NCBI GenBank assembly: GCA_040752415.1
Contig: JBFMGU010000017.1
Span: 1-64,000 of the forward strand
Length of the DNA stretch: 64,000 bases
Direction: 5' to 3'
Source: Myxococcota bacterium
GTDB lineage: Bacteria > Myxococcota > JACRCW01
Below are positions 1 to 64,000 of this stretch, in pieces (the stretch's first letter is position 1; each line of letters starts with the position of its first letter). Under the pieces are notes generated by a model. The model was given only the letters and a program-made list of their open reading frames with translations, had not been told where the DNA came from and made no database searches. The translations under genes were made by a program, and so were the position numbers.

Positions 1-108
1 GGCGCTGCGAGGCACGCTTGGGCTCAACTCGCCGGTGACGACGACGCTTCTTCAACTCCAGCCGGGACAGCCGGATACGCCAGATTTTGTCGATGCTGTC
101 CAAAGCGG

Positions 109-313
109 CTCGCCGCCCTGGCCAGCGTCGAGTGGGTTCCGGCCGTGCCGATGGTCCACCAAGCGCAGCGGCGGTGCATTCGGGTCGTCGAGAAGTCCCG
201 GGCTCCGCGATCTTGCCGTTGAGGACACGCTCGACACTGGCCAGGGGCGGCGAGGGCCCGCCGCACTCCAGGTTGTGGCCCGCTCACGACGTCTGCAATG
301 CCGATGGGCATCT
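109..313. repeat. Partial, oppositely oriented copy of the ~260-bp REP-doublet/MITE-like element at 60918-61177
   Basis: Aligns by eye to the reverse complement of 60918-61120 (ctcgccgccctggccagcg...gtcgtcgaRRagtcccgggctccgc...gccgttga...ggcggcgagggcc(c)gccgcactccaggtYgtggcccgctcacgacgtc). The left arm is truncated. Confidence 0.85.
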
Positions 314-329
314 TGCTCTGGCGCGGTCC

Positions 330-1130
330 CTACCCCGCCGGCGGCCGTTCCTCCGACGAGCCGCGCAGCCGGTGGCTCATGGGATAGGTGGCGCGGCGCA
401 GCTCATGGGCAAACCCGCGCGGGATGACGCCGCGGCCGGCGTTGAACGGATAGAACGTCACGTCCTGGTCGGAGATGTCCGCGCGGTTCTGCAGGTGCAG
501 GTCCACCAGCGGCAACCAGGCGATGTGCCCCATGAGACGGCATTCCAGGCGGAACACGGCGAGGTGCTCCGAGGTGGCACGCTCCAGGCGGTAGCGACGA
601 CTCCCCGAGAAACGCACCGGGTCGGGCACCACGCGGAACTCCACCAGGCCCACCCCCTCCACCTGGAATGGCGAGGTGGCGTAGTAGTGGTTGGAGAGGA
701 AGTCGTGCTGGTTCGTCGTCAGGAACGCAAACGGGATGCGCTTGAGGTTGCGCGCGGTGACGAACAGCAGGTCCTGGTCGGTGGGCTTGGCCGCGGCGGC
801 GGGCAGGTGATCGCCGCCAAAGCGGATGGCCACGCCCAGCAGGTCCGGCCACTCCCGTGCGCCCTTCCACCACCCGCCGGAGACGCGGACCAGGGCGCGA
901 CCCTGCAGTCGCTGCGCCAGGGGAGCCAGCGGTCCCCGCGCGGTGGCGGGCCGGACCGCGGCTTCAAACAAGATGCCCTCCGGGTGGAACAGCCGCGCAC
1001 CGCGCACGCGACTGCCCAACGCGAACAGCGGTCCCACCAGCGTGCCCGCCAGGCGGCCCAGCTGCTCGGACAGGCCCGGCGTGGGGCGTGAGCGCGTCGA
1101 TTTCTCGTCGTCCAGGGCCCAGCTTCCCAT
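330..1130 (-). CDS. Catalase-like (catalase-related fold) hypothetical protein
   Basis: R-x-F-H-P-x-G motif, 'LVRVS', 'PDLLGVAIRF', 'QDLLF' and 'FYPFN' resemble short catalase-related proteins. ATG at 1130 has a GAGG RBS. Confidence 0.6.
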   Translation of the reverse strand: MGSWALDDEKSTRSRPTPGLSEQLGRLAGTLVGPLFALGSRVRGARLFHPEGILFEAAVRPATARGPLAPLAQRLQGRALVRVSGGWWKGAREWPDLLGVAIRFGGDHLPAAAAKPTDQDLLFVTARNLKRIPFAFLTTNQHDFLSNHYYATSPFQVEGVGLVEFRVVPDPVRFSGSRRYRLERATSEHLAVFRLECRLMGHIAWLPLVDLHLQNRADISDQDVTFYPFNAGRGVIPRGFAHELRRATYPMSHRLRGSSEERPPAG

Positions 1131-1233
1131 CACCACCTCGCGGGTCTGTTGCGTGAAGGAAGATATGATTCCGTCACGCAGCAGCAAGGCGTGGCAGGCC
1201 GCATGACATCCCGGAACTCCGGGCGGAGGCAGC

Positions 1234-2049
1234 GTGGACAGGGACCAGTGCCACCGTTTCCTCGCCGAGAACGTGCCGCGCATGGGTCTGCGTTGGCAGG
1301 GTTACCGTCGCGTCTCCGGACAGGTGTGCAAGCGCCTCTCCCGACGCATCCACGAGCTGGGCCTGACGGGCCTCTCGGACTACTCCGACCATCTCCAGCA
1401 CCACCCCGACGAGTGGCGCGTGTTGGAGGCGTTGTGCCGGATCACGGTCAGCCGCTTCTACCGTGACCGTGACGTGTTCAATCACCTCGTCGACGTGGAG
1501 ATTCCCGCGCTGGCCACGCAGGCGTGTGAAGCAGGTCGCACCACACTGCGTGCCTGGTCGGCGGGTTGTGCCTCCGGGGAGGAGCCCTACACGCTGGCCA
1601 TCCTCTGGAAGCTGGCGCTGCAGCCGCGCTTCCCCACGCTTTCCCTCGACGTGACGGCCACCGACGCCAACCCGCAGGTGCTCGCCCGCGCCCGCGCCGC
1701 GCGTTTCCTCCCGGCCAGCTACAAGGAGCTGCCCACCGCCTGGCGCAAGCCCGCGTTCGAGAAAGACGGCACGGTGCGGCAGCCGTTCCGGGAGCTGGTC
1801 TCGTTCACGGAGCAGGACATCCGGCAGGCCTGGCCGGCGGGCCCGTTTGACCTGGTGCTGTGTCGCAACCTGGTGTGCACGTATCTCGACGAGCGCGAGC
1901 AGGTGCGCGTGCTGTCCGAGGTGCTGGCGCGGCTCCGCCCCGACGGAGTGCTGGTCATCGGGCGGGAGGAGAGCCTGCCGCGCGAGCTGACAGGTCTCGT
2001 CGAGACGGTGCCGGGACTGCGCGTGTACCGACGGGATCAGGGCTTGTAG
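1234..2049 (+). CDS. cheR: CheR-family protein-glutamate O-methyltransferase
   Basis: 'ITVSRFYRD', 'AWSAGCASGEEPYTLA', 'FDLVLCRNL', 'GVLVIGREESL'. GGAGG RBS before GTG. Confidence 0.9.
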   Translation: MDRDQCHRFLAENVPRMGLRWQGYRRVSGQVCKRLSRRIHELGLTGLSDYSDHLQHHPDEWRVLEALCRITVSRFYRDRDVFNHLVDVEIPALATQACEAGRTTLRAWSAGCASGEEPYTLAILWKLALQPRFPTLSLDVTATDANPQVLARARAARFLPASYKELPTAWRKPAFEKDGTVRQPFRELVSFTEQDIRQAWPAGPFDLVLCRNLVCTYLDEREQVRVLSEVLARLRPDGVLVIGREESLPRELTGLVETVPGLRVYRRDQGL

Positions 2050-5000
2050 ACGAACACGCTGTTGATGAGGAACGAGTCATCCCAGATGGCGCGTCCCGAC
2101 GGGTCCACCAGCACGGTGCCCTTCTCCGAGAAGTGGTGCGTGAGCTGGGTGCTGATGCCGGTGAGGATGTCGTGCGAGAGGACCTGCAGGCCGCCGCCGG
2201 CGGAGGGCTCCGCGACGTAGATCATCTTGTCGCCCGCCAGGCGGTGCTCGTAGACCACCAGCTCGCCCACCGGCATGACGGTGTCGCGGGTGTCGTCGAT
2301 GTCGTTGAAGACGTTGTTGAAGGAATTCACGATGACGTTGGCGCTCGCGGTGCCGTCGTAGAACACCACCCGCGTGCCGCCCACGTTGGCGTGCAGCGCC
2401 CTGTCATACGGCACCCCGCCCCCGTTGTTGAGCAACAGCGCCGCGGTGTCATTGCCGTTGCCAAAGACCCCGTCGGTGGAGCTGTAGATGGCCACGTTCT
2501 GGTTGACGGCGTCGGGGCGGTAGTCCCAGACCGCGTGGTAGCGAGAGATGGAGGCGGAACCGAAGCTGTCGCACTTGTTGAAGGCGCCCTGGATGTTGGA
2601 GACGGTGGTGGGCGTCAGCAGGCTGTTGGAGGGACTGCCCGGCTCCAGCACGGTCAAGCGGCAGTTCCCGGTGGTGGTGTTGCGCGTGACGATGAGGCCG
2701 CGGCCCTCGTTGGCGGTGACGCGCATCAGTTCCTCGTTGGCGGGGAGGGTGAAGACCTGGACCGGGTCGGGGTCGTCGTTGTCAAACCAGTACTGGTTGG
2801 GGCCGGCGTTGTAGACCGCCACCCCGGCGGTGTTGGCCACCAGCAGGTCCCCGTCGGTGGCGGCAAATGGCGCGTTCCCCGGCTGCACGTTCACCAACAC
2901 CGAGCCGCGCGTGGGCGAGCCCGTGGTGGCCACCGGCCAGCGCGTCTCCTTGCCGTCGGGTTGCCGCGCCACCACCTTGTCGTTGTCCCACGCCACCATC
3001 ACACCGCGTCCGTTGAGCACCGGGTTGCTCAGGTAGACGGCCTCCCAGTGCATGTTGCTGAGGTTGTGCGCCACCAGGTCCCCCACGTGCGGGTCGCCGT
3101 AGGTGGAGATGACCACGCCGTTGTGGAGCTGCGGGTCGGTCAGGGTCACGCTGCCCACCGTGGTGACGTCGTAGGTGTCGTCCCCCGCGCCCTTGAAGAC
3201 GGCGTCGCCGGCCGCGTCCCAGTCCAGGAGGCTGCTGACGCCATTGCCGTCCTGGATCACCGCCACGGCGTGCACTCCGTCAATGGAGATGCCGGAGACC
3301 ACGCGGTCGTCGGGGCGGTTGATCGACGCCACCTCGTCGTTGGCGTTGCCGTAGATGGGATCCGCGCCGGCGGAGCGGATGGTGCACGTGGCGCCCGGAC
3401 CGGCCTCGTTCTGGTTGCTCGCCGTGAAGAGCATGGTGCCGTCGCGGGAGATGGCGGCGTACCAGGCGTTGAAGGTGTAGTCGGAGGTGCCGCCGGCGGG
3501 CGCGTAGTAGCGCAGGAGCCACTTCATGCAGCCCTCCTCGCCAGGCCCAAGCGGGCCGGATGCCGCCGGGCAGCCCACGGGATCGTCGGAGGAGCCGGTG
3601 ACCCACAACGCGTAGCGGCCGCCGCTGGTGAGACGCGCGCGGTGACCCAGACCCACGGCGTCGGGCTGCGGGGTGGTGGTGCCGCCGTTGACGTAGAAGA
3701 CCCTCTTGGTGTCGGCGGTGGCGCCGGTGCTGACGTCGCGCTCCATGAACACCACGTTGGAGTCACCAATCGTCGCCACCGAGGCCACGCGGAAGTTGGC
3801 GGGTGGGTTGCGCACCAGGGTGATGGTGTCGTCGCCGGTGCAGTAGGTGCCGTCCGTGCCGGGCTGGCGCATCATCAGCCGGTTCGTGGCGCCGTTCTTC
3901 TCGACGTAGAAGAAGCGGTCGCGGCCAATGGCGGACGCGGCCTCCAGGTACAGGTTGGTGTCCTCGCCGTAGGGCCGCGGGTCCGCGCCGGTGTCGATGT
4001 TGCAGTACGCCGCCGCCTCACCACGACGGTCGGGCTTCATCTGCGCCAGTCGCACGAATTGGTTGTCCAGGTAGCTGAGGAAGGTGCCCACCTGGCGCGG
4101 GAAGTTCTGCGCACCCAGGCGGGCGCTCATGACGCTCATGCCTTCCGCGGTGATGTTGACCGCCGCGCCGTCGCCCACGTTGCCGGCCAGGTCCACCGCG
4201 CGCACCGCCACGCGATTGGTGCCGGGAGTCAGCGTGGCCCGGAAGGACCGCAGCGAGAACGTGCTGGTGCCGGTGACGACGTTGTACTGCTCCGCGCAGC
4301 TGATGCGGTTGTCATTGCGACACTCGCAGCTCTCCGCGCACGGGTTCCAGGTGTCGCCGTTCTCGTAGCAGTCCGCGTCGGTGGTGTTGCACAGCGGCGC
4401 AAAGCCGGATCCCAGGTCCACTTCCAGGTACGCCACGCCCTTGTAGGGCGACGCGGTGCCACCCAGCGGGGCATCCGTGGCGCCGCTCTGCACGAAGATG
4501 TCCACCACGTCGGCGCGCACCGTGAGCAGCGTGCTGTCGTAGACCGGCTCGATGCTGGGGGCTTCCGGCGCGCTGAGGTCGGAGATGATGCCCACCACAC
4601 TGGGCGTGGCGTTCTCGTTGCCCGCGCCGTCCACCGCCCAGGCGAACAGCCAGGTCTTTTCACCCGAGGCCAGGGACAGCGCGAACGTCGACGCCGTGGT
4701 GGAGCGGCTGGTGCAGGAGGCCGGCGGTGCGGTGTCGGTGGGGTTGGAGGCCACGGCGGTACAGATCTCGTAGTGATCGAAGTTCTCGTCGTCCTCCGAG
4801 CCGCTCAGCGTCACCGAGGTGGTGGTGGCGTCCACGTAGACGCGCGGCGTGGAAATGCTCGGCGCGTCCGGCGCAATCCCGTCATGCGTCACCGTCACGG
4901 AGCTGGCCACGCCGGTGTTGCCCGACCAGTCCCGCCCGCGCACCCACAACACGTTGCTGCCGTTGGCGGTGAGCGTGAAGGTGAAGGGCGGTGTGTCGTC

Positions 5001-8000
5001 GGAGCCGAACCAGGTGGGCGGCGTGCCCACGCCCAGCTGGTAGTCGCGGAAGTTGGAGAGCGGGGAGGTCGCGTCGGTGGCGGCGGTGCCCAGCGGGACG
5101 TCGACGGTGGCGGTGTTGACCAACGTGTCGAACGAACCGAAGGCCAGTGCGCTGGGCGCCACGGTGTCGGTGCAGGTGCACGGGTCTGCCACGCCGGTGC
5201 CGCCGGGCTGGACGGTGATGGCGGCCAGGTCCTCGCACGCGCGGTCGGTGGAGCTGACGGTGACCTCGAAGCGGCCCGGCGGCAGGTTGGCGGTGGACCA
5301 CGTCCCGTCGGCGGCGGTGACCGCGCTGGCGGTGAAAGTGGCGCCGTTGAACGTGGTGCCGCTCAGGGAGACCGTGGCGCCCGCGCTGCTGGCGTTGGGG
5401 CCGCCGTTGTTCACGTTGTCGTCGAGCACCACGGTGCCACGGGCGCTGCCCGCGTCCACCGGCAGGGTGAGGTTGCCCACGGTGGTGGTGGTGTTGCCCA
5501 CCACGGTGACCGAGGCGTTCTGCGTGACGAAGTTGGGCTTGGAGGCGGTCACGGTGTACGCGCTGCCGCTGAGGCTGACCGGCACACCTTCCATGCGCCA
5601 GTTGCCCGACGCGTCGGTGACGACGGACGGGACCGGGGTGAGCGTGCCGCCGAGCGTGATGACGATGCCGGAGTGGTCGCTTCCCAGCGTCAGGCCCGTC
5701 ACGGTGCCGGCGGAGAGCACCGCGTTGCCCTGCAGCGCCCCGCGCGACACGGTCAGCGTGACGGTGCTGGCCGTGACCGCGGTGTCGACGGGAACGGCGA
5801 TGCCCGCCAGCGTCTGCGGGTCGTACGCGGTCTTGCTGAAGGTGAGCGAGTAGGTGCCCTGCTTGAGGCCGGTGAGGCTGTAGCTGCCCGTGCCGTTGCT
5901 CGTTGTCGACGCGGTGACGCTGGCGCCGTTGAGGTCGGTGCCGGTGAGACTGACGGTGACCCCGTTGGGCGTGCCCGCGCCCACCGCCACCGTGCCGGAG
6001 ATGGACGCGCCGGTACTGGGCGAGATGGTGATGGCGGCGACGGTGGTGGTGGTGTCGGCGGTGACGGCGAAGGAAGCCGAGCTCTGCGAGGTGTAGCCCG
6101 CGCGAGAGGCGGTGGCGGAGTACCCCGTGCCGGTGCGGGCGCCGGAGACGCGCCACGCGCCGGTGGCGTCGGTGACGGTGGAGAAGGTCTCCGGGCCGCT
6201 GACGGTGACCACGGTTCCCGACGGGTCGCCCGCCCCGGTGGCGGACACCGTGCCCTGGATGTCGCCGCGGGACAGGTCCAGCCGCACCGCTCCGGCGGTC
6301 GCCGCCGCGCCGCTGGAGATGTGCACGGCCACGCCGCTGACGTCGTCATAGCCGCTGGACGAGTAGCTGAGCTGGTAGTCGCCGGCCACCAGCGAGGAGA
6401 AGGTGTACGCGCCCGCGGAGGTGGTGGTGGCGGAGAGGTTGACCGCCTGGCCGCGGAAGTCGCTGCCGACGAGGGACACGGTGATGCCCGCGTGGTTGGT
6501 GGTGCCTTCCAGCGTGGCGGTGCCGGTGAGCGCGGCGGTGGCAATGACGTTGAGCGTGACCGCGCTGAGGGTGACGGTGGCGTTGCGCGTCACGGTCACT
6601 GGACCGCTGGCGGACTGGTAGTCGGGCGCCTTGGTGGCGGTGATGGTCTGGCTCCCCTCGTCGACGCCGGTGAGGAAGAAGTTGCCCAGCGCGTCGGTGA
6701 CGGTGCTGATGCCCGCCACGGTGACCACCACGCCCTCGTGGCTGCTGGCGCCCTGGAGCACGTACTGGCCGCTCACGCTGCCAAACACGCGCGAGACGGG
6801 GATGACGCCCAGGTCCAGCGTGGTGTCGGCGGCCACGAAGACGCCGCGCGACGACGCTCCCTGCAGGCCGGTGCCGGTGTACTCCAGGTTGTAGGTGCCT
6901 TCCTTGAGGCTGCTGAACGCGAACGCGCCGCCGGCGGCGGTGGTGAAGCTGTCGCTGACCGGGGAACCGTTGAGGTCATTGCCGCTCAGCGTGATGGTCA
7001 CGCCGGAGCCGTCCCCGGTCTCGGCGGCGATGGTGCCGAGCAGTGACGCGTTGGTGCTGGGGGAGATGGTGATGGGCCCCACGGTGGTGGCGGTGTTGGC
7101 CACGACGGAGAACGCGCTGGTGACCGGGGTGTAGCCGCGGCGCTGCGCCGTCACGCTGTAGCCCGTGCCCACCCGCAGGCCGGGGATGCGCCAGGCCCCG
7201 GTGGCGTCGGTGAGCGTGGACGCGCGCTCCGGTCCGTCGACGTTGACCACGGTGCCGGAGAGGTCGGCGGCCCCGGTGGCGTTGACCACACCACCCGCCT
7301 CTCCGCGGGAGATGGCCAGGCCCACCGGCGGCGCGGTGATGGTGCTGCTGCTGCTGACGTGCACGGGGACGCCGGCCACCGCGTCGTAGCCGGTGGCGGA
7401 GAAGGCCAGCTGGTAGTCGCCGGCGCGCAGCGCGGTGAAGCTGAAGGAGCCGTCGGTGGCGGTGGTGGCGGTGACGCCGGTGATCACCACGCCGCGGAAG
7501 TCCACGCCGCTGAGCGTGACGGCGGTGCCCGCGTGGTCGGTGGCGCCCTCCAGGTTGGCCACGCCGGTGACGGTGGCGTTGCTGAGCGGAGCCAGCGTGA
7601 TGGTCCCCGTCGCGGTGGTGCTGTCACGGGTGATGGTGATGGCGCGCGTGTCCGCCACCCAGTCCGGCGCCTTGCTCACGGTGAGCGTGTGGTTCCCCTC
7701 GGGGATGGCCAGCAGCGTGAACGCGCCGGTCCCGTCGGTGACGGCGCTCTGGCCGCCCACGGACACCAGCGCGCCGGAGTGATCGGAAGCGCCCTGCAGC
7801 ACCACCTGGCCGGAGGCCCGACCGCGCGCCAGGGCGAGCACCACCGTCTGCAAGGTGACCGACGCGTTGGCCGCCACCGTGAAGCCGCGGATGGCCGTGC
7901 CCACGTGCGCGTTCCGGTTGTGCTCCACGGAGTACACGCCTTCGCGCAGGTTGTTGAACTGGTAGTCCCCGGTGGCGCTGGTGACCGTGCTGTCGACGAC

Positions 8001-11000
8001 GGAGGTGCCATTGAGATCGGTGCCGGTCAGCGTCACCTGGATGCCCGCGTGGTTGCCGTCCTCCGCCTGCGCCACACCAACGATGGACGCGCCGGTGGCG
8101 GCGGTGATGGTGAGCGACGGCGCGGTGACGGTGGCGTTGGCGTCGATCACGAACGCACCCGACGTGACGCCGGTGTAGCCGCGACGCAGCGTGGTGACGG
8201 TGTATCCGCTGCCCGCGCGCAGGTTGAAGATGCGCCACGCGCCGGAGGGGTCGGTGATGGCGGAGGCGGAGTCCGGTCCCGTGACGGTGACAATGGTGCC
8301 CGACGAGTCCGTGGCGCCGGAGGCGGTCACCACGCCCTCGACGTGGCCGCGCGCCACCGTGAGCTGCACGGGCAGGGCGGTGATGGTGGCGGCGGCCAGC
8401 ACGCGGACGGCCTGCCCCGACGGAGGAAGGAACCCGGTGTTGCTGAAGGACAGCTGGTAGTCGCCGGACGCCAGCCCCGTGAAACTGTAGTCACCGGTGG
8501 TTCCCGTCGTGGTGGAGCGGCTCACCGCCACGCCGCGGAAGTCGGAGCCCAGCAGCGTCACCACGGTGCCGGCGTGATCGGAGGCGCCTTCCAACGTGGC
8601 GGAGCCGGTGACGGTGGACGTGGCCACCACCGGGAGCGTGAGGGTTCCCGTCGACGTGGCGGTGTCGCGACTGACCGTGACGCTGGTGCTCTGCGACTGC
8701 CAATCCGCGCCCTTGCTGGCGGTGAGCGTGTAGCTGCTCACCGGCACGCCGCGGAGGCTGAAGTTGCCCGCGCTGTCGGTGAACGTGGAGAGGCTCCCGG
8801 CCAGCGCCACCTGGACGCCGGAATGATCGGTCATGCCCTGCAAGAGCACCTGTCCGGTGAGGTCACCGCGGGCCAGCGCCAAAGCCACGTCGGGGACCGT
8901 CACGGTCGCGCCCGCCGTTACGGGAAGGCCAAGCGTGTTGGCCAGCTGGTAGCCGGTCCTGTCGTAGCGGAGGTTGTAGGTGCCCTGCTTGAGCGCGTTG
9001 AAGCCATAGGAGCCGTCGACGCCGGTGACGGCGGACGCGTTGACCGGCGCGCCGTTGAGGTCGTTGCCGGACAGCGTGATGGTGATGCCGCTGTGGTCGG
9101 TGGCGCCTTCCAGCGTGGCCACGCCGTTGATGGCGGCGGTGGTGCTGGGCGCAATGGTGAGCGCCGGCGCGGTGGTGACGGCGTTGGCTACCACGTTGAA
9201 GGGCGCGGACGAGGTGGAGGCGTAACCCTCGCGCTGCGCGGTGACGACGTAGCCGGTGGCCGCGCGCACGTTCTGGAGGCGCCACGCGCCGGTGTCGTCG
9301 GTGAAGGTGGAGGAGGACTCCGCGCCGCTGAGTGTCACCAGCGTGCCCGCGGCCGACGGCGTGCCGGTGGCGGTGACCACGCCCTCGACGGTGCCGCGGG
9401 AGACACGCAGCGTGACCGGCGAGAGCGCGGTGATGGCGCCGGTGTTCACGCGCGCGCTGGTGCTGGCCAGGGCGTCAAAGCCGGTGTGGCTGAAGGACAG
9501 CTCGTAGTTGCCCGCCACCAGGCCACTCAGCTCGAAGCTGCCGTCGGTGCCGGTGGTGGTGGTGAGACTGACGGGGAGGTTGCGCACGTCGACACCGGTC
9601 AAGGTCACCGACGTCAACGCGTGGTCCACCGCTCCTTCCAGCAGCGCGCGACCCCGCACCACGCCGCTGTCCACCACCTCCAGCGTCTGCGTGCTGGCCA
9701 CGGTGGTGATGTCGCCCGTCACCGTGATGACCTCGGTCACCGACGTGAAATCCGGGGCACGGCTGGCGCGGAGCGTGTAGGTGCCGCCGGGCACGTCTTC
9801 GATTCGGAAGCTGCCGTTGGCGCCGGTGAGCGCCACCTGGCCGGTCTCCTCGACGCTCACCAGGATTCCCGACGCGTCGCTCATGCCCTCCAGCGCGTAG
9901 GTGCCGCGCACCGCGCCGCGGGCCACCAACAGGGTCACCGCCGGCACCGTCGTCACGCTGTTCGCATCCACGCGCACCACGGCGAGCTCCGCGTAGTAAC
10001 GCACGTCGAGGGAACCGGTGACGCGGGCCTGCAGCGTGTAGGTTCCCGCGGGAATGCCGGTCAGCGACCAGTTGCCGTTGTCGTCGGGCGTGGTCTGGTA
10101 CTGCGTGCCCAGCAGCACCACCTGCGCCAGCGTGGGGCTCTCCTCGTCCTCCAGCACCACCACGCCCTGGAGATCACCGCGCAACAGCGGGAGCTGCGTG
10201 GTGGGGGCGGAGACCACCGTGTTGTCCAGCACGTCGACGGAGGCGGTGGTCACCGTGTCGTAGCCCGCGCGCGAGAGGCGGAGCTGGTAGCTGCCGGTGG
10301 GAATGCTGCGCAGCGCGTAGTCGCCGCTGGCGCCGGTGACGGCGGCCGCGGAGGTGCCGAGCAGCTCCACCAGGATTCCGCCCGCATCCGCGCTGCCTTC
10401 CAAGGTGGCCGGGCCCGTCAGGTCGCCGCGACGACGCTGCAGCGTCACGTTGGGGAGCGTCACGGTGGCGCCGGCGGTCATGCTCACCGGGAGCTGCACC
10501 GGGCGGAAGTTGTTGTTCGCGCCGCTGCCAAGCCGGATCTCCACGACGTGATTGCCGGAGGGAACACCGGTGATGCGGTAGAAGCCGTCGGCACCGACGC
10601 TGGCCGTGAGCTGGCTGCCCAGCACGTTGGCCTCCGCCACCGACGGGGAGGAACCGTCTTCCAGGGAGACCACGCCGGCCACGACGCCCGTGGTGTCGAG
10701 GGTGGCGCCGTCCTGCACGATGTCCGTGGCATTGCCCGCGGCGTCACGGAAGCGCGCGTAGACCGTCTTGGGACCATCTCCCGACGGGAACGTCACCGAC
10801 CAGGTGGGGTTGTAGGGCTGCCACGCCGCGGTGCCGAGGGTGCTGTCCAGGCCCACCTGCATCTCCGTGGCGCCTTCCGCGGAGAGGTCCACAGGTTGCG
10901 TGGTGGCGCGGATGACGTCGAGCCCCCCGGCCAGCGTGACGGAGGGATTGGCGGGAGGCTGCGTGTCGTACTCGGCGGTGAGGGTGACCACCTCGGTCTC

Positions 11001-12227
11001 GTTGCCCGCGCGGTCGCGCAGCTGCAGCAGCACCACCTTGGTGGCGTTGACGTCGTCAAACGTGAGCGACTGCTGGTGGTCGTAGGGCGTCCACGCCGCG
11101 TCGTTGATGTCGCAGGAAGGCTCGTTGTCCACCATGTTGCAGTGGACCTCGCGCATCTCGAGGAGGTCGGAGAGCTCGTCGGAGGCGCTCACCAGCAGGT
11201 CCGCCGTGGTGGAGCGCAGGAAGGGCGCGCCGCCGCCCAGCAGGGCCAGGTCGATCACCGGCGGAGTCACGTCGCGGATGAGCCACAGCGGCGTCTCCGG
11301 GGTCTCGTAGTTGCACGGGTCGCGGAGCTGGATGCGGGCGCGCGTGCGGCCGGTGGGGACGTTGTCGAAGTTCTGCACGCCGGCGAAGGGCGCGTAGGAC
11401 GGCGGGTCCGTCTCCCCCAGCCAGATGCGACCCTGCGCCGCGAAGGGCGCGGTGACGTAGATGCTGATGGCGGAGCCGGTGAGATACCAGGTGGTGCCCT
11501 CGGGACGCGTCACCGCCGGCTCGGTGATCTGCGCGTCGCCGGGCTCCACGCGCATCCGCGTGCTCACCAACGAGACGCGCGGCACGTGCACCTGCGCCTC
11601 CCCCTCGGGGACCGTCACCGCGGCGCCGCAGATCTCGTTGCCCGCCGCCACGCCGCCCGCCGGGACTGCCAGGCCGGTCTTGCTCACCGTGAGGCGGTGG
11701 TAGCCCACCGGGACATCCGGCACGGAGAAGGTCCCGCCGGTCACCGTGGCCGTCAGGCGTCGCCCGTCGGAGAGCTCCAGCGTGACGTCCGCGCCTTCCA
11801 CGTCACCGTCGTCACCCTCGGGCACCGTGACCTCGCCATCCACCGTGCCGGTGGCCAGCTGCAGGACAATGTCACCCAGGCTCACCGAGCCGCCGGACCT
11901 GGCCACCACCCGCTGCTCGAACCGCTGGTACGCCGAGCCCGACGAGTTCAACGTCAACCCGCCCACGAAGGTCACGCTCAGCGTGTAGACGTCCGCCTCG
12001 ATGTCCTCGAAGACGAAGTTGCCGCCCTCGTCGGGAGCCACCCCGCCTTCACCGCGCCCGATGTCCACGCGCACGCGGCTCATGTCATTGGCACCCGCCA
12101 GCGACTGCAGCACCACGCGCCCGGAAATGGTGGCCCGTGTCGACGTGGGCGTCCCGGTGGGCGAGCAGGCGACGACGAACAGGAAAGCGGCCAGCCACGA
12201 CGAAGCGTGTGCAGCACGGTTGGGCAT
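2037..12227 (-). CDS. Giant (3396 aa) surface lipoprotein with many carboxypeptidase-regulatory-like/Cna-B-type beta-sandwich repeats, Ig-like domains and a C-terminal propeller-like region
   Basis: Lipobox 'FVVAC'; more than 20 ~85-aa repeats (G.v.LeG..dhsG..Vtl.G....t.Td..G.f....l..G.Y.l...); 'D.AGN' Ig-like motifs; consistent GC3 bias on the minus strand. Confidence 0.85.
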   Translation of the reverse strand: MPNRAAHASSWLAAFLFVVACSPTGTPTSTRATISGRVVLQSLAGANDMSRVRVDIGRGEGGVAPDEGGNFVFEDIEADVYTLSVTFVGGLTLNSSGSAYQRFEQRVVARSGGSVSLGDIVLQLATGTVDGEVTVPEGDDGDVEGADVTLELSDGRRLTATVTGGTFSVPDVPVGYHRLTVSKTGLAVPAGGVAAGNEICGAAVTVPEGEAQVHVPRVSLVSTRMRVEPGDAQITEPAVTRPEGTTWYLTGSAISIYVTAPFAAQGRIWLGETDPPSYAPFAGVQNFDNVPTGRTRARIQLRDPCNYETPETPLWLIRDVTPPVIDLALLGGGAPFLRSTTADLLVSASDELSDLLEMREVHCNMVDNEPSCDINDAAWTPYDHQQSLTFDDVNATKVVLLQLRDRAGNETEVVTLTAEYDTQPPANPSVTLAGGLDVIRATTQPVDLSAEGATEMQVGLDSTLGTAAWQPYNPTWSVTFPSGDGPKTVYARFRDAAGNATDIVQDGATLDTTGVVAGVVSLEDGSSPSVAEANVLGSQLTASVGADGFYRITGVPSGNHVVEIRLGSGANNNFRPVQLPVSMTAGATVTLPNVTLQRRRGDLTGPATLEGSADAGGILVELLGTSAAAVTGASGDYALRSIPTGSYQLRLSRAGYDTVTTASVDVLDNTVVSAPTTQLPLLRGDLQGVVVLEDEESPTLAQVVLLGTQYQTTPDDNGNWSLTGIPAGTYTLQARVTGSLDVRYYAELAVVRVDANSVTTVPAVTLLVARGAVRGTYALEGMSDASGILVSVEETGQVALTGANGSFRIEDVPGGTYTLRASRAPDFTSVTEVITVTGDITTVASTQTLEVVDSGVVRGRALLEGAVDHALTSVTLTGVDVRNLPVSLTTTTGTDGSFELSGLVAGNYELSFSHTGFDALASTSARVNTGAITALSPVTLRVSRGTVEGVVTATGTPSAAGTLVTLSGAESSSTFTDDTGAWRLQNVRAATGYVVTAQREGYASTSSAPFNVVANAVTTAPALTIAPSTTAAINGVATLEGATDHSGITITLSGNDLNGAPVNASAVTGVDGSYGFNALKQGTYNLRYDRTGYQLANTLGLPVTAGATVTVPDVALALARGDLTGQVLLQGMTDHSGVQVALAGSLSTFTDSAGNFSLRGVPVSSYTLTASKGADWQSQSTSVTVSRDTATSTGTLTLPVVATSTVTGSATLEGASDHAGTVVTLLGSDFRGVAVSRSTTTGTTGDYSFTGLASGDYQLSFSNTGFLPPSGQAVRVLAAATITALPVQLTVARGHVEGVVTASGATDSSGTIVTVTGPDSASAITDPSGAWRIFNLRAGSGYTVTTLRRGYTGVTSGAFVIDANATVTAPSLTITAATGASIVGVAQAEDGNHAGIQVTLTGTDLNGTSVVDSTVTSATGDYQFNNLREGVYSVEHNRNAHVGTAIRGFTVAANASVTLQTVVLALARGRASGQVVLQGASDHSGALVSVGGQSAVTDGTGAFTLLAIPEGNHTLTVSKAPDWVADTRAITITRDSTTATGTITLAPLSNATVTGVANLEGATDHAGTAVTLSGVDFRGVVITGVTATTATDGSFSFTALRAGDYQLAFSATGYDAVAGVPVHVSSSSTITAPPVGLAISRGEAGGVVNATGAADLSGTVVNVDGPERASTLTDATGAWRIPGLRVGTGYSVTAQRRGYTPVTSAFSVVANTATTVGPITISPSTNASLLGTIAAETGDGSGVTITLSGNDLNGSPVSDSFTTAAGGAFAFSSLKEGTYNLEYTGTGLQGASSRGVFVAADTTLDLGVIPVSRVFGSVSGQYVLQGASSHEGVVVTVAGISTVTDALGNFFLTGVDEGSQTITATKAPDYQSASGPVTVTRNATVTLSAVTLNVIATAALTGTATLEGTTNHAGITVSLVGSDFRGQAVNLSATTTSAGAYTFSSLVAGDYQLSYSSSGYDDVSGVAVHISSGAAATAGAVRLDLSRGDIQGTVSATGAGDPSGTVVTVSGPETFSTVTDATGAWRVSGARTGTGYSATASRAGYTSQSSASFAVTADTTTTVAAITISPSTGASISGTVAVGAGTPNGVTVSLTGTDLNGASVTASTTSNGTGSYSLTGLKQGTYSLTFSKTAYDPQTLAGIAVPVDTAVTASTVTLTVSRGALQGNAVLSAGTVTGLTLGSDHSGIVITLGGTLTPVPSVVTDASGNWRMEGVPVSLSGSAYTVTASKPNFVTQNASVTVVGNTTTTVGNLTLPVDAGSARGTVVLDDNVNNGGPNASSAGATVSLSGTTFNGATFTASAVTAADGTWSTANLPPGRFEVTVSSTDRACEDLAAITVQPGGTGVADPCTCTDTVAPSALAFGSFDTLVNTATVDVPLGTAATDATSPLSNFRDYQLGVGTPPTWFGSDDTPPFTFTLTANGSNVLWVRGRDWSGNTGVASSVTVTHDGIAPDAPSISTPRVYVDATTTSVTLSGSEDDENFDHYEICTAVASNPTDTAPPASCTSRSTTASTFALSLASGEKTWLFAWAVDGAGNENATPSVVGIISDLSAPEAPSIEPVYDSTLLTVRADVVDIFVQSGATDAPLGGTASPYKGVAYLEVDLGSGFAPLCNTTDADCYENGDTWNPCAESCECRNDNRISCAEQYNVVTGTSTFSLRSFRATLTPGTNRVAVRAVDLAGNVGDGAAVNITAEGMSVMSARLGAQNFPRQVGTFLSYLDNQFVRLAQMKPDRRGEAAAYCNIDTGADPRPYGEDTNLYLEAASAIGRDRFFYVEKNGATNRLMMRQPGTDGTYCTGDDTITLVRNPPANFRVASVATIGDSNVVFMERDVSTGATADTKRVFYVNGGTTTPQPDAVGLGHRARLTSGGRYALWVTGSSDDPVGCPAASGPLGPGEEGCMKWLLRYYAPAGGTSDYTFNAWYAAISRDGTMLFTASNQNEAGPGATCTIRSAGADPIYGNANDEVASINRPDDRVVSGISIDGVHAVAVIQDGNGVSSLLDWDAAGDAVFKGAGDDTYDVTTVGSVTLTDPQLHNGVVISTYGDPHVGDLVAHNLSNMHWEAVYLSNPVLNGRGVMVAWDNDKVVARQPDGKETRWPVATTGSPTRGSVLVNVQPGNAPFAATDGDLLVANTAGVAVYNAGPNQYWFDNDDPDPVQVFTLPANEELMRVTANEGRGLIVTRNTTTGNCRLTVLEPGSPSNSLLTPTTVSNIQGAFNKCDSFGSASISRYHAVWDYRPDAVNQNVAIYSSTDGVFGNGNDTAALLLNNGGGVPYDRALHANVGGTRVVFYDGTASANVIVNSFNNVFNDIDDTRDTVMPVGELVVYEHRLAGDKMIYVAEPSAGGGLQVLSHDILTGISTQLTHHFSEKGTVLVDPSGRAIWDDSFLINSVFVYKP

Positions 12228-12398
12228 GATGGTTCCCCGAAGAAAGATTGAACGCGACCGAACAACGCGCCGAACGCTAGCGCAAACCGCCCGGTGCGGA
12301 CGGAACGGCCGTCACGTCCGAACGTGAAATCCGCGTGAAACATCTGTTCAGGAGTGACCCCCGGCACACCCCACCGAGCGTTGGCCGGCGTCGTGCGG

Positions 12399-13172
12399 TC
12401 AGGCCCCGACGAGGGCGTGGAGCTCGGTCACGTGGACACCGCGCTGCTGCGCGACGGCGACGGCCCGCTCGATGCGCGCGCGAGCGGTGCGTCCGCGGGC
12501 GGGGTAGTCGGGGAGGGCCGCCATGGCCTCGCGCGCCTGGCGCAGCACGTCGTCACGCGGCACGGGACGGCCCAGTTGTGCCTGGCCCAGCGCGTGCGCT
12601 TCCGCGGCGAGCACGTCGACGCGGGCGGGGTCCTTCCGCAGCCACGCGCCCAGGGTGAGGTCCTCCTGCACGCCCAGCGCGTTGATGGTGATGATGAACG
12701 TGTACTTCGCCACCAGCCCGTCCTCCATGCGCGCGGTTTCCGTCGTGACCTCGCAGGGAAGGTCCAGCGCGCCGTGGACCGCGGCGAACAGCCCGGCGTG
12801 GGGACCGTACGCCAGCGTCGGGCGGGCCACCTCAAGGGGACGGCCCTTCTTGCGGCTCAGCCATGGGATGAGGACGGTGGGACTCCGCACGCCGTGCGCG
12901 CGCCACACGGAAGGGAACAGCTCGTTCTGCAGCAGCACCACGTGGTCACGACGGGCGGCGGGGATCTCCTCGAGCACGCCGCCCAGCGCGTCCTCTCCCA
13001 CCGCGACGAGGATGGGCGTGTGTCCGGGCAGCGCGGAGAGCGCCAGCGGACGCGGTGTGGTGCGCACCACCGGGGTCACGCGGATGCCCAGCTTCAACGC
13101 ACCGCCGGCGTAGAGCTGCCCCAGCTGCCCCAGTCCCACCACCACGAGATCCGACGGCCACGACGTGCTCAT
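12399..13172 (-). CDS. Ketopantoate-reductase-like Rossmann-fold protein
   Basis: N-terminal 'VVVGLGQLG' dinucleotide-binding motif, 'ILVAVGE', 'VVLLQNEL', 'AKYTFIITINALG'. Confidence 0.6.
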   Translation of the reverse strand: MSTSWPSDLVVVGLGQLGQLYAGGALKLGIRVTPVVRTTPRPLALSALPGHTPILVAVGEDALGGVLEEIPAARRDHVVLLQNELFPSVWRAHGVRSPTVLIPWLSRKKGRPLEVARPTLAYGPHAGLFAAVHGALDLPCEVTTETARMEDGLVAKYTFIITINALGVQEDLTLGAWLRKDPARVDVLAAEAHALGQAQLGRPVPRDDVLRQAREAMAALPDYPARGRTARARIERAVAVAQQRGVHVTELHALVGA

Positions 13173-13249
13173 GCCCCGGCACCTAGCACGCGTGGGTCCG
13201 TGGCGACGAAAATTGCAGGGGGAGGGCTGCTGCGTTATGGGAACGGGGC

Positions 13250-13558
13250 ATGCTGGGACTGCTGCGGAAGCTGTGTTTGGCGCTGGCGCTCATTGGCGTG
13301 CTTCCCCAGCCCATGGTTGCCGTTGCCGCGGAGGACCCTTGCGGCAGTGATTGCCCCGACGACGAGAGCGGTGTTCCCTGTCCGCCCTTCTGTCCGTCCT
13401 GCCTGTGCGCTCCGCACGCTCCCCGCGCCGCGGCCCCGCGGACCCTGACGTTGGAACCGCCGGTGACGTGGCGGAACGGCGGGATTCCGGAGTCCGCGGC
13501 GCGCCTGGTGGCCGAGCCGGATTTGCCGGGAATCTTTCATCCTCCTCGCCACGGGTGA
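13250..13558 (+). CDS. Small exported Cys-rich protein, putative metal-responsive leader (CzcI/DUF2946-like)
   Basis: Signal-like N-terminus, 'CGSDC...CPPFCPSCLC', C-terminal 'IFHPPR'. Lies directly upstream of the metal efflux operon. Confidence 0.65.
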   Translation: MLGLLRKLCLALALIGVLPQPMVAVAAEDPCGSDCPDDESGVPCPPFCPSCLCAPHAPRAAAPRTLTLEPPVTWRNGGIPESAARLVAEPDLPGIFHPPRHG

Positions 13559-13645
13559 GCTGTTCCCCGTCGTGGTGATGAAGCCTGCGCGCCCGCCGAT
13601 GCTCTCGGTGGCCGCGCGTCCGTCCCGGTTTCCGGAGAAGCACCC

Positions 13646-14887
13646 ATGCGTGCTCGATTGCGCGCCGTTGCATTGATCCTGTTGATGGCTCCCATTCCCG
13701 TCGTGGCCGCGGCCAACCTCACGTTCTCGGACGTGGTGGCGCGGGTTCGCCGACGGGCGCCGGAGGTCCTGGCCGCGGAGACCGCGCTGCAATCCGAACG
13801 CGCGGCACGCGTGGGGGCCACGCCGCTCTTCGGAGAGAATCCCAGCGTCGAGGGCGGCGCGGGTTGGATGGCGGAGAACCAGGGCACCGCCTGGCGCGAC
13901 ACGCGACACGGTCCCACGGCGTGGTTGCAGGTCTCCGTCCCGGTGGAGATTGCCGCGCAGCGGTGGCGCCGGGTGGCGGCGGCGGACGCGCGCATCCTGG
14001 CCAGCGCGGAGGCCCGCGACGAGACGGTGCGCGAGGCGTTGCTGGTGGCGGGGATGGCCTTCTACCGCGCGGTGCACGCGCAGCAGGTGGTGGAGCTGCA
14101 GAAGCGCGTGGAACAGCTCGCGGAGCGGACGCGGGAGCTGGCCATGGCGCGTTTCCGCGCGGGCGAGCTCGCCGAGCTGGAGGCGCGACTGACGGAGATG
14201 GAGTCCGCTTCCGCCAGTCGGGACCGCTATGCCGCGGAGGCCGCGTACCAGCACGCGCTGGCGGAGCTGGCGACGTTGCTGGGTGTCTCCCTGGACGAGA
14301 TGGACGGTGTGGAGGGCACCCTGCGTCGCCGTGAGCCGCTCCCCATGCTGCAGCAGGCCACCGACCGCGCCGTGGCGCGCGCGGATGTCCGCGTGGCCAC
14401 CGCCGAGCGAAAGGTGGCGCTGGCGGAAGCCAATGAAGCCGCCGGCCGCGCTTTTCCGACGCCACGCCTGAAGGGCTACTACCAGTATTGGCACCAGGAG
14501 CATGCCGTGATGGCGGTGGTGGAGGTGCCGCTGCCGCTCTTCGAGCACGGTCAGGGCGACGAGGCGCGCGCACGGGCGCGGGCCCGCGGAATGCTCGTCG
14601 AGGAGGACCAACGTCGGGAGGCGGCGCGCGCGGAGGTGCGGACCGCGCATGCCCTGGTCACGCGCCTGGCGGGCCTGCGCCAGCAGTTGGAAGAGCGTGG
14701 GCAACAGCCCCTGGAGGTGCTGCTCTCCGACGTGGAAACCGCCTATCGATCGCGTCAGACCGACCTCAACACGCTGCTCAACGTCCTGGGCCACCTTCTC
14801 CAGGCGGAGCGTGAGCTGCTCGACCTCCAGCTCCAGGAGACGTTGGCGCGGCTCTGGCTCGACGCTGCGATGGGAGCACTGCCATGA
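13646..14887 (+). CDS. TolC-family outer membrane efflux protein (CzcC-like)
   Basis: Signal peptide, 'NPSVE', 'VEVPLPLFEHGQG', coiled-coil segments. ATGA overlap with the next gene. Confidence 0.85.
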   Translation: MRARLRAVALILLMAPIPVVAAANLTFSDVVARVRRRAPEVLAAETALQSERAARVGATPLFGENPSVEGGAGWMAENQGTAWRDTRHGPTAWLQVSVPVEIAAQRWRRVAAADARILASAEARDETVREALLVAGMAFYRAVHAQQVVELQKRVEQLAERTRELAMARFRAGELAELEARLTEMESASASRDRYAAEAAYQHALAELATLLGVSLDEMDGVEGTLRRREPLPMLQQATDRAVARADVRVATAERKVALAEANEAAGRAFPTPRLKGYYQYWHQEHAVMAVVEVPLPLFEHGQGDEARARARARGMLVEEDQRREAARAEVRTAHALVTRLAGLRQQLEERGQQPLEVLLSDVETAYRSRQTDLNTLLNVLGHLLQAERELLDLQLQETLARLWLDAAMGALP

Positions 14888-16122
14888 AGCGCGTCCTCTT
14901 GCTGCTGGTGTTGGGCCTGGCGTGCGACCGTCGACCTGCCCGGGAAGCGCACGAAGAGCACGCCCACGACGAGAAACCAGCGGAATCCCACGCCCACGAC
15001 GAGGGTGATGACCACCACGACGCGGAAGAGCACCACGCGCATGGCGAGGAGCCGCGCGAGGGCGCCCAGGTGGTGACGCTCTCCGCGGACGCGCTGCGTG
15101 ATCTGCGCATCTCCACCGCGCGCGCCGAGGTCCGTCCCGGCGGCGAGATTGCCACCGCGCTGGGGGAGCTGCGCGTCAGCGACGATCACCACGCCGTGGT
15201 CGGTGCCCCGCTGCCCGCGCGGATCCTCAAGCTGGTGGCGCGGCCGGGCGACAAGGTGACGCGCGGCGCGGCGTTGGCGGTGGCGTCGAGCGCGGAGCTG
15301 GGCCGGGCGCGCGCGGAGGTGGTCACGGCGCAAGCGCGGGTGCGCGCGGCGGAGAAGGTGCTGGCGCGGGAGGAGGAGCTGGTGGGGCAGGGACTCTCTC
15401 CGCAGCGTCAGGTGGTGGAGGCCCGGGCGGCGTTGGATGCGGCGCGTGTCAATGCGGAGGCGGCCACCGCGAGCCTGGCGGCGCTGGGGCTGGGAACCGG
15501 GATTCCCTCGGATGGTGACGTGGGTCGCTTCGTGCTCAGCGCGCCGATCTCCGGTGTGGTGGTGGAGCGGCCCGCGGTGTTGGGACAGATGGCGCATCCC
15601 GACGAAGTCCTGTTTCGCATCGCGGACCTGGACACGTTGTGGCTGGTGGCGAACGTGTTCGAGCGCGACGCGGTACGGGTGCGCAAGGGAACGCCGGTGG
15701 CCATCACGTTGCCCGCGTGGCCGGGAGAACGAATCACCGCGAAGGTCGACTTCGTGGGGGCCGCGGTGGACGGAGCGCTGCGCACCGCGCCGGTGCGGGT
15801 GGTCGTCGACAATTCCCGCGGATTGCTGAAGCCCGGCATGAGCGCCAGCGTGGTCTTCACCGTCGGAGGCGGCGACCAGCACGAGGTGGTGACCGTGCCC
15901 ACCAGCGCGCTGCAACGCGTGGACGACGCGTGGTGCGTCTTCCTCCCGCGTGGCCGCGGCAGCTTTGAACGACGGGAAGTGGCCCGCGGCCGCGACCTGG
16001 GAGGCGAGGTGGAGATCCTGCAGGGACTCACGCCGGGAGAAGAGGTGGTGGTGGAAGGCAGCTTCGTGATCCGCGCCGAGTCACGTCGTGAGCACCTGGG
16101 CGGCGAGCATCACCATCACTGA
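14884..16122 (+). CDS. RND efflux periplasmic adaptor (CzcB-like), His-rich lipoprotein
   Basis: Lipobox 'GLAC', His/Glu-rich N-terminus, 'LSAPISGVV', 'LFRIADLDTLW', 'LKPGMSA', 'GLTPGEEVVVEGSF', C-terminal HHHH. Confidence 0.9.
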   Translation: MKRVLLLLVLGLACDRRPAREAHEEHAHDEKPAESHAHDEGDDHHDAEEHHAHGEEPREGAQVVTLSADALRDLRISTARAEVRPGGEIATALGELRVSDDHHAVVGAPLPARILKLVARPGDKVTRGAALAVASSAELGRARAEVVTAQARVRAAEKVLAREEELVGQGLSPQRQVVEARAALDAARVNAEAATASLAALGLGTGIPSDGDVGRFVLSAPISGVVVERPAVLGQMAHPDEVLFRIADLDTLWLVANVFERDAVRVRKGTPVAITLPAWPGERITAKVDFVGAAVDGALRTAPVRVVVDNSRGLLKPGMSASVVFTVGGGDQHEVVTVPTSALQRVDDAWCVFLPRGRGSFERREVARGRDLGGEVEILQGLTPGEEVVVEGSFVIRAESRREHLGGEHHHH

Positions 16123-16131
16123 GGGAGACCC

Positions 16132-19100
16132 ATGATCCGCCGCCTCATCCGCGCCAGTCATGCGCATCCCCTCCCGGTGGTGCTGGCCACCGTGCTCCTC
16201 GTGGCGGTGGGCGGCGCCAGCTACCGCGACCTGCCCGCCGACGTCTTCCCCGACCTGTCCGCACCCATCTTCAATGTCATTGCGCAGAACTCCGCCATGG
16301 CGCCCGAGGAGCTTGAGGCGTCCATCGTGATCCCGCTCGAAGTGGCACTAAGCGGTCTGCCGCAGGTGCGGCGACTCCGCTCGCAGGCGCAGCTGGGCGT
16401 GGCGGTGGTCACCGTCGAGTTCGAGTCCGACGTGGACTACAAGTTCGCGCGGCAGATGGTGGCGGAGCGCGTGGCCCAGGCCGGTGGAACCCTGCCGCCG
16501 GGAACCGAGCCGCCGCTGGTCTCCTCGCTCACGGGCCGGCTCAACGAGATCTTCGAGATCACGCTGGAAGGCACCGCGGACCTGATGACGCTGCGGGATG
16601 TCGCGGAGTTCGAGGTGAGTCGGAGATTGGCCGCGGTGCCCGGTGTGGCGGCGGTGGAACGGCTGGGCGGTCACCTGCGCGAGGTCCAGGTGCTGATGGA
16701 CCCCGACCGGATGACCGCGCGGGGTGTCACGCTCGACGACGTGCTCGATGCCGTGGAGGCCGCGGGCGACAACACCGCGGGAGGGATCATTGCCCAGGGC
16801 TCCATGGAATGGACCGTGCGCGCCGTGGCGCGACCGGAAGGCGTGGCGGACCTGCAGCGCGCGGTGGTGAGCAGCCGGGGCGGGGTGCCCATCCTCCTCT
16901 CCGACGTGGCCGAGGTGCGCGAGGGCGGCGCGGTCCGTCGGGGCATGGCGCATCGTCTCCATGGCGAGGTGGTCTCCTGCCGGATCTCCAAGCAGTTTGG
17001 CGCGGACACCATGACGGTGGCGGCGGGAATCCGCGAGGCGCTCTCCGAGCTGCGCCAGGGGCTGCCGCCAGGCGTGGAGATCCACGTGGCCTATGACCAG
17101 TCCGCGCTCGTCGACGGAGCGTTGCGCGGCGTGGGCAAGTCCATTGCGCTTGGGGCGTTCCTTGTCGTGTTGGTCTTGTTGCTGATGCTGGGGCACGTGC
17201 GCGCGGCGCTGCTGGTCACCGTGGTGCTGCCCATGAGCGTGCTGGTGGCGGGCACTGTGCTCAAGACGTTGGGCGTGGGCATCAACACCATGACGCTTGG
17301 CGGGTTGGCCATCGCGGTGGGGCTCCTCGTCGACGCGGCCATCATCATGGTGGAGAACGTCGTCCACCACCTGCAGCGCAAGGAGACCACGGGCCGGACC
17401 AGTGAACTGCGCGCGGCGCTCGAGGTGGGACCGCCCATCGTGTTTGCCACGGCCATCGTGGTGGCGGTGTTCATCCCGCTGCTGGCGATGGAGGGGCTGG
17501 AAGGACGCATGTTCCGACCGCTTGCCGTGGCGGTGGCGGCGTGCATGGGCGCGTCGCTGCTGCTGTCCTTGACGCTGATTCCCGCCGTGGGGGGACGCTG
17601 GATGGGCGGGGTGCGCGGGCAGGGTGACGTCGTCATCGTCCGGATGGTGAAGCGGGTCTATGTGCCCCTGCTGGGGTGGTGCATGCGGCACGCCGGCAAG
17701 GTGCGGCTGGCCACCTTGTTGGTCACCCTTCCGCTGCTGGGGCTCGCCACGCGCATCGGCACGGAGTTCATGCCGGAGATCGACGAGGGGGCGCTGCTCA
17801 TCCAGACCGTGGTGGCCGCCGACGCCAGCCTGGAGGAGGTGGACGCGCGCAACCACCGCGCCGAGGACGCGCTGCGGAAGTTCCCCGAAGTCGTCGACGT
17901 GGTGCGTCGTACCGGGCGCTCCGAGCGGACCGAGGATCCCATGCCGCACACCATCTCCGACGTGCTGGTCATCCTCCGGGAAGACCGTACGCGCGACCAT
18001 CACGCGCTCACCGCCGCCATGCGCGAGGAGTTCGAGCGGGCGCCCGGCATCGGCGCGCTCTTCACCACGCCGCTGGGCATGCGCGTCGACGAGGGATTGG
18101 GCGGGACGCCGGCCGACATCTCCGTGCGTGTGTTCGGGAACAACCTGGACACGCTGGGGCTGCTCGCGGGCCAGGTGCGGGAGAGGCTGGAGCGCATTCC
18201 CGGACTCACCGACGTCAACGCCGAGCCGCTCACCGGTTTTCCGCAGGTGCGCATCACCCTGGATCGCGAAGCGGCCATGCGCGTGGGACTCACAGGCAAG
18301 CAGCTCTCGCGCACCGTGGGCGCGGGGCTCGCTGGAGTCACCATGGGACACGTTTGGCGGGACGGCCGACAGCACCGCGTGGTGGCGCGGCTCTCCGAGG
18401 AACGTCGTCACGACGTGCTGGCGATCCGGGCGCTGCCGCTGGATACGCCCGCGGGCATGCGCGTGCCGCTCTCCCAGGTGGCGCGCATCGAGGAGACATT
18501 CGGGCCGGGCGTCATCCGACGAGAAGCGGGCACGCGCAGGATGGCCGTGGATGCGGCGGTGGTGGGCCGGGACCTGGGCAGCGCCGTGCAGGACGTGCGC
18601 GCGGCGCTCTCCGAGCTCAAGCTGCCCAAGGGGTACTTCTTCTCCATCGCGGGGAAGGTGGAGAGCCAGGCGCGGGCGCAGCGCTCCCTGCTGGTGGCCA
18701 TGGCCATCTCGTTGTTCCTGGTGTTCCTGTTGCTGTACCTGGCGCTGGGCTCCCTCGCGGAGACGCTTGTCATCCTCGCCACGCTGCCCGACGCGCTCGT
18801 GGGCGCGGTGGTGGCCATCTACCTCGCTGGGGAGACGTGGAATGTGTCCAGTGCGGTGGGCGTCATCGGGCTGTTCGGCATTGCGGTTCAGAATGGGCTG
18901 GTGCTGGTGACGCAGACGCGAGCGCTCGTGGCGCAGGGACGTCCCTTCGCGGAGGCGCTGGAGGAGGCCGCGGTGGGACGCGTGCGACCCAAGCTGATGA
19001 CGGCGGGAACGGCCATCCTGGGTCTCATGCCGCTGGTGGTGCTGCGCGGGCAGGGGTCGGAGATCGAGCGACCGCTGGCGATTGCGATGATGGGTGGACT

Positions 19101-19194
19101 GTGCACGTCCACGTTGTTCACACTGCTGGCGTTGCCAACGTTCTATCTGTTCGTGGAGCAGCTTAGGGAGCGGGCGCGATCACGGGCGAAGTGA
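16132..19194 (+). CDS. CusA/CzcA-family heavy-metal RND permease
   Basis: 'DVFPDL', 'APEELE', 'NTMTLGGLAIAVGLLVDAAIIMVEN', 'GTEFMPEIDEG', 'RVRPKLMT', 'GSEIERPLAIAMMGGL'. Confidence 0.92.
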   Translation: MIRRLIRASHAHPLPVVLATVLLVAVGGASYRDLPADVFPDLSAPIFNVIAQNSAMAPEELEASIVIPLEVALSGLPQVRRLRSQAQLGVAVVTVEFESDVDYKFARQMVAERVAQAGGTLPPGTEPPLVSSLTGRLNEIFEITLEGTADLMTLRDVAEFEVSRRLAAVPGVAAVERLGGHLREVQVLMDPDRMTARGVTLDDVLDAVEAAGDNTAGGIIAQGSMEWTVRAVARPEGVADLQRAVVSSRGGVPILLSDVAEVREGGAVRRGMAHRLHGEVVSCRISKQFGADTMTVAAGIREALSELRQGLPPGVEIHVAYDQSALVDGALRGVGKSIALGAFLVVLVLLLMLGHVRAALLVTVVLPMSVLVAGTVLKTLGVGINTMTLGGLAIAVGLLVDAAIIMVENVVHHLQRKETTGRTSELRAALEVGPPIVFATAIVVAVFIPLLAMEGLEGRMFRPLAVAVAACMGASLLLSLTLIPAVGGRWMGGVRGQGDVVIVRMVKRVYVPLLGWCMRHAGKVRLATLLVTLPLLGLATRIGTEFMPEIDEGALLIQTVVAADASLEEVDARNHRAEDALRKFPEVVDVVRRTGRSERTEDPMPHTISDVLVILREDRTRDHHALTAAMREEFERAPGIGALFTTPLGMRVDEGLGGTPADISVRVFGNNLDTLGLLAGQVRERLERIPGLTDVNAEPLTGFPQVRITLDREAAMRVGLTGKQLSRTVGAGLAGVTMGHVWRDGRQHRVVARLSEERRHDVLAIRALPLDTPAGMRVPLSQVARIEETFGPGVIRREAGTRRMAVDAAVVGRDLGSAVQDVRAALSELKLPKGYFFSIAGKVESQARAQRSLLVAMAISLFLVFLLLYLALGSLAETLVILATLPDALVGAVVAIYLAGETWNVSSAVGVIGLFGIAVQNGLVLVTQTRALVAQGRPFAEALEEAAVGRVRPKLMTAGTAILGLMPLVVLRGQGSEIERPLAIAMMGGLCTSTLFTLLALPTFYLFVEQLRERARSRAK

Positions 19195-19201
19195 AGCGTG
19201 C

Positions 19202-20155
19202 CTATCGGCTCACGGGCGTACGGAAGAGGTCCACGGGAACGCCGGAAGGACGACGTTCCACGAGCCAGTCGACGACGGTGGAGCGGAGTGATTCGCGCTT
19301 CTCCTCGTGGAAGAGCTGGTGGCGGGCCTCGGGGATGAGCTTGAGGGTCTTGTCCTGTGACCGCGCGCGCTGATGGAGCATCCGGCTTCCCTCCGGGTTC
19401 GTCATGCGGTCCGCGCCACCGTGCATGATGAGCAGCGGGAGCTCCAGGGTGCTCATCCGCGCCTGGATGCGCTCCACCGCCCAGAGCATCTCGGAGACCG
19501 TGCGGGCGGGGACGCTCTGGCGTTGGACCCATGGGTCGGAACGGAGGGAGCTCACCACGGAGGGATCGCGGGAGGCGTCACGCGGGTCCAGCTCCAGGAA
19601 TGGCATCCAGGGCAGCGCCTGGCCCAGCACTTCGATGGTGCGTAGCCGCGCTTCGGGATGGTTGGGGTTGGGTGTCAGCATCGCGCCGCTGAGCACCAGG
19701 CCGTCGAGGGTGGGTTTGCGCTCGATGGTGTAGAGCGTGGCGATGGTGCCGCCGAGCCCCTGGCCGATCACGAAGAGCGGGCCGTCGCTGATGCGCTGGC
19801 GGATGCTGCGGACCGCCACGTCCATGTCGTCCAGGTAGTCGTCGAAGGAGTCCGCGTAGGCGCGACCGCCGCCTGAGCGGCCGTGGCCGCGCAGATCATA
19901 GGCGTGGACCGCGAAGCCCTCGTCGACGAGCTTGTTCGCGAGCGTTTCGTAGCGGCCGCTATGGTCGAGCAGACCGTGGAGGATGAGCACGGCGCCCTTG
20001 GGGTCGTTGAAGGGGTTCCAGGAGCGGTGGAACAGTTGCACGCCGTCGGGCGCGCTGAGGATGCCGTCGATGACCAGGGGCGCTTCGCCCGCGACCCCGA
20101 CGGTGGCGCCGACGAGCATAAAGGTGAGAAGGCAACGCCTGGCGGTGCGGATCAT
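19202..20155 (-). CDS. Exported alpha/beta hydrolase (lysophospholipase/monoglyceride lipase family); nucleophile Ser replaced by Gly
   Basis: 'LILHGLLDHSGRY', 'YDLRGHGRSGG', elbow 'GQGLGG', 'LIMHGGADRM', 'RHQLFHE'. Start at MIRTARR gives a signal peptide. Confidence 0.85.
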   Translation of the reverse strand: MIRTARRCLLTFMLVGATVGVAGEAPLVIDGILSAPDGVQLFHRSWNPFNDPKGAVLILHGLLDHSGRYETLANKLVDEGFAVHAYDLRGHGRSGGGRAYADSFDDYLDDMDVAVRSIRQRISDGPLFVIGQGLGGTIATLYTIERKPTLDGLVLSGAMLTPNPNHPEARLRTIEVLGQALPWMPFLELDPRDASRDPSVVSSLRSDPWVQRQSVPARTVSEMLWAVERIQARMSTLELPLLIMHGGADRMTNPEGSRMLHQRARSQDKTLKLIPEARHQLFHEEKRESLRSTVVDWLVERRPSGVPVDLFRTPVSR

Positions 20156-20520
20156 GGCACGCGGGAAGGTGAGGCCGCGTAAGCGGCGGTTGCATGGTGT
20201 GCGGGAAGGCGTGACGACGAAAATTCGGGCCACGCGCTTATGTGTCTTACCGACTGGGCCGCTCAGATGCTGCCTTCGTGTCCCGCTGGGTTGGGGCTGT
20301 TGCGTGATGGTGAGGTCGTCCGTGGCCATGGCGGCTGCGTGCGCGCCGACGCAACGAACCCTGCGCCGACTCTCAGATGAGGTTCGTCGTGATGTCGTTC
20401 CGGGTGCGTGCGCATCCTACTTTCCTGCAGATGAGCCCAAACGGTAGTGGCCCTTTGGCGTCAACGTGGCCTAAAAGGGTGTGCTCAAGACTTCGCTTAG
20501 GTTTCGGGAAGCGGGGACAT

Positions 20521-23500
20521 ATGCGCACGTTGCAGCAGAAGATCACGGTTGTGCACGCAGTTTTCCTTACGGCGATGTTGGCCTCGGAAAGCGTACATGC
20601 GGGCGCGCGGAGCGCCCAGCGTGGCGTCCCAGGCCACCCCATCGCGGTGTTTCACAAACCGCCCACGCAGCCGGATGCGTTCATGACCCACGGGCGAGGC
20701 TATGCGCTGTGGCTGGTTCCCGAAGGCATGGTGCTGGCACTCAGAAAGCCGCAGGGCGCCCCGTCGGCGTTGCACATCGATCCTGAACGTCCGTGTCTGG
20801 CTGGAGATGTCGAGGAACAGGCGGAGACGTCCATCATCCAGATCCGCTTTCCCGGGGCCGCGTCCCGGCCTCGTCTCCGCGCCGAGGATCCGCGCACGAC
20901 AAAGGTGAATTATCTCAGAGGTGACGATTCAACGCGATGGATACGCGGCCTGACGACCCATGGCCGCGTGAGGCACGAAGGACTGTACCGGGGGGTGGAC
21001 CTCGTTTCGTACGGAAGCGCGGGTGAGCTGGAGTTCGATTTCGAGGTCAAGCCAGGTGCATCCCCGCGCGCCATCGCGATGGAGTTCCGGGGCGCCGACC
21101 GCTTGGAGCTTGATCCCATGGGCTCGTTGCTGATCCACACCCCGGCGGGCGCGGTGACCCTCTTGCCGCCCCAGGCCTATCAGAAGGGGCCATCTGGGAA
21201 CGAGGAGGTCAAGGCCAGCTTCGAGGTCATCTCGCGCACACAGGCCCGCTTCGTCCTGGGAAAGTATGATCGAGCGCGGACGCTCATCATTGATCCGGTT
21301 CTCCTGTATTCAACGTGGTTGGGAGGCGACGGCGACGAGCGCGGACTGGGTGTCGCGGTGGGCTCGGATGGCTCTGCGTACGTTGTGGGGGATACCTGGT
21401 CCTGGAACTTTCCTGTGCGCAACCCTCTGCAAGCCCAGATCCGCGGGGACCTCGACGGATTTGTCACCAAGCTCAGCCCAACGGGAGACTCCATTGAGTA
21501 CTCCACGTTCCTCGGTGGCGGGGGCTATGACGCGTTCGAGCGGGCGCTGGTGACCTCCAGCGGTCAGCTCTATACGATTGGCTCGACCAGGTCCCACGAT
21601 TTCCCCGTCGTCAACGCGTTCCAGTCGAGTTACGGCGGCGGGCCCTATGATGGAATGATTGTCAGGCTCGACTCCACGGGCACCAATCTGGAAATGTCCA
21701 CGTACTTTGGTGGGGATGGCGACGATGCTGTTCACGCCATTGCTCTGGGGCCTGCAGGTGAGATCCACCTTGTTGGCCACGTCACGTCCGGCAACTTTCC
21801 CCTGAAAAGGCCCATGTTCGGCTACACCGGCGGATTCGATGGCTGGGTGGCGCGAATGACGGCGGATGGACGCAGCCTGGATTTCTCGACGTATTACGCG
21901 AGGGGGGCTGACATCTACGGGTTGGCGCTGGATGTCTTCGGCAACATCTGGGTTGCTGGCCATGTGGCCTCGAACCTTCCGCCCGTCAACGCGCTGGACG
22001 GGCAGCTTGGCGGCTCCGCAGATGCGTTCGTAGCCAAGATCAACGCCGCGGGTGATGCGGTGCACTTCGCCACGTACCTTGGTGGCAGTGGGCTGGATGG
22101 CGCTCGCGCGGTGGAGCTGGACGCGCAGGGCAACGCGTATGTTGCGGGCTGGACCACCTCAGCGGATTTCCCGCTGGTGAGCCCCGTGCAGGACCACCTC
22201 GGTGGGACGACAACGCACGATTACTACCGGGGAGACGCATTTCTCACGAAGGTCGACGCGAACGGAACCGCGTTGATGTTCTCGACGTACCTGGGCTCCG
22301 AGAAGGATGACAGTGCGTGGGATCTCGCCGTGACCGGGGACGGTGTGGCTTATGCCATCGGAAGCGTCGGGGGACCTTCCTTTCCGATTGTTGACGGCTA
22401 TCAGCCCGTGTTTGGTGGCCCGGTCGATGATCGCCTGTTCTGGGGAGATGGCTTCCTTGCGGTGGTGGATACGACGAGCGCAAGCCTGATCTATTCGACC
22501 TTCCTTGGTGGTTCGAGCGCCGATTACGCCTACGGTGTGGCCCTGGGGCCATTCGGCGATGTCTATGTCAGTGGCATCACCACGTCGTCTGACTTCCCTG
22601 TGACCCAACCCGTGGTGCCAAGGCGGGGAGGGCGTGATGCGTTTCTCATTCGCGTGCTGGTTGAAGGGGCGCAAGTCCAGGACCTTCATGTCGAGCCGCG
22701 GCTGGCAGGCAGGATCGTTGGGGCTGAACACTGCGTCGTGGCGACCGTCACGGACAACAATGGTGACCCGGTGGGCGGCGTCGCGGTCGCGTTCAACGTC
22801 TCTCCCACGCACGCCGCCCAAGAAATGATCACCACGGATGAAACGGGTGTTGCCACGTTTTGTTACGCCGGTGAGCGCGAAGGAACGGATGACGTGACGG
22901 TGGTGGCGGATACACTCCAGGACGTCGTCACCGTGGTGTGGACCGCACCGCAGGCCTGCCCCGCGAACACCCAACCCGGTCACGGAAGCGCGATTCGCTA
23001 CGTGGGCTCCACGACGGCAGCATGCGACGAGGTTGCGGAGCTGACGGCACAGCTTGTGGGACAGCAAGGTGAGCCGCTGGCGGGGAGGACGCTGGTGTTC
23101 ACGGCGGAAGAACAGGAGTTGCAGGCCGTGACGGATGACGCCGGCGTCGCGCGAGTGCGCGCGATTCTACCGAACCCCGGCGCGTTGACAGTGACCTTCG
23201 CGGGAGACGCAGCGTACGACCCGTCGTCGCTGCTCCAGGTACTGCAGCCTGACGCTTTGCCGACAACCCTGTTGGTGACTGGGCCGCGTCACCTCACCGC
23301 CGGGGCGGCGGGGGTCGTCTCGGCGGTGTTGCAGGACGGCGTGACCGGGGCGCCACTCGCCGGTGAAACGGTAACGTTCGCTGCAGGTGCTGACGTCGTA
23401 GAAGCGGTGACGGACGCCACCGGTCTGGCCACCGCGACCGTCACGGCAGGCGCTGATGCCACCTCCATCAATGCGTACTTCGCCGGATCCCCGTGCCACG

Positions 23501-26500
23501 CAACGTCGTCGGCGAGCATGGCCGTCCGGGTTCTCACCGGGGACACGTTTGTGATCTGGGGAGGCAACAGCACGGGCCTTCACCTGGGTGACCGTGTCAA
23601 TTTCTGGGGCGCTCAATGGGCCAAGCAGGTGCAGGAAGGCGACTACGATGCGCACGCAGAGTTCAAAGGCTACGCCGAGGTGAATGGTGACGTGCGCCTC
23701 TGCCAGGTCCAATCCAACCGGCACAGCACACCCCCGCTGAACCCGGGGTGTTGGACCTCAAAGCCCGGAAACAGCCATCCGCCCGTGATGACGGCCCCAG
23801 CGCGTGTGCAGGCCCTTGTGGCCACCAGCATCGACAAGCAGTCAGGCGTCGTGTTTGGAAACATCGCAGGTGTGGTGGTCTTGGAGCTTGATGCGGCACC
23901 GGCGTACGGCCCGGATCCGGGACACCCGGGTTATGGAACCATCGTTGAAGTCGTGATGGCTGGTGAGGGAGTGGGACTGCCTCTCCCGAGCGAGCTCACG
24001 CCGCGACTGTCCGTCACGCAACTCCAGGATGTGACGACGAATGCAGGGACGCCGCTCACCGTGACCTTGCACGTTGTCAACACCGGGAATGTGGCGGTGG
24101 TGGATGGCACGGCAACGCTCGCCGCACCCTGGGGAGAGCCAGCGCTCCAAACCGCAGCGCTGGGAGCACTGCCCGTGGGCGCCGCCACGGATGTGACTTT
24201 CGTGGTGACGTCGCCCTCCCTGCGACGCAGGCCCGACGAGTCGGCGGCAGCGTACGAAGCCCGTCTCGCCGCCGAGGATGGGCGGCGGTTGGCAACGGTG
24301 AGCTCCATTGCAGCCCGAACCGCGGATGGCAGGAGTCATGAGATCTTGGGGGCTGGGAGCAGCACCACGTTGCGTGTTCCGCGGCTCAGTCTGGCGCTTC
24401 ATGCGCCCGCTTGCGCCGGTGCTGGGGCCGCGGTGTTCTACGACGTCACCGTTGCCAACGTGGGCAGCGCGGGCGCCTCTCAGCCTCGGGTTCTCGTCCG
24501 ATTTGCGGATGGCTCCGAGGAACTGCTCATTCTTCCCGACTTGCCTCAAGGCGCGGCGGTGACGCGCACCGTGTCATGGCGACCGCCCAGCCCTCCCGCC
24601 CGTGCCCTGAATGAGTCGGAGGAAGACTATCTGGCGCGGCTGTCGTCGTTGAACGAAGCGCCGCTGGTGACCACCGCATCCGCGGTGTGGACGGGCGAGG
24701 CCAACGGGCAATACGGCGCAGTGGAGGGGGCCGCGACGTCACTGAATGGCATCCCCGTGCTGGAGCTGTTGGCCGCGGTAACACCGGGCGGCCATCCCGG
24801 AGAGGACGTGAATCTCGACGTACTTCTGCTCAATCGCGGTCATGGCAACGCCTTCCTTGTTGGCGTCCAGGTCACGATGCATGATGGAACCATTGAGCAT
24901 GCCAGCGTGGATTCCATTGGGGCCGGGGAGTCTGAGCACGTTGTGTTCTCGTGGCCGCTACCGCCCGTTGCAGTCCGCGGCTCCTCCGAAAGCGACGCGG
25001 CGTATCGCCAACGACTGCTCGATGCTGCGGGGCGCGTGGTGATGAACGCCGTGGTGCAATGGCACGATGCGGCCGGTGGGGCGTTGGGACCGTTGCAGCG
25101 GGAGGCCAGCACCGTCCCCCGTGTCCCCATTGTGGATGTCCAAATCCAAGGACCGCCGGAGGTCACGGCGAGCCAGAGCATCCGGTATCAGGTCACGATT
25201 GCGAACGTGGGAACCGGCGCGGCCTCCGACGTCCGGTTGACGGTGTCTCTTCCGGATGGTTCCGTCCGGAGTCTTCCTCCCATGGTGCTGGGGGTTGGTG
25301 GAGAACGCGACCTGGAGGTGCCGGGGATTGTGCCCGCCTCTGGGCTGGGGCCAACGCTTACGGCGCGTGGCGAGGCTCGGTGGAGCGATGTAGCCCAGGC
25401 CTATGGACCGCTCGGAAACAACGCCGTTGCAACGGCGCTGAACTCCGCCCCGCGCGTGGAAGCTGGAGCCAATGTCAGTCTGGTGCTCCCGCAGCGCACG
25501 GTGGCGTTGCAGGGGATCGCTGTTGATGACGGATTGCCTGGCGGCGCGGTGAGCGCGACCTGGTCCCTCGTGGACGGACCCGGCGCCGTTTCCTTCTCCA
25601 ACGTTAACGCGTTGCAGACGTCGGTAACGCTCACTGCCACCGGCCTCTACACGCTGCGCCTGACCGCCACGGACACCGTGCTTTCCGCCAGGGACGACGT
25701 CGTCATTGAGCTGGGAGAAGCGCAGAACCAGGCGCCCGTGGTCAACGCGGGGCCGGACTTGGCGATGGTCTGGCCGGCAGATTCAGTTGAGCTGCTGGGA
25801 GCCGTCACGGATGATGAACTTCCTCCGACGGGCGCGCTGCAGACAATCTGGACCGTGGTGAGCGCGCCAGGGGATGTCACGTTCGGTGATTCGCGCTCGT
25901 CAACCACCACCGCGACGTTGACCGCGCGTGGGACGTATGAGCTGGAGCTCGTCGCCACCGACGGGGTTCTCTTCGCGACGGACCGCGTGGTGGTAACCTA
26001 CACGTTGCCGGCAAATGATCCGCCCGTGGTGAGCGCGGGTAACGATGTCACGCTGACGTGGCCGGACAACGTGGTCGCGCTGGATGGATATGTCGCCGAT
26101 GACGGGCGGCCCGTGGGCGGTGCGCTCGTGGCGCAGTGGTCGCAGGTGAGCGGTCCAAGGTCGGTGGTCTTTGCGGACACGGGCGCTGTCGACACCACCG
26201 TGGAGTTCCGTGCTGCGGGCACCTACGTGCTGCGGCTGGCCGCGTACGACGGACAGGATGCCGCGTCTGACAGCGTCCAGGTCAACATCATGGGAACCGG
26301 AGGCGGTGGGCCGGCCCCGGTTGTGGGTGCGCTGAGTCTGCAGGACGGGACCATCATCACGCAGCCCACGACGGTGGCGGCCTCCATCCAAAGCGACGCG
26401 CTGGAGCGGTGGGACCTTGAGTACCGGGAGCTCGGTGCAGAGACGTGGAACCTGTTTGGCAGCGGCACCACGCAGTCAGTGGGTGGAACGTTGGATCCTA

Positions 26501-29500
26501 CGCTGCTGCTCAATGGTCTGATCCAGGTGCGGCTCGTGGCCACGGACACGGCGGGCCAGGTGACGGAGGGAGAAGCCATCTTCGTCGAGGTGGATGGCAA
26601 CATGAAGGTGGGCAACTTCACCCTCGCCTTCACCGACCTCTCCGTTCCGGTGATGGGCATCCCCATCGAGGTCACGCGCACCTACGACTCGCGCGACAAG
26701 CGGCAGGGTGACTTCGGCGTGGGGTGGCAGCTGGGCATCAAGAACGTGCGGCTGCAGGAGAGCGGCATTGTGGGAAGCCGCTGGCGCATGGACGTCATCA
26801 ACGGGTTCTTCGACACGTACTGCGTGAGGCCGGTGCGCCAGAAGCGCGTGACGGTGACGCTCCCCGACGGGGACGTGCACGAGTTCGTGCCGCGGTTGGA
26901 GCCGCAGTGCCAGAGCATCATCCCGCAGCAGGAAGCCACCGTGGTGTTTGTGCCGCAGCCAGGGACGACGAGCACGCTGACGCCGCTCAACGACTACGTG
27001 CTGGTGGCGGGGAATACGAGCGGAGATTTCCCGCTTATCGACGCCGATACGCTCGATGTGATGGATCCGGAGCTGTACATCCTCAAGCTGCGGGACGGAC
27101 GCCGGCTGATGGTCAACGACGACGGGAAGCTCCTGTCCATTCGCGACCTCAACGGCAACACGTTGGACATCAACGACGACGGGATGGTGCACTCGAGCGG
27201 GCAGAGCATCTCGTTCGAGCGGGACGCGCTGGGTCGCATCACGAGCATCAACGACCCGCTGGGGAAGTCGCTGACGTACCGCTACGACGCGCGCGGCGAC
27301 CTCGCCAGTGTCACCGACCGCGAGGGCCAGGAGACAACGTTCGCGTACAACGCGACGCACGGCCTCCTGGACATCTTCGACCCGCGGGGCGTGCGAGCGG
27401 TGCGCAATGAGTACGACGCCGACGGGCGCCTGCTCTCCCATACCGACGCGTCGGGCAATGTGATTGCGTACGTGCATGACCTGGCCGCGCAGGTGGAGAC
27501 GGTGACGGACCGCCTCGGCAACGTGACCACGCACGAATACGACTCGCGGGGCAACGTGCTGCGCACCGTCGATGCCGAGGGCGGGGTGACGACGCGGAGC
27601 TACGACGGCTTCGACAACAAGCTGTCGGAGACGGACCCGCTGGGGAACACCACGTTCTACACGTACAACGACGAGCGGGACGTCACGAGCGTCACCGACG
27701 CGCTGGGCCACGTCACGCAGAGCACGTACAACACCTTCGGCTCGGTGCTCACGCACACGGATGCGCGCGGGAAGGTGTCGCGGAACTTCTATGACGTGAA
27801 GGGGAACCTGGAGACCGCCCGCGACCCGACCGGCGCGGCCACCGACTACCAGTACACCCCGTATGGCCAACCGTGGTGGATGCGGGACGCGCTGGGACGC
27901 ATCACGCTGTACGCCTATGACCCGAACGGAAACCTGTCGTCGGAGACCGACCCCCTGGGCCACGTCACGAGCTACACCTACGACGCCAATGGGAATCGCG
28001 CGAGCCAGACCACGACACGGACGACGCCCGACGGCGTGGAGAAGCTGATCACGGGGTATGTGTATGACAGCGAGAACCGGCTGGTCGAGACGGTTCACCC
28101 TGACGGGACGACGACGAGCACGCGGTACAACGCGATTGGCAAGCAGGCGTCGACGACGGATGGGCTGGGGCGGGAGACGCGCTACGTGTACGACGACCAC
28201 GGCCGGCTCACGGAGACGCAGTTCCCCGACGGGACGACGGAGGGGGTGACCTACGACGCCGAGGGTCGGCGGCTGACGTCGACGGACCGCGGCGGGCGGG
28301 TCACGAGATACGAGTACGACCGGGTGGGTCGGCTGACGAAGATGATCCACCCGGACCGGATGTTCCGCATGACGACGTATGACCTGGCGGGACGGGTCGT
28401 GGCGGAGACGGATGAGAACGGGAACACGGTGACGTTTGTCTACGACGACGCAGGACGTCGCACGGTGGTACGGAACGCGCTGGGTCACTCGACGCGGAGC
28501 GATTACGACGAGAACGGGAACCTGACGTCGGTGACCGACGCGAACGAGCACACCACGACGTTCGCGTATGACGACGTGGGCCGGCGCGTGAAGACGACGG
28601 CGCCCAATGGGACGTACCGCACGACGGGATACGACGCGCTGGGTCGGCGCATCAGCGAGACGGACGAGCTGGGGAGGACGACGCAGTATGGGTACGACGA
28701 GCTGGGTCGGTTGACGTCGGTGACGGACGCGCTGGTTCAGGTGACGAGCTACGGCTACGACGAGCTGGGGAACATGGTTTCCCAGACGGACGCCAACGGG
28801 CACACCACGCGCTTTGAGCACGACAAACTGGGACGAAGGGTCAAGCGCACGCTGCCCATGGGCCAGTCTGAGACGATGTCCTACGACGCCGTTGGCAACA
28901 TGACGTCGAGGACGGACTTCAGCGGGCACACCACGACGTACGCGTATGACGAGCTCAACCGGTTGCTCTCGAAGACACCGGACCCGGCGCTCAACGAGCC
29001 GACGGTGTCGTTCACGTACTTCTCGACGGGACAGCGTCAGTCGATGACGGATGCGTGGGGCGCGACGACGTACTCCTACGATGACCGGGACCGGTTGCTG
29101 ACGAAGGCGACGCCGGCAGGAACGCTCACGTACACCTACGATGATGTTGGGAACGTGAGGTCGATCCGGTCGAGCAACGCCGGTGGCACCGACGTGCAGT
29201 ACGAGTGGGACGCCGCCAACCAGCTTGCTGCGGTGGTTGACTCGAACACGGGCACGACGACGTACGCATATGACCCCGTCGGGAACGTGGCGGGGATGAC
29301 GCTTGCGAACGGGGTTGTGTCCCAGAGCGTCTACGACGAGCAGAACCGGCTTACGGACCTCTCGTACATGCGCGGGACGATGGAGATTGCGCGGTACACG
29401 CACACCATCGCGCCGACGGGACACCGCACGGGCGTGGCGGAGACCAGTGGGCGCCAGGTCGCGTACACGTTTGATGAGCTGTATCGATTGACGTCGGAAA

Positions 29501-30870
29501 TGGTGACCAACGACCCCAACGGCCTCAACGGAACTGTCACCTATGCATACGACGCTGTTGGCAACCGGCTCACGCGGACCTCCACGCTGCCAGGAGTGAC
29601 GGCGCAGACGTTTTTCTACAACGAGAACGATCAACTCTCCGACCACGTCTACAACACCAACGGTGCCACCGTTGATGATGGCAGTCAGACCTATGCGTAC
29701 AACTTTGAAGGTCACCTGGTTGATGTGGATGGTGGTCGTGTCACTTTCCAATATGACGGGGATGGAAACCGCGTCGCGCAGACCATTCACGGCACAGCTG
29801 CGACAACCACGTTGTTCTTGGTCGATACGCTCAACCCGACCCGTTACAGCCAGGTCGTGGAGGAAGTGGAGAGCGGTCTTATTGCCCGCCGGTACACGTT
29901 CGGCGTTGGTGTTCTGGCACAACAAGTCGCTGGAGCTACTCACTTGATGGGGGTCGATGGAAGAACGTCGGTGCGTCTTCTGATGGACGCTGTTGGCACG
30001 ATTACGGACGAGTGGACGTATGACGCCTTTGGTGCGACGACTTTCCGCGAAGGAACAACACCCACGCCTTACCAGTACCTCGGCGAGAGGCATTATTCCG
30101 AGAGTGGATTGGTCCATCTGAGGGCGAGAGACGTGGCACTTGGAGTGGGTCGATTCCAAAGCATGGATCCCCATCCAGGGCTTCTTGACCGGCCATCTTC
30201 GTTGCACAGGTATGTCTACGGTGCGAATGACCCGGTGAACCTTGTGGACCGGTCGGGCCTGCTCACCACGCCCGAGGTGCAAACAACCACGGTTGTTCAG
30301 ACCTCTCTTCAGGCGATGCCGAAAGTCATCATCTCACCGACGATTCTCCCTTTCGCCGGTGCGATTTTGGTTGCAGGCGCGGCTGCTGTCGGCGGTGCGA
30401 TTGCCTACCAAGTAGCCGTTGCGTTCAAGTATAAGAACAACGATGCGGCGTGCGGCCGGCTGGGGGCCAAGAAGCTCTATCGGGCAATGACCGAGGCGCC
30501 CGATGGGTACCCGGAGACTTCACCGCCGAGTTCTAGCACGCTGGCCGCGCGGATTAATGTGGACGTTCATCCGTTCCCAGGCCGGTTTGGACCCGACACC
30601 GTTGCGCCGGCCGACGAAGGGATGTCGGTGGCGCCAGATTACATCGGGAATCTGTTGGGCCGCCTTCCGCGATCTCTTGGGGGGCCGAACAACAAGCCGG
30701 CATTTTGCATCAACGTTGATCAATTGCCCGAAGATCTCCGGTACGTTCCTGATCCAACCAAGCCCGGCGTTCATGGGTTTGTGGGACCATCGCGGGAGAT
30801 GTCCTTCGACGACTACCAAGGTCATCTCGCGAGCACCCGGCTCTCTTGGCTCAAGGTTGCAGACAAGTAA
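20521..30870 (+). CDS. Rhs/YD-repeat polymorphic toxin with N-terminal SBBP beta-propeller, Ig/PKD-like domains and a C-terminal Tse2-like toxin domain
   Basis: Signal peptide MRTLQQK...VHAG; SBBP repeats (YSTfLGG..D...a.avd..G..YvaG.T.S.dFP); PKD-like 'P.V.AG.D' repeats; 'RTYDSRDKRQGDFGVGW'; many YD repeats; core end 'YVYGANDPVNLVDRSG'; variable C-terminal tip. Confidence 0.9.
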   Translation: MRTLQQKITVVHAVFLTAMLASESVHAGARSAQRGVPGHPIAVFHKPPTQPDAFMTHGRGYALWLVPEGMVLALRKPQGAPSALHIDPERPCLAGDVEEQAETSIIQIRFPGAASRPRLRAEDPRTTKVNYLRGDDSTRWIRGLTTHGRVRHEGLYRGVDLVSYGSAGELEFDFEVKPGASPRAIAMEFRGADRLELDPMGSLLIHTPAGAVTLLPPQAYQKGPSGNEEVKASFEVISRTQARFVLGKYDRARTLIIDPVLLYSTWLGGDGDERGLGVAVGSDGSAYVVGDTWSWNFPVRNPLQAQIRGDLDGFVTKLSPTGDSIEYSTFLGGGGYDAFERALVTSSGQLYTIGSTRSHDFPVVNAFQSSYGGGPYDGMIVRLDSTGTNLEMSTYFGGDGDDAVHAIALGPAGEIHLVGHVTSGNFPLKRPMFGYTGGFDGWVARMTADGRSLDFSTYYARGADIYGLALDVFGNIWVAGHVASNLPPVNALDGQLGGSADAFVAKINAAGDAVHFATYLGGSGLDGARAVELDAQGNAYVAGWTTSADFPLVSPVQDHLGGTTTHDYYRGDAFLTKVDANGTALMFSTYLGSEKDDSAWDLAVTGDGVAYAIGSVGGPSFPIVDGYQPVFGGPVDDRLFWGDGFLAVVDTTSASLIYSTFLGGSSADYAYGVALGPFGDVYVSGITTSSDFPVTQPVVPRRGGRDAFLIRVLVEGAQVQDLHVEPRLAGRIVGAEHCVVATVTDNNGDPVGGVAVAFNVSPTHAAQEMITTDETGVATFCYAGEREGTDDVTVVADTLQDVVTVVWTAPQACPANTQPGHGSAIRYVGSTTAACDEVAELTAQLVGQQGEPLAGRTLVFTAEEQELQAVTDDAGVARVRAILPNPGALTVTFAGDAAYDPSSLLQVLQPDALPTTLLVTGPRHLTAGAAGVVSAVLQDGVTGAPLAGETVTFAAGADVVEAVTDATGLATATVTAGADATSINAYFAGSPCHATSSASMAVRVLTGDTFVIWGGNSTGLHLGDRVNFWGAQWAKQVQEGDYDAHAEFKGYAEVNGDVRLCQVQSNRHSTPPLNPGCWTSKPGNSHPPVMTAPARVQALVATSIDKQSGVVFGNIAGVVVLELDAAPAYGPDPGHPGYGTIVEVVMAGEGVGLPLPSELTPRLSVTQLQDVTTNAGTPLTVTLHVVNTGNVAVVDGTATLAAPWGEPALQTAALGALPVGAATDVTFVVTSPSLRRRPDESAAAYEARLAAEDGRRLATVSSIAARTADGRSHEILGAGSSTTLRVPRLSLALHAPACAGAGAAVFYDVTVANVGSAGASQPRVLVRFADGSEELLILPDLPQGAAVTRTVSWRPPSPPARALNESEEDYLARLSSLNEAPLVTTASAVWTGEANGQYGAVEGAATSLNGIPVLELLAAVTPGGHPGEDVNLDVLLLNRGHGNAFLVGVQVTMHDGTIEHASVDSIGAGESEHVVFSWPLPPVAVRGSSESDAAYRQRLLDAAGRVVMNAVVQWHDAAGGALGPLQREASTVPRVPIVDVQIQGPPEVTASQSIRYQVTIANVGTGAASDVRLTVSLPDGSVRSLPPMVLGVGGERDLEVPGIVPASGLGPTLTARGEARWSDVAQAYGPLGNNAVATALNSAPRVEAGANVSLVLPQRTVALQGIAVDDGLPGGAVSATWSLVDGPGAVSFSNVNALQTSVTLTATGLYTLRLTATDTVLSARDDVVIELGEAQNQAPVVNAGPDLAMVWPADSVELLGAVTDDELPPTGALQTIWTVVSAPGDVTFGDSRSSTTTATLTARGTYELELVATDGVLFATDRVVVTYTLPANDPPVVSAGNDVTLTWPDNVVALDGYVADDGRPVGGALVAQWSQVSGPRSVVFADTGAVDTTVEFRAAGTYVLRLAAYDGQDAASDSVQVNIMGTGGGGPAPVVGALSLQDGTIITQPTTVAASIQSDALERWDLEYRELGAETWNLFGSGTTQSVGGTLDPTLLLNGLIQVRLVATDTAGQVTEGEAIFVEVDGNMKVGNFTLAFTDLSVPVMGIPIEVTRTYDSRDKRQGDFGVGWQLGIKNVRLQESGIVGSRWRMDVINGFFDTYCVRPVRQKRVTVTLPDGDVHEFVPRLEPQCQSIIPQQEATVVFVPQPGTTSTLTPLNDYVLVAGNTSGDFPLIDADTLDVMDPELYILKLRDGRRLMVNDDGKLLSIRDLNGNTLDINDDGMVHSSGQSISFERDALGRITSINDPLGKSLTYRYDARGDLASVTDREGQETTFAYNATHGLLDIFDPRGVRAVRNEYDADGRLLSHTDASGNVIAYVHDLAAQVETVTDRLGNVTTHEYDSRGNVLRTVDAEGGVTTRSYDGFDNKLSETDPLGNTTFYTYNDERDVTSVTDALGHVTQSTYNTFGSVLTHTDARGKVSRNFYDVKGNLETARDPTGAATDYQYTPYGQPWWMRDALGRITLYAYDPNGNLSSETDPLGHVTSYTYDANGNRASQTTTRTTPDGVEKLITGYVYDSENRLVETVHPDGTTTSTRYNAIGKQASTTDGLGRETRYVYDDHGRLTETQFPDGTTEGVTYDAEGRRLTSTDRGGRVTRYEYDRVGRLTKMIHPDRMFRMTTYDLAGRVVAETDENGNTVTFVYDDAGRRTVVRNALGHSTRSDYDENGNLTSVTDANEHTTTFAYDDVGRRVKTTAPNGTYRTTGYDALGRRISETDELGRTTQYGYDELGRLTSVTDALVQVTSYGYDELGNMVSQTDANGHTTRFEHDKLGRRVKRTLPMGQSETMSYDAVGNMTSRTDFSGHTTTYAYDELNRLLSKTPDPALNEPTVSFTYFSTGQRQSMTDAWGATTYSYDDRDRLLTKATPAGTLTYTYDDVGNVRSIRSSNAGGTDVQYEWDAANQLAAVVDSNTGTTTYAYDPVGNVAGMTLANGVVSQSVYDEQNRLTDLSYMRGTMEIARYTHTIAPTGHRTGVAETSGRQVAYTFDELYRLTSEMVTNDPNGLNGTVTYAYDAVGNRLTRTSTLPGVTAQTFFYNENDQLSDHVYNTNGATVDDGSQTYAYNFEGHLVDVDGGRVTFQYDGDGNRVAQTIHGTAATTTLFLVDTLNPTRYSQVVEEVESGLIARRYTFGVGVLAQQVAGATHLMGVDGRTSVRLLMDAVGTITDEWTYDAFGATTFREGTTPTPYQYLGERHYSESGLVHLRARDVALGVGRFQSMDPHPGLLDRPSSLHRYVYGANDPVNLVDRSGLLTTPEVQTTTVVQTSLQAMPKVIISPTILPFAGAILVAGAAAVGGAIAYQVAVAFKYKNNDAACGRLGAKKLYRAMTEAPDGYPETSPPSSSTLAARINVDVHPFPGRFGPDTVAPADEGMSVAPDYIGNLLGRLPRSLGGPNNKPAFCINVDQLPEDLRYVPDPTKPGVHGFVGPSREMSFDDYQGHLASTRLSWLKVADK

Positions 30871-30878
30871 GGTAAGGG

Positions 30879-31376
30879 ATGCGTCGAATGGCGATCATTT
30901 ACGAACTCTCCATAGAGTGCCCAGAGCGACCTGACGCTGACGTTCTTGCAGGAGCGTTTGCAGGTATGCGAATCCTCGTCGATGGTGGGTTGGAGTGTGT
31001 TTGCACAGCCCGAACTCAGAAGGACCGGGACGGGTGCTGGTGGACGTTGCTTCATAGTGATCAGCTGCCGCGAAGCGGGCTCCATACCGAAAGCGACGCA
31101 CGACAGGCGTCTCAATTCGGTGCTCGGCTCTACGACGAACTTCGCAAGCACGCCGGATATCGTTATGCGCGTGCAGGAATCGAATCGGAATTCTTTGTGA
31201 CCTATCGAGAGCTGCTACTCCCAGAGAATGCAATTGAGCTGTCAAGCGCGGGGCTCGTTTTGCATGAACAGGTATGGGCAAAGTTGAATCGCCCCACCTC
31301 TTTTGTTTCGTTCTCTCGACATTACGTTTGGATTCCATATCAAGGGGAGAGATGCACACCAGTGGTGGACTCGTAG
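30879..31376 (+). CDS. Putative immunity protein for the Rhs C-terminal toxin
   Basis: 165-aa ORF (alternative start 30888) 8 bp after the Rhs stop, same strand, same reduced GC as the toxin tip. Confidence 0.7.
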   Translation: MRRMAIIYELSIECPERPDADVLAGAFAGMRILVDGGLECVCTARTQKDRDGCWWTLLHSDQLPRSGLHTESDARQASQFGARLYDELRKHAGYRYARAGIESEFFVTYRELLLPENAIELSSAGLVLHEQVWAKLNRPTSFVSFSRHYVWIPYQGERCTPVVDS

Positions 31377-31414
31377 CGTCACGTCGTCGTAGGCGGTATA
31401 GCCTGTGGACCACG

Positions 31415-31612
31415 TGAGCCGGGTCCGGCCGCGGAGGCGCAGGGGACGGGAGTGGACGGGCGGCAGCGGGCGGCGTTTGCTGGTGCAGCTATCGGTGCTT
31501 TGAGAATGGCGTGCTTGTCTTGCGGTAGCGCAGGCGTCCTGCAGGTGGTGAAGGAGAGGTCTGGGTGGTGCCGGTTGAGCCGGGCCGGCCGCAGAGGCGG
31601 AGGGGCCGGGAG
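31415..31612 (+). repeat. Imperfect ~37-bp direct repeat (31415-31452 and 31576-31612)
   Basis: tgagccgggtccggccgcggaggcgcaggggacgggag vs tgagccgggccggccgcagaggcggaggggccgggag. Confidence 0.75.
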
Positions 31613-31636
31613 CGACTGAGTGGTAGCCCGTCGGGA

Positions 31637-31664
31637 AGTTGACAGAGCGCACCTTACGCGACGC
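31637..31664 (-). other. dif-like XerC/XerD site 1
   Basis: Minus strand reads GCGTCGCGTAA-GGTGCG-CTCTGTCAACT (11-6-11). Confidence 0.55.
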
Positions 31665-31730
31665 GGAAGCCGGTACGGCCATGCTGATGAGTGACGACGT
31701 GGAGATGGCTGCATGGCCTGTGCCGGACCC

Positions 31731-31758
31731 GTGTTACGTAAGGCGCGTTCTGTCACGC
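31731..31758 (+). other. dif-like XerC/XerD site 2 (outer end of the D arm degenerate or interrupted)
   Basis: GTGTTACGTAA-GGCGCG-TTCTGTCACGC; inverted partner of site 1. Confidence 0.5.
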
Positions 31759-31830
31759 GACGACGTGACGCGGGCCATGCTCACCGCTTTGTCGACGTCA
31801 AATGCATGGCCCGTGGCACGGAGGAGCATA

Positions 31831-32763
31831 CTTTCCCGACGGGCGTCAGCGGGCGAGGCCCCGGAGCCGTAGCGGCCGGCCCGGCGCGAGTGGGTGAGCG
31901 GGCGTGGGTTTTCCGTCGACAGGAGCCGAGGCCTGCGAGGACCGCATGGCCCGAGCAGGCCGCAGGCGACGCAGGTGGTGAACCAGATGGGCAGCGACGC
32001 CGTGCCGGCGAGACGCCGCATGGCGACGAGAAGGCGCAGGCGAGCGGAGTGGGGAACCGGGGCAGACGAAACGGCGGAGCGTCGCTGGTGCGGTAGAGTG
32101 GGAGGCACGGCCATGCCTGAGCTCACGGAGTTCCTGTCCGTCGACACCCACTTGGGGCTGAGACTGCTTTGCTGGCGGCTTCGACTTCGACTTGGCACTT
32201 CCGCATTTCAATACCGGCACGACGACAAGGGGGAAGTGGCGGCGGCAGCGGTTGAACGCGCGCTCCTCACGATCGTGCGGCCGAAGCCGGTCCAGTCGTC
32301 ACAAGGATGGGCCGGATGGCTCCCGCAGTTCGTCCGGATAGGAGTGATGATCGCGTTACCTTTGGAGCATGTGCATCCCGTCGATGCGCACTCTGCGACG
32401 AGAGAGCTTGTTCCCAAGGTTGCGCAAGCTTTGGCTGACGTAACGTACGGCGCGGTGGAACACGAGTTCACAGCGGTCGATCGGGTGGCAGTGGTGCTTC
32501 GCTCCACGTCGTACTTTCCTCGGACGCCGCTCGAGCGCTTGCAGGACCTGCTTGGCATGCGAACTCGCGGGTGACTGTCGGCCTTTGCGTCTCCATGCTC
32601 GCGCGTCGGCCGCGCCTACTCTCTCGACGGTGGCGACGCAGTACGGCGCGTCCTCCGCCGCTGCGCGCGGAGCCGCACCCACTCGACCAGTTCCTCGTTC
32701 ACCCTCTTGCGCCGGGCCGGCCGCTGCGCTCCGGGGCCTTGCCCACTGGCGCCCGTCGGAAAG
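31831..32763. repeat. ~70-bp GC-rich inverted repeats (31831-31900 / 32696-32763) enclosing one ORF
   Basis: ctttcccgacgggcgtcagcgggcgaggccccggagccgtagcggccggcccggcgcgagtgggtgagcg vs the reverse complement ctttccgacgggcgccagtgggcaaggccccggagcgcagcggccggcccggcgcaagagggtgaacg; about 60 of 70 positions match by manual alignment. Confidence 0.85.
32113..32574 (+). CDS. Orphan hypothetical protein (153 aa), cassette-like
   Basis: GGAGG RBS 7 nt before ATG 32113; lower GC than the flanks; no family recognised. Confidence 0.6.
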   Translation: MPELTEFLSVDTHLGLRLLCWRLRLRLGTSAFQYRHDDKGEVAAAAVERALLTIVRPKPVQSSQGWAGWLPQFVRIGVMIALPLEHVHPVDAHSATRELVPKVAQALADVTYGAVEHEFTAVDRVAVVLRSTSYFPRTPLERLQDLLGMRTRG

Positions 32764-32791
32764 GTTTACAGAATCAGATCTTATCCAACAT
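32763..32791 (-). other. dif-like XerC/XerD site 3 (7-bp spacer)
   Basis: Minus strand reads ATGTTGGATAA-GATCTGA-TTCTGTAAACC. Confidence 0.65.
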
Positions 32792-32864
32792 GGCCGGTCC
32801 GTCACGTGGCATGCATCGATTTGACGACGTGACGCACTGGCATGCCACGCGCCGGCATGCGGCC

Positions 32865-32893
32865 ACGTCGGATAAGACTGAGTTATGTAAACC
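32865..32893 (+). other. dif-like XerC/XerD site 4 (7-bp spacer)
   Basis: ACGTCGGATAA-GACTGAG-TTATGTAAACC. The right arm matches the B. subtilis dif arm TTATGTAAACT at 10/11. Confidence 0.72.
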
Positions 32894-32938
32894 CGCATGC
32901 CCCGTTTCGAGCATGCCGGTGCCTCACACACCAGCCCG

Positions 32939-33508
32939 CTACTCATCCGGAACCCGCGCACCCATGGTCACCGTGAATCCCTCCTCGTGGCTCCCAGTAG
33001 ACCTGCTTCCCATCGCGCGCTCACCGGCTCCCCGCCAGTCCGCATGGTGCGTCCGCGCCGTCCCCATGAGTTCCCGCTGAACGGGTCCCGCCGCGGGCCC
33101 TCCCGCCCCACTCGCCCCAGGTGCGCGCGCAATCCACGCAACCAACGACGCAAACCCCGCCGTCGTCATCCCGAGAAGCAGGGCGGACCAGACCACGGTC
33201 GCCAACCACCTGACACGACGCATGACGCGCTCAACACCGCGCGGGCAGTCCCGCGTGATCACCGTTCCATCCCTGCGCCGGTACAGCCGCACGCACACGC
33301 GGCCCTCCGCGCGCTGGAGCAGCGCTTCCGCTTCTTCCGTCGTCATGGCGGAGAGGTTGTAGACGTTGAGGTTGCACAGGTCGCAATGGCGAACCCGCTC
33401 GTTCCCTCGCATCCGCGACCAATCCGCCTCACACGGCGTCGCCACGCGAATCTGCTGCAGCCTCCGTGGCCTCACGGGAAGCGGACTTGCCGGCGTGGCT
33501 GGCGTCAT
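32939..33508 (-). CDS. Hypothetical membrane protein with N-terminal Cys-cluster domain
   Basis: 'PCEADWSRMRGNERVRHCDLCNLNVYNLSAMT...GRVCVRLYRRRDGTVITRDCP', one TM helix, repeated 'MG' motifs in the tail. Confidence 0.75.
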   Translation of the reverse strand: MTPATPASPLPVRPRRLQQIRVATPCEADWSRMRGNERVRHCDLCNLNVYNLSAMTTEEAEALLQRAEGRVCVRLYRRRDGTVITRDCPRGVERVMRRVRWLATVVWSALLLGMTTAGFASLVAWIARAPGASGAGGPAAGPVQRELMGTARTHHADWRGAGERAMGSRSTGSHEEGFTVTMGARVPDE

Positions 33509-33615
33509 CGTGCGTAGAAACGCGCGGTCGCCGCGGAATCCTCCCGTCCTTCGAAACAGGTGTCCCGCTTGAGCACCCCCGCGCCTTTGTGTGCGATTGT
33601 TCCACCGGCTACGCC

Positions 33616-34170
33616 ATGATCCTCTTCGATCTCACCTACGAGCTCACCCTCGGCGTGGTCGCCGCGGCTCTCGCATCACGTCGTCCCCATGCCCGACAGA
33701 CCATCTTCACCGACGGGCTCCTCGTCTCCTCCCTCATCTACATCCCCACGTGCATGGCCGCCTTTGCCGCGTGGCCCGCGTGGCAGACCATGTACTTCGT
33801 CGACGTCACCAACCCCGCGCACGCCCTCTGGGCCGCGGCAACGAGCGGCTCCGGTCTTGCCGCCTGCTACGTGCTGGGCTTCCTGTTGGCCCGCCGGCTC
33901 GTCAGCACGCGCGGAATGCGCGCCCTGTACGCGTTCCTCGCCGTCCTCTGGCCCTGTATCCTGAGCTTCATCTTCGTCCTCACCTGGGAACGCGCCTTCA
34001 CGGTGACGACGTACGCCGACTTCCATTCTTCCCGGACATTCGAAATCCGCTGGGGCACCCCCGACAGCCTGCTCGGTGGTCCCCTGACGACGTTCCTCGT
34101 CGTTGGCGGCGTCATCAACGCGCTTGCCGTGGCCATCCTCGTGCTTCGCACGCGGCCTCGTGCCCCCTGA
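33616..34170 (+). CDS. Hypothetical integral membrane protein (~5 TM)
   Basis: Hydrophobic segments, 'WPAWQTMY' motif, good GC3 bias. Confidence 0.7.
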   Translation: MILFDLTYELTLGVVAAALASRRPHARQTIFTDGLLVSSLIYIPTCMAAFAAWPAWQTMYFVDVTNPAHALWAAATSGSGLAACYVLGFLLARRLVSTRGMRALYAFLAVLWPCILSFIFVLTWERAFTVTTYADFHSSRTFEIRWGTPDSLLGGPLTTFLVVGGVINALAVAILVLRTRPRAP

Positions 34171-34178
34171 GCAGCGGG

Positions 34179-36551
34179 CTACGGCACCACCGTCTCGTCC
34201 CACTCGTCGACGGGCATCCACACCGCGTACCCGCGCGGCGGCGCGGAAACGTACACGCGGCCATCCGCATACACATCGTGCAGCGTGGTGATTCCGCCAC
34301 GCACGTCCTGGACCACGCGATTGCTCCAGCTGGTGAGCGCGGGATCCGGAGCGTGGTCCACCCAGAGGCCGCGCGTCTCCGTGTCGTGGTTGTTGATGAC
34401 CAGGATGGCGCCGGTCTTCCCCACGGCAGCGGGCCCCTCCCGACGAGCCACGAACACGTGTCGCGTGTCCTCGGGCGGATACGGATTCCCCTCCGCGCTG
34501 AGCACGACCATGGGCCCGGCGAGATGCTCCGCGCGAATCGCCATCAACAGCTGCAGCTCGTCGACGAGACTCGCGGGCGCCTGCACGGTGTAGCTGCCGT
34601 CATGGACGTCGCGCTGCTGCACGCCGTGGAGGTGCGGGTAGTAGATGAACGGCCGCTCCTCGGCAAACAGCGTGAACGCGTAGGCCATGTGCCAGTCGCG
34701 CCAGAGCCAGTAGCCGCGCTCCTTGCCCGTGTCGTGGTTCTCCACGAAGGACACCACCCGCTCCGAGGGAAGTGCGTCCACCGGGTCCCGCACCATTCCC
34801 GCCGAGGCCAGCGACGCCATGTCGAAATCCGCGCCGTTCCGGTTGGCCATGTCCGAGAGCGCGAACTTCAGCGGGAAGTCGAACACCGCCACGTTGCTGT
34901 CGCCAGTTCCGGCCGCATCCACCGCACCCACCCACTCGCGAATGCGCTGCTTCTTCCGCGCGAAGTACTCCGCCACCGCGAAGCGAGGTGCCCCACGCGT
35001 CGTCACCGGCATGGCATCCAACCAACCACGCACGTAGTCCTGCGGAACACCCAGGACCCAATCCAGGCGGTAACCATCGAATCCCACGACGTCGGTGAGC
35101 CAGGCGCCCCACGCACGGAAGCGCTCGCCCACGTCAGGGTGGAACGTGTTGAAGTCATTTCCGAACAGTCGCCAGCGCGGCCGCACTTCCTCGTCGCCGG
35201 GCCACTCCAGGTGGTCCTCGGCGCTGGCGGGATGGAAGTGTTCATGACTCCACTCGAAGTTCGCCTCGCCAGGACCGGTGTGCTCCACGGGGCGGATGCC
35301 GGTACGCGTGTGCACCTGCATGTCTGCCGGCACCCCGTCGTGGCTCACCGCAACGATGCGGTACCCACGCTGTCCATCCCCATCCTCCACCACGCCACCG
35401 ACGAGACGCCGCGACGACAACCGCACCTCCAGTCGACCCGGACTGGTCACTTCCACGGAGAACGCGTCCTCGTCCTGCTGCGTCTCGATGAATCCAAGTC
35501 CCGGCGTGTCACCGCCCAGCATCACGGGGTCGCTGGACGTCTCATCGGCCCAGGTGGCCACGCCGGTTCCGTCGGTGATTCCTCCCCACACGTCGACGCG
35601 ATAGGTCCGCTCCTCCACCGCCGAGTCCCAGGGCAGACGGTAGCCACCCACTTGGAACGTCCACGCGCCGGGCGCGGCATCGGGAACCACCCAGACCACG
35701 TCGCTGACGGGATAGAGCGGGTACTCCACACCATCCACGGTGGCGCCGTTCTCGATGTAGGCCCGCACGGCGGGATTGTCCGCCAGCTCCGCGTCGGACG
35801 CGTACACGTGGTTCAGCACGATGTCGACGACGACGTCGATGCCGCGCGCATGCATCGCGGCCACCATGTCCAGGAGCTCCTGGCGACTCCCGAAGCGCGT
35901 CTCGACGGTGCCCTTCTGCTGGTAGTTGCCCAGGTCGTACAGGTCGAAGGTGCCGTACCCCATGTCATAGATGCCGAAGTTGCCCTTGCTGGGCGGCGGC
36001 ACCCACAGTGAGGTGATTCCCATGCTGGAAAGCGCACCGGCTTCCCCGGCGAGATGGTCCCACCACGTGCCGTCCTTGCTCAGCGCGTTGACGGGGACGT
36101 CCCAGTAGAAGGCCTGCAGCATAACGTCGACGGTGCCGGCGCAGGTGCGCGTGTCGCAGAAGGAGGGCAGGGCGGGACGGCCAGCGTCGTCGACGGGCGT
36201 GACGGCGGCATCGGAGGTCGCGGCGTCGGGCCGGTTGGCATCGGGAACGTGTGCGTCGGGGAGCGCGGCATCCGGTCCCGCGGCGTCAACGGCGCTGGCG
36301 TCGGCGGGAAGCGTGGCGTCGGGGGCGTTCGCGTCGTGCGTCGGGGTGGCGTCCCCCACCGCGGCGTCGGACGGGTGCGCAGCGTCGACAGCACCTCCGT
36401 CGAGGTTCGCGCTCGCGTCCAGGGGGACCACGCCGGCATCACCGCGCGCGGAAACACCCGCGTCGCGGGAAGACGGTGGTGACTCCGTCGGCGTGGACGT
36501 GGTGCACGACGCCACAGCGAGCACCAAAAGCCAGGAGTTCCGCGGACCCAT
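34179..36551 (-). CDS. GH13 alpha-amylase lipoprotein with an inserted beta-domain
   Basis: Lipobox 'AVASC', Asp/Ala linker, 'VMLQAFYWD', 'DIVLNH', 'DGYRLD', 'VAEYF', 'FVENHD'. Confidence 0.9.
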   Translation of the reverse strand: MGPRNSWLLVLAVASCTTSTPTESPPSSRDAGVSARGDAGVVPLDASANLDGGAVDAAHPSDAAVGDATPTHDANAPDATLPADASAVDAAGPDAALPDAHVPDANRPDAATSDAAVTPVDDAGRPALPSFCDTRTCAGTVDVMLQAFYWDVPVNALSKDGTWWDHLAGEAGALSSMGITSLWVPPPSKGNFGIYDMGYGTFDLYDLGNYQQKGTVETRFGSRQELLDMVAAMHARGIDVVVDIVLNHVYASDAELADNPAVRAYIENGATVDGVEYPLYPVSDVVWVVPDAAPGAWTFQVGGYRLPWDSAVEERTYRVDVWGGITDGTGVATWADETSSDPVMLGGDTPGLGFIETQQDEDAFSVEVTSPGRLEVRLSSRRLVGGVVEDGDGQRGYRIVAVSHDGVPADMQVHTRTGIRPVEHTGPGEANFEWSHEHFHPASAEDHLEWPGDEEVRPRWRLFGNDFNTFHPDVGERFRAWGAWLTDVVGFDGYRLDWVLGVPQDYVRGWLDAMPVTTRGAPRFAVAEYFARKKQRIREWVGAVDAAGTGDSNVAVFDFPLKFALSDMANRNGADFDMASLASAGMVRDPVDALPSERVVSFVENHDTGKERGYWLWRDWHMAYAFTLFAEERPFIYYPHLHGVQQRDVHDGSYTVQAPASLVDELQLLMAIRAEHLAGPMVVLSAEGNPYPPEDTRHVFVARREGPAAVGKTGAILVINNHDTETRGLWVDHAPDPALTSWSNRVVQDVRGGITTLHDVYADGRVYVSAPPRGYAVWMPVDEWDETVVP

Positions 36552-36606
36552 GCCGGGCACAGTGGCATTGGTGCCGTGCGTCGTGCATCCGTCGTGGTGA
36601 CGAGGG

Positions 36607-36646
36607 AAAAGCGCGACGCGACCGCGTGTGAGGTCACGGTCGCGTC
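36607..36646 (-). terminator. Putative Rho-independent terminator after the DUF1059 gene
   Basis: 10-bp stem gacgcgaccg/cggtcgcgtc, followed on the minus strand by gcgcTTTT. Confidence 0.45.
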
Positions 36647-36653
36647 ACCGGCC

Positions 36654-36902
36654 TTACGGCCTCATCTCTCCGCCGCCGGAGCTCGGGCGGGATCCCGTAG
36701 CCCTGTAGGTCGGGCTCTCGGTGGTCTCGTCCTTGTACATGGACCTCAGCTGATTGCGCAGCTCCGGCGTGTCCTTGTACCCGTGCACCGAGACCGCGTG
36801 CTGCACCACCGCGCTCTCCAACTCCTTCTCCTCACCGAAGAACGCCAGCGTGCAACCGCTCTTGTCAGGGTGGTCACGGCAGTCGATGAACTTCCGTGTC
36901 AT
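36654..36902 (-). CDS. DUF1059-like small metal-binding protein
   Basis: 'RKFIDCRDHP...CTLAFFGEEKEL..AVVQHAVSVHG'; GGAGG RBS. Confidence 0.8.
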   Translation of the reverse strand: MTRKFIDCRDHPDKSGCTLAFFGEEKELESAVVQHAVSVHGYKDTPELRNQLRSMYKDETTESPTYRATGSRPSSGGGEMRP

Positions 36903-36980
36903 TGCCGTGCCCTCCTTTCATGATGGTGTACCGGTTTCCGTGTCGACGGACACCAGCCCACGTCGGAGGTGCGGCTTCTC

Positions 36981-37550
36981 TCAGCGCTCGCGCGGGGCGC
37001 GGTGCGGAACGGCCATGGGCGTGCGCGCCAGCTCCACGAAGCCCAGGTCCCGGTACAGGCGCAGCGCGCGGCGGTTGGCCGTGGTGACGGTGAGGCTGAC
37101 CGAGCGCAGGCCGATCTTCACCATCCGCTGCATGCTCGCCACGAGCAGCGCGCGTCCCGTCCCGCCGCGGTGTTCGGGGTGCACCGCGATGTTGTCCAGC
37201 GACGCGGACTGGTCGGCAATCGACACCACGGTGAAGCCGCAGACCTCCCCGTTCTTCAGCAGCATCAACGAGCAGGCCGGCGAGAATACGAATGGCCCAC
37301 GACGCATGGTGGTCTGCCACAGGTGCTCCTTGCAGGCATCCACACTGTTGAGGCTGTCATGGAAGAGGCGCTGGTCCAGCGTGCCGGCGTACGCGTCAAA
37401 CTCCACGCGCGCCACGTCGGCAATCCGTCGCGCATCCCACGTCTTGACCTGGTAGCCGCGCGGCGTCGTGGAGCGGACGAGCGGGACGTGCAGCGAGCGG
37501 ATCATGAACGCGCGGGTGTGGAGTCGCGGGGGATTGAAGACGTCGGCCAT
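36981..37550 (-). CDS. GNAT-family N-acetyltransferase
   Basis: 'IAVHPEHRGGTGRALL', 'LTVTTANRRALRLYRDLGF'. Confidence 0.85.
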   Translation of the reverse strand: MADVFNPPRLHTRAFMIRSLHVPLVRSTTPRGYQVKTWDARRIADVARVEFDAYAGTLDQRLFHDSLNSVDACKEHLWQTTMRRGPFVFSPACSLMLLKNGEVCGFTVVSIADQSASLDNIAVHPEHRGGTGRALLVASMQRMVKIGLRSVSLTVTTANRRALRLYRDLGFVELARTPMAVPHRAPRER

Positions 37551-37683
37551 GCCATGTGCTCCAGGATGCTCTGGGTCGAATAGTGGAAGCGCGCGCACGC
37601 GGCCAGCGGAAATCATGGTCACGCTTGCCCTCCCGTGGGAGGGAGCGGTTGACCCGGAGGGGCGCGGCGGATAGTCGCGGGGC

Positions 37684-39396
37684 ATGTCGCGGACCCCCAC
37701 CGACCTCGTCGAGCTTCTGCGTGAGCGCGCGCAACACCAGGGCGCCGACCGCGCCTACACCTTCCTCGTCGACGGCGACCACGAGGAGCACACGCTGACC
37801 TACGGCGCGCTGGACGCGCAGGCGCGGGCGATTGCGGCGCGGCTCCAGGCTCGCGGCCACGCGGGACAGCGTGCGCTCCTGCTCTACCCGCCGGGCCTGG
37901 AATACGTGGCCGCGTACTTCGGCTGTCTCTACGCCGGCGTGGTGGCCGTGCCCGCCTATCCGCCGCGACCCAACAAGCCTTCACCGCGCCTGGAGTCCAT
38001 TGTCACCGACGCGCAGGCCGCCCTGGCGCTCACCACCGACGCCATCCTGCAGAAGCTGCAGCCGCGCTTCCCGGAGATGCCGCGCATGGCGTCGTTGGAC
38101 TGGCTCACCACCGACGGCGTGGGCACTGACGGTGCGGACGCCTGGCGCGCGCCGAAGGTCGACGGGGATACGCTCGCGTTCCTGCAATACACGTCGGGGA
38201 CCACGGGGACGCCGCGCGGCGTGATGGTCACGCACGGGAACCTGCTGCACAACTCCGCGCTCATCGCGGAAGGGTTCGAGCACACCGTCGACGACCGCGG
38301 CGTGTTCTGGCTGCCCATCTACCATGACATGGGTCTCATCGGCGGAGTGCTGCAGCCGTTGTGGATTGGCCGCCCCACGACGTTGATGCCACCCGCCGCT
38401 TTCCTGCAGAGCCCGTTCCGCTGGCTCAGCGCCATCAGTCGCCTGAAGGCCAACGTCAGCGGCGGACCGGACATGGCCTATGAGCTGTGCGCGCGCCAGG
38501 TCACCGACGAGCAGAAGGCCACCCTCGACCTCTCGGGCTGGGAGCTCGCGTTCACTGGCGCGGAGCCCATCCGCCCGGAGACGCTCGAGCGCTTCTCGCG
38601 TGCGTTCGCGGGCTGCGGTTTCCGTCGGGAAGCGTTCTATCCCTGCTACGGCCTCGCGGAAGCCACGTTGATGGTGACCGGCGGGAGACGCCTGCGTGCG
38701 CCGCGTGTGCACCGCGTGGAACGGCCTGCGCTCCTGGAGGGGCGCGCACGTCCCGCCCGTGGCGACGACGCCGAGGCGCATGCCCTGGTGAGCTGTGGGC
38801 GCTCGTTGCACGGGCAGGAGGTGCGGGTGGTGGACCCGGAGACCGGCCGCACGTGCGCGGATGGAGAGGTGGGTGAGATCTGGGTGCACGGTCCGTGTGT
38901 GGCGCGCGGGTACTGGAATCGCGCGGAGGCGTCGGAGGCGGCGTTTGGTGGACGTCGTCAGGACGGGCCGGATCGACGCTACCTGCGCACCGCCGACCTG
39001 GGATTCATCCACGAGGACGAGCTCTTCTACACCGGACGCATGAAGGACCTCCTCGTGGTGGGCGGGCGGCATCACTATCCGCAGGACCTGGAGCGCACCG
39101 CGGAGCTGGCCCATCCCGCGCTGCGCCCCGGCTTCGGCGCGGCCTTCCTTCTCGACGACGGAAAGCTGGCCCTGATCTACGAGCTGGAGCGGCGCGCGCG
39201 GCCGGACATGAACGAGGTGACGGGCGCGGTGCGCGAAGCGGTGCGGAAGCGGCACGGACTCCCGCTGCACGCGTTCTCCATCATCCGCATGCTCTCCATT
39301 CCCAAGACGTCCAGCGGCAAGATCCAGCGCTACGCCTGCAAGGCCGCATTCCTCGACGGCAGCCTGGAGACCGTGCACACCTGGAGCGCGGGCTGA
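37684..39396 (+). CDS. Fatty acyl-AMP ligase (FAAL), stand-alone
   Basis: 'LAFLQYTSGTTGTPRGV', 'WLPIYHDMGLIG', 'YPCYGLAEATL', 'GRMKDL', 'PKTSSGKIQR'. Confidence 0.9.
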   Translation: MSRTPTDLVELLRERAQHQGADRAYTFLVDGDHEEHTLTYGALDAQARAIAARLQARGHAGQRALLLYPPGLEYVAAYFGCLYAGVVAVPAYPPRPNKPSPRLESIVTDAQAALALTTDAILQKLQPRFPEMPRMASLDWLTTDGVGTDGADAWRAPKVDGDTLAFLQYTSGTTGTPRGVMVTHGNLLHNSALIAEGFEHTVDDRGVFWLPIYHDMGLIGGVLQPLWIGRPTTLMPPAAFLQSPFRWLSAISRLKANVSGGPDMAYELCARQVTDEQKATLDLSGWELAFTGAEPIRPETLERFSRAFAGCGFRREAFYPCYGLAEATLMVTGGRRLRAPRVHRVERPALLEGRARPARGDDAEAHALVSCGRSLHGQEVRVVDPETGRTCADGEVGEIWVHGPCVARGYWNRAEASEAAFGGRRQDGPDRRYLRTADLGFIHEDELFYTGRMKDLLVVGGRHHYPQDLERTAELAHPALRPGFGAAFLLDDGKLALIYELERRARPDMNEVTGAVREAVRKRHGLPLHAFSIIRMLSIPKTSSGKIQRYACKAAFLDGSLETVHTWSAG

Positions 39397-39439
39397 CCAC
39401 CTTCTGAAACGGTGGTGCAGGCTGGTTATCATCCCCGTC

Positions 39440-40405
39440 GTGATGGAACCGGCCTACCTGAAGCTTGAGCGTCGCGAGCTGTACCGCCGCGTGGATGAGG
39501 CCCTGGCCGTCCTGTCCTCCTGCCGCGTCTGTCCCCGGAACTGCGAGGTGGACCGGCTCAAGGATGAGACCGCGGTGTGCCGCGCGGGACGACGGGCGCG
39601 GGTTTCGGCGTACTTCGCCCACTTCGGCGAGGAGGACTGTCTGCGGGGCTGGAACGGCTCGGGCACCATCTTCTTTGGCTGGTGCAACCTCCGCTGCGTC
39701 TTCTGCCAGAACTGGGAAACCAGCCAGGAGGGCGCGGGTGACGAGGTCACTCCCGAGCGGCTGGCCGCCATGATGCTCGAGCTGCAGGCCAACGGCTGCC
39801 ACAACATCAACTGGGTCACTCCCGAGCACGTGGTGCCGCAGATCCTGGAGGCCATGCCGCTCGCCGTCGAGCGCGGCCTCAAGCTGCCGATCGTCTACAA
39901 CACCAGCGCGTACGACTCGCTCCACAGCCTGAAGCTGATGGAAGGCATCGTGGACATCTACATGCCCGACCTGAAGTCGCTGGATCCGACGTGGAGCGCG
40001 CGCATCCTCAAGGCCAAGGATTATCCGGACGTGGCGCGCGCGGCCATCCGCGAGATGCACCGCCAGGTGGGCGCGCTGCAGTTCAATGACGACGGGCTGG
40101 CCACGCGCGGCGCCCTGGTGCGGCACCTGGTGATGCCCGATGCGCTGGAGGACTCGAAGGCGATCTTCCAGTGGCTGGCCACCGAGCTGGGTGCGGATAC
40201 CTACGTGAACGTGATGGACCAGTACCGGCCCGAGGGCAGCGTGCTGGAGAATCCGGAGCGCTATCCTTCGCTAACGCGACGCACCACCGCCGAGGAGCAC
40301 CGTCGCGCCCTGGTGCTCGCCGGGGAAGCCGGTCTGCTCCGCGTGGATGAGCGTCGTCCCCACCCGCGCCTGCGGCGACGCATGCAGGGGCTGATGGTGC
40401 TGTAG
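39440..40405 (+). CDS. Radical SAM protein (PflX-like)
   Basis: 'CRVCPRNC', 'HFGEEDCLRGWNGSGTIFF', CxxxCxxC 'CNLRCVFCQN', 'VRHLVMP'. Confidence 0.9.
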   Translation: MMEPAYLKLERRELYRRVDEALAVLSSCRVCPRNCEVDRLKDETAVCRAGRRARVSAYFAHFGEEDCLRGWNGSGTIFFGWCNLRCVFCQNWETSQEGAGDEVTPERLAAMMLELQANGCHNINWVTPEHVVPQILEAMPLAVERGLKLPIVYNTSAYDSLHSLKLMEGIVDIYMPDLKSLDPTWSARILKAKDYPDVARAAIREMHRQVGALQFNDDGLATRGALVRHLVMPDALEDSKAIFQWLATELGADTYVNVMDQYRPEGSVLENPERYPSLTRRTTAEEHRRALVLAGEAGLLRVDERRPHPRLRRRMQGLMVL

Positions 40406-40430
40406 TTGTCACCGCGAGAGGGTCTGCCTC

Positions 40431-41894
40431 TCACTGTCCGTAGACCACCAAGTACCTGAACGCGCCGGTTGCACGGCGTGTGCGCAGCCCCACCTGCCCG
40501 CCAATCACCGAGCCATCCCGGTCGACGAGACTGTTGAAGCCCAACAACGCGCATTCCACCTCCGCGGACGTCACGGCGGTCCGCAGCACGTGGTCCACTC
40601 CCACGGGAGTGGGGCTGCCCACGGACTCCACGGGGGTGGTAGGTACGGTGAAATCCGTCATGACGGAGATGCCCAGCTCGCTGTCGCCCGACGCGGACAG
40701 CTGCGACTGCGTACAGGTCCAGCCGTCGCCGTTCTGTTGCACCGCCACGGAGCCGACGCGGCACGCGTAGTCGACGCACTGGATGACGCGCTGCTGGTTC
40801 TCCACCATCCCCGCCGTCATCACCAGCCCGGTCAACATCAGCAGTGGGCTCCCGTTGACCGTGGGCAGCGTCTGCCGCGCCTCCCCGTCGATCACCGACC
40901 ACGTCCCGCCTTGCGGCGTCCACTCGGGGCCCAGCTGTGTTCCATTGAAGCCATCAAAGAACGCAATGTAGTCACCGGGAACCTGGGGACGCGGGTCACA
41001 GGTGTCGCCCACGCCGTCGCTGTCCACGTCGGCTTGCGAGTTGTTGGAGAGGCCGGGACAGTTGTCGCAGACGTCTCCCACGCTGTCGGAGTCTTCGTCG
41101 TACTGCTCCGGGTTCGGGTCCGCTACGCAGTTGTCCGCCACGTCCTGCACTCCGTCCATGTCCTCGTCCAGGACAAGCACACCGCTGGAGGAGGAGCTCG
41201 TTGCGGTGGAGCCGCTGGATGACGAAGAACTGCTGGAAGAAGAGGTGCTGGACGAGGAGCTGCTCGACGACGTCGCGCTGCTGGAGGAAATGGACGTGCT
41301 GCCGGCGGAGCTGCTCGAGGACGTTGTGCTGCCCGATGACGAGGACGCGGTGCTGCTGGAGGCGGACGCCGACGACCCCGTGCTCGTCGATGCCGATGTG
41401 GACGCCGACGCCACGGTGCTGGACGAGGCCGAGGAGGACGTCGACGCCACGGCGCTGGAAGTGGCTGGTCCACCGCTGGAAGAGGTGGAGGTTGAAGACG
41501 CGGAGGAACTGCTGGACGCGCTCGAACCCGACGAGGAGGACGACGTGCTGGAGGAGGTGGAGGATTCGCCCCCGGATGAGGACGTCGAGCCGAGCGATGA
41601 GCTGGATGCCGTCCCCGACGACGAAGTGACTCCCCCGCCGGACGACGAGGAACTGCTGCCGCTCGAGGAGCTGCTGGCGTCGCTGGCGCTGGTGCGCGCG
41701 CCGGGAACACACGCTCCGTCCTCGCAGCGCTCGTCACCGGCGCAGTTGAAATCGGAGTTGCACAGGCTCACGCACTCGCCATTGCGCTCGGTCTCATCAC
41801 CGCTGCAACGCGGCGTGCAGCCAGCATGCAGGCCGGTGGCCGCCACCACGCCAACCAGCACCATCCACGACGGACGAATGATCCGCGGACCCAT
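40431..41894 (-). CDS. Lipoprotein with Cys-rich N-terminus, ~170-aa Ser/Thr linker, thrombospondin type-3 (Ca-binding) repeats and a C-terminal beta-sandwich
   Basis: 'LHAGC' lipobox, poly-Ser tract, '[14 protein letters not shown]', '[14 protein letters not shown]', '[12 protein letters not shown]'. Confidence 0.85.
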
Positions 41895-41909
41895 GGCGGG
41901 AGCATGCCG

Positions 41910-43175
41910 TCATGTTCGGGGGATGGGAAGCACGCCGTCACCCGGCGGAAGGGATTCCTCGTCCCGCGCCACGTACACCGCGGCGGCCAGGTCACCGGTC
42001 ACATTCACCGTGGTGCGACACATGTCCAGGAAGCGGTCCACGCCCAGGATGAGCCCCAGGCCCTCCGCCGGGATGCCGAAGATTCCGAGGATCATGGCCA
42101 GCACCGGCATGGAGCCCGTGGGAACGCCCGCGGTGCCAATCCCGGCGAGCACGCAGATCCCCATCACCACCGCCTGGCGCGCCAGCCCCATCTCCACGCC
42201 GTAGACCTGCGCCAGGAAGAGCACGGTGACGCCTTCAAAGAGCGCGGTGCCATTCTGGTTCATGGCGCTCCCCGCGGTGAGCACGAAGCGGGTCACATGT
42301 GGCGGCAGCTTCAGCTCCTGCTCGGCCACCTTCAGCGCGGTGGGCAGCGTGGCGCTCGACGACGCGGTGGAGAACGCGGTGATCATGGCCAAACGCGCGC
42401 CGCGGAAGAACTCCCGCGGGGACCGCCCGCCCAGGAACTTCACCGAGAGCGAATAGACCCCGAACATGTGCAGCGCGAGCCCCAGCACCGCCACCAGCAC
42501 GTAGGCCAGCACCTGCTGCACAATCCCCGCGCCCATCCTCGACGTCAGCGTGAACAACAACGCCGCCACGCCCACCGGCGCCAGCATCAGCACGCCGTCG
42601 ATGAGCTTCATGGTGACTTCGTTCAAACCCTCGATCACTTCGCGCAGCCTCTCGGTGGCGGGCGTGCGCGTACGGGCGAGCGCGATGCCGAAGAAGATGG
42701 CGAAGAGCAGGATGCCGACGAGGTCGCCATTGGCCGCGGCCTTCACCGGGTTGTCCGGCACCAGCGCCACGATCAGCGTGGGACCCGAGGCACCCGGCGG
42801 CGCCACCTTGACGTCGGCGGCATGGACCTGCTGGCGCACGGACTCCGGCACGCCGCGCCCGGGCTGCAACACGTTCACCAACGTCAGGCCAATGAGCACG
42901 GAGATGGTGGAGACCACCACGGTGTAGACCAGCGTGCGCGCACCCAGCCGCCCGATCGCGCGCAGGTCCAACCCGCAGATGCCCACCACCACCGCCGAGA
43001 ACAGCAATGGCACCACGAGCATGAAGAGGAGGCGGATGAAGATCTGCCCCAGCGGCTGCATGATGTTCTCGCTGAGGAAGCGGACCCAGGGCACGTCGGC
43101 GCCCCACAGGTTGCACGCAACGCCCGCGCCTGCTCCCAGCACCAGTCCCAGCAGGATCTTCCGGTAGGCAGCCAT
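41910..43175 (-). CDS. Dicarboxylate/amino acid:cation symporter (GltP/DctA family)
   Basis: 'AFSTASSSATLP', 'GSAMNQNGTALFE', 'IGTAGVP', 'GVDRFLDMCRTTVNVTGD'. Confidence 0.92.
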   Translation of the reverse strand: MAAYRKILLGLVLGAGAGVACNLWGADVPWVRFLSENIMQPLGQIFIRLLFMLVVPLLFSAVVVGICGLDLRAIGRLGARTLVYTVVVSTISVLIGLTLVNVLQPGRGVPESVRQQVHAADVKVAPPGASGPTLIVALVPDNPVKAAANGDLVGILLFAIFFGIALARTRTPATERLREVIEGLNEVTMKLIDGVLMLAPVGVAALLFTLTSRMGAGIVQQVLAYVLVAVLGLALHMFGVYSLSVKFLGGRSPREFFRGARLAMITAFSTASSSATLPTALKVAEQELKLPPHVTRFVLTAGSAMNQNGTALFEGVTVLFLAQVYGVEMGLARQAVVMGICVLAGIGTAGVPTGSMPVLAMILGIFGIPAEGLGLILGVDRFLDMCRTTVNVTGDLAAAVYVARDEESLPPGDGVLPIPRT

Positions 43176-43231
43176 GAGGCCGCGCACGCTACCTCAGCGC
43201 GTGGCCGCCTGACGACGTGGAATGAGCCGGT

Positions 43232-43975
43232 TCACCACTGCGCCACCACCGGCGCATGATCACTGGTGCCCACGTCCGCCTGCACCCGGCACGAGGTGAT
43301 CCGCTCCGCCACGGCATTGCTCGCGAGCACGTAGTCAATGCGCCAGCCGATGTTGCGCTGACGCATGTTCCGCCACGGCGCCCACCAGGTGAAGAGCCCC
43401 TCCTTGTCCGGCTCCTGCGCGCGTCCCACGTCAACCAACCCGTGACCAAGGATGCGCTCGAACAGCTCCCGCTCCTCGGGTCGCTGGCCGATCAGGCCGG
43501 GTTTGCGTTCCTTGGCATGCACGTCGCGGTCGGTGCGGGCCACGTTGAGGTCACCACACAGGACCAGCTCCTTCCCGCTGGCACGCGTCGCACCCGCGAA
43601 GTCTCCCAGCGCGCGCAGGAACGTGATCTTCGCGTCGTAGTCCTTGCCGCCGTTGGGCACGTAGATGGACGCGAACACGGTGTTCCCGACTTCCGCCGTG
43701 ACCACCCGCGTCTCGACGTCAAACGTGGGATGCACGAAGCACGGTTCGGCCTGGCAGATCCCGCGACGCAGCATCAGGCTGACGCCGGAATACGGTCCCG
43801 CGCCGTGCCAGAAGCCGAAGTAGTCGGGATGCTGCACCAGCGCTTCGGGGACCTGCGAGGGGAGCGCCTTGATCTCCTGCAGGCACACCACGTCGGGTTG
43901 CTCCCGTGCCATCCACTCCTGCACCTGCGCGGCGCGGGCGCGGATGCCATTGACGTTCCAGGTGGCCACCTTCAC
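43232..43975 (-). CDS. xth: Exodeoxyribonuclease III / AP endonuclease
   Basis: 'ATWNVNGIRAR', 'LQEIK', 'YVPNG', 'GDLNVA', 'GWRIDY', 'SDHAPV'. Confidence 0.93.
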   Translation of the reverse strand: MKVATWNVNGIRARAAQVQEWMAREQPDVVCLQEIKALPSQVPEALVQHPDYFGFWHGAGPYSGVSLMLRRGICQAEPCFVHPTFDVETRVVTAEVGNTVFASIYVPNGGKDYDAKITFLRALGDFAGATRASGKELVLCGDLNVARTDRDVHAKERKPGLIGQRPEERELFERILGHGLVDVGRAQEPDKEGLFTWWAPWRNMRQRNIGWRIDYVLASNAVAERITSCRVQADVGTSDHAPVVAQW

Positions 43976-43987
43976 GGTTTCCTCGTC

Positions 43988-45013
43988 TCAAAGCAGGCGC
44001 AGCTGCCCGCCCTTGTCGGTGGGACGACGGAATGGTGAGGCCTCCGGCGGATCCCGGTGGCGTCGCAATCCCAGCTTGCGCGCGGTGACGTCGTAGATCT
44101 GGAACAGTGAGCTCGCATATTCGCCTTCACCCTTGAAGCGGTTGCCAAAGCGCGGGTCATTCAGTCTTCCGCCGCGCACGTCACGCACCCGGCCCAGGAC
44201 CTTGTCGACGACGAGCGGCAGGTTCTCCCGCAGCCGTTCCACAAAGACCTCCTTGACGCTGCCCGGCAAGCGCAACATGCCCATGTTCACCGAGAATGCG
44301 CCAGCCTCCGCCGCGGCCTCCAGGATGTGGACGATGTCGCGGTCGCCCAGCCCGGGGATCACCGGCTGCATGTTGACGGAAACCGGCAGGCCCGCCGCGT
44401 TCAGGCGACGCACCGTCTCCATCCGTCGTCGGGGCGGAGCCACGTAGGGCTCGATGGCGCGCGCGTGCTCCTCGTTCCAGATGGGAACGCTGATGAACAC
44501 GTGCAGCCACGCGTCCCTGTGGAGCTGCTGCAGCACCTCGACGTCGCGCTCGATGAGCGGGCTCTTGGTGATGATGGCCACGGGGTTGCGGTACTCCGCG
44601 CAGACCTTGAGGCAGGCGCGCGTGAGCTCGTAGCTGGCTTCCAGCGGCTGGTAGCAGTCGGTGTCGCCGCTGAAGGTGATGAGCTCACCTCGCCACGACG
44701 GGCGCTCGAACGCTTCCCGCAACAGCTCCGCGGCGCGCGGCTTGATGACGATGCGTCGCTCGAAGTCCGTCCCGGCGCCAAAGCTCAGGTACTCGTGCGT
44801 GGGGCGCGCGTAGCAGTAGGCGCATGCGTGGTAGCAGCCGCGGTAGGGATTGACGCTGAAGCGGAATCCCACGTCGGGGCTGTCGTTCTCGGAGAGGATG
44901 TTGCGGGTGTCATCCCGGTAGACCTGCAGCCGGATGGGCGGAGGCTCACCGAGGTACTCCGTCACCGTGGAGGACCAGGGATTGGGCGGGTTGTCCACGG
45001 GGATGGGCCGCAT
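43988..45013 (-). CDS. PA0069/Rv2578c-family radical SAM protein (SplB-related)
   Basis: 'NDSPDVGFRFSVNPYRGCYHACAYCYARPTHEYL', 'TDCYQPLE', 'TKSPLIERD', C-terminal 'GQLRLL'. Confidence 0.9.
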   Translation of the reverse strand: MRPIPVDNPPNPWSSTVTEYLGEPPPIRLQVYRDDTRNILSENDSPDVGFRFSVNPYRGCYHACAYCYARPTHEYLSFGAGTDFERRIVIKPRAAELLREAFERPSWRGELITFSGDTDCYQPLEASYELTRACLKVCAEYRNPVAIITKSPLIERDVEVLQQLHRDAWLHVFISVPIWNEEHARAIEPYVAPPRRRMETVRRLNAAGLPVSVNMQPVIPGLGDRDIVHILEAAAEAGAFSVNMGMLRLPGSVKEVFVERLRENLPLVVDKVLGRVRDVRGGRLNDPRFGNRFKGEGEYASSLFQIYDVTARKLGLRRHRDPPEASPFRRPTDKGGQLRLL

Positions 45014-45038
45014 GGGAAGCGTGTTCCATAACCCAACT

Positions 45039-46016
45039 TCAACGCGGTGCAGGCTGAGGGGCAGCGCAAACGCGATTCCGCCCACCCTGCTTGGCCGCAT
45101 ACATCGCCTGATCCGCCCGCGCGATGAGTGCGTCCCGCGTCTCATCCCCGCCCTGCTCGGCCACCCCAAAGGACGCCGTCATGCCGATGGTCTGCTCACC
45201 GATGAGGAGCGGGCTCTTCTGCAGGATGGCGCGGGCCCGTTCGGCAACCCGATGCGCGCGTGCGAGCTCGACGCCCGGCAGGACGAGCAGGAACTCCTCC
45301 CCACCCCAGCGCGCCACGCTGTCGCCGGCGCGCAGCACCGTTGACAACAGGTGCGCCACGCGCCGCAGCACTTCATCACCCACGGCGTGACCATGTTGGT
45401 CATTGATGCGCTTGAAGTGATCCACATCCACCAGCACCACCGACGTGGGGCCTGTGCGCGTGTCGGGAAAGACGAGATCCAGGCCGCGGCGGTTGAGCGC
45501 ACCGGTCAGCGGATCCACCTGCGCCAGGCGCGCCAGCCGCGCAATCTCGACGTGGGGCGAGCAGATGGCAGCCAGCAGCTCGAGCAGGGCCTCGTGGTGC
45601 GCGGTGAAGTGATCCCGCTCGCCATGCACTGCGCTGAGGACGCCCAGGCAGACACGGCCCGCCATCATGGGGACACCCACGAAGCTTCCGAGGGGATCCT
45701 TGAGATCGGGGCGGTGGTGAAAGCGGGGTTCGGCTTGCGCGTCGCCGCTGCGCAAGGGCTGACCGTGTTGCGCCACCCAACCCACGAGCCCCTGACCCAA
45801 CGTGAAATCCGCAAAGGCATCCGTGTGCAGCGCCTCACCCGCACGCACCGACGCCATCAAGCGCGTGCCGCTGGGGTCGAGCAGGCGGACGCTCGCGCGC
45901 GGCGTGTCGAGGAGCGCCGCAGCCTCATTGGCGATGGACTGAAGGAGCTGCTCCAAAGTGAGAGGCGCGCGCAGGCCGCGCGTCAAGGCCGCAAGCTTCT
46001 GAAGCTCCTCGCTCAT
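45039..46016 (-). CDS. GAF-domain diguanylate cyclase
   Basis: GAF ('GLVGWVAQHGQPL'), 'DPLTGALNRR', 'DVDHFKRIND', I-site RAGD, GGEEF. Confidence 0.92.
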   Translation of the reverse strand: MSEELQKLAALTRGLRAPLTLEQLLQSIANEAAALLDTPRASVRLLDPSGTRLMASVRAGEALHTDAFADFTLGQGLVGWVAQHGQPLRSGDAQAEPRFHHRPDLKDPLGSFVGVPMMAGRVCLGVLSAVHGERDHFTAHHEALLELLAAICSPHVEIARLARLAQVDPLTGALNRRGLDLVFPDTRTGPTSVVLVDVDHFKRINDQHGHAVGDEVLRRVAHLLSTVLRAGDSVARWGGEEFLLVLPGVELARAHRVAERARAILQKSPLLIGEQTIGMTASFGVAEQGGDETRDALIARADQAMYAAKQGGRNRVCAAPQPAPR

Positions 46017-46238
46017 GCCGCGGACGATACCACGCAACCCCGCTCAGGGTGGTGCACGTCGCTCCCGCTGGCGCGGGTACGCGCTGGTTTCACCGCGGTT
46101 CCATCTCGGGCTGGATCCACAAGGCGTGGTCATCCTCATCACCACGACAACACGCTATCCATCAAGCGCGGCACCAGGATGCTCGGGACCCACGGCACCC
46201 TACGCACCCCGCCATGACGGCCACGGCCCGTGCTCGCG

Positions 46239-49200
46239 TCACTTGGGCACGACGCGGATGACGCCTTCCTCGCCCCAGACCACGGCGTTGGGAAGCAGCG
46301 CCAACGTGGTGACGCGCGCGGGGTCCACCTCGGCAAGACGCTGCGGCAGCGTGCCGGGAACGTCCTTGCGCAGACGCACCAGGCCCAGCGCGCCATCCAC
46401 CCAGTACACGTGGCTCTCGTCGACGAGAAGCGGCCCGGTCACCTCCACCGGGATGCTGCTCAGCACGCTGAGGTTGCCCGTCTCCCGCTCCCTCCGCTGG
46501 ATGCGCGCATCCGCCGCGAAGTAGAGCGCCTGCGCGTCGACGGCGAAGCTGCGGACCATGGTGGCCAGCGCCGGGAACGAGGGCAGCGCGGCGTTGGACC
46601 GCACCGCGTGGTCGGCGGAGAGCCAGTACACGTCACCTTCGACCACCTGCAGGTCACCCACCCACGGCAATCCGCTGACGACGTCGACCACGGTGCCGCC
46701 ATGCCGGGGAACCTTGCGAATGGTCGCGGTGGTGACGCTGCCGTCGTCGGTGCGGGTGGCCCAGTAGAGGAACTCCCCGTCCCACGTCAGGCCGTAGGGC
46801 TGGCGTTGTCCACGCGCCAACACCACCACCGGTCCGCCCTGGACCGAGGTGGCCAGCACGGTGCCCTCCGCTTCGTCGGTCCAGCTCACCACGCCACCGT
46901 CGGCCACCAGTGACGACGGACGCCGCAGGTCGCTGGCCACCACCACCGGCCGCTCCTCGCCCACGTCCATGCGCAGGATGCTGTGCAGTCCGTCGGGTGC
47001 GCGGTTCACCCAGAACACCGACCCGCCCGAAGCCGCCATGGCCACCGGCAACACCGAGGAGACCGTCACCGTCCTGGGCGTGCCAAGGCCACGTCGCAGG
47101 AAGTGGATCTCCCCCGCGTCCATGTCGATCGTCGTGAGTCCGCTTCCGTCGCCCAGCAACTCACGCCAGCGACCGGGGAAGCTCGCCACCTCCACGGCGC
47201 GTCCCGTCGCCTTGGCCACGCGCATGAGGCTGGTGAAGCGCACGCTGTAGTCGGAGTTGTACTGCAGCACCTGGAAGAATACGTCGTCATCATCCACCGA
47301 CGTGATGCCGCAGAAGTGGTACGCGGTGTCCGGCCGCCCGTGGAAGTCGACGAACACCTCCGGCTCACCACCGTCACGACGGATGCGCCACAGCCGGCAT
47401 GGTCCGCGGAAGAAGTACACGTACGTGGAATCCGCGCCCACCGACGAGAGCCACTGTCCCACCTGGTAGGGCACCACGGGCCAGATGAGCCCCTGGTCCG
47501 CGTCGGCGGTGAGGATGGCGGACCCGCCGGGGTCTTCACCCGCGGAGCCCACCCAGAACAGTGCGTCCTCGTGTCGCGCGATGCTGCCCACGTTCAGCGT
47601 ATCGGCGTCGCTGGTCCAGTCCTCACCACTCTTGCGCGCGCGGTTGAAGCAGCCCGCGTCGCCTCCGTCGTTGCCTTCGGAGAACCACACCAGGTCGGTG
47701 GGCGTGGCGTAGAGGCGCTTGGGATGTCCCGGCGTGTCCAGCAACACCGCGGCGTCGTTTCCGTCGAGCGAAGAACGCCAGATGGCGCCATGGTCGGTGC
47801 CGGGCTGGGTGTAGACGCCCCAATAGAGCCGGGTGTCGTCGACGGCCAGGCCCATGACGTAGCGGGTCTCCGGAATGACGGTGACCGCGGCGCCGCCCCC
47901 GCGCGGGATGCGCATGATGCCGCCCTCCTGCCAGGCGCGCACGGTCCAGTAGATGTGCTGCGCGTTCATGGCGGCAAAGCTCATGGCGCCAAGGCGTGAG
48001 CCCAGCACGGGGATGTCATCCTGCAGCGCGGTCCGCAGCACCACGCCATCCTCCACGTGGTACACCCCGGTCTCGTCGACGGTGAACGGCCGCGGCCCGG
48101 CGTCAAAGCGCGTGACCATCACGCTGTGCGTGCCGCGTTCGCGGGTGAAGCGGTGGATGGGGCCACCCGGCGTCACGGCGCCCGCGTAGACATGCTGCCC
48201 CTGGAGCAACACCTGCGAGAAGGCCTCCGCGCCCCGGTGGAGCGCCAACGCCCCGCCACCTGCCGTCGAGCCCAGGAACACCGTCCTCGTTCCGTCGTCG
48301 TTCGCGGTGATCCAGGCCAGGTCCGTGTCTTCCACCGCCAGGGCCACCGGCGTGGAGCCCTGCTCGCGGAACAGCACCACCGGCTCGCCGCCGTGCTTTG
48401 GCACGCGCAGGATCTGACCGCCCAGCCCGTCGGCCCAGTAGAGGTGCGTGCTGTCCACCGCCATGGCCACCGCGCTGCCCGCGCCCGCGCACACCAGCGG
48501 CGAGGGACCTCCGGTGCGCGGCGTGCGCCAGATGGTCCCCGTCGAGGGAACAGGCCAGTACACGGAATCCTCGTCGAGCGCGATGGCCGACACGCCGTCC
48601 TCGAGGTGCGTGGTCAACACCTGCTGGCCGCCGCCCAGCTTGGGCATCCGGATCACCGCGTGGTGCTGCTGGTCCAGCCAGTACAGGTGCGTCTCGTCGG
48701 CGAGCATGCGCTTCACGGTGGTGCCCGCGGCCAACGTCAGCGCGCTCCCGCCCTCCTTGAACGCGCGCAGGATGCGGCCCTGCTCCAACGCGCCAGCGGC
48801 CCAGTACACCGCGGCCTCGTCGACCAGCACCGCCGTGGCCTCCGCGGCCGTGCCCTCCACCAGCGCCGCGCCGCACCCAAAACCCGCGCACACCCCGCCG
48901 CGACACGCATCCCCGGTGGTGCACGCGTTTCCATCGTCACAGGGCATGCCGTCGGGGACGGGCACCGGCTGGCACGCGCCGCCGAAACACAGGTGCATGG
49001 TGGTGCACGCCCCCGCCGCGCCACACGCGGTGCCATCCGGCGCGGGCGCATGGCCGCAACCGGTGAGCGGGTCGCACAGGTCCGCGGTGCAGGGATCCCC
49101 GTCGTCACAGGACTCCGCCACCGGGATGAAGGCGCAGCCGGTCAATGGGTCGCAGGCGTCCACGGTGCACGCCACGTCGTCACGACATGCGATCGGGAAG

Positions 49201-49757
49201 CCGCGGCACACACCGTCGGCGCAGGTGTCGTCGGTGGTACAGGCGTTGCCGTCGTTGCACGCGGTGGGAACCGGGGTGTGCGCGCAGGACTCCGCGGTCA
49301 CGTCCCAGCGGTCCAGGGTGCACGGATTGTCGTCGTCACAGGTGGGGAGCGGCGCGCCCACGCCGTGCAGCGCAATGTGCACGGGCTCCGCTTCCGGCGC
49401 GTCGGTGTACAGGGTCAGGGTGCCGGTGCAGGTGCGGGTCTCGTCGGGGAGGAAGCGCAGGTCCACCCGCAGCGACCGACCCGCGGAGAGCGTGCGTTGC
49501 TCCGGAACCTGCGCGGTGAAGGCAAGGTCGCCGTCGATGATGACGTTGGTGATGCGGATGGTGGTGTTGCCGCGGTTGCGCAGGGTCACCACGCGCGCGG
49601 CGCGGGCGCCGGTGATCACCGCGCCAAAGTCCACGCTCGCGGGCTCCGCCTCGACGAGGAACGTGAGGTCCTGCAAGCGGCTCTCGCCGGCGTCCGGACA
49701 GCCCAGAAGGCAGACCTGGGCCGCCAGGACACCAGGTGTCCAGACCGCACGGCGCAT
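46239..49757 (-). CDS. Lipoprotein with Ig-like (choice-of-anchor D-like) domain, Cys-rich repeats and multiple beta-propeller repeats
   Basis: 'LLGC' lipobox; 'VDFGAV...VTLRNRG'; several CxDxNxCTxDxC repeats; many 'avDethvYW' blades. Confidence 0.8.
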   Translation of the reverse strand: MRRAVWTPGVLAAQVCLLGCPDAGESRLQDLTFLVEAEPASVDFGAVITGARAARVVTLRNRGNTTIRITNVIIDGDLAFTAQVPEQRTLSAGRSLRVDLRFLPDETRTCTGTLTLYTDAPEAEPVHIALHGVGAPLPTCDDDNPCTLDRWDVTAESCAHTPVPTACNDGNACTTDDTCADGVCRGFPIACRDDVACTVDACDPLTGCAFIPVAESCDDGDPCTADLCDPLTGCGHAPAPDGTACGAAGACTTMHLCFGGACQPVPVPDGMPCDDGNACTTGDACRGGVCAGFGCGAALVEGTAAEATAVLVDEAAVYWAAGALEQGRILRAFKEGGSALTLAAGTTVKRMLADETHLYWLDQQHHAVIRMPKLGGGQQVLTTHLEDGVSAIALDEDSVYWPVPSTGTIWRTPRTGGPSPLVCAGAGSAVAMAVDSTHLYWADGLGGQILRVPKHGGEPVVLFREQGSTPVALAVEDTDLAWITANDDGTRTVFLGSTAGGGALALHRGAEAFSQVLLQGQHVYAGAVTPGGPIHRFTRERGTHSVMVTRFDAGPRPFTVDETGVYHVEDGVVLRTALQDDIPVLGSRLGAMSFAAMNAQHIYWTVRAWQEGGIMRIPRGGGAAVTVIPETRYVMGLAVDDTRLYWGVYTQPGTDHGAIWRSSLDGNDAAVLLDTPGHPKRLYATPTDLVWFSEGNDGGDAGCFNRARKSGEDWTSDADTLNVGSIARHEDALFWVGSAGEDPGGSAILTADADQGLIWPVVPYQVGQWLSSVGADSTYVYFFRGPCRLWRIRRDGGEPEVFVDFHGRPDTAYHFCGITSVDDDDVFFQVLQYNSDYSVRFTSLMRVAKATGRAVEVASFPGRWRELLGDGSGLTTIDMDAGEIHFLRRGLGTPRTVTVSSVLPVAMAASGGSVFWVNRAPDGLHSILRMDVGEERPVVVASDLRRPSSLVADGGVVSWTDEAEGTVLATSVQGGPVVVLARGQRQPYGLTWDGEFLYWATRTDDGSVTTATIRKVPRHGGTVVDVVSGLPWVGDLQVVEGDVYWLSADHAVRSNAALPSFPALATMVRSFAVDAQALYFAADARIQRRERETGNLSVLSSIPVEVTGPLLVDESHVYWVDGALGLVRLRKDVPGTLPQRLAEVDPARVTTLALLPNAVVWGEEGVIRVVPK

Positions 49758-49831
49758 GCGCGTGTTCCCGGGTGATGGATGGGGAGGTGACTCGGAAAGT
49801 CTTTAACGCTGGCGAAAGCGTGCGGCAGCCA

Positions 49832-50614
49832 TCACGCCGCGCGGTTCACCAGCGTGGTCCCCAGCTGCGGCGCCGCGCCGGGGAAGGTGCGCTCCACCGC
49901 TTCGGTCAGCGTGAGCACCACCTTGGGGTTGTTGATGGAGAAGTGGCTGTGCACGCCGTCAATGGTCCAGGTGCGACGCACCCCGTCCGGCATGCGGTGC
50001 GGGATGGTCTCGCTGAACGCCTCCACGAAGTTCATCCCCAGCTCCGGGATGACCGGGTCGCGGTAGTTGTCGATGCCGAAGAGGTTCATGATGGCGCCAA
50101 AGGGTGCGCCCTTGCTCTCTAGCGGCGTGCTGAGGCTGATGGAAGGGATGCCCAGCTCCGCGCCCAGCGCGTGCGCAATGCTCCCGCCAAAGCTGTAACC
50201 GAACAGCACCAAGCGCTTGTCCTGGTGCTCACGACACAGCGCCAACGCCTGCTTCCGGATGTCCTTGCGGGAGCGCAACGTGAGCACGCCCCGCACCGCC
50301 GCCACGTGGTAACCACGCGCGGTCAGCATGGCCTTGAGCGCCGGCATGCCCTTGGTGCTCATGAGGTAGCCGGGCACCAGCACCACCACCACGGCGTCGG
50401 ACGGCGCTGGCGTCACCCGACGGTGGAACGTGAAGAGCTGGTAGAGCAGGATCTCCAGCAGGTCGGTGACCGTGTGCCACAGGTAGTGCAGCAGCAGGAC
50501 CCAGGGCTCCAGTCCCTCGCGCTGAGCACACGCGCGCAGACCACCACGGGCATTGCGGAAGCAATACGAGAGTGTCTGACAGAACGCGCCAACGCGCCGC
50601 AGCAGGCTCATCAC
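49832..50614 (-). CDS. Alpha/beta hydrolase (lipase/esterase-like)
   Basis: 'VLVPGYLM', GxSxG 'GYSFGG', 'SLSTP', 'GVHSH'. Confidence 0.7.
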   Translation of the reverse strand: MMSLLRRVGAFCQTLSYCFRNARGGLRACAQREGLEPWVLLLHYLWHTVTDLLEILLYQLFTFHRRVTPAPSDAVVVVLVPGYLMSTKGMPALKAMLTARGYHVAAVRGVLTLRSRKDIRKQALALCREHQDKRLVLFGYSFGGSIAHALGAELGIPSISLSTPLESKGAPFGAIMNLFGIDNYRDPVIPELGMNFVEAFSETIPHRMPDGVRRTWTIDGVHSHFSINNPKVVLTLTEAVERTFPGAAPQLGTTLVNRAA

Positions 50615-50671
50615 GATGGCGCGGCGGTTAGCGGAGGGCGCAGCAATCTGTCAACAAACGCCAGCCGCGTT

Positions 50672-50827
50672 TCAGCGACTGCGACGACGTGCCGGGACCG
50701 CCACCGGGACCCGCACCGGACGCAGCGGCGTGGGAGAGAGAACATCCACCAGGGCCTGCAACGCGTCCTGCACCTTGTCCGCCAGGTCGCGCAGCCGGGA
50801 CTTTCCTTGTGAAGAGCGGTCGGTCAT
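50672..50827 (-). CDS. Small hypothetical protein (51 aa)
   Basis: AGGAG RBS; MTDRSSQGKSRLRDLADKVQDALQALVDVLSPTPLRPVRVPVAVPARRRSR. Confidence 0.6.
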   Translation of the reverse strand: MTDRSSQGKSRLRDLADKVQDALQALVDVLSPTPLRPVRVPVAVPARRRSR

Positions 50828-50977
50828 GGAGCTCCTGCATTCCCCGCGCGGTAGGAGTCCTTCCCACACCTCCGCGCAAGCTGGCCGAGCACGGAGAATA
50901 GGCATCCGCAAGCCACGCAGCAATGTGTGTTTTTGGTTCCGTGACGCCACTACGATGCACTGCGCAATGGGCCCCGC

Positions 50978-52186
50978 ATGAAGCTCGACCTCATCAGCCT
51001 CTCGCTGCCCGCGTTCTTCCTCCTCATCGTCGTGGAGCTGGTGGTGGCGCGTCTGCTGCGACGCAAGCTGTACCACTTCGCGGACTCGGTGACGGACCTG
51101 AGCTGCGGGATCCTGCAACAGGTGCTGGAGGTGTTCGTCGCGGGGCTGCTGCTGGCGCCGTACCTGTTCCTCTACGAACACGCGCGCATCACGGATTTGT
51201 CGACGGAGTCCAGCTGGGCGTGGGTGGCGTGCTTCGTGGGCGTGGACGTGGCCTACTACTGGTTCCACCGCTTCAGCCACCAGTGCGCCGTCGCGTGGGG
51301 CGTGCACATCGTCCATCACCAGAGTGAGGAGTACAACCTGACGGTGGCGCTGCGACAGGACGCGTTCCAGCCGTTCATCAGCGCGTTCTTCTACCTGCCG
51401 CTCGCGGTGCTGGGATTCCCGCCGGTCATGACGCTGACGTGTCGCTCGCTCAACACCATCTACCAGTTCTGGATCCACACGCGCGCCGTGGGGCGACTGG
51501 GACCGCTGGAGTGGATCCTCAACACGCCCTCGCATCACCGCGTGCACCACGGTTCCAACCGCAAGTACTGGGACAAGAACTTCGCGGGCGTGTTCATCAC
51601 GTGGGACCAGCTCTTCGGTACGTTCCATCCCGAGCAGGAGGAGCCCACCTATGGCGTCACGGAGTCCGTCCAGAGCTGGAATCCCGTCTGGGCACACGTG
51701 CACTACTACACGGTGCTGGCGCGCAAGGTCCGGGACACGCGCGGGCTGTTCAACAAGCTGCAGGTGCTGTTGCGCAAGCCGGGCTGGTTGCCGCCGGGCA
51801 TGAAGGAGCCGGAGCACCCGCCACCCGTGAAGTACGACGCGCACGCTTCTCCCGCGCTTCACGCCTACGTGGCGACGACATTTGCCACCGTCCTGCTGGG
51901 CACGGTGGGGTTCCTGTTCAGCGCCCGCGCGCTCTCCGACGGGGTGCGCGTGGCCGTGGCGCTGCTCATCACGTGGACGGTGATGAACCTGGGGGTGATC
52001 CTCGAGGCGAAGCGTTGGGGGTTGTACTCGGAGCGGCTGCGCCTGGGCGCCATGATGGGCGCGTTGTGCGTCCTGCCGCCGACGTGGATGGCGGGCATCC
52101 CGGTGCTGCTGGGGATGGCGCTGTGGCTGCACGTGGGCTACGCGCGCCTGTCGAGCGCGACGGTGCCCGCGCCGGCCTCGGCGTGA
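50978..52186 (+). CDS. Sterol desaturase family / alkylglycerol monooxygenase-like protein
   Basis: His boxes 'YYWFHRFSH', 'HIVHHQSEEYNL', 'YQFWIHT', 'TPSHHRVHHG'. Confidence 0.9.
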   Translation: MKLDLISLSLPAFFLLIVVELVVARLLRRKLYHFADSVTDLSCGILQQVLEVFVAGLLLAPYLFLYEHARITDLSTESSWAWVACFVGVDVAYYWFHRFSHQCAVAWGVHIVHHQSEEYNLTVALRQDAFQPFISAFFYLPLAVLGFPPVMTLTCRSLNTIYQFWIHTRAVGRLGPLEWILNTPSHHRVHHGSNRKYWDKNFAGVFITWDQLFGTFHPEQEEPTYGVTESVQSWNPVWAHVHYYTVLARKVRDTRGLFNKLQVLLRKPGWLPPGMKEPEHPPPVKYDAHASPALHAYVATTFATVLLGTVGFLFSARALSDGVRVAVALLITWTVMNLGVILEAKRWGLYSERLRLGAMMGALCVLPPTWMAGIPVLLGMALWLHVGYARLSSATVPAPASA

Positions 52187-52209
52187 CGACGCGCGAAGGG
52201 GAGGGTGAG

Positions 52210-52992
52210 ATGGGGTTGCTCGACTGGCTCGGCGGACGCAAGGACGAACCGCGCCTGGCGCTGTGTTTCGTGCTGCTGGAATCCCACGACGAGCTCAATG
52301 ACGTGGTAGAGCGTGTGACCGCACGAGGACACCGCGTCGAGGACGTGCAGGTGACGTCGGGGAATGTCTCCTTCCGCGTGGCTGACCAGGAATGCCACGT
52401 CAGCGTGATGCCCGCGCCCATGCCCTGGTCCGACCTGGAGGGACCTTGCGCCACGGCGTGGTGGTGGAAGGACGCGGCCAACGCGTGTCGACGTCACCAG
52501 GTGCACGTGGTGGTCTCGGTGACCAGCTCCCGGGGCGACCGGTTTGGTCAGCGTCTGCTGCTCACCGACGTGGCCGCCGCGGTGGTGGACCGCGAGAAGG
52601 GCATTGGCGTCTACTGGGGCGAAGCCCCGCTGGTGCAGCCGCGCGGAGAATTCCTGGACCAGGCGCGGGAGGCCTCACGCGAGTACCTGCCGCTGCACCT
52701 GTGGGTGGACTTCCGCATCGAGCCGCGGGGAGAGCAGCAGTTCCTGTTTGCCACGTCGGGGATGCGCGCGCTGGGGCACATGGAGCTGGAGGCGGTGCAC
52801 CGCGTGGAGAGCGCGGAGGAGATCGCGGAGGTGGTCGACAAGATGTTCAACGTGGCGCACTACCTCTGCGACCACGGTCCCGTGCTGGAACACGGCCACA
52901 CCATTGGCATGACCGCCGACGAGAAGATCCGCATCGAGCACCGCGCCTCGGAATGGACGCGCCCGGAGAAGGTCATCCGGCTCTTCATCTGA
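52210..52992 (+). CDS. DUF4261-like domain protein
   Basis: 'TAWWW..A...HQVHVVV', 'GVYWG', 'LPLHLWVDF', 'TSGMRALGHMELE', 'YLCDHGPVLEHGHTIG'. Confidence 0.7.
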   Translation: MGLLDWLGGRKDEPRLALCFVLLESHDELNDVVERVTARGHRVEDVQVTSGNVSFRVADQECHVSVMPAPMPWSDLEGPCATAWWWKDAANACRRHQVHVVVSVTSSRGDRFGQRLLLTDVAAAVVDREKGIGVYWGEAPLVQPRGEFLDQAREASREYLPLHLWVDFRIEPRGEQQFLFATSGMRALGHMELEAVHRVESAEEIAEVVDKMFNVAHYLCDHGPVLEHGHTIGMTADEKIRIEHRASEWTRPEKVIRLFI

Positions 52993-53746
52993 GCGCCGCC
53001 AGCTCCGCCGTCACCGCAAGATGATCCGAGCCGCCACCACGCACGGTGCGCGCATTCGAGAAGCTCACGCCTCTTCCCAGGATGTGGTCGATCTGCACCA
53101 CCGCGGGCCAGGGCGAGTTGGCGCCTGGCCACGTGGGACCGCAGGAGAGGGGACCGGAGCATGCCTCCTGGAAGCCGGCACCGCGCAGCACCTCCAACCC
53201 GCCCGACGACGAGGGCTCATTGAAATCCCCCAGCACCAGCACCGGTCGCCTCTCCTGGCGGTAGCGGTCCACCAGCCCCTGCGCCTGCTGCACCCGCAGC
53301 TCCGCGTTCTCGCCCACCGTCTGCATGAGGCTGGCGTCGGCGTTGCGCCGGGCCACGGGCGGGAAGAGGTGGACGCAGACCACGCGCAGCTCGCGTTGCT
53401 CCGGCAGCACCACCACCGCTTCCGCCGCGGGCATCTTGTGCGGCTTCTGCGGGAACACGCGGAACTCCCGCACCGGGTAGCGACTCACGATGCCCAGTCC
53501 CCACGTCCCGCTGCGCGGCTCCCACTTGCGGTGTGGGTAGGTCTCACGGAGGCGCGCGTCGAACTCGCGCATGAAGGGCTTGGACACCTCCTGCACGCAC
53601 AACACGTCCGGTGCCTGCTGCTGGATGAGCTCCAGGGTCCTGGCACGCTGCTCCGCGCTGGCGTCGTACTGCACGTTGTAGGTCATCACCGTGGTTGACG
53701 ACGTGGCCACCACCGCCGCGAGCGTCAGGACGGTGAGCGCGGCCAT
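52985..53746 (-). CDS. Endonuclease/exonuclease/phosphatase family protein
   Basis: 'MTYNV', 'PDVLCVQEV', 'LGDFN', 'IDHIL', 'SDHLAV'. Confidence 0.88.
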   Translation of the reverse strand: MAALTVLTLAAVVATSSTTVMTYNVQYDASAEQRARTLELIQQQAPDVLCVQEVSKPFMREFDARLRETYPHRKWEPRSGTWGLGIVSRYPVREFRVFPQKPHKMPAAEAVVVLPEQRELRVVCVHLFPPVARRNADASLMQTVGENAELRVQQAQGLVDRYRQERRPVLVLGDFNEPSSSGGLEVLRGAGFQEACSGPLSCGPTWPGANSPWPAVVQIDHILGRGVSFSNARTVRGGGSDHLAVTAELAALR

Positions 53747-53752
53747 GCGTCC

Positions 53753-54760
53753 TCACAGCTCCCCGGTCATCACCCGGCGCAGCGTGGCCGCGTCGATGTT
53801 GGCACCGGAGAGCACCACGCCCACGCGCTTGCCCGCCAGGTCGCGGCGCAGCTTGATGACGCCGGCCAGCCCGGTGGCACCGGCCCCTTCCGCCAGGTTG
53901 TGCGTCTTGTGCAACAGCAGGCGCACCGCGTCGGCAATCTCGCGCTCGCTCACCGTGACGAAGTTCCGCAGGCCGTGCAGGAGCGCGTCAAAGGTCATGG
54001 TGTACGTGGCGCGCGTGGCAATTCCGTCGGCGAACGTGTCCGCGCGGTCCTTCTGCAGCGGCTTGCGCGCGTGCCAGGAGTCATGCGTGGCGGCGGCGGC
54101 CTCGGATTGCGCGCCGTAGACGGCCAGGGACGGAGCCAGCTCCCGCGCCACCAGGATCCCACCCACCGCCTGCGAGCCGCCCCCGACGGCAAACACCATG
54201 GCATCCAGCCGCGGCTGCTGCTCGATCATCTCCAGCGCCAGGGTGGCCGCGCCGGCGAGGACGTGGCGGTTGTTGGTGGAATGCACCACGCACAATCCCT
54301 CCTGCTCCACCAGGCGCTGCGCCGTGCCAATGGCCTCGTCGTAGTCGCGACCCTCCTCGACAACGCGGGCCCCCTGCGCGCGCATTCCCTCGTTCTTCTC
54401 CGGGTTGTTGCCGCGCGGCACCACCAGCGTCACCGGGATGGACAACATGCGCCCCGCGTAGGCCAGCCCCAGCCCGTGGTTGCCGCGCGTGGCCGCCACC
54501 ACGCCGCGCCGCTTCTCGTCGGGAGTGAGCGCGGTGAGGGCGCTGAGCGCGTTGCGGACCTTGAAGGACTCCGTGGGATGGTGGTTCTCCAGCTTGAGGA
54601 AGAGCTGGATGTCCGGGCCCACCGCGGCGTCGAGCGGGCCGTATTGGCGCAGCGGCGTGGGTTGCAGGTAGGGCGCCAGGCGGTCGCGCGCCTCCAGCAC
54701 GTCCCGCATGGTGATGGGCAGCGCTCCGTCGTCAGATGTGCCGGCTGAGCTCGCGGTCAA
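53753..54760 (-). CDS. PLP-dependent threonine/serine dehydratase (start uncertain, possibly 54709)
   Basis: 'KLENHHPTESFKVRNA', 'ATRGNHG', 'AVGGGS', 'AEGAGA', 'LSGANID'. Confidence 0.9.
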   Translation of the reverse strand: MTASSAGTSDDGALPITMRDVLEARDRLAPYLQPTPLRQYGPLDAAVGPDIQLFLKLENHHPTESFKVRNALSALTALTPDEKRRGVVAATRGNHGLGLAYAGRMLSIPVTLVVPRGNNPEKNEGMRAQGARVVEEGRDYDEAIGTAQRLVEQEGLCVVHSTNNRHVLAGAATLALEMIEQQPRLDAMVFAVGGGSQAVGGILVARELAPSLAVYGAQSEAAAATHDSWHARKPLQKDRADTFADGIATRATYTMTFDALLHGLRNFVTVSEREIADAVRLLLHKTHNLAEGAGATGLAGVIKLRRDLAGKRVGVVLSGANIDAATLRRVMTGEL

Positions 54761-56207
54761 ACAACACCTCCTCGGTTTCCGCGTCCACGTACTTGATGCG
54801 TACCACGTCGCGCAGCGGGTCCAGCGTGAGCAGCGTCATGCACAGCCGGCCCTTCCCGTAGACGAACTGCGCCTCCGGGAAGATGTTCTCCTTGTTCTCG
54901 AAGCTCTGCTCCGCCAGCCCCGCCAGCGGATTGCCCAGGTTGCCGCCCGGACCCACCGCCACGTCCCACATGGTGCGTCGGAAGCCCTCGCGCTCCAGCC
55001 GGCCAATGAAGCCCAGGTGGAAATCACCGCTCAGGAACCACACGTTCTGCACGCCGTTCTGCTCGATGAACTGCAGGATCTCCTCGCGCGCGTGCGTGTA
55101 GCCCTGCCAGCGGTCGCCCGGCAGTGCCCACCACGGCTCCGGCATCTGGCACATGGGCACGCTGTTGAGGACCACCTTGAAGTGGCACGGGCTGTCCTTC
55201 AGCGTCTGCTTGAACCACTCCATCTGCTCGCGACTGAGATAGGTCTGCTCGGTCTCCAGCGTCGAGGGTTTCCGCTCCGTGCGACAGTCCAGCAGGATCA
55301 GCTCCGCGGTATGTCCCCAGCGGTAGCTCGTCCACACGCGGCCGTCCTCCCCGCGCTCATTGGGCAGCGACTCGAAGTACGCGTCCTTGGCTGCCGCCAT
55401 GCGCGAGGCGGAGAGCGTCTCCGGGTTGAGGTTGTTGTCGAACTCGTGGTCGTCCCACGTGATGTACATGCCGGTGGTGGGCAGCAGCGCGCGGTAGCCG
55501 GGGTCCGCCAACGTGGTGCGCCAGTGCTCGCGGTATTCCTCGATCGTCGCCGACCCATCCGCGTAGACCATGTCACCGAGGTGGATGAGCGCGTCCAGCT
55601 CCTCGCGCGCGGTCAGCTGCAGTGCCTTGAAGGGCGCGTATTGCTGGTTGGTGCACGTGGTGGCGGCCACCGTGATGGGCCACTTCCAGTCGTCGGGGTA
55701 GGCGGTCTTGACCTGGCCAATCTCCGAGCGCGCGGTGAAGGCGCCGTTCCCCCCGACGAAGAACGCGTAGAAGTAGCGCGTGTCCGGCGCCAGCCCGTCC
55801 ACCCTGGTCTTGAGGTATCCGCCGTCATTGGGCGTCAGCGTCTCCTCGTGCGCCAGCATCACCTCACCCGCGGCGCGGCCGGCGCGCCACACGCGCAGCG
55901 TCTTGGGCGTGTTGTCCGAGGTGTGGCTCCACAGCACCAGCGAGGTGTCGCGCATGGCGCCGGCGGAGACGCCCAGGGAGAAGGTGGTCTCGTCCGCGGG
56001 CACCGACTCCGGCGAGAACGTCACCGCGGTGGCGTTGTCATGTTCGTCGGGATTGAGGGTGGGGCGCGTGGGCGGCGGGGTGGGCTCGTCGTGGGGGCCG
56101 CCCCCGGTGGGCGCGCATCCCGACAGGGAGAACGGAAGGCTGCCCGCCGTGGCCGCCACCGCACCGAGCTTGAGGAAATCCCGTCGCGGTAGGCGTTTGT
56201 CTTTCAT
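54732..56207 (-). CDS. phoD: Alkaline phosphatase D family protein, Tat-exported lipoprotein
   Basis: 'RRDFLK' Tat motif plus 'LSGC'; 'HLGDMVYAD', 'WDDHEFDNN', 'LDCRTER', 'LSGDFH'. Confidence 0.88.
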   Translation of the reverse strand: MKDKRLPRRDFLKLGAVAATAGSLPFSLSGCAPTGGGPHDEPTPPPTRPTLNPDEHDNATAVTFSPESVPADETTFSLGVSAGAMRDTSLVLWSHTSDNTPKTLRVWRAGRAAGEVMLAHEETLTPNDGGYLKTRVDGLAPDTRYFYAFFVGGNGAFTARSEIGQVKTAYPDDWKWPITVAATTCTNQQYAPFKALQLTAREELDALIHLGDMVYADGSATIEEYREHWRTTLADPGYRALLPTTGMYITWDDHEFDNNLNPETLSASRMAAAKDAYFESLPNERGEDGRVWTSYRWGHTAELILLDCRTERKPSTLETEQTYLSREQMEWFKQTLKDSPCHFKVVLNSVPMCQMPEPWWALPGDRWQGYTHAREEILQFIEQNGVQNVWFLSGDFHLGFIGRLEREGFRRTMWDVAVGPGGNLGNPLAGLAEQSFENKENIFPEAQFVYGKGRLCMTLLTLDPLRDVVRIKYVDAETEEVLFDRELSRHI

Positions 56208-56305
56208 GCGGCCGATGTGTAGCACGTGAGGGATTCGCTCGGGGGGCGCTTGACATCGGTCAGGGCGCGCACTCGGATGCGCGGACCTTCAACTCGGGAG
56301 CAAAC

Positions 56306-56791
56306 TTGAACATCTCCGACAACAGCGTGGTCAGCTTTGAGTACACCCTGCGCAGCGACGCGGGAGAGGTCCTGGACTCCAGCGAGGACGGCGGACCCAT
56401 GACCTACCTGCACGGCCACGACCAGATTGTCCCGGGCTTGGAACAGGCCATGGAGGGCCGCAAGAAGGGCGACAAGTTCGAGGTCAAGGTTGCGGCCAAG
56501 GACGGCTACGGTGAGCGTGATGAGGACGCCATCTTCGACGTCCCGCGCGACCGCCTCCCCGAGGGCATGCCGGTGGAGGTGGGGATGGAGCTGGCCAGCC
56601 AGACGCCGTCGGGTGAGCCGTTGTTCCTGCGCGTGGTGAAGGTGGGGGCGGACAAGGTGACCATGGACGCCAACCACCCGCTCGCCGGGGAGAACCTCAA
56701 CTTCGCCATCGAGGTGACCGAGGTTCGCGCCGCCACGGCGGAGGAAGTCCGTCATGGCCACGTGCACGGCGAGGGTGGGCACGAGCACTGA
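56306..56791 (+). CDS. slyD: FKBP-type peptidyl-prolyl isomerase SlyD
   Basis: 'YLHGHDQIVPGLE', 'DANHPLAGENLNF', 'RAATAEEVRHGHVHGEGGHEH'. Confidence 0.93.
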   Translation: MNISDNSVVSFEYTLRSDAGEVLDSSEDGGPMTYLHGHDQIVPGLEQAMEGRKKGDKFEVKVAAKDGYGERDEDAIFDVPRDRLPEGMPVEVGMELASQTPSGEPLFLRVVKVGADKVTMDANHPLAGENLNFAIEVTEVRAATAEEVRHGHVHGEGGHEH

Positions 56792-56818
56792 GCCATCCCG
56801 TTTTCGTCCTCGTGTTTG

Positions 56819-56856
56819 GGGGATTTCCCCATTGGGATTGGGATGGGGAAAGCCCC
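56819..56856. terminator. Hairpin between convergent genes
   Basis: ggggatttccccat ... atggggaaagcccc (14-bp stem, 1 mismatch). Confidence 0.5.
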
Positions 56857-56873
56857 ATGACGACGTGGACCGG

Positions 56874-57536
56874 CTACTTGCCGTACGTCACCGCCGCCGT
56901 CTCGTAATCCACCTTCGCGTTCCTGTAGCGCGGCTTCTCCAGCATCTTGCGCATGCGGATGAACGTCTTGTGCGGTCCCACGGTCACCTGCTGGTTGGCC
57001 AGGAACGCCGGCACCGAGCCGCCCGCGTCGGAGTGCATCTCCAGGAGCACGTCCGTCTCCTCCGCCGACACCGGCGTGGCCAGCCAATGGCCCTCCATCT
57101 TGGGAACGCGCACGCGGTCGTCGCGGACGGGGATGAAGTCCGGCACGCCCTTCAATGCGAACTTCACCGCGCGCGTGGTGGGGTCCTGGGTGATGAGCGT
57201 GTGCTGGATGCTGTCGCGGTCCATCACCGGGAACGGAGAGTCATTGACGAAGTAGCAGTACAGCTCCTTGTTGCTGAGCTTCTTGATGATCTTGTTCTCC
57301 GCGCAGCTCGCGTACCACTCGGGGAAGGCGTCCACGTCGGCAATCAGCGCCACCACCGCGTCCAGCGGCGCTTTCACGCGCATGGTGGCCTTGAAGGCCT
57401 TGAGGCTGTAGCCGGGGTCGTTGCGCGTGAACACCTGGATGCCCTCGCCCTCACGGTCCAGGGCCCAGTCCGAGGCCGCCGCCGCCGTCGTGGAGAGGCC
57501 CAACACCACCAACGCCGTGATCATTCGTGACGTCAT
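56874..57536 (-). CDS. Exported START-domain (lipid-binding) protein
   Basis: Signal peptide; 'WALDREGEGIQVF', 'PFPVMDRD', 'DAGGSVPAFLAN'. Confidence 0.85.
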   Translation of the reverse strand: MTSRMITALVVLGLSTTAAAASDWALDREGEGIQVFTRNDPGYSLKAFKATMRVKAPLDAVVALIADVDAFPEWYASCAENKIIKKLSNKELYCYFVNDSPFPVMDRDSIQHTLITQDPTTRAVKFALKGVPDFIPVRDDRVRVPKMEGHWLATPVSAEETDVLLEMHSDAGGSVPAFLANQQVTVGPHKTFIRMRKMLEKPRYRNAKVDYETAAVTYGK

Positions 57537-57609
57537 GTGCTCCATCCCTGCGCATTCAAACCGCGCCGTGGCGACGTTGCCCCACCGTCCCCCGCACCGC
57601 AACCCGCCG

Positions 57610-58557
57610 TCAGGCCGGCTTGGCGCGACGCTTGACCGCCACGTACGCAATGCCCTGCCCGTTGAGGTCAAGGTCCAGCTTGATGAGCTCCGCGGTGGCG
57701 GCATCCAGGGACAAGCCCCGCTGCTCCAGGATGCGCTGGAAGCGCGCGCGCAGCTCGGCCTCGCAGAAGGACGCCAGTTTGTCGTCGGGGAGGTCGCTCT
57801 GGATGGCGCGCTGCAGGAGCGCGTCGGCAAAGTCCAGGTGGTCCAGGAGCTGCGCTTCCGCCTCTCGCAGCGCGGTCACCTCGCCGTAGTGCGTGAGGTA
57901 CGCGCGGGCGGCCCCGCTGCCGGCAATCCGGCGCACGGCCTTGCGTGCCTCGTCGGGGTCGAAGTCGGTGGGACTCGTCGAGGGGAAGATGAACAGGCCC
58001 CTGTCCTGCATCACCGGGTAGGCCAGGCCGAACGCGTCACCGGTGAACACGCCGTTGGAGGCGGAGTCATGGATGCAGAAGTGGTGGTTGGCGTGACCGC
58101 GCGTGTGGAAGAAGTGCAGCGTGCGACTGCCCCAGCTGAGCTTCTCCTCGTCCTGCATGATGCGCACGCGCGCGGCGTCCACCGGCAGGATCTCGCCGTA
58201 GAGCTGGCGGAAGGGCTCGTCGCCGTAGACCTTGCGGGCGCTGGCCACCAGGCGGGAGGGGTCGATGACGTGCGGTGCCGCGCGAGGGTGCGCCAGCAGC
58301 GTGGCGTTGGGACAGGCGCGCATCAGCGCGGAGGCGCCGCCCGCGTGGTCCAGGTGCACGTGCGTGATGACGACGTAACGCACCTGCTCCGGCTTCATCC
58401 CGCGCGCCTGCAATGCGTCCAGCAGGCGCGGCACCGCGTGGGTGGTGTTGGTCTCCACGAAGGCGGCTTCGTCCCCCTCGGTGAGCAGGTAGGCCGCGGC
58501 GAAGCGGGGCTGCAGGTAGTGGCAGTCAATGGTCTGGGGCAGCGGAGAGTTGCTCAT
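57610..58557 (-). CDS. MBL-fold metallo-hydrolase
   Basis: 'THVHLDHAGG', 'TRGHANHH', 'FTGDAFG', 'LTHYG'. Confidence 0.92.
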   Translation of the reverse strand: MSNSPLPQTIDCHYLQPRFAAAYLLTEGDEAAFVETNTTHAVPRLLDALQARGMKPEQVRYVVITHVHLDHAGGASALMRACPNATLLAHPRAAPHVIDPSRLVASARKVYGDEPFRQLYGEILPVDAARVRIMQDEEKLSWGSRTLHFFHTRGHANHHFCIHDSASNGVFTGDAFGLAYPVMQDRGLFIFPSTSPTDFDPDEARKAVRRIAGSGAARAYLTHYGEVTALREAEAQLLDHLDFADALLQRAIQSDLPDDKLASFCEAELRARFQRILEQRGLSLDAATAELIKLDLDLNGQGIAYVAVKRRAKPA

Positions 58558-58638
58558 GGCGCGAGGTGTGGCACGGCGGCGGGGCCGGCACCAAGCGGGG
58601 TTTGACGGCGCAAGGACGCGGCGACAAGGTCCACGGCC

Positions 58639-59631
58639 ATGCACAAGAGCGCACTCATGGCGGCAGCGTTGGCCCTGGCGGCATGCACCGGGACGCCGGG
58701 CGGGGAGGGCACCTCCAGCTCGGGCGGGCCGTCCGTCGACGGTGGCGGCAGCAGCAGCAGCGGCGGCGGTGGCGCGGTGGGAACGTCGTTGCTGCCGCGC
58801 CTGGTGGGGTTGTGGAGCGGGCCGGCCACGCAGACGCCGCTGGGCGACTTCCAGATGATGAACGTGGACTTCCGCGCCGCCGACGAGCACACGCTCTTTG
58901 GCCGGGTGGACCTGGACGCGGACAACAACCTGCGCTTCGCGTTCAACGTCGAGACGCACGGCGGGAAGGACGTGCTGACCTACCGCAACGGCGGCTACTT
59001 CCTGGGCATCCTGCGCGACACCCGCACCGAGCTGGTGGAGCACGACGAGGCCAGCGGCACCTGGCGCTTCTGCGCGGTGAGCGGTGGCTGCGACTACCTG
59101 GACGCGCTCTATGACTTTGACGGGCCGGACCACCTCGTGTTCGACGTGAAGGTGCGCCTGCGCAACAGCACCAGCAAGACGCAGCACGTGCTGTGGGACG
59201 CCCAGCGCGTGGAGACGCGGGAGCTCGCGGAGCCCTTCCCCGTCGACCTCACCTCGCAGGGCACCGGCAACGCCCCCTTCCCGCCCATGCCCACCCTCGC
59301 CGTCACGGTGGGCTGGGGCAGCGCGTTGACGTCGGAGGCGCAGGTCTGGGTGCTCCTGTCCACGCAGGACTGCAGCCTGGGCGGCGCGTGCAACATCAGC
59401 CGCAGCCTCCGCGCCGTGGCGCCGGCGGGAGCCACCTCCGCCACGTTGACGTTCGAGCAGATCCACGCCGGCAGCTACAAGGTCAACGCCACGCTGGACC
59501 GGAACAACAACATGCAGACCACGCTCTTCCCGGACTCCGGCGACGGCGTGGGTGCACCCAACCGCGCCATCACGGTCAACGCGCAGGGCGCCTCCACCGC
59601 GTCCACCTCCATCCTCTACACGCTGCCCTGA
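58639..59631 (+). CDS. Hypothetical lipoprotein
   Basis: Lipobox 'LAAC', Gly/Ser linker, beta-rich body, 'LDRNNN' loop. Confidence 0.75.
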   Translation: MHKSALMAAALALAACTGTPGGEGTSSSGGPSVDGGGSSSSGGGGAVGTSLLPRLVGLWSGPATQTPLGDFQMMNVDFRAADEHTLFGRVDLDADNNLRFAFNVETHGGKDVLTYRNGGYFLGILRDTRTELVEHDEASGTWRFCAVSGGCDYLDALYDFDGPDHLVFDVKVRLRNSTSKTQHVLWDAQRVETRELAEPFPVDLTSQGTGNAPFPPMPTLAVTVGWGSALTSEAQVWVLLSTQDCSLGGACNISRSLRAVAPAGATSATLTFEQIHAGSYKVNATLDRNNNMQTTLFPDSGDGVGAPNRAITVNAQGASTASTSILYTLP

Positions 59632-59739
59632 AGCACAACGCAGCCGTTGCCGGGCGGGTGGCGTCCCGCGCAGCTCATGCGTTGGGCCGCGCGCGGGGCG
59701 CGGTGCGTCCGTGGCACGCGCGTTGCGGCTCCCGGTCGC

Positions 59740-60897
59740 ATGCGTCCCTTCCCCTGGCGGCGTCTGGCCGCGGTCCTGGTGGTGTCCGTTCTCTCGTCGT
59801 CCGCGGCGGTGCTGGGCGCGGATGCGCTCCCGGCGTGGCGGGTGAAGATGGAGCGCCTGGCCGCCGCGCTGGGGCAGCTGCTCCCGGACCTGGCCAGTGA
59901 GAGGCAGTTCCAGGATCCACGCAACCGGCAGCGCATCCTGGGCAACGTGCGCACCATCGTCTCGCTGGCGCACCAGATGAAGCAGCAGCCGGACAAGCCG
60001 CAGGCGGATCCCACGCTGGGCTTCATCATGGACGGCCTGGAGGACGAGGCGCGGGAGGCGGAGTGGGCGCTGCGCAACGGCAATCTGGACTACGCGCGCG
60101 CGGTGATGTTCAACGTCGCCAACGCGTGCATTGTGTGCCACTCGCGCAACTCGGAGGGCGTGTTCTTCCGCTTCCCGGTCGCTGTCCCCGGCGAGGAGAA
60201 GCTGTCGCGCTTTGAGCGCGCCACGCTCCACGCGGCCATGCGTCGGTTCGACCAGGCCCTCACGGAATACCAGGACATCCTGCGCGACCCGCGCGCACCC
60301 CTGGACGAGGGACTGGAATGGGACCGCGCCGTCAACGCGGCAGTGGCGCTGGCGGTGCGGTCGCTGCGCAGCCCGGAGGCGGCCGCGTCGGTGACGGAGG
60401 TGGTGATGCACGCGGAGGCCGCACCGCCGTTCCTGCGCACGGAGGCCGCGAGCTGGCGGGAGGCCATCCAGGCGTGGAAGCGGGAGGCGCCTTCCGGTGA
60501 CGGGACCGAAGCGGCCCGCCACGCGCGCGGCAAGGCGCTGCTGGAGAGGGCCCAGCGTGGTCAGAGCGCGGCGGTGCGCCCCAACTACGTGGAGCTGCTG
60601 CGCGCCACCACCGAGCTGCATGACCAGCTCAACGCCTTCCCCAACGGTCCCCTCGCCGCCGACGCGCTGCTGTTGCTCGGCATGGCCTATTCGCACCTGG
60701 AGCAGCTGGAGCAGTGGACGCTGCATCCCATGTATTTCCAGGCGTGCATCCGCAAGCGCCCGCACTCGTCGGTGGCGCTGGATTGCTACGCGCGTTACGC
60801 GGCGTCCATGCACACCGAGTACACCGGCTCGGGGAATCCCAACCTGCCGGGTGACGTCGTGGAGCGGCTGAAGGCGTTGGCGGCGCTGGCACGTTAG
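59740..60897 (+). CDS. Exported monoheme c-type cytochrome with helical (TPR-like) C-terminal region
   Basis: Signal peptide; CxxCH 'ACIVCHSR' after a helical bundle. Confidence 0.7.
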   Translation: MRPFPWRRLAAVLVVSVLSSSAAVLGADALPAWRVKMERLAAALGQLLPDLASERQFQDPRNRQRILGNVRTIVSLAHQMKQQPDKPQADPTLGFIMDGLEDEAREAEWALRNGNLDYARAVMFNVANACIVCHSRNSEGVFFRFPVAVPGEEKLSRFERATLHAAMRRFDQALTEYQDILRDPRAPLDEGLEWDRAVNAAVALAVRSLRSPEAAASVTEVVMHAEAAPPFLRTEAASWREAIQAWKREAPSGDGTEAARHARGKALLERAQRGQSAAVRPNYVELLRATTELHDQLNAFPNGPLAADALLLLGMAYSHLEQLEQWTLHPMYFQACIRKRPHSSVALDCYARYAASMHTEYTGSGNPNLPGDVVERLKALAALAR

Positions 60898-60917
60898 TCC
60901 AGGGCTGTGTCAGTACC

Positions 60918-61177
60918 AGATGCCAAGCGGGATTGCTGACGTCGTGAGCGGGCCACGACCTGGAGTGCGGCGGCCCTCGCCGCCCTGGTCAGCGCCGAGC
61001 GCGTCGTCAACGGCTGACTGCGGAGCCCGGGACTCCTCGACGACGGGAAAGCGCACGGCGCGCCTGGTGGAACGCTGACAGGTGCGGGACCCGCTCGGCG
61101 CTGGCCAGGGCGGCGAGGGCCCGCCGCACTCCAGGTCGTGGCCCGCTCACGACGTCAGCAGTCCCGCTTGAGCATCT
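60918..61177. repeat. ~260-bp REP-doublet/MITE-like element with ~80-bp terminal inverted repeats
   Basis: agatgccaagcgggattgctgacgtcgtgagcgggccacgacctggagtgcggcggccctcgccgccctggtcagcgccgagcg is near-perfectly inverted at 61093-61177. Lies between convergent genes. Confidence 0.9.
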
Positions 61178-61200
61178 TCTCCTGGCGCTTGGGGGTGGGG

Positions 61201-62292
61201 TCACACCAGGGCACGCTGGCGCAGCGCGTCCATCACCGTGCCCAGGATGGCCTTCCCAATGGCGATGAGCGGGATGATCACAAGCATCCCCAGGATCCCC
61301 GCCAGGTTCCCACCAATGCTGATGCCGACGATGATGGTCAGCGGGTGCAGGTTCAGGTTCTTCCCCACGACGAGCGGGTTGATGAACATGGCATCCACCA
61401 CGTACACCGCGCCGTAGGCCGCCAGCAGCACGCCCGCGCTGGGCGCGTTGGGGTCCAGCAGCGAGAAGAGCAGTCCCGCCCCCGTGCCAATCACCGGTCC
61501 CGCCAGCGGAATGACGTTGGCCGCGCCGTAGATGCACGCAAAGAGCAGCGCGTTGGGCATGCCCACGGCAAACAGCGCCACGGTCAGCAGCAGTGCCACC
61601 AGCCCGCTCTCGCTGGCCGCGCCGCGCAGGTAGGCGGCAATCTGGCGGTCCACGCGGTGCAAGAGCACCAGCACCGTCTCGAAGTAGCGGTTCGGCACCA
61701 GCGACACCACCGCCTTCTGCATGCTGGACCCGTCCAGCAGGATGAACAGCCCGATGATCGGGGCGAGCAGGAACGTGCCGGCGTTGGACAGCGCGGCCAG
61801 GGCCAGCTTGGGAAGTCCTTCCATGAGGCCCTTGCGCTGCGTCTCCAGCACGTCGCGCAGCTCGCGGAAGATCGTGCGCCAGTCCACCTGGTGATAGACG
61901 CCGCTGAGCGCGCCCTCCCACTCGTCCAGGCGCTTGGCCAGCTGGATCTCGAAGACGCTCTTCTCACCTACCTTGGGCGTTTCCTTCAGCCAGGTGTCCA
62001 GCGAGGGCCACAACGCCGCGCCCACCCCCACCAGCAGCCCCAGCCCCACGCCAAAGCAGATGAGCACCGCGGCCCAGCGCGGCAGCCCGCGGTCCTCCAT
62101 GAGGTCCACCAGCGGGCCCAGCACGTAGGACATCAGGAACGCCAGCACCACCGGCGTCACCAGGAAGCGCAGCAGCCACAACAGCGCGCACACCAGCGCC
62201 AGCGCGCACAACGCCACCACGGTGCGCACCACCTTCTGCCCCAGGGTGAGCTCCTGCTCGGGCGGGATGAGCCGCGCGCTCTCGACGCTCAT
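61201..62292 (-). CDS. AI-2E family (PerM) transporter
   Basis: 'LAFLMSYVLGPLVD', 'NVIPLAGP', 'PLVVGKNLNLHPL', 'GILGMLVIIP'. Confidence 0.9.
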   Translation of the reverse strand: MSVESARLIPPEQELTLGQKVVRTVVALCALALVCALLWLLRFLVTPVVLAFLMSYVLGPLVDLMEDRGLPRWAAVLICFGVGLGLLVGVGAALWPSLDTWLKETPKVGEKSVFEIQLAKRLDEWEGALSGVYHQVDWRTIFRELRDVLETQRKGLMEGLPKLALAALSNAGTFLLAPIIGLFILLDGSSMQKAVVSLVPNRYFETVLVLLHRVDRQIAAYLRGAASESGLVALLLTVALFAVGMPNALLFACIYGAANVIPLAGPVIGTGAGLLFSLLDPNAPSAGVLLAAYGAVYVVDAMFINPLVVGKNLNLHPLTIIVGISIGGNLAGILGMLVIIPLIAIGKAILGTVMDALRQRALV

Positions 62293-62813
62293 TTCTTCTC
62301 CGCGCCACCGGTGCGCTGCGCGCGCATGGACTCGGTCATGGCCCGCACCCGTCCCGCCATCAGCGTGGCCAGGTTCCACAACACCTTGGAGCCCAGGCGG
62401 CTGTCGCGCTCGATCAGCGTCTGCAGGTCGGGCTGGAAGATGCCCAGCAGCTCGGTGCGCTGTCGCACCACGCAGGTGGCGGAGCGCGGCGCGGATTCCA
62501 GCAGGGCCATCTCGCCGAAGAACTGCTTGTCGGTGAGGGAGGCAATCACCTTCTCCGTGCCGTCGGCCAGCTTGATGACAATGTCCACCACGCCGCGCTT
62601 GATGATGTACATGCCCGCGCCCGGCTCCCCCTCGCGGAACACCACCTCTCCGGGCTGGTAGGTCCGCTCGTGGAGCAGGCGGAGGATCTTCTTGAGCTCC
62701 CCGTCCTTGAGCTCATGGAACAGCGGCACGGCGCGCAGCGCGGCCAGGCCTTCCGGCTCGGCGGAGCGGGTGCTCGCCGGTGGGTTCCACAGTGCGGCTT
62801 CGGTATCGCTCAT
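62289..62813 (-). CDS. Stand-alone cyclic nucleotide-binding domain protein
   Basis: 'VPLFHEL', 'FREGEPGAGMYII', 'FFGEMALLESAPRSAT'; no HTH. Confidence 0.9.
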   Translation of the reverse strand: MSDTEAALWNPPASTRSAEPEGLAALRAVPLFHELKDGELKKILRLLHERTYQPGEVVFREGEPGAGMYIIKRGVVDIVIKLADGTEKVIASLTDKQFFGEMALLESAPRSATCVVRQRTELLGIFQPDLQTLIERDSRLGSKVLWNLATLMAGRVRAMTESMRAQRTGGAEKK

Positions 62814-63000
62814 GGGTGCACCCCGGGCGCGCCAAGACGGTGCGGCTTCCGTCGCCAGCGCGCAAGCGCACTCTAGGAGCAACGCCGGCCCGGATGCCAA
62901 TCAACGGGTGGGACGCGGGCGGGGCAGACGCAGCGGGGAAGCGCGTCTAGCGTTGCGTTGTTGGCTGCAGGGCGGGACGTGCGCAGCAACAGGAGCAAGC

Positions 63001-63765
63001 GTGAGCGAGAAAAACGCGGCAACGCATCAGGAACTGGCGCGCGAGGCGCGTGCGCTGCTGTGGGAAGAGCGCTGGGGGGCACTTTCCACGCTTTCCCAGG
63101 CCTACCCCGGTTACCCCTTTGGCAGCGTGGCGCCGTATGCGCTGAGCGCGCGCGGGGAGCCGTTGATCCTCATCAGCACCCTGGCGGTGCACACGCGCAA
63201 CCTGCAGGCGGACCCGCGTTGCAGCCTGATGGTCCTGGAGCGCGCGTTCTCCGCGGACCCGCAGGCCTGCGGTCGCCTCACGCTGCTGGGCCGCTGCGAG
63301 CGCACCCAGGGCGAGGAGAACACCGACGGACGGGCCCGCTACCTGGCGCGCCACCCGCAAGCCGCCGGGCATCTCAAGATGCATGACTTCCACCTGCACG
63401 TGCTGCGCGTCGAGCATGTGCGGTTCATTGCGGGATTTGGCCGGATGGGGTGGCTGAACGCGGCGGACCTGTTGTGGGACCCGGCGCAGGACCCGGTGCG
63501 CGCTGCCGCTGACGACGTGTGCGCGCACATGAACCAGGATCACCGGCCGGCGCTCAAGGATCTGTTCCGCGGGTTGCGGGGGATGGAGGTGGACGCGCCG
63601 GTGATGACGGGCGTGGATGCCTTTGGACTGGAAGTGCGCACCAGCGCCGAGGGAGAGGCGCACCGCTTCCACTTCAGCCACCCCGTCACCGACGTGGAGA
63701 AGGTGCGCCAGGCGGTCATCGAGCTGATTCGCCAGGCGCGCGAGGGGGACAGCACGGTGCGGTGA
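63001..63765 (+). CDS. HugZ/CREG-like pyridoxamine-5'-phosphate-oxidase-family protein with DUF2470
   Basis: 'GYPFGS', 'STLAVHTRNL.ADPRCSL', 'RFIAGFG', 'HMNQDH'; AGGAG RBS before GTG. Confidence 0.88.
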   Translation: MSEKNAATHQELAREARALLWEERWGALSTLSQAYPGYPFGSVAPYALSARGEPLILISTLAVHTRNLQADPRCSLMVLERAFSADPQACGRLTLLGRCERTQGEENTDGRARYLARHPQAAGHLKMHDFHLHVLRVEHVRFIAGFGRMGWLNAADLLWDPAQDPVRAAADDVCAHMNQDHRPALKDLFRGLRGMEVDAPVMTGVDAFGLEVRTSAEGEAHRFHFSHPVTDVEKVRQAVIELIRQAREGDSTVR

Positions 63766-63807
63766 TGGGGATGTCGGCGTCGTCGCGGCGTGCTGTAAGC
63801 CGACCGG

Positions 63808-63980
63808 TCCATCCGAGCCAAAGCGGTACTTCATACCGCAGTCCGAGAGTGCGGCTCGTTCTTCCCAGTCAGCTGGGGGCCGCACATGGTCAGGGTGCAC
63901 GCCGTGCCGGTGACGCCATCACGACGAGCGGCCGGCACTTTCGGACTGCGGTATGAAGTACCGCTTTGCCTCGGGATGGA
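63808..63980. repeat. ~170-bp REP doublet with ~50-bp inverted arms
   Basis: ccatccgagccaaagcggtacttcataccgcagtccgagagtgc vs the reverse complement of 63935-63979, ccatcccgaggcaaagcggtacttcataccgcagtccgaaagtgc. Each arm has an internal palindrome gcggta-cttca-taccgc. Confidence 0.88.
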
Positions 63981-64000
63981 TGGTCCACCGCACAACACCA

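Follow-up and report, generated by a model that had tools for sequence, protein, structure and literature searches.

Hairpin-Forming Pairs of dif-Like Sites at the 3′ Edge of Rhs Cassettes in Myxococcota: Putative Folded Sites for Xer Recombination

Introduction

How do Rhs loci obtain new toxin tips, and how do orphan immunity genes build up in them? In Rhs and other polymorphic toxins both processes are usually ascribed to homologous recombination. To our knowledge, site-specific routes have so far only been hinted at, by recombinase genes lying beside immunity arrays, and the cases of single-strand Xer recombination that we know of come from vibrio phages. A locus in a Myxococcota genome, in which four dif-like sites lie behind an Rhs toxin gene in a context of chromosomal housekeeping genes, raises the question of whether the host XerC and XerD recombinases may take part. 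If they do, a folded site that mimics dif would provide a concrete and testable mechanism for the acquisition of Rhs tips and immunity genes, single-strand Xer recombination would be extended, in a distant phylum, to gene cassettes other than phages, and Xer sites and integron attC sites would be linked by a natural intermediate. Even as inert relics, these sites would still record a Xer-exploiting element that once carried toxin-immunity genes.

Organization of the Locus

The window, that is, the whole stretch of 64,000 nt that was analyzed, contains the following features around the four sites:

20377–30870, plus strand: Rhs polymorphic toxin gene, 3497 aa (Pfam RHS_repeat, E 1.2e-124)
30879–31376, plus strand: small ORF, 165 aa, directly 3′ of the toxin gene, with a low GC3 of 0.53
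31422–31467, plus strand: degenerate copy of the A box (direct repeat D3, 76% identity to 31582–31627)
31579–31637, plus strand: A box, a GC-rich conserved element preceding hp1 (inverted repeat I5 with 31857–31885; alignments A1 and A3)
31637–31758, no strand: hairpin hp1, two inverted dif-like sites with a 6-nt central region each and a 66-bp self-complementary linker
31759–31826, no strand: arm-less "core" hairpin (inverted repeat I12, 17 nt, 88%; weak nhmmer match)
31830–31900, minus strand: inverted copy of the A box (I1, 38 nt, 87%; I3, 33 nt, 88%; BLAST 87% over 70 nt)
32113–32574, plus strand: ORF between the hairpins, 153 aa (GC3 0.73 for the longer frame)
32585–32695, plus strand: U region, conserved between the ORF stop and the A box and common to the copy on contig C62 (alignment A1)
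32696–32765, plus strand: A box preceding hp2 (repeat search, BLAST and alignment)
32763–32893, no strand: hairpin hp2, two inverted dif-like sites with a 7-nt central region each and a 73-bp linker

The upstream gene, previously taken for an Rhs neighbor, does encode a true Rhs protein, as seen from the RHS_repeat match and from a core end at 30019–30261 (Rhs_assc_core, TIGR03696). The core is followed by a C-terminal toxin tip of lower GC content, with GC dropping to 0.55–0.60 from about 29400. The 165-aa ORF is a candidate immunity gene by its position, and a Pfam scan matched it to no family.

The four dif-like sites of the initial annotation were all recovered to the nucleotide and in the same orientations, with 31637–31664 and 32763–32791 on the minus strand and 31731–31758 and 32865–32893 on the plus strand. 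Across 31637–32893 their order is therefore D–C, C–D, D–C, C–D, alternating as pdif sites do. The sites pair into two imperfect hairpins, hp1 and hp2, and the 66- and 73-bp gaps and the self-complementarity of the linkers were likewise borne out by direct reading of the sequence. TGACGACGTG lies in the loops of both hairpins, and the loop of hp2 contains TTTGACGACGTGAC. The repeat search recovered the arm pairs as inverted repeats (I2, the hp1 arms, 45 nt, 71%; I4, the hp2 arms, 34 nt, 76%), and the motif TTMTGTMAAC, for which 0.03 occurrences are expected in the window, is found there twice. The proposal that each pair can fold was examined with the hairpins as single-stranded DNA against 200 shuffles, none of which equaled either hairpin: z was -5.1 for hp1 and, for hp2, -5.9 on the plus strand and -8.9 on the minus strand. 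The better-folding strand of hp2, and of a related hairpin on C62, is the one antisense to the toxin genes.

Several elements had escaped the initial annotation. The core hairpin at 31759–31826 resembles the linkers of hp1 and hp2, with the loop motif inverted, and 70-nt inverted repeats (31830–31900 and 32696–32765) flank the 153-aa ORF. The hairpins are also part of a larger conserved module of ~320 nt, made up of the U region, the A box and then the hairpin at its right-hand end; since the U region and the A box are conserved along with the hairpin, the conserved unit extends beyond the palindrome. In the surroundings, the A box and the core hairpin recur as nested partial copies. The only cassette bracketed on both sides by hairpins is the 153-aa ORF, whose sole match among 255 candidates in 5.8 billion proteins was itself and which matched no Pfam family; its coding status is uncertain because it has no homolog. 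In line with the initial annotation, a scan of 36 ORFs of the window revealed neither a recombinase nor a transposase, and the window contig had no match when the whole genome was scanned for tyrosine recombinases and IS91 transposases.

The Host dif Site and Xer Recombinases

The candidate dif of the host was found at C216:1953–1980, on another contig than the window, as a single-copy intergenic site whose core-gene surroundings show synteny with the dif locus of G001, the only genome of the same family. Of 41 genomes of the phylum, 27 carry the dif core motif roughly once each, and the change of GC skew sign at the C216 site is weak evidence because the contig is short. The genome also encodes XerD (C506, 359.7 bits, above the XerD cut-off) and a second, XerC-like gene (C21, 308 bits, scored under the same XerD model), so that a candidate chromosomal dif, xerD and a xerC-like gene, for which a search had been suggested, are all present.

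A strict dif regular expression matched only the C216 site, the hp2 sites and one palindrome. When the whole 11-Mb genome was scanned on both strands for the dif arms with spacers of 5–8, dif itself scored 22/22, the right site of hp2 20/22 and its left site 17/22, the second and third best matches in 11 Mb; the rest of the genome did not exceed 16/22, which was also the maximum of the reversed-genome control. The resemblance to dif on which the initial annotation relied is therefore a resemblance to the host's own candidate dif. The match of hp1 is much weaker (15/22 and 11/22), and hp1 counts as dif-like only via its homology to hp2. Both of its XerC-type arms carry CGTAA in place of GATAA, and in the C62 hairpin the outer half of both XerD-type arms has been lost through a small deletion, which suggests that some copies may be decaying. 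A position weight matrix trained on the hairpin and dif arms, and circular for these training sites, retrieved nothing new above the reversed-genome maximum of 24.8 bits. The central regions of the hairpins begin with GAC, GAT or GG whereas that of dif is TATACG, and exchange with dif itself therefore looks unfavorable. Xer sites have a central region of 6 bp, or of 6–8 bp in plasmid sites; those of the hairpins are 6/6 nt in hp1, 7/7 nt and shifted in hp2 and the C62 hairpin, and 10 versus 6 nt in a hairpin of G001.

Further Copies and Conservation of the Fold

A scan for further inverted pairs had been suggested, and such pairs were found behind different genes at two places: on C62 of the same genome, behind another toxin-immunity pair, and in G001, where an Rhs core end (DPVNRADATGL), a toxin tip and a small ORF come in succession and the hairpin stands ~200 nt behind the ORF. 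A covariance model built from the three host hairpins recovered exactly those three in the host genome (110.7 bits for hp1, 149.3 bits for hp2) and gave one full-length match in G001 (E 1.2e-7). The hp2 and C62 modules are ~85% identical. Each of the four hairpins follows a same-strand ORF at a distance of 190–300 nt, and its loop motif, TGACG(A/T)CGT, always points the same way; the genes upstream are four different, mutually unrelated ones, and in the window and G001 two unrelated Rhs cores (~28% identity) are involved. In 7 of the 42 stem pairs both partners differ among the three host copies while pairing is maintained, that is, by compensatory changes, and the linker stem of G001 has a different sequence with its pairing kept, in an alignment that was fitted to the model. 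Two genera therefore have in common the fold as well as the motif of the loop and the direction in which it runs. The family is rare, with 4 copies in 2 genomes: a hairpin was seen at one of the six Rhs core ends detected in each genome, the C62 copy being an additional one whose core lies off the contig. Neither recombination products nor polymorphism nor empty sites were observed. The amylase-like protein that neighbors the locus in the window was not found in G001–G003 when the synteny of the Rhs loci was checked.

The best reading of these observations is that the hairpins are Xer-type folded recombination sites that mark the 3′ edge of Rhs cassettes, and the evidence suggests that host XerC and XerD may move or capture Rhs toxin cassettes; the recombination and the mobility are what we infer from it. 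We give a probability of about 0.45 to hp1 and hp2 being members of a small family of double Xer sites that form hairpins, are recombined by host XerC/XerD and thereby move cassettes. Two inverted sites of XerC arm, central region and XerD arm would have derived from, or converged on, the host dif. When a strand is exposed, as in the lagging-strand template, in incoming single-stranded DNA or by cruciform extrusion, the two arms could anneal, and the stem would then offer a duplex that resembles dif and whose central region is mismatched, as do CTXϕ attP(+) and the folded attC of integrons. XerC and XerD would bind the folded stem in vivo and exchange one strand pair with another such site, so that the DNA between hairpins (toxin-tip and immunity genes or orphan genes) may be excised, captured or swapped between Rhs loci.

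A wider version of this proposal is rather unlikely, namely a chromosomal cassette system without an integrase of its own, in which toxin-tip and immunity modules and orphan genes end in foldable double dif-like sites; XerC/XerD would recombine these with one another, in the manner of attC x attC reactions in integrons, and so excise, capture and shuffle the modules between Rhs loci and between cells. The initial annotation had compared the hairpins to attC sites used by Xer recombinases; that comparison is partly supported, by the dif-like arms, the conserved fold, the other pairs and the host Xer genes. A single partner site of the attI kind was not found, either close to the Rhs core/tip junctions or in the rest of the flanks.

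The explanation that competes best, although it is unlikely, is that the hairpins are inactive relics, the decayed attachment regions of a former Xer-exploiting element (an IMEX, a filamentous-phage-like element or a satellite) that carried toxin-immunity genes. The deviations of hp1 and the C62 hairpin from conserved dif positions, including the deleted outer XerD-arm bases, would agree with decay, as would the small number of copies and their junk-like surroundings, where remnants of IS91-family elements lie ~485 nt from the C62 hairpin and nested partial A boxes and core hairpins occur. On the other hand, fold, loop motif and orientation are kept in two genera whose Rhs cores have only ~28% identity, hp2 retains 20/22 of the dif arms, and remnants of phage or replication genes were not found nearby.

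Comparison With Known Systems

Among the closest parallels to the putative folded Xer sites is CTXϕ, whose attP1 and attP2 have central regions of 12 and 7 nt, lie ~90 bp apart and form a 150-nt forked hairpin (PMC3089051). Both systems share two inverted dif-like sites tens of bp apart that yield a single-stranded hairpin of 120–150 nt, a stem imitating a XerC/XerD site whose central region is mismatched, degenerate outer bases of the XerD arm and the lack of a recombinase of their own; the 12/7-nt centers of CTXϕ may be compared with 10/6 in G001 and 7/7 in hp2 (PMC3089051). The hairpins differ in that no phage replication, coat or morphogenesis genes were found among the 36 window ORFs or the ORFs scanned on C62 and in G001. 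They are also located away from the chromosomal dif (on C79, the window contig, and C62, with dif on C216), there is no single hybrid site at the other end of an element, their centers are unlike that of the host dif, and they are tied to Rhs toxin-immunity genes.

The pdif modules of Acinetobacter plasmids are similar in that alternating Xer sites bound gene modules, including toxin-antitoxin modules, without a dedicated recombinase (PMC6449649 and PMC13141974). These pdif sites are single 28-bp plasmid sites with 6-bp centers; by contrast, the hairpins are chromosomal and consist of two close inverted sites each, with 6–10-nt centers and a structured linker that is conserved together with its loop.

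The hairpins share with integron attC sites an imperfect fold of ~60–140 nt at the 3′ side of single genes and a recognition, if there is any, as a folded single strand; as with integron cassettes, one gene is bracketed by two sites and structure is conserved more than sequence. In the attC consensus the outer R boxes read RYYYAAC ... GTTRRRY, and crossover takes place at G/TT. Against this consensus the outer boxes of the hairpins (GTTTAC.../...GTAAAC) have the opposite polarity, and inner AAC/GTC boxes are present in hp2 and not conserved in hp1, C62 and G001. Unlike in integrons, no integrase, attI or promoter is adjacent, and the hairpin arms copy dif.

In another explanation, an improbable one, the hairpins would be attC-like or rAID-like cassette sites used by a tyrosine recombinase other than XerC/XerD. 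Other such enzymes do exist in the genome: an integron integrase on C385 (439.7 bits against a cut-off of 265), which the initial annotation lacked; a tyrosine recombinase on C420, next to an IS91-family Y2 transposase; and a XerD-like C-terminal fragment (C30:16141–16413) right behind another Rhs toxin-immunity pair. A lost locus-specific XerD-like enzyme is a further candidate. The precedent of Xer-family recombinases adjoining immunity-gene arrays (PMC3482391 and bioRxiv 10.1101/471110) speaks for the folded Xer sites proposed above. The Bacteroidales rAID-1 arrays of orphan immunity genes, with their XerD-family recombinase and integron-like repeats (10.1101/471110), which would fit the use of another recombinase, and the polyimmunity loci next to XerC/D genes (PMC3482391) resemble the present locus in combining toxin-immunity genes, Xer-family recombination and intergenic repeats. 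Those arrays, however, carry a XerD-like recombinase gene of their own and many cassettes, whereas the hairpin locus lacks a recombinase gene nearby, brackets a single ORF at most and has sites like the host dif. Against the use of another recombinase, none of these recombinase genes lies in the window or the examined flanks, the DNA beside intI on C385 has nothing in common with the hairpins, the attC boxes are not conserved in the four hairpins, and the arms match dif itself and not any other site.

Structural and Transposon-Related Explanations

In a somewhat less probable account still, the hairpins would have no recombination role and would act as a terminator, a 3′-end stabilizer or a cruciform that provokes breaks for the homologous exchange of toxin tips, the likeness to dif being incidental or serving only for Xer binding. 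Their fixed position and orientation relative to the upstream ORF in 4/4 copies would fit such an element, as would the GC-rich arm-less hairpins of the same type that lie alongside (31759–31826 and L130:1441–1500), and covariation of the stem is what is expected of an RNA or single-strand structure. Yet a genome-unique 20/22 match to the dif arms is unexpected for a terminator, no T-run follows the hairpins and no terminator-like site was called there, and the better-folding strand in hp2 and C62 is antisense to the toxin genes. An Rfam scan of 30500–34500 with E up to 1 gave no match.

A MITE or insertion-sequence end whose terminal inverted repeats are dif-like by chance is very improbable and was rejected. 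In its favor, the element is an inverted repeat of ~130 nt, an 8-bp direct repeat (GCGCAAAG) stands on either side of the C62 copy, and the genome is rich in IS91-family elements, whose movement involves single-stranded intermediates. Against it, there are only 3 copies in 11 Mb, hp1, hp2 and the G001 hairpin have no flanking duplication, the left flank is conserved, and the repeats common to the IS91 copies end ~485 nt from the C62 hairpin.

Searches Beyond the Two Genomes

The hairpin was covered in none of 400 other genomes of the phylum when these were searched by BLAST with the hp2 module; 78 of them gave only short GC-rich matches to the A box (best E 1.6e-4). Across 150 genomes of the phylum the covariance model gave one real match, that of G001, and two weak partial ones, both rejected: in G064 an array of TGACGTCAC repeats, in G090 an arm-less core-like hairpin. 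A weak match in G003 was also discarded as a plain hairpin after a small gene. Thirty Rhs core-end loci of other genomes (90 kb, ~1.5 kb of flank each) contained no inverted dif-like pair by a regular expression that also misses hp1. Neither 50,697 phage records nor 72,556 plasmid records matched the hairpins. The loop pattern hit 75 loci in metagenome contigs, most of them in coding DNA and none with complementary flanks or dif-like arms. The idea that the loop motif is a genome-wide repeat was dropped, as 36 of the 50 copies of GACGACGTGAC are Asp-Asp-Val codons in long open frames.

Two minor observations came out of these searches. The core-like hairpin of G090 is located ~900 bp from two tandem tyrosine-recombinase genes. 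A degenerate pattern for inverted pairs, applied to a collection of genome contigs, matched 8 loci, none from this phylum; some of them are genuine dif-like hairpins in other phyla, and the remaining ones are probably chance matches in AT-rich genomes.

Hairpins at the Rhs locus

All four XerC/D dif-like sites described in the initial annotation were found by direct reading at the positions and with the sequences that it quoted, and they form two hairpins of inverted sites, hp1 (31637-31758) and hp2 (32763-32893), with the claimed 66 and 73 bp between the sites of each pair. The linkers are self-complementary as reported (ggccatgc/gcatggcc in hp1, cgtggcatgc/gcatgccacg in hp2), TGACGACGTG is present in both loops, and a repeat search recovered the arm pairs as inverted repeats of 45 nt at 71% (I2) and 34 nt at 76% (I4). 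Site strands below run from the XerC-arm to the XerD-arm (direct reading); the A box, a GC-rich conserved element before the hairpin, was located by repeat search.

31422-31467: A box, degenerate
31579-31637, plus: A box
31637-31664, minus: hp1 left site
31731-31758, plus: hp1 right site
31830-31900, minus: A box
32696-32765, plus: A box
32763-32791, minus: hp2 left site
32865-32893, plus: hp2 right site

The proposed Rhs toxin-immunity neighbour stands in its Rhs part: the 3497-aa product of the upstream gene is a genuine Rhs protein (RHS_repeat, E 1.2e-124; core end at 30019-30261), followed 3' of the core by a low-GC tip and then by a 165-aa ORF that matches no known family. The A boxes at 31830-31900 and 32696-32765 are 70-nt inverted repeats (87-88%) enclosing a 153-aa ORF (32113-32574) with no homologue among 5.8 billion proteins, and those at 31579-31637 and 31830-31900 enclose hp1 and an arm-less hairpin (31759-31826). 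The 13-mer GACGACGTGACGC has 13 genomic copies, three of them at this locus (one in the hp2 loop, one immediately past hp1 and an inverted one where the immunity-like ORF ends); a shorter form of the motif elsewhere in the genome is mainly Asp-Asp-Val coding sequence. The window between 19 and 38 kb, C62:1-6000 (the host contig with a third hairpin) and G001:C124:1-6000 (G001 being the only same-family genome) showed no extra Xer-like site. Elsewhere in the window, a giant gene of 3396 aa with many CarboxypepD_reg-like repeats (2037-12227, minus) adjoins a CheR-type methyltransferase gene.

Candidate host dif and likeness of the arms

The whole host assembly (11.0 Mb, 68.9% GC, 520 contigs, with the window on contig C79) was searched with the loose expression ATAA-N6/7-TT[AC]TGT, which gave four matches, the two hp2 sites and two on contig C216. 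Identification of the host dif and xer genes, proposed in the initial annotation, yielded the following:

C216:1953-1980, minus: candidate dif, ACGTCCGATAA-TATACG-TTATGTAAACT (expression match)
C216:3462-3489: palindromic site (expression match)
C506: XerD gene (359.7 bits)
C21: second Xer-like gene (308 bits)

Several lines support the site at C216:1953-1980 as the candidate chromosomal dif. It lies in an intergenic stretch; about one copy of its core, GATAA-N6-TTATGTAAAC with one mismatch allowed, is present per genome in 27 of 41 phylum genomes, and the reversed form is rare; G001 has a counterpart, AGGTCCGATAA-TCAACG-TTATGTTAACT, at the corresponding place with the same genes on either side; and the GC skew switches sign at the site, which is weak evidence on a contig of only 12.7 kb. 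The other site (locus L001) is a 28-bp palindrome of two XerD-type arms, AGTTGACATAA-TCCCGA-TTCTGTCAACT, 1.5 kb from the candidate dif, to which the hp1 outer arm is similar; the interval between the two holds an RNase_H_2-superfamily gene, syntenic with G001, and an ORF without family assignment.

Both strands of the whole genome were then scored, position by position and allowing spacers from 5 to 8, against both dif arms. The highest scores were those of dif (22/22), the hp2 right site (20/22) and the hp2 left site (17/22), with the remainder at 16 or below and a maximum of 16 in the reversed-genome control; the hp2 arms are therefore no chance look-alikes. The sites of hp1 (15/22 and 11/22) and of C62 (15/22 and 14/22) are inconspicuous by themselves and are classed as dif-like because they are homologous to hp2, and the claimed likeness to the host dif holds for hp1 only by way of that homology. 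Contig C497 (37617-38441) carries three CGATAA-N6-TGATTTCAAG sites about 400 bp apart that score 15-16/22 and may be a tandem repeat. Besides the hairpins and dif, the best match to an arm PWM is the palindrome CACATAA-TGACG-TTATGTG with its 5-nt centre (C157, 51686-51712), whose 25.7 bits only slightly exceed the top control score of 24.8.

Further copies and conservation of the fold

One additional copy in the host genome was found by BLAST and nhmmer at C62:1031-1161, with about 85% identity to the hp2 module across about 180 nt; alignment lengthens the common module to about 320 nt, comprising the U region (a conserved stretch before the A box), the A box and the hairpin. This contig starts within the final part of a low-GC ORF, followed by a 129-aa LRV/HEAT-repeat ORF. 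The two resemble a typical toxin tip with its immunity gene, and the hairpin begins 296 nt past the 129-aa ORF. The hairpin lies between two copies of an 8-bp direct repeat, GCGCAAAG (locus L002; 1022-1029 and 1164-1171), and the other three hairpin copies have no such repeat around them. IS91-family remnants (C62 1646-2900) set in about 485 nt to its right.

A covariance model trained on the three host hairpins matched only these in the host genome and gave a single full-length match in 150 other phylum genomes, in G001 (E 1.2e-7).

L130:1501-1636: G001 hairpin, some 200 nt downstream of a 141-aa ORF (covariance model)
G001 site with 10-nt centre: ACGTCTGATAA-CGTCCAGGCA-TTATGTGAACA
G001 site with 6-nt centre: ACATCTGATAA-CTGGCA-TTATGATGAAC

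Its loop, CATGCATTTGACGACGTGAC, is almost identical to that of hp2, and the 141-aa ORF is preceded by an Rhs core end (DPVNRADATGL; TIGR03696 match) and a short tip. As at hp1, an arm-less core hairpin lies just before it and inverted A-box ends lie on either side. The Rhs cores of the window and G001 loci share about 28% identity and the small ORFs upstream of the hairpins are unrelated. All four hairpins lie 190-300 nt 3' of a same-strand ORF with constant orientation of the loop motif, behind four different upstream genes. A hairpin accompanies one of six detected Rhs core ends in each genome, the C62 core lying off its contig.

Beyond these genomes, BLAST of the hp2 module against 400 other phylum genomes gave short A-box matches in 78 and nothing else; a pattern scan of a genome contig collection gave 8 loci, none from the host's phylum; metagenome contig scans gave 75 loci, none with dif-like arms; phage and plasmid collections held no hairpin match; and none of 30 other Rhs core-end loci had an inverted dif-like pair. 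Inverted GATAA-N7-TTATGT pairs with self-complementary linkers were seen at about 4001-4133 or 2558-2660 in genomes unrelated to the host, namely Nitrospirae (L040), Clostridia (L043) and Fimbriimonadaceae (L037) MAGs, and may be CTX-type attachment hairpins of other phyla.

Folded in silico as ssDNA, hp1 and hp2 gave z = -5.1 to -8.9, with none of 200 shuffles equal. The minus strand is more stable in hp2 and C62 (-44.5 and -45.8 kcal/mol vs -37.1 and -35.1 for plus) because mismatches turn into G-T pairs, and in hp1 the plus strand folds slightly better; no firm conclusion on a preferred strand is drawn. Among the three host copies, 7 of 42 predicted pairs are compensated by changes on both sides (TTATC/GATAA in hp2 vs TTACG/CGTAA in hp1; GGCATGC/GCATGCC vs GCCATGC/GCATGGC), and in G001 a linker stem of different sequence, GGCCGTGACC/GGTCACGGCC, keeps its pairing. 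Of the 168 cells of the alignment of all four sequences, 153 are paired; its 24 compensatory pairs are an inflated count, since the alignment was fitted to the model and the outer arms are shifted. Sequence is conserved in the XerD-type inner TT[A/C]TG, the XerC-type inner GATAA (CGTAA in hp1) and the apical loop.

Comparison with known systems

In architecture the hairpins are nearest to CTXphi attP(+), where a pair of dif-like sites in inverted orientation, separated by about 90 bp and with central regions of 12 and 7 nt, forms a 150-nt forked hairpin in the single-stranded genome and host XerC exchanges one strand pair (PMC3089051). Both are built of inverted pairs whose centres are unequal or mismatched; in both the outer bases of the XerD arm are degenerate, and neither brings its own recombinase. 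Unlike attP(+), the hairpins are tied to Rhs cassettes, are not at dif and have no phage genes. The likeness to integron attC sites suggested initially applies to form (a hairpin at a gene's 3' end, structure kept over sequence), whereas the conserved R boxes are absent and the host's integron integrase lies elsewhere, with flanks unrelated to the hairpins. The alternation of site orientation is reminiscent of Acinetobacter pdif modules. Polyimmunity loci (PMC3482391) and rAID-1 arrays (10.1101/471110) are precedents for a link between immunity genes and Xer-family recombination. Within a limited collection, the literature search returned no paper joining Rhs, dif-like hairpins and Xer. The hairpins are a new form of known Xer-exploiting or attC-like sites.

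Interpretation

We read the hairpins, with a probability of roughly 0.45, as a Xer-type, fold-dependent recombination site that delimits Rhs toxin-immunity cassettes at their 3' side. The sites probably are, or formerly were, true Xer substrates; that they move cassettes today is rather doubtful. The observation in the initial annotation was confirmed and its interpretation is supported in part, the mechanism being one that we infer: similar pairs do lie near other genes (C62, G001), and no recombination product of the proposed capture or exchange was seen, which counts against the Xer-cassette reading. So do the rarity of the family, the absence of a partner site at the Rhs core/tip junction, central regions unlike that of dif, and the partly decayed look of hp1 and C62. 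The hairpins might instead be the relic of a former Xer-exploiting element, an unlikely account that this decay favours and the near-dif arms of hp2 oppose. Less probable still is that another tyrosine recombinase acts on them. Slightly less probable again is an element with a purely structural or RNA role, which would share the conserved fold; no Rfam family matched the hairpin region and no promoter-like or terminator-like site was found at the hairpins. A MITE or IS end is very improbable. No recombinase or transposase was found among the 36 window ORFs scanned, in agreement with the initial annotation. The interest of the hairpins lies in a concrete, testable mechanism for cassette exchange at Rhs loci.

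Other recombinases and mobile elements

The integron integrase gene of the host (C385 979-1932; 439.7 bits vs a cut-off of 265) is on a 4.2-kb contig that starts within a GC-rich hairpin; any cassette array that goes with it is missing from the assembly. A second Rhs locus (C30 14905-16413) consists of a core end, a toxin tip, a small ORF and, behind these, a fragment of a XerD-like tyrosine recombinase (C-terminal, 90 aa, 50% identity to XerD) with C at the catalytic tyrosine position. The short repeat contig C420 (2.6 kb) carries an IS91-family (Y2_Tnp) transposase paired with one tyrosine recombinase, and the genome has nine Y2_Tnp matches. Locus L137 (G090:C279) has an arm-less hairpin similar to the hp2 linker (2098-2158) and, about 900 bp away, two tandem tyrosine-recombinase genes with a third ORF (3141-6180), resembling a recombinase trio.
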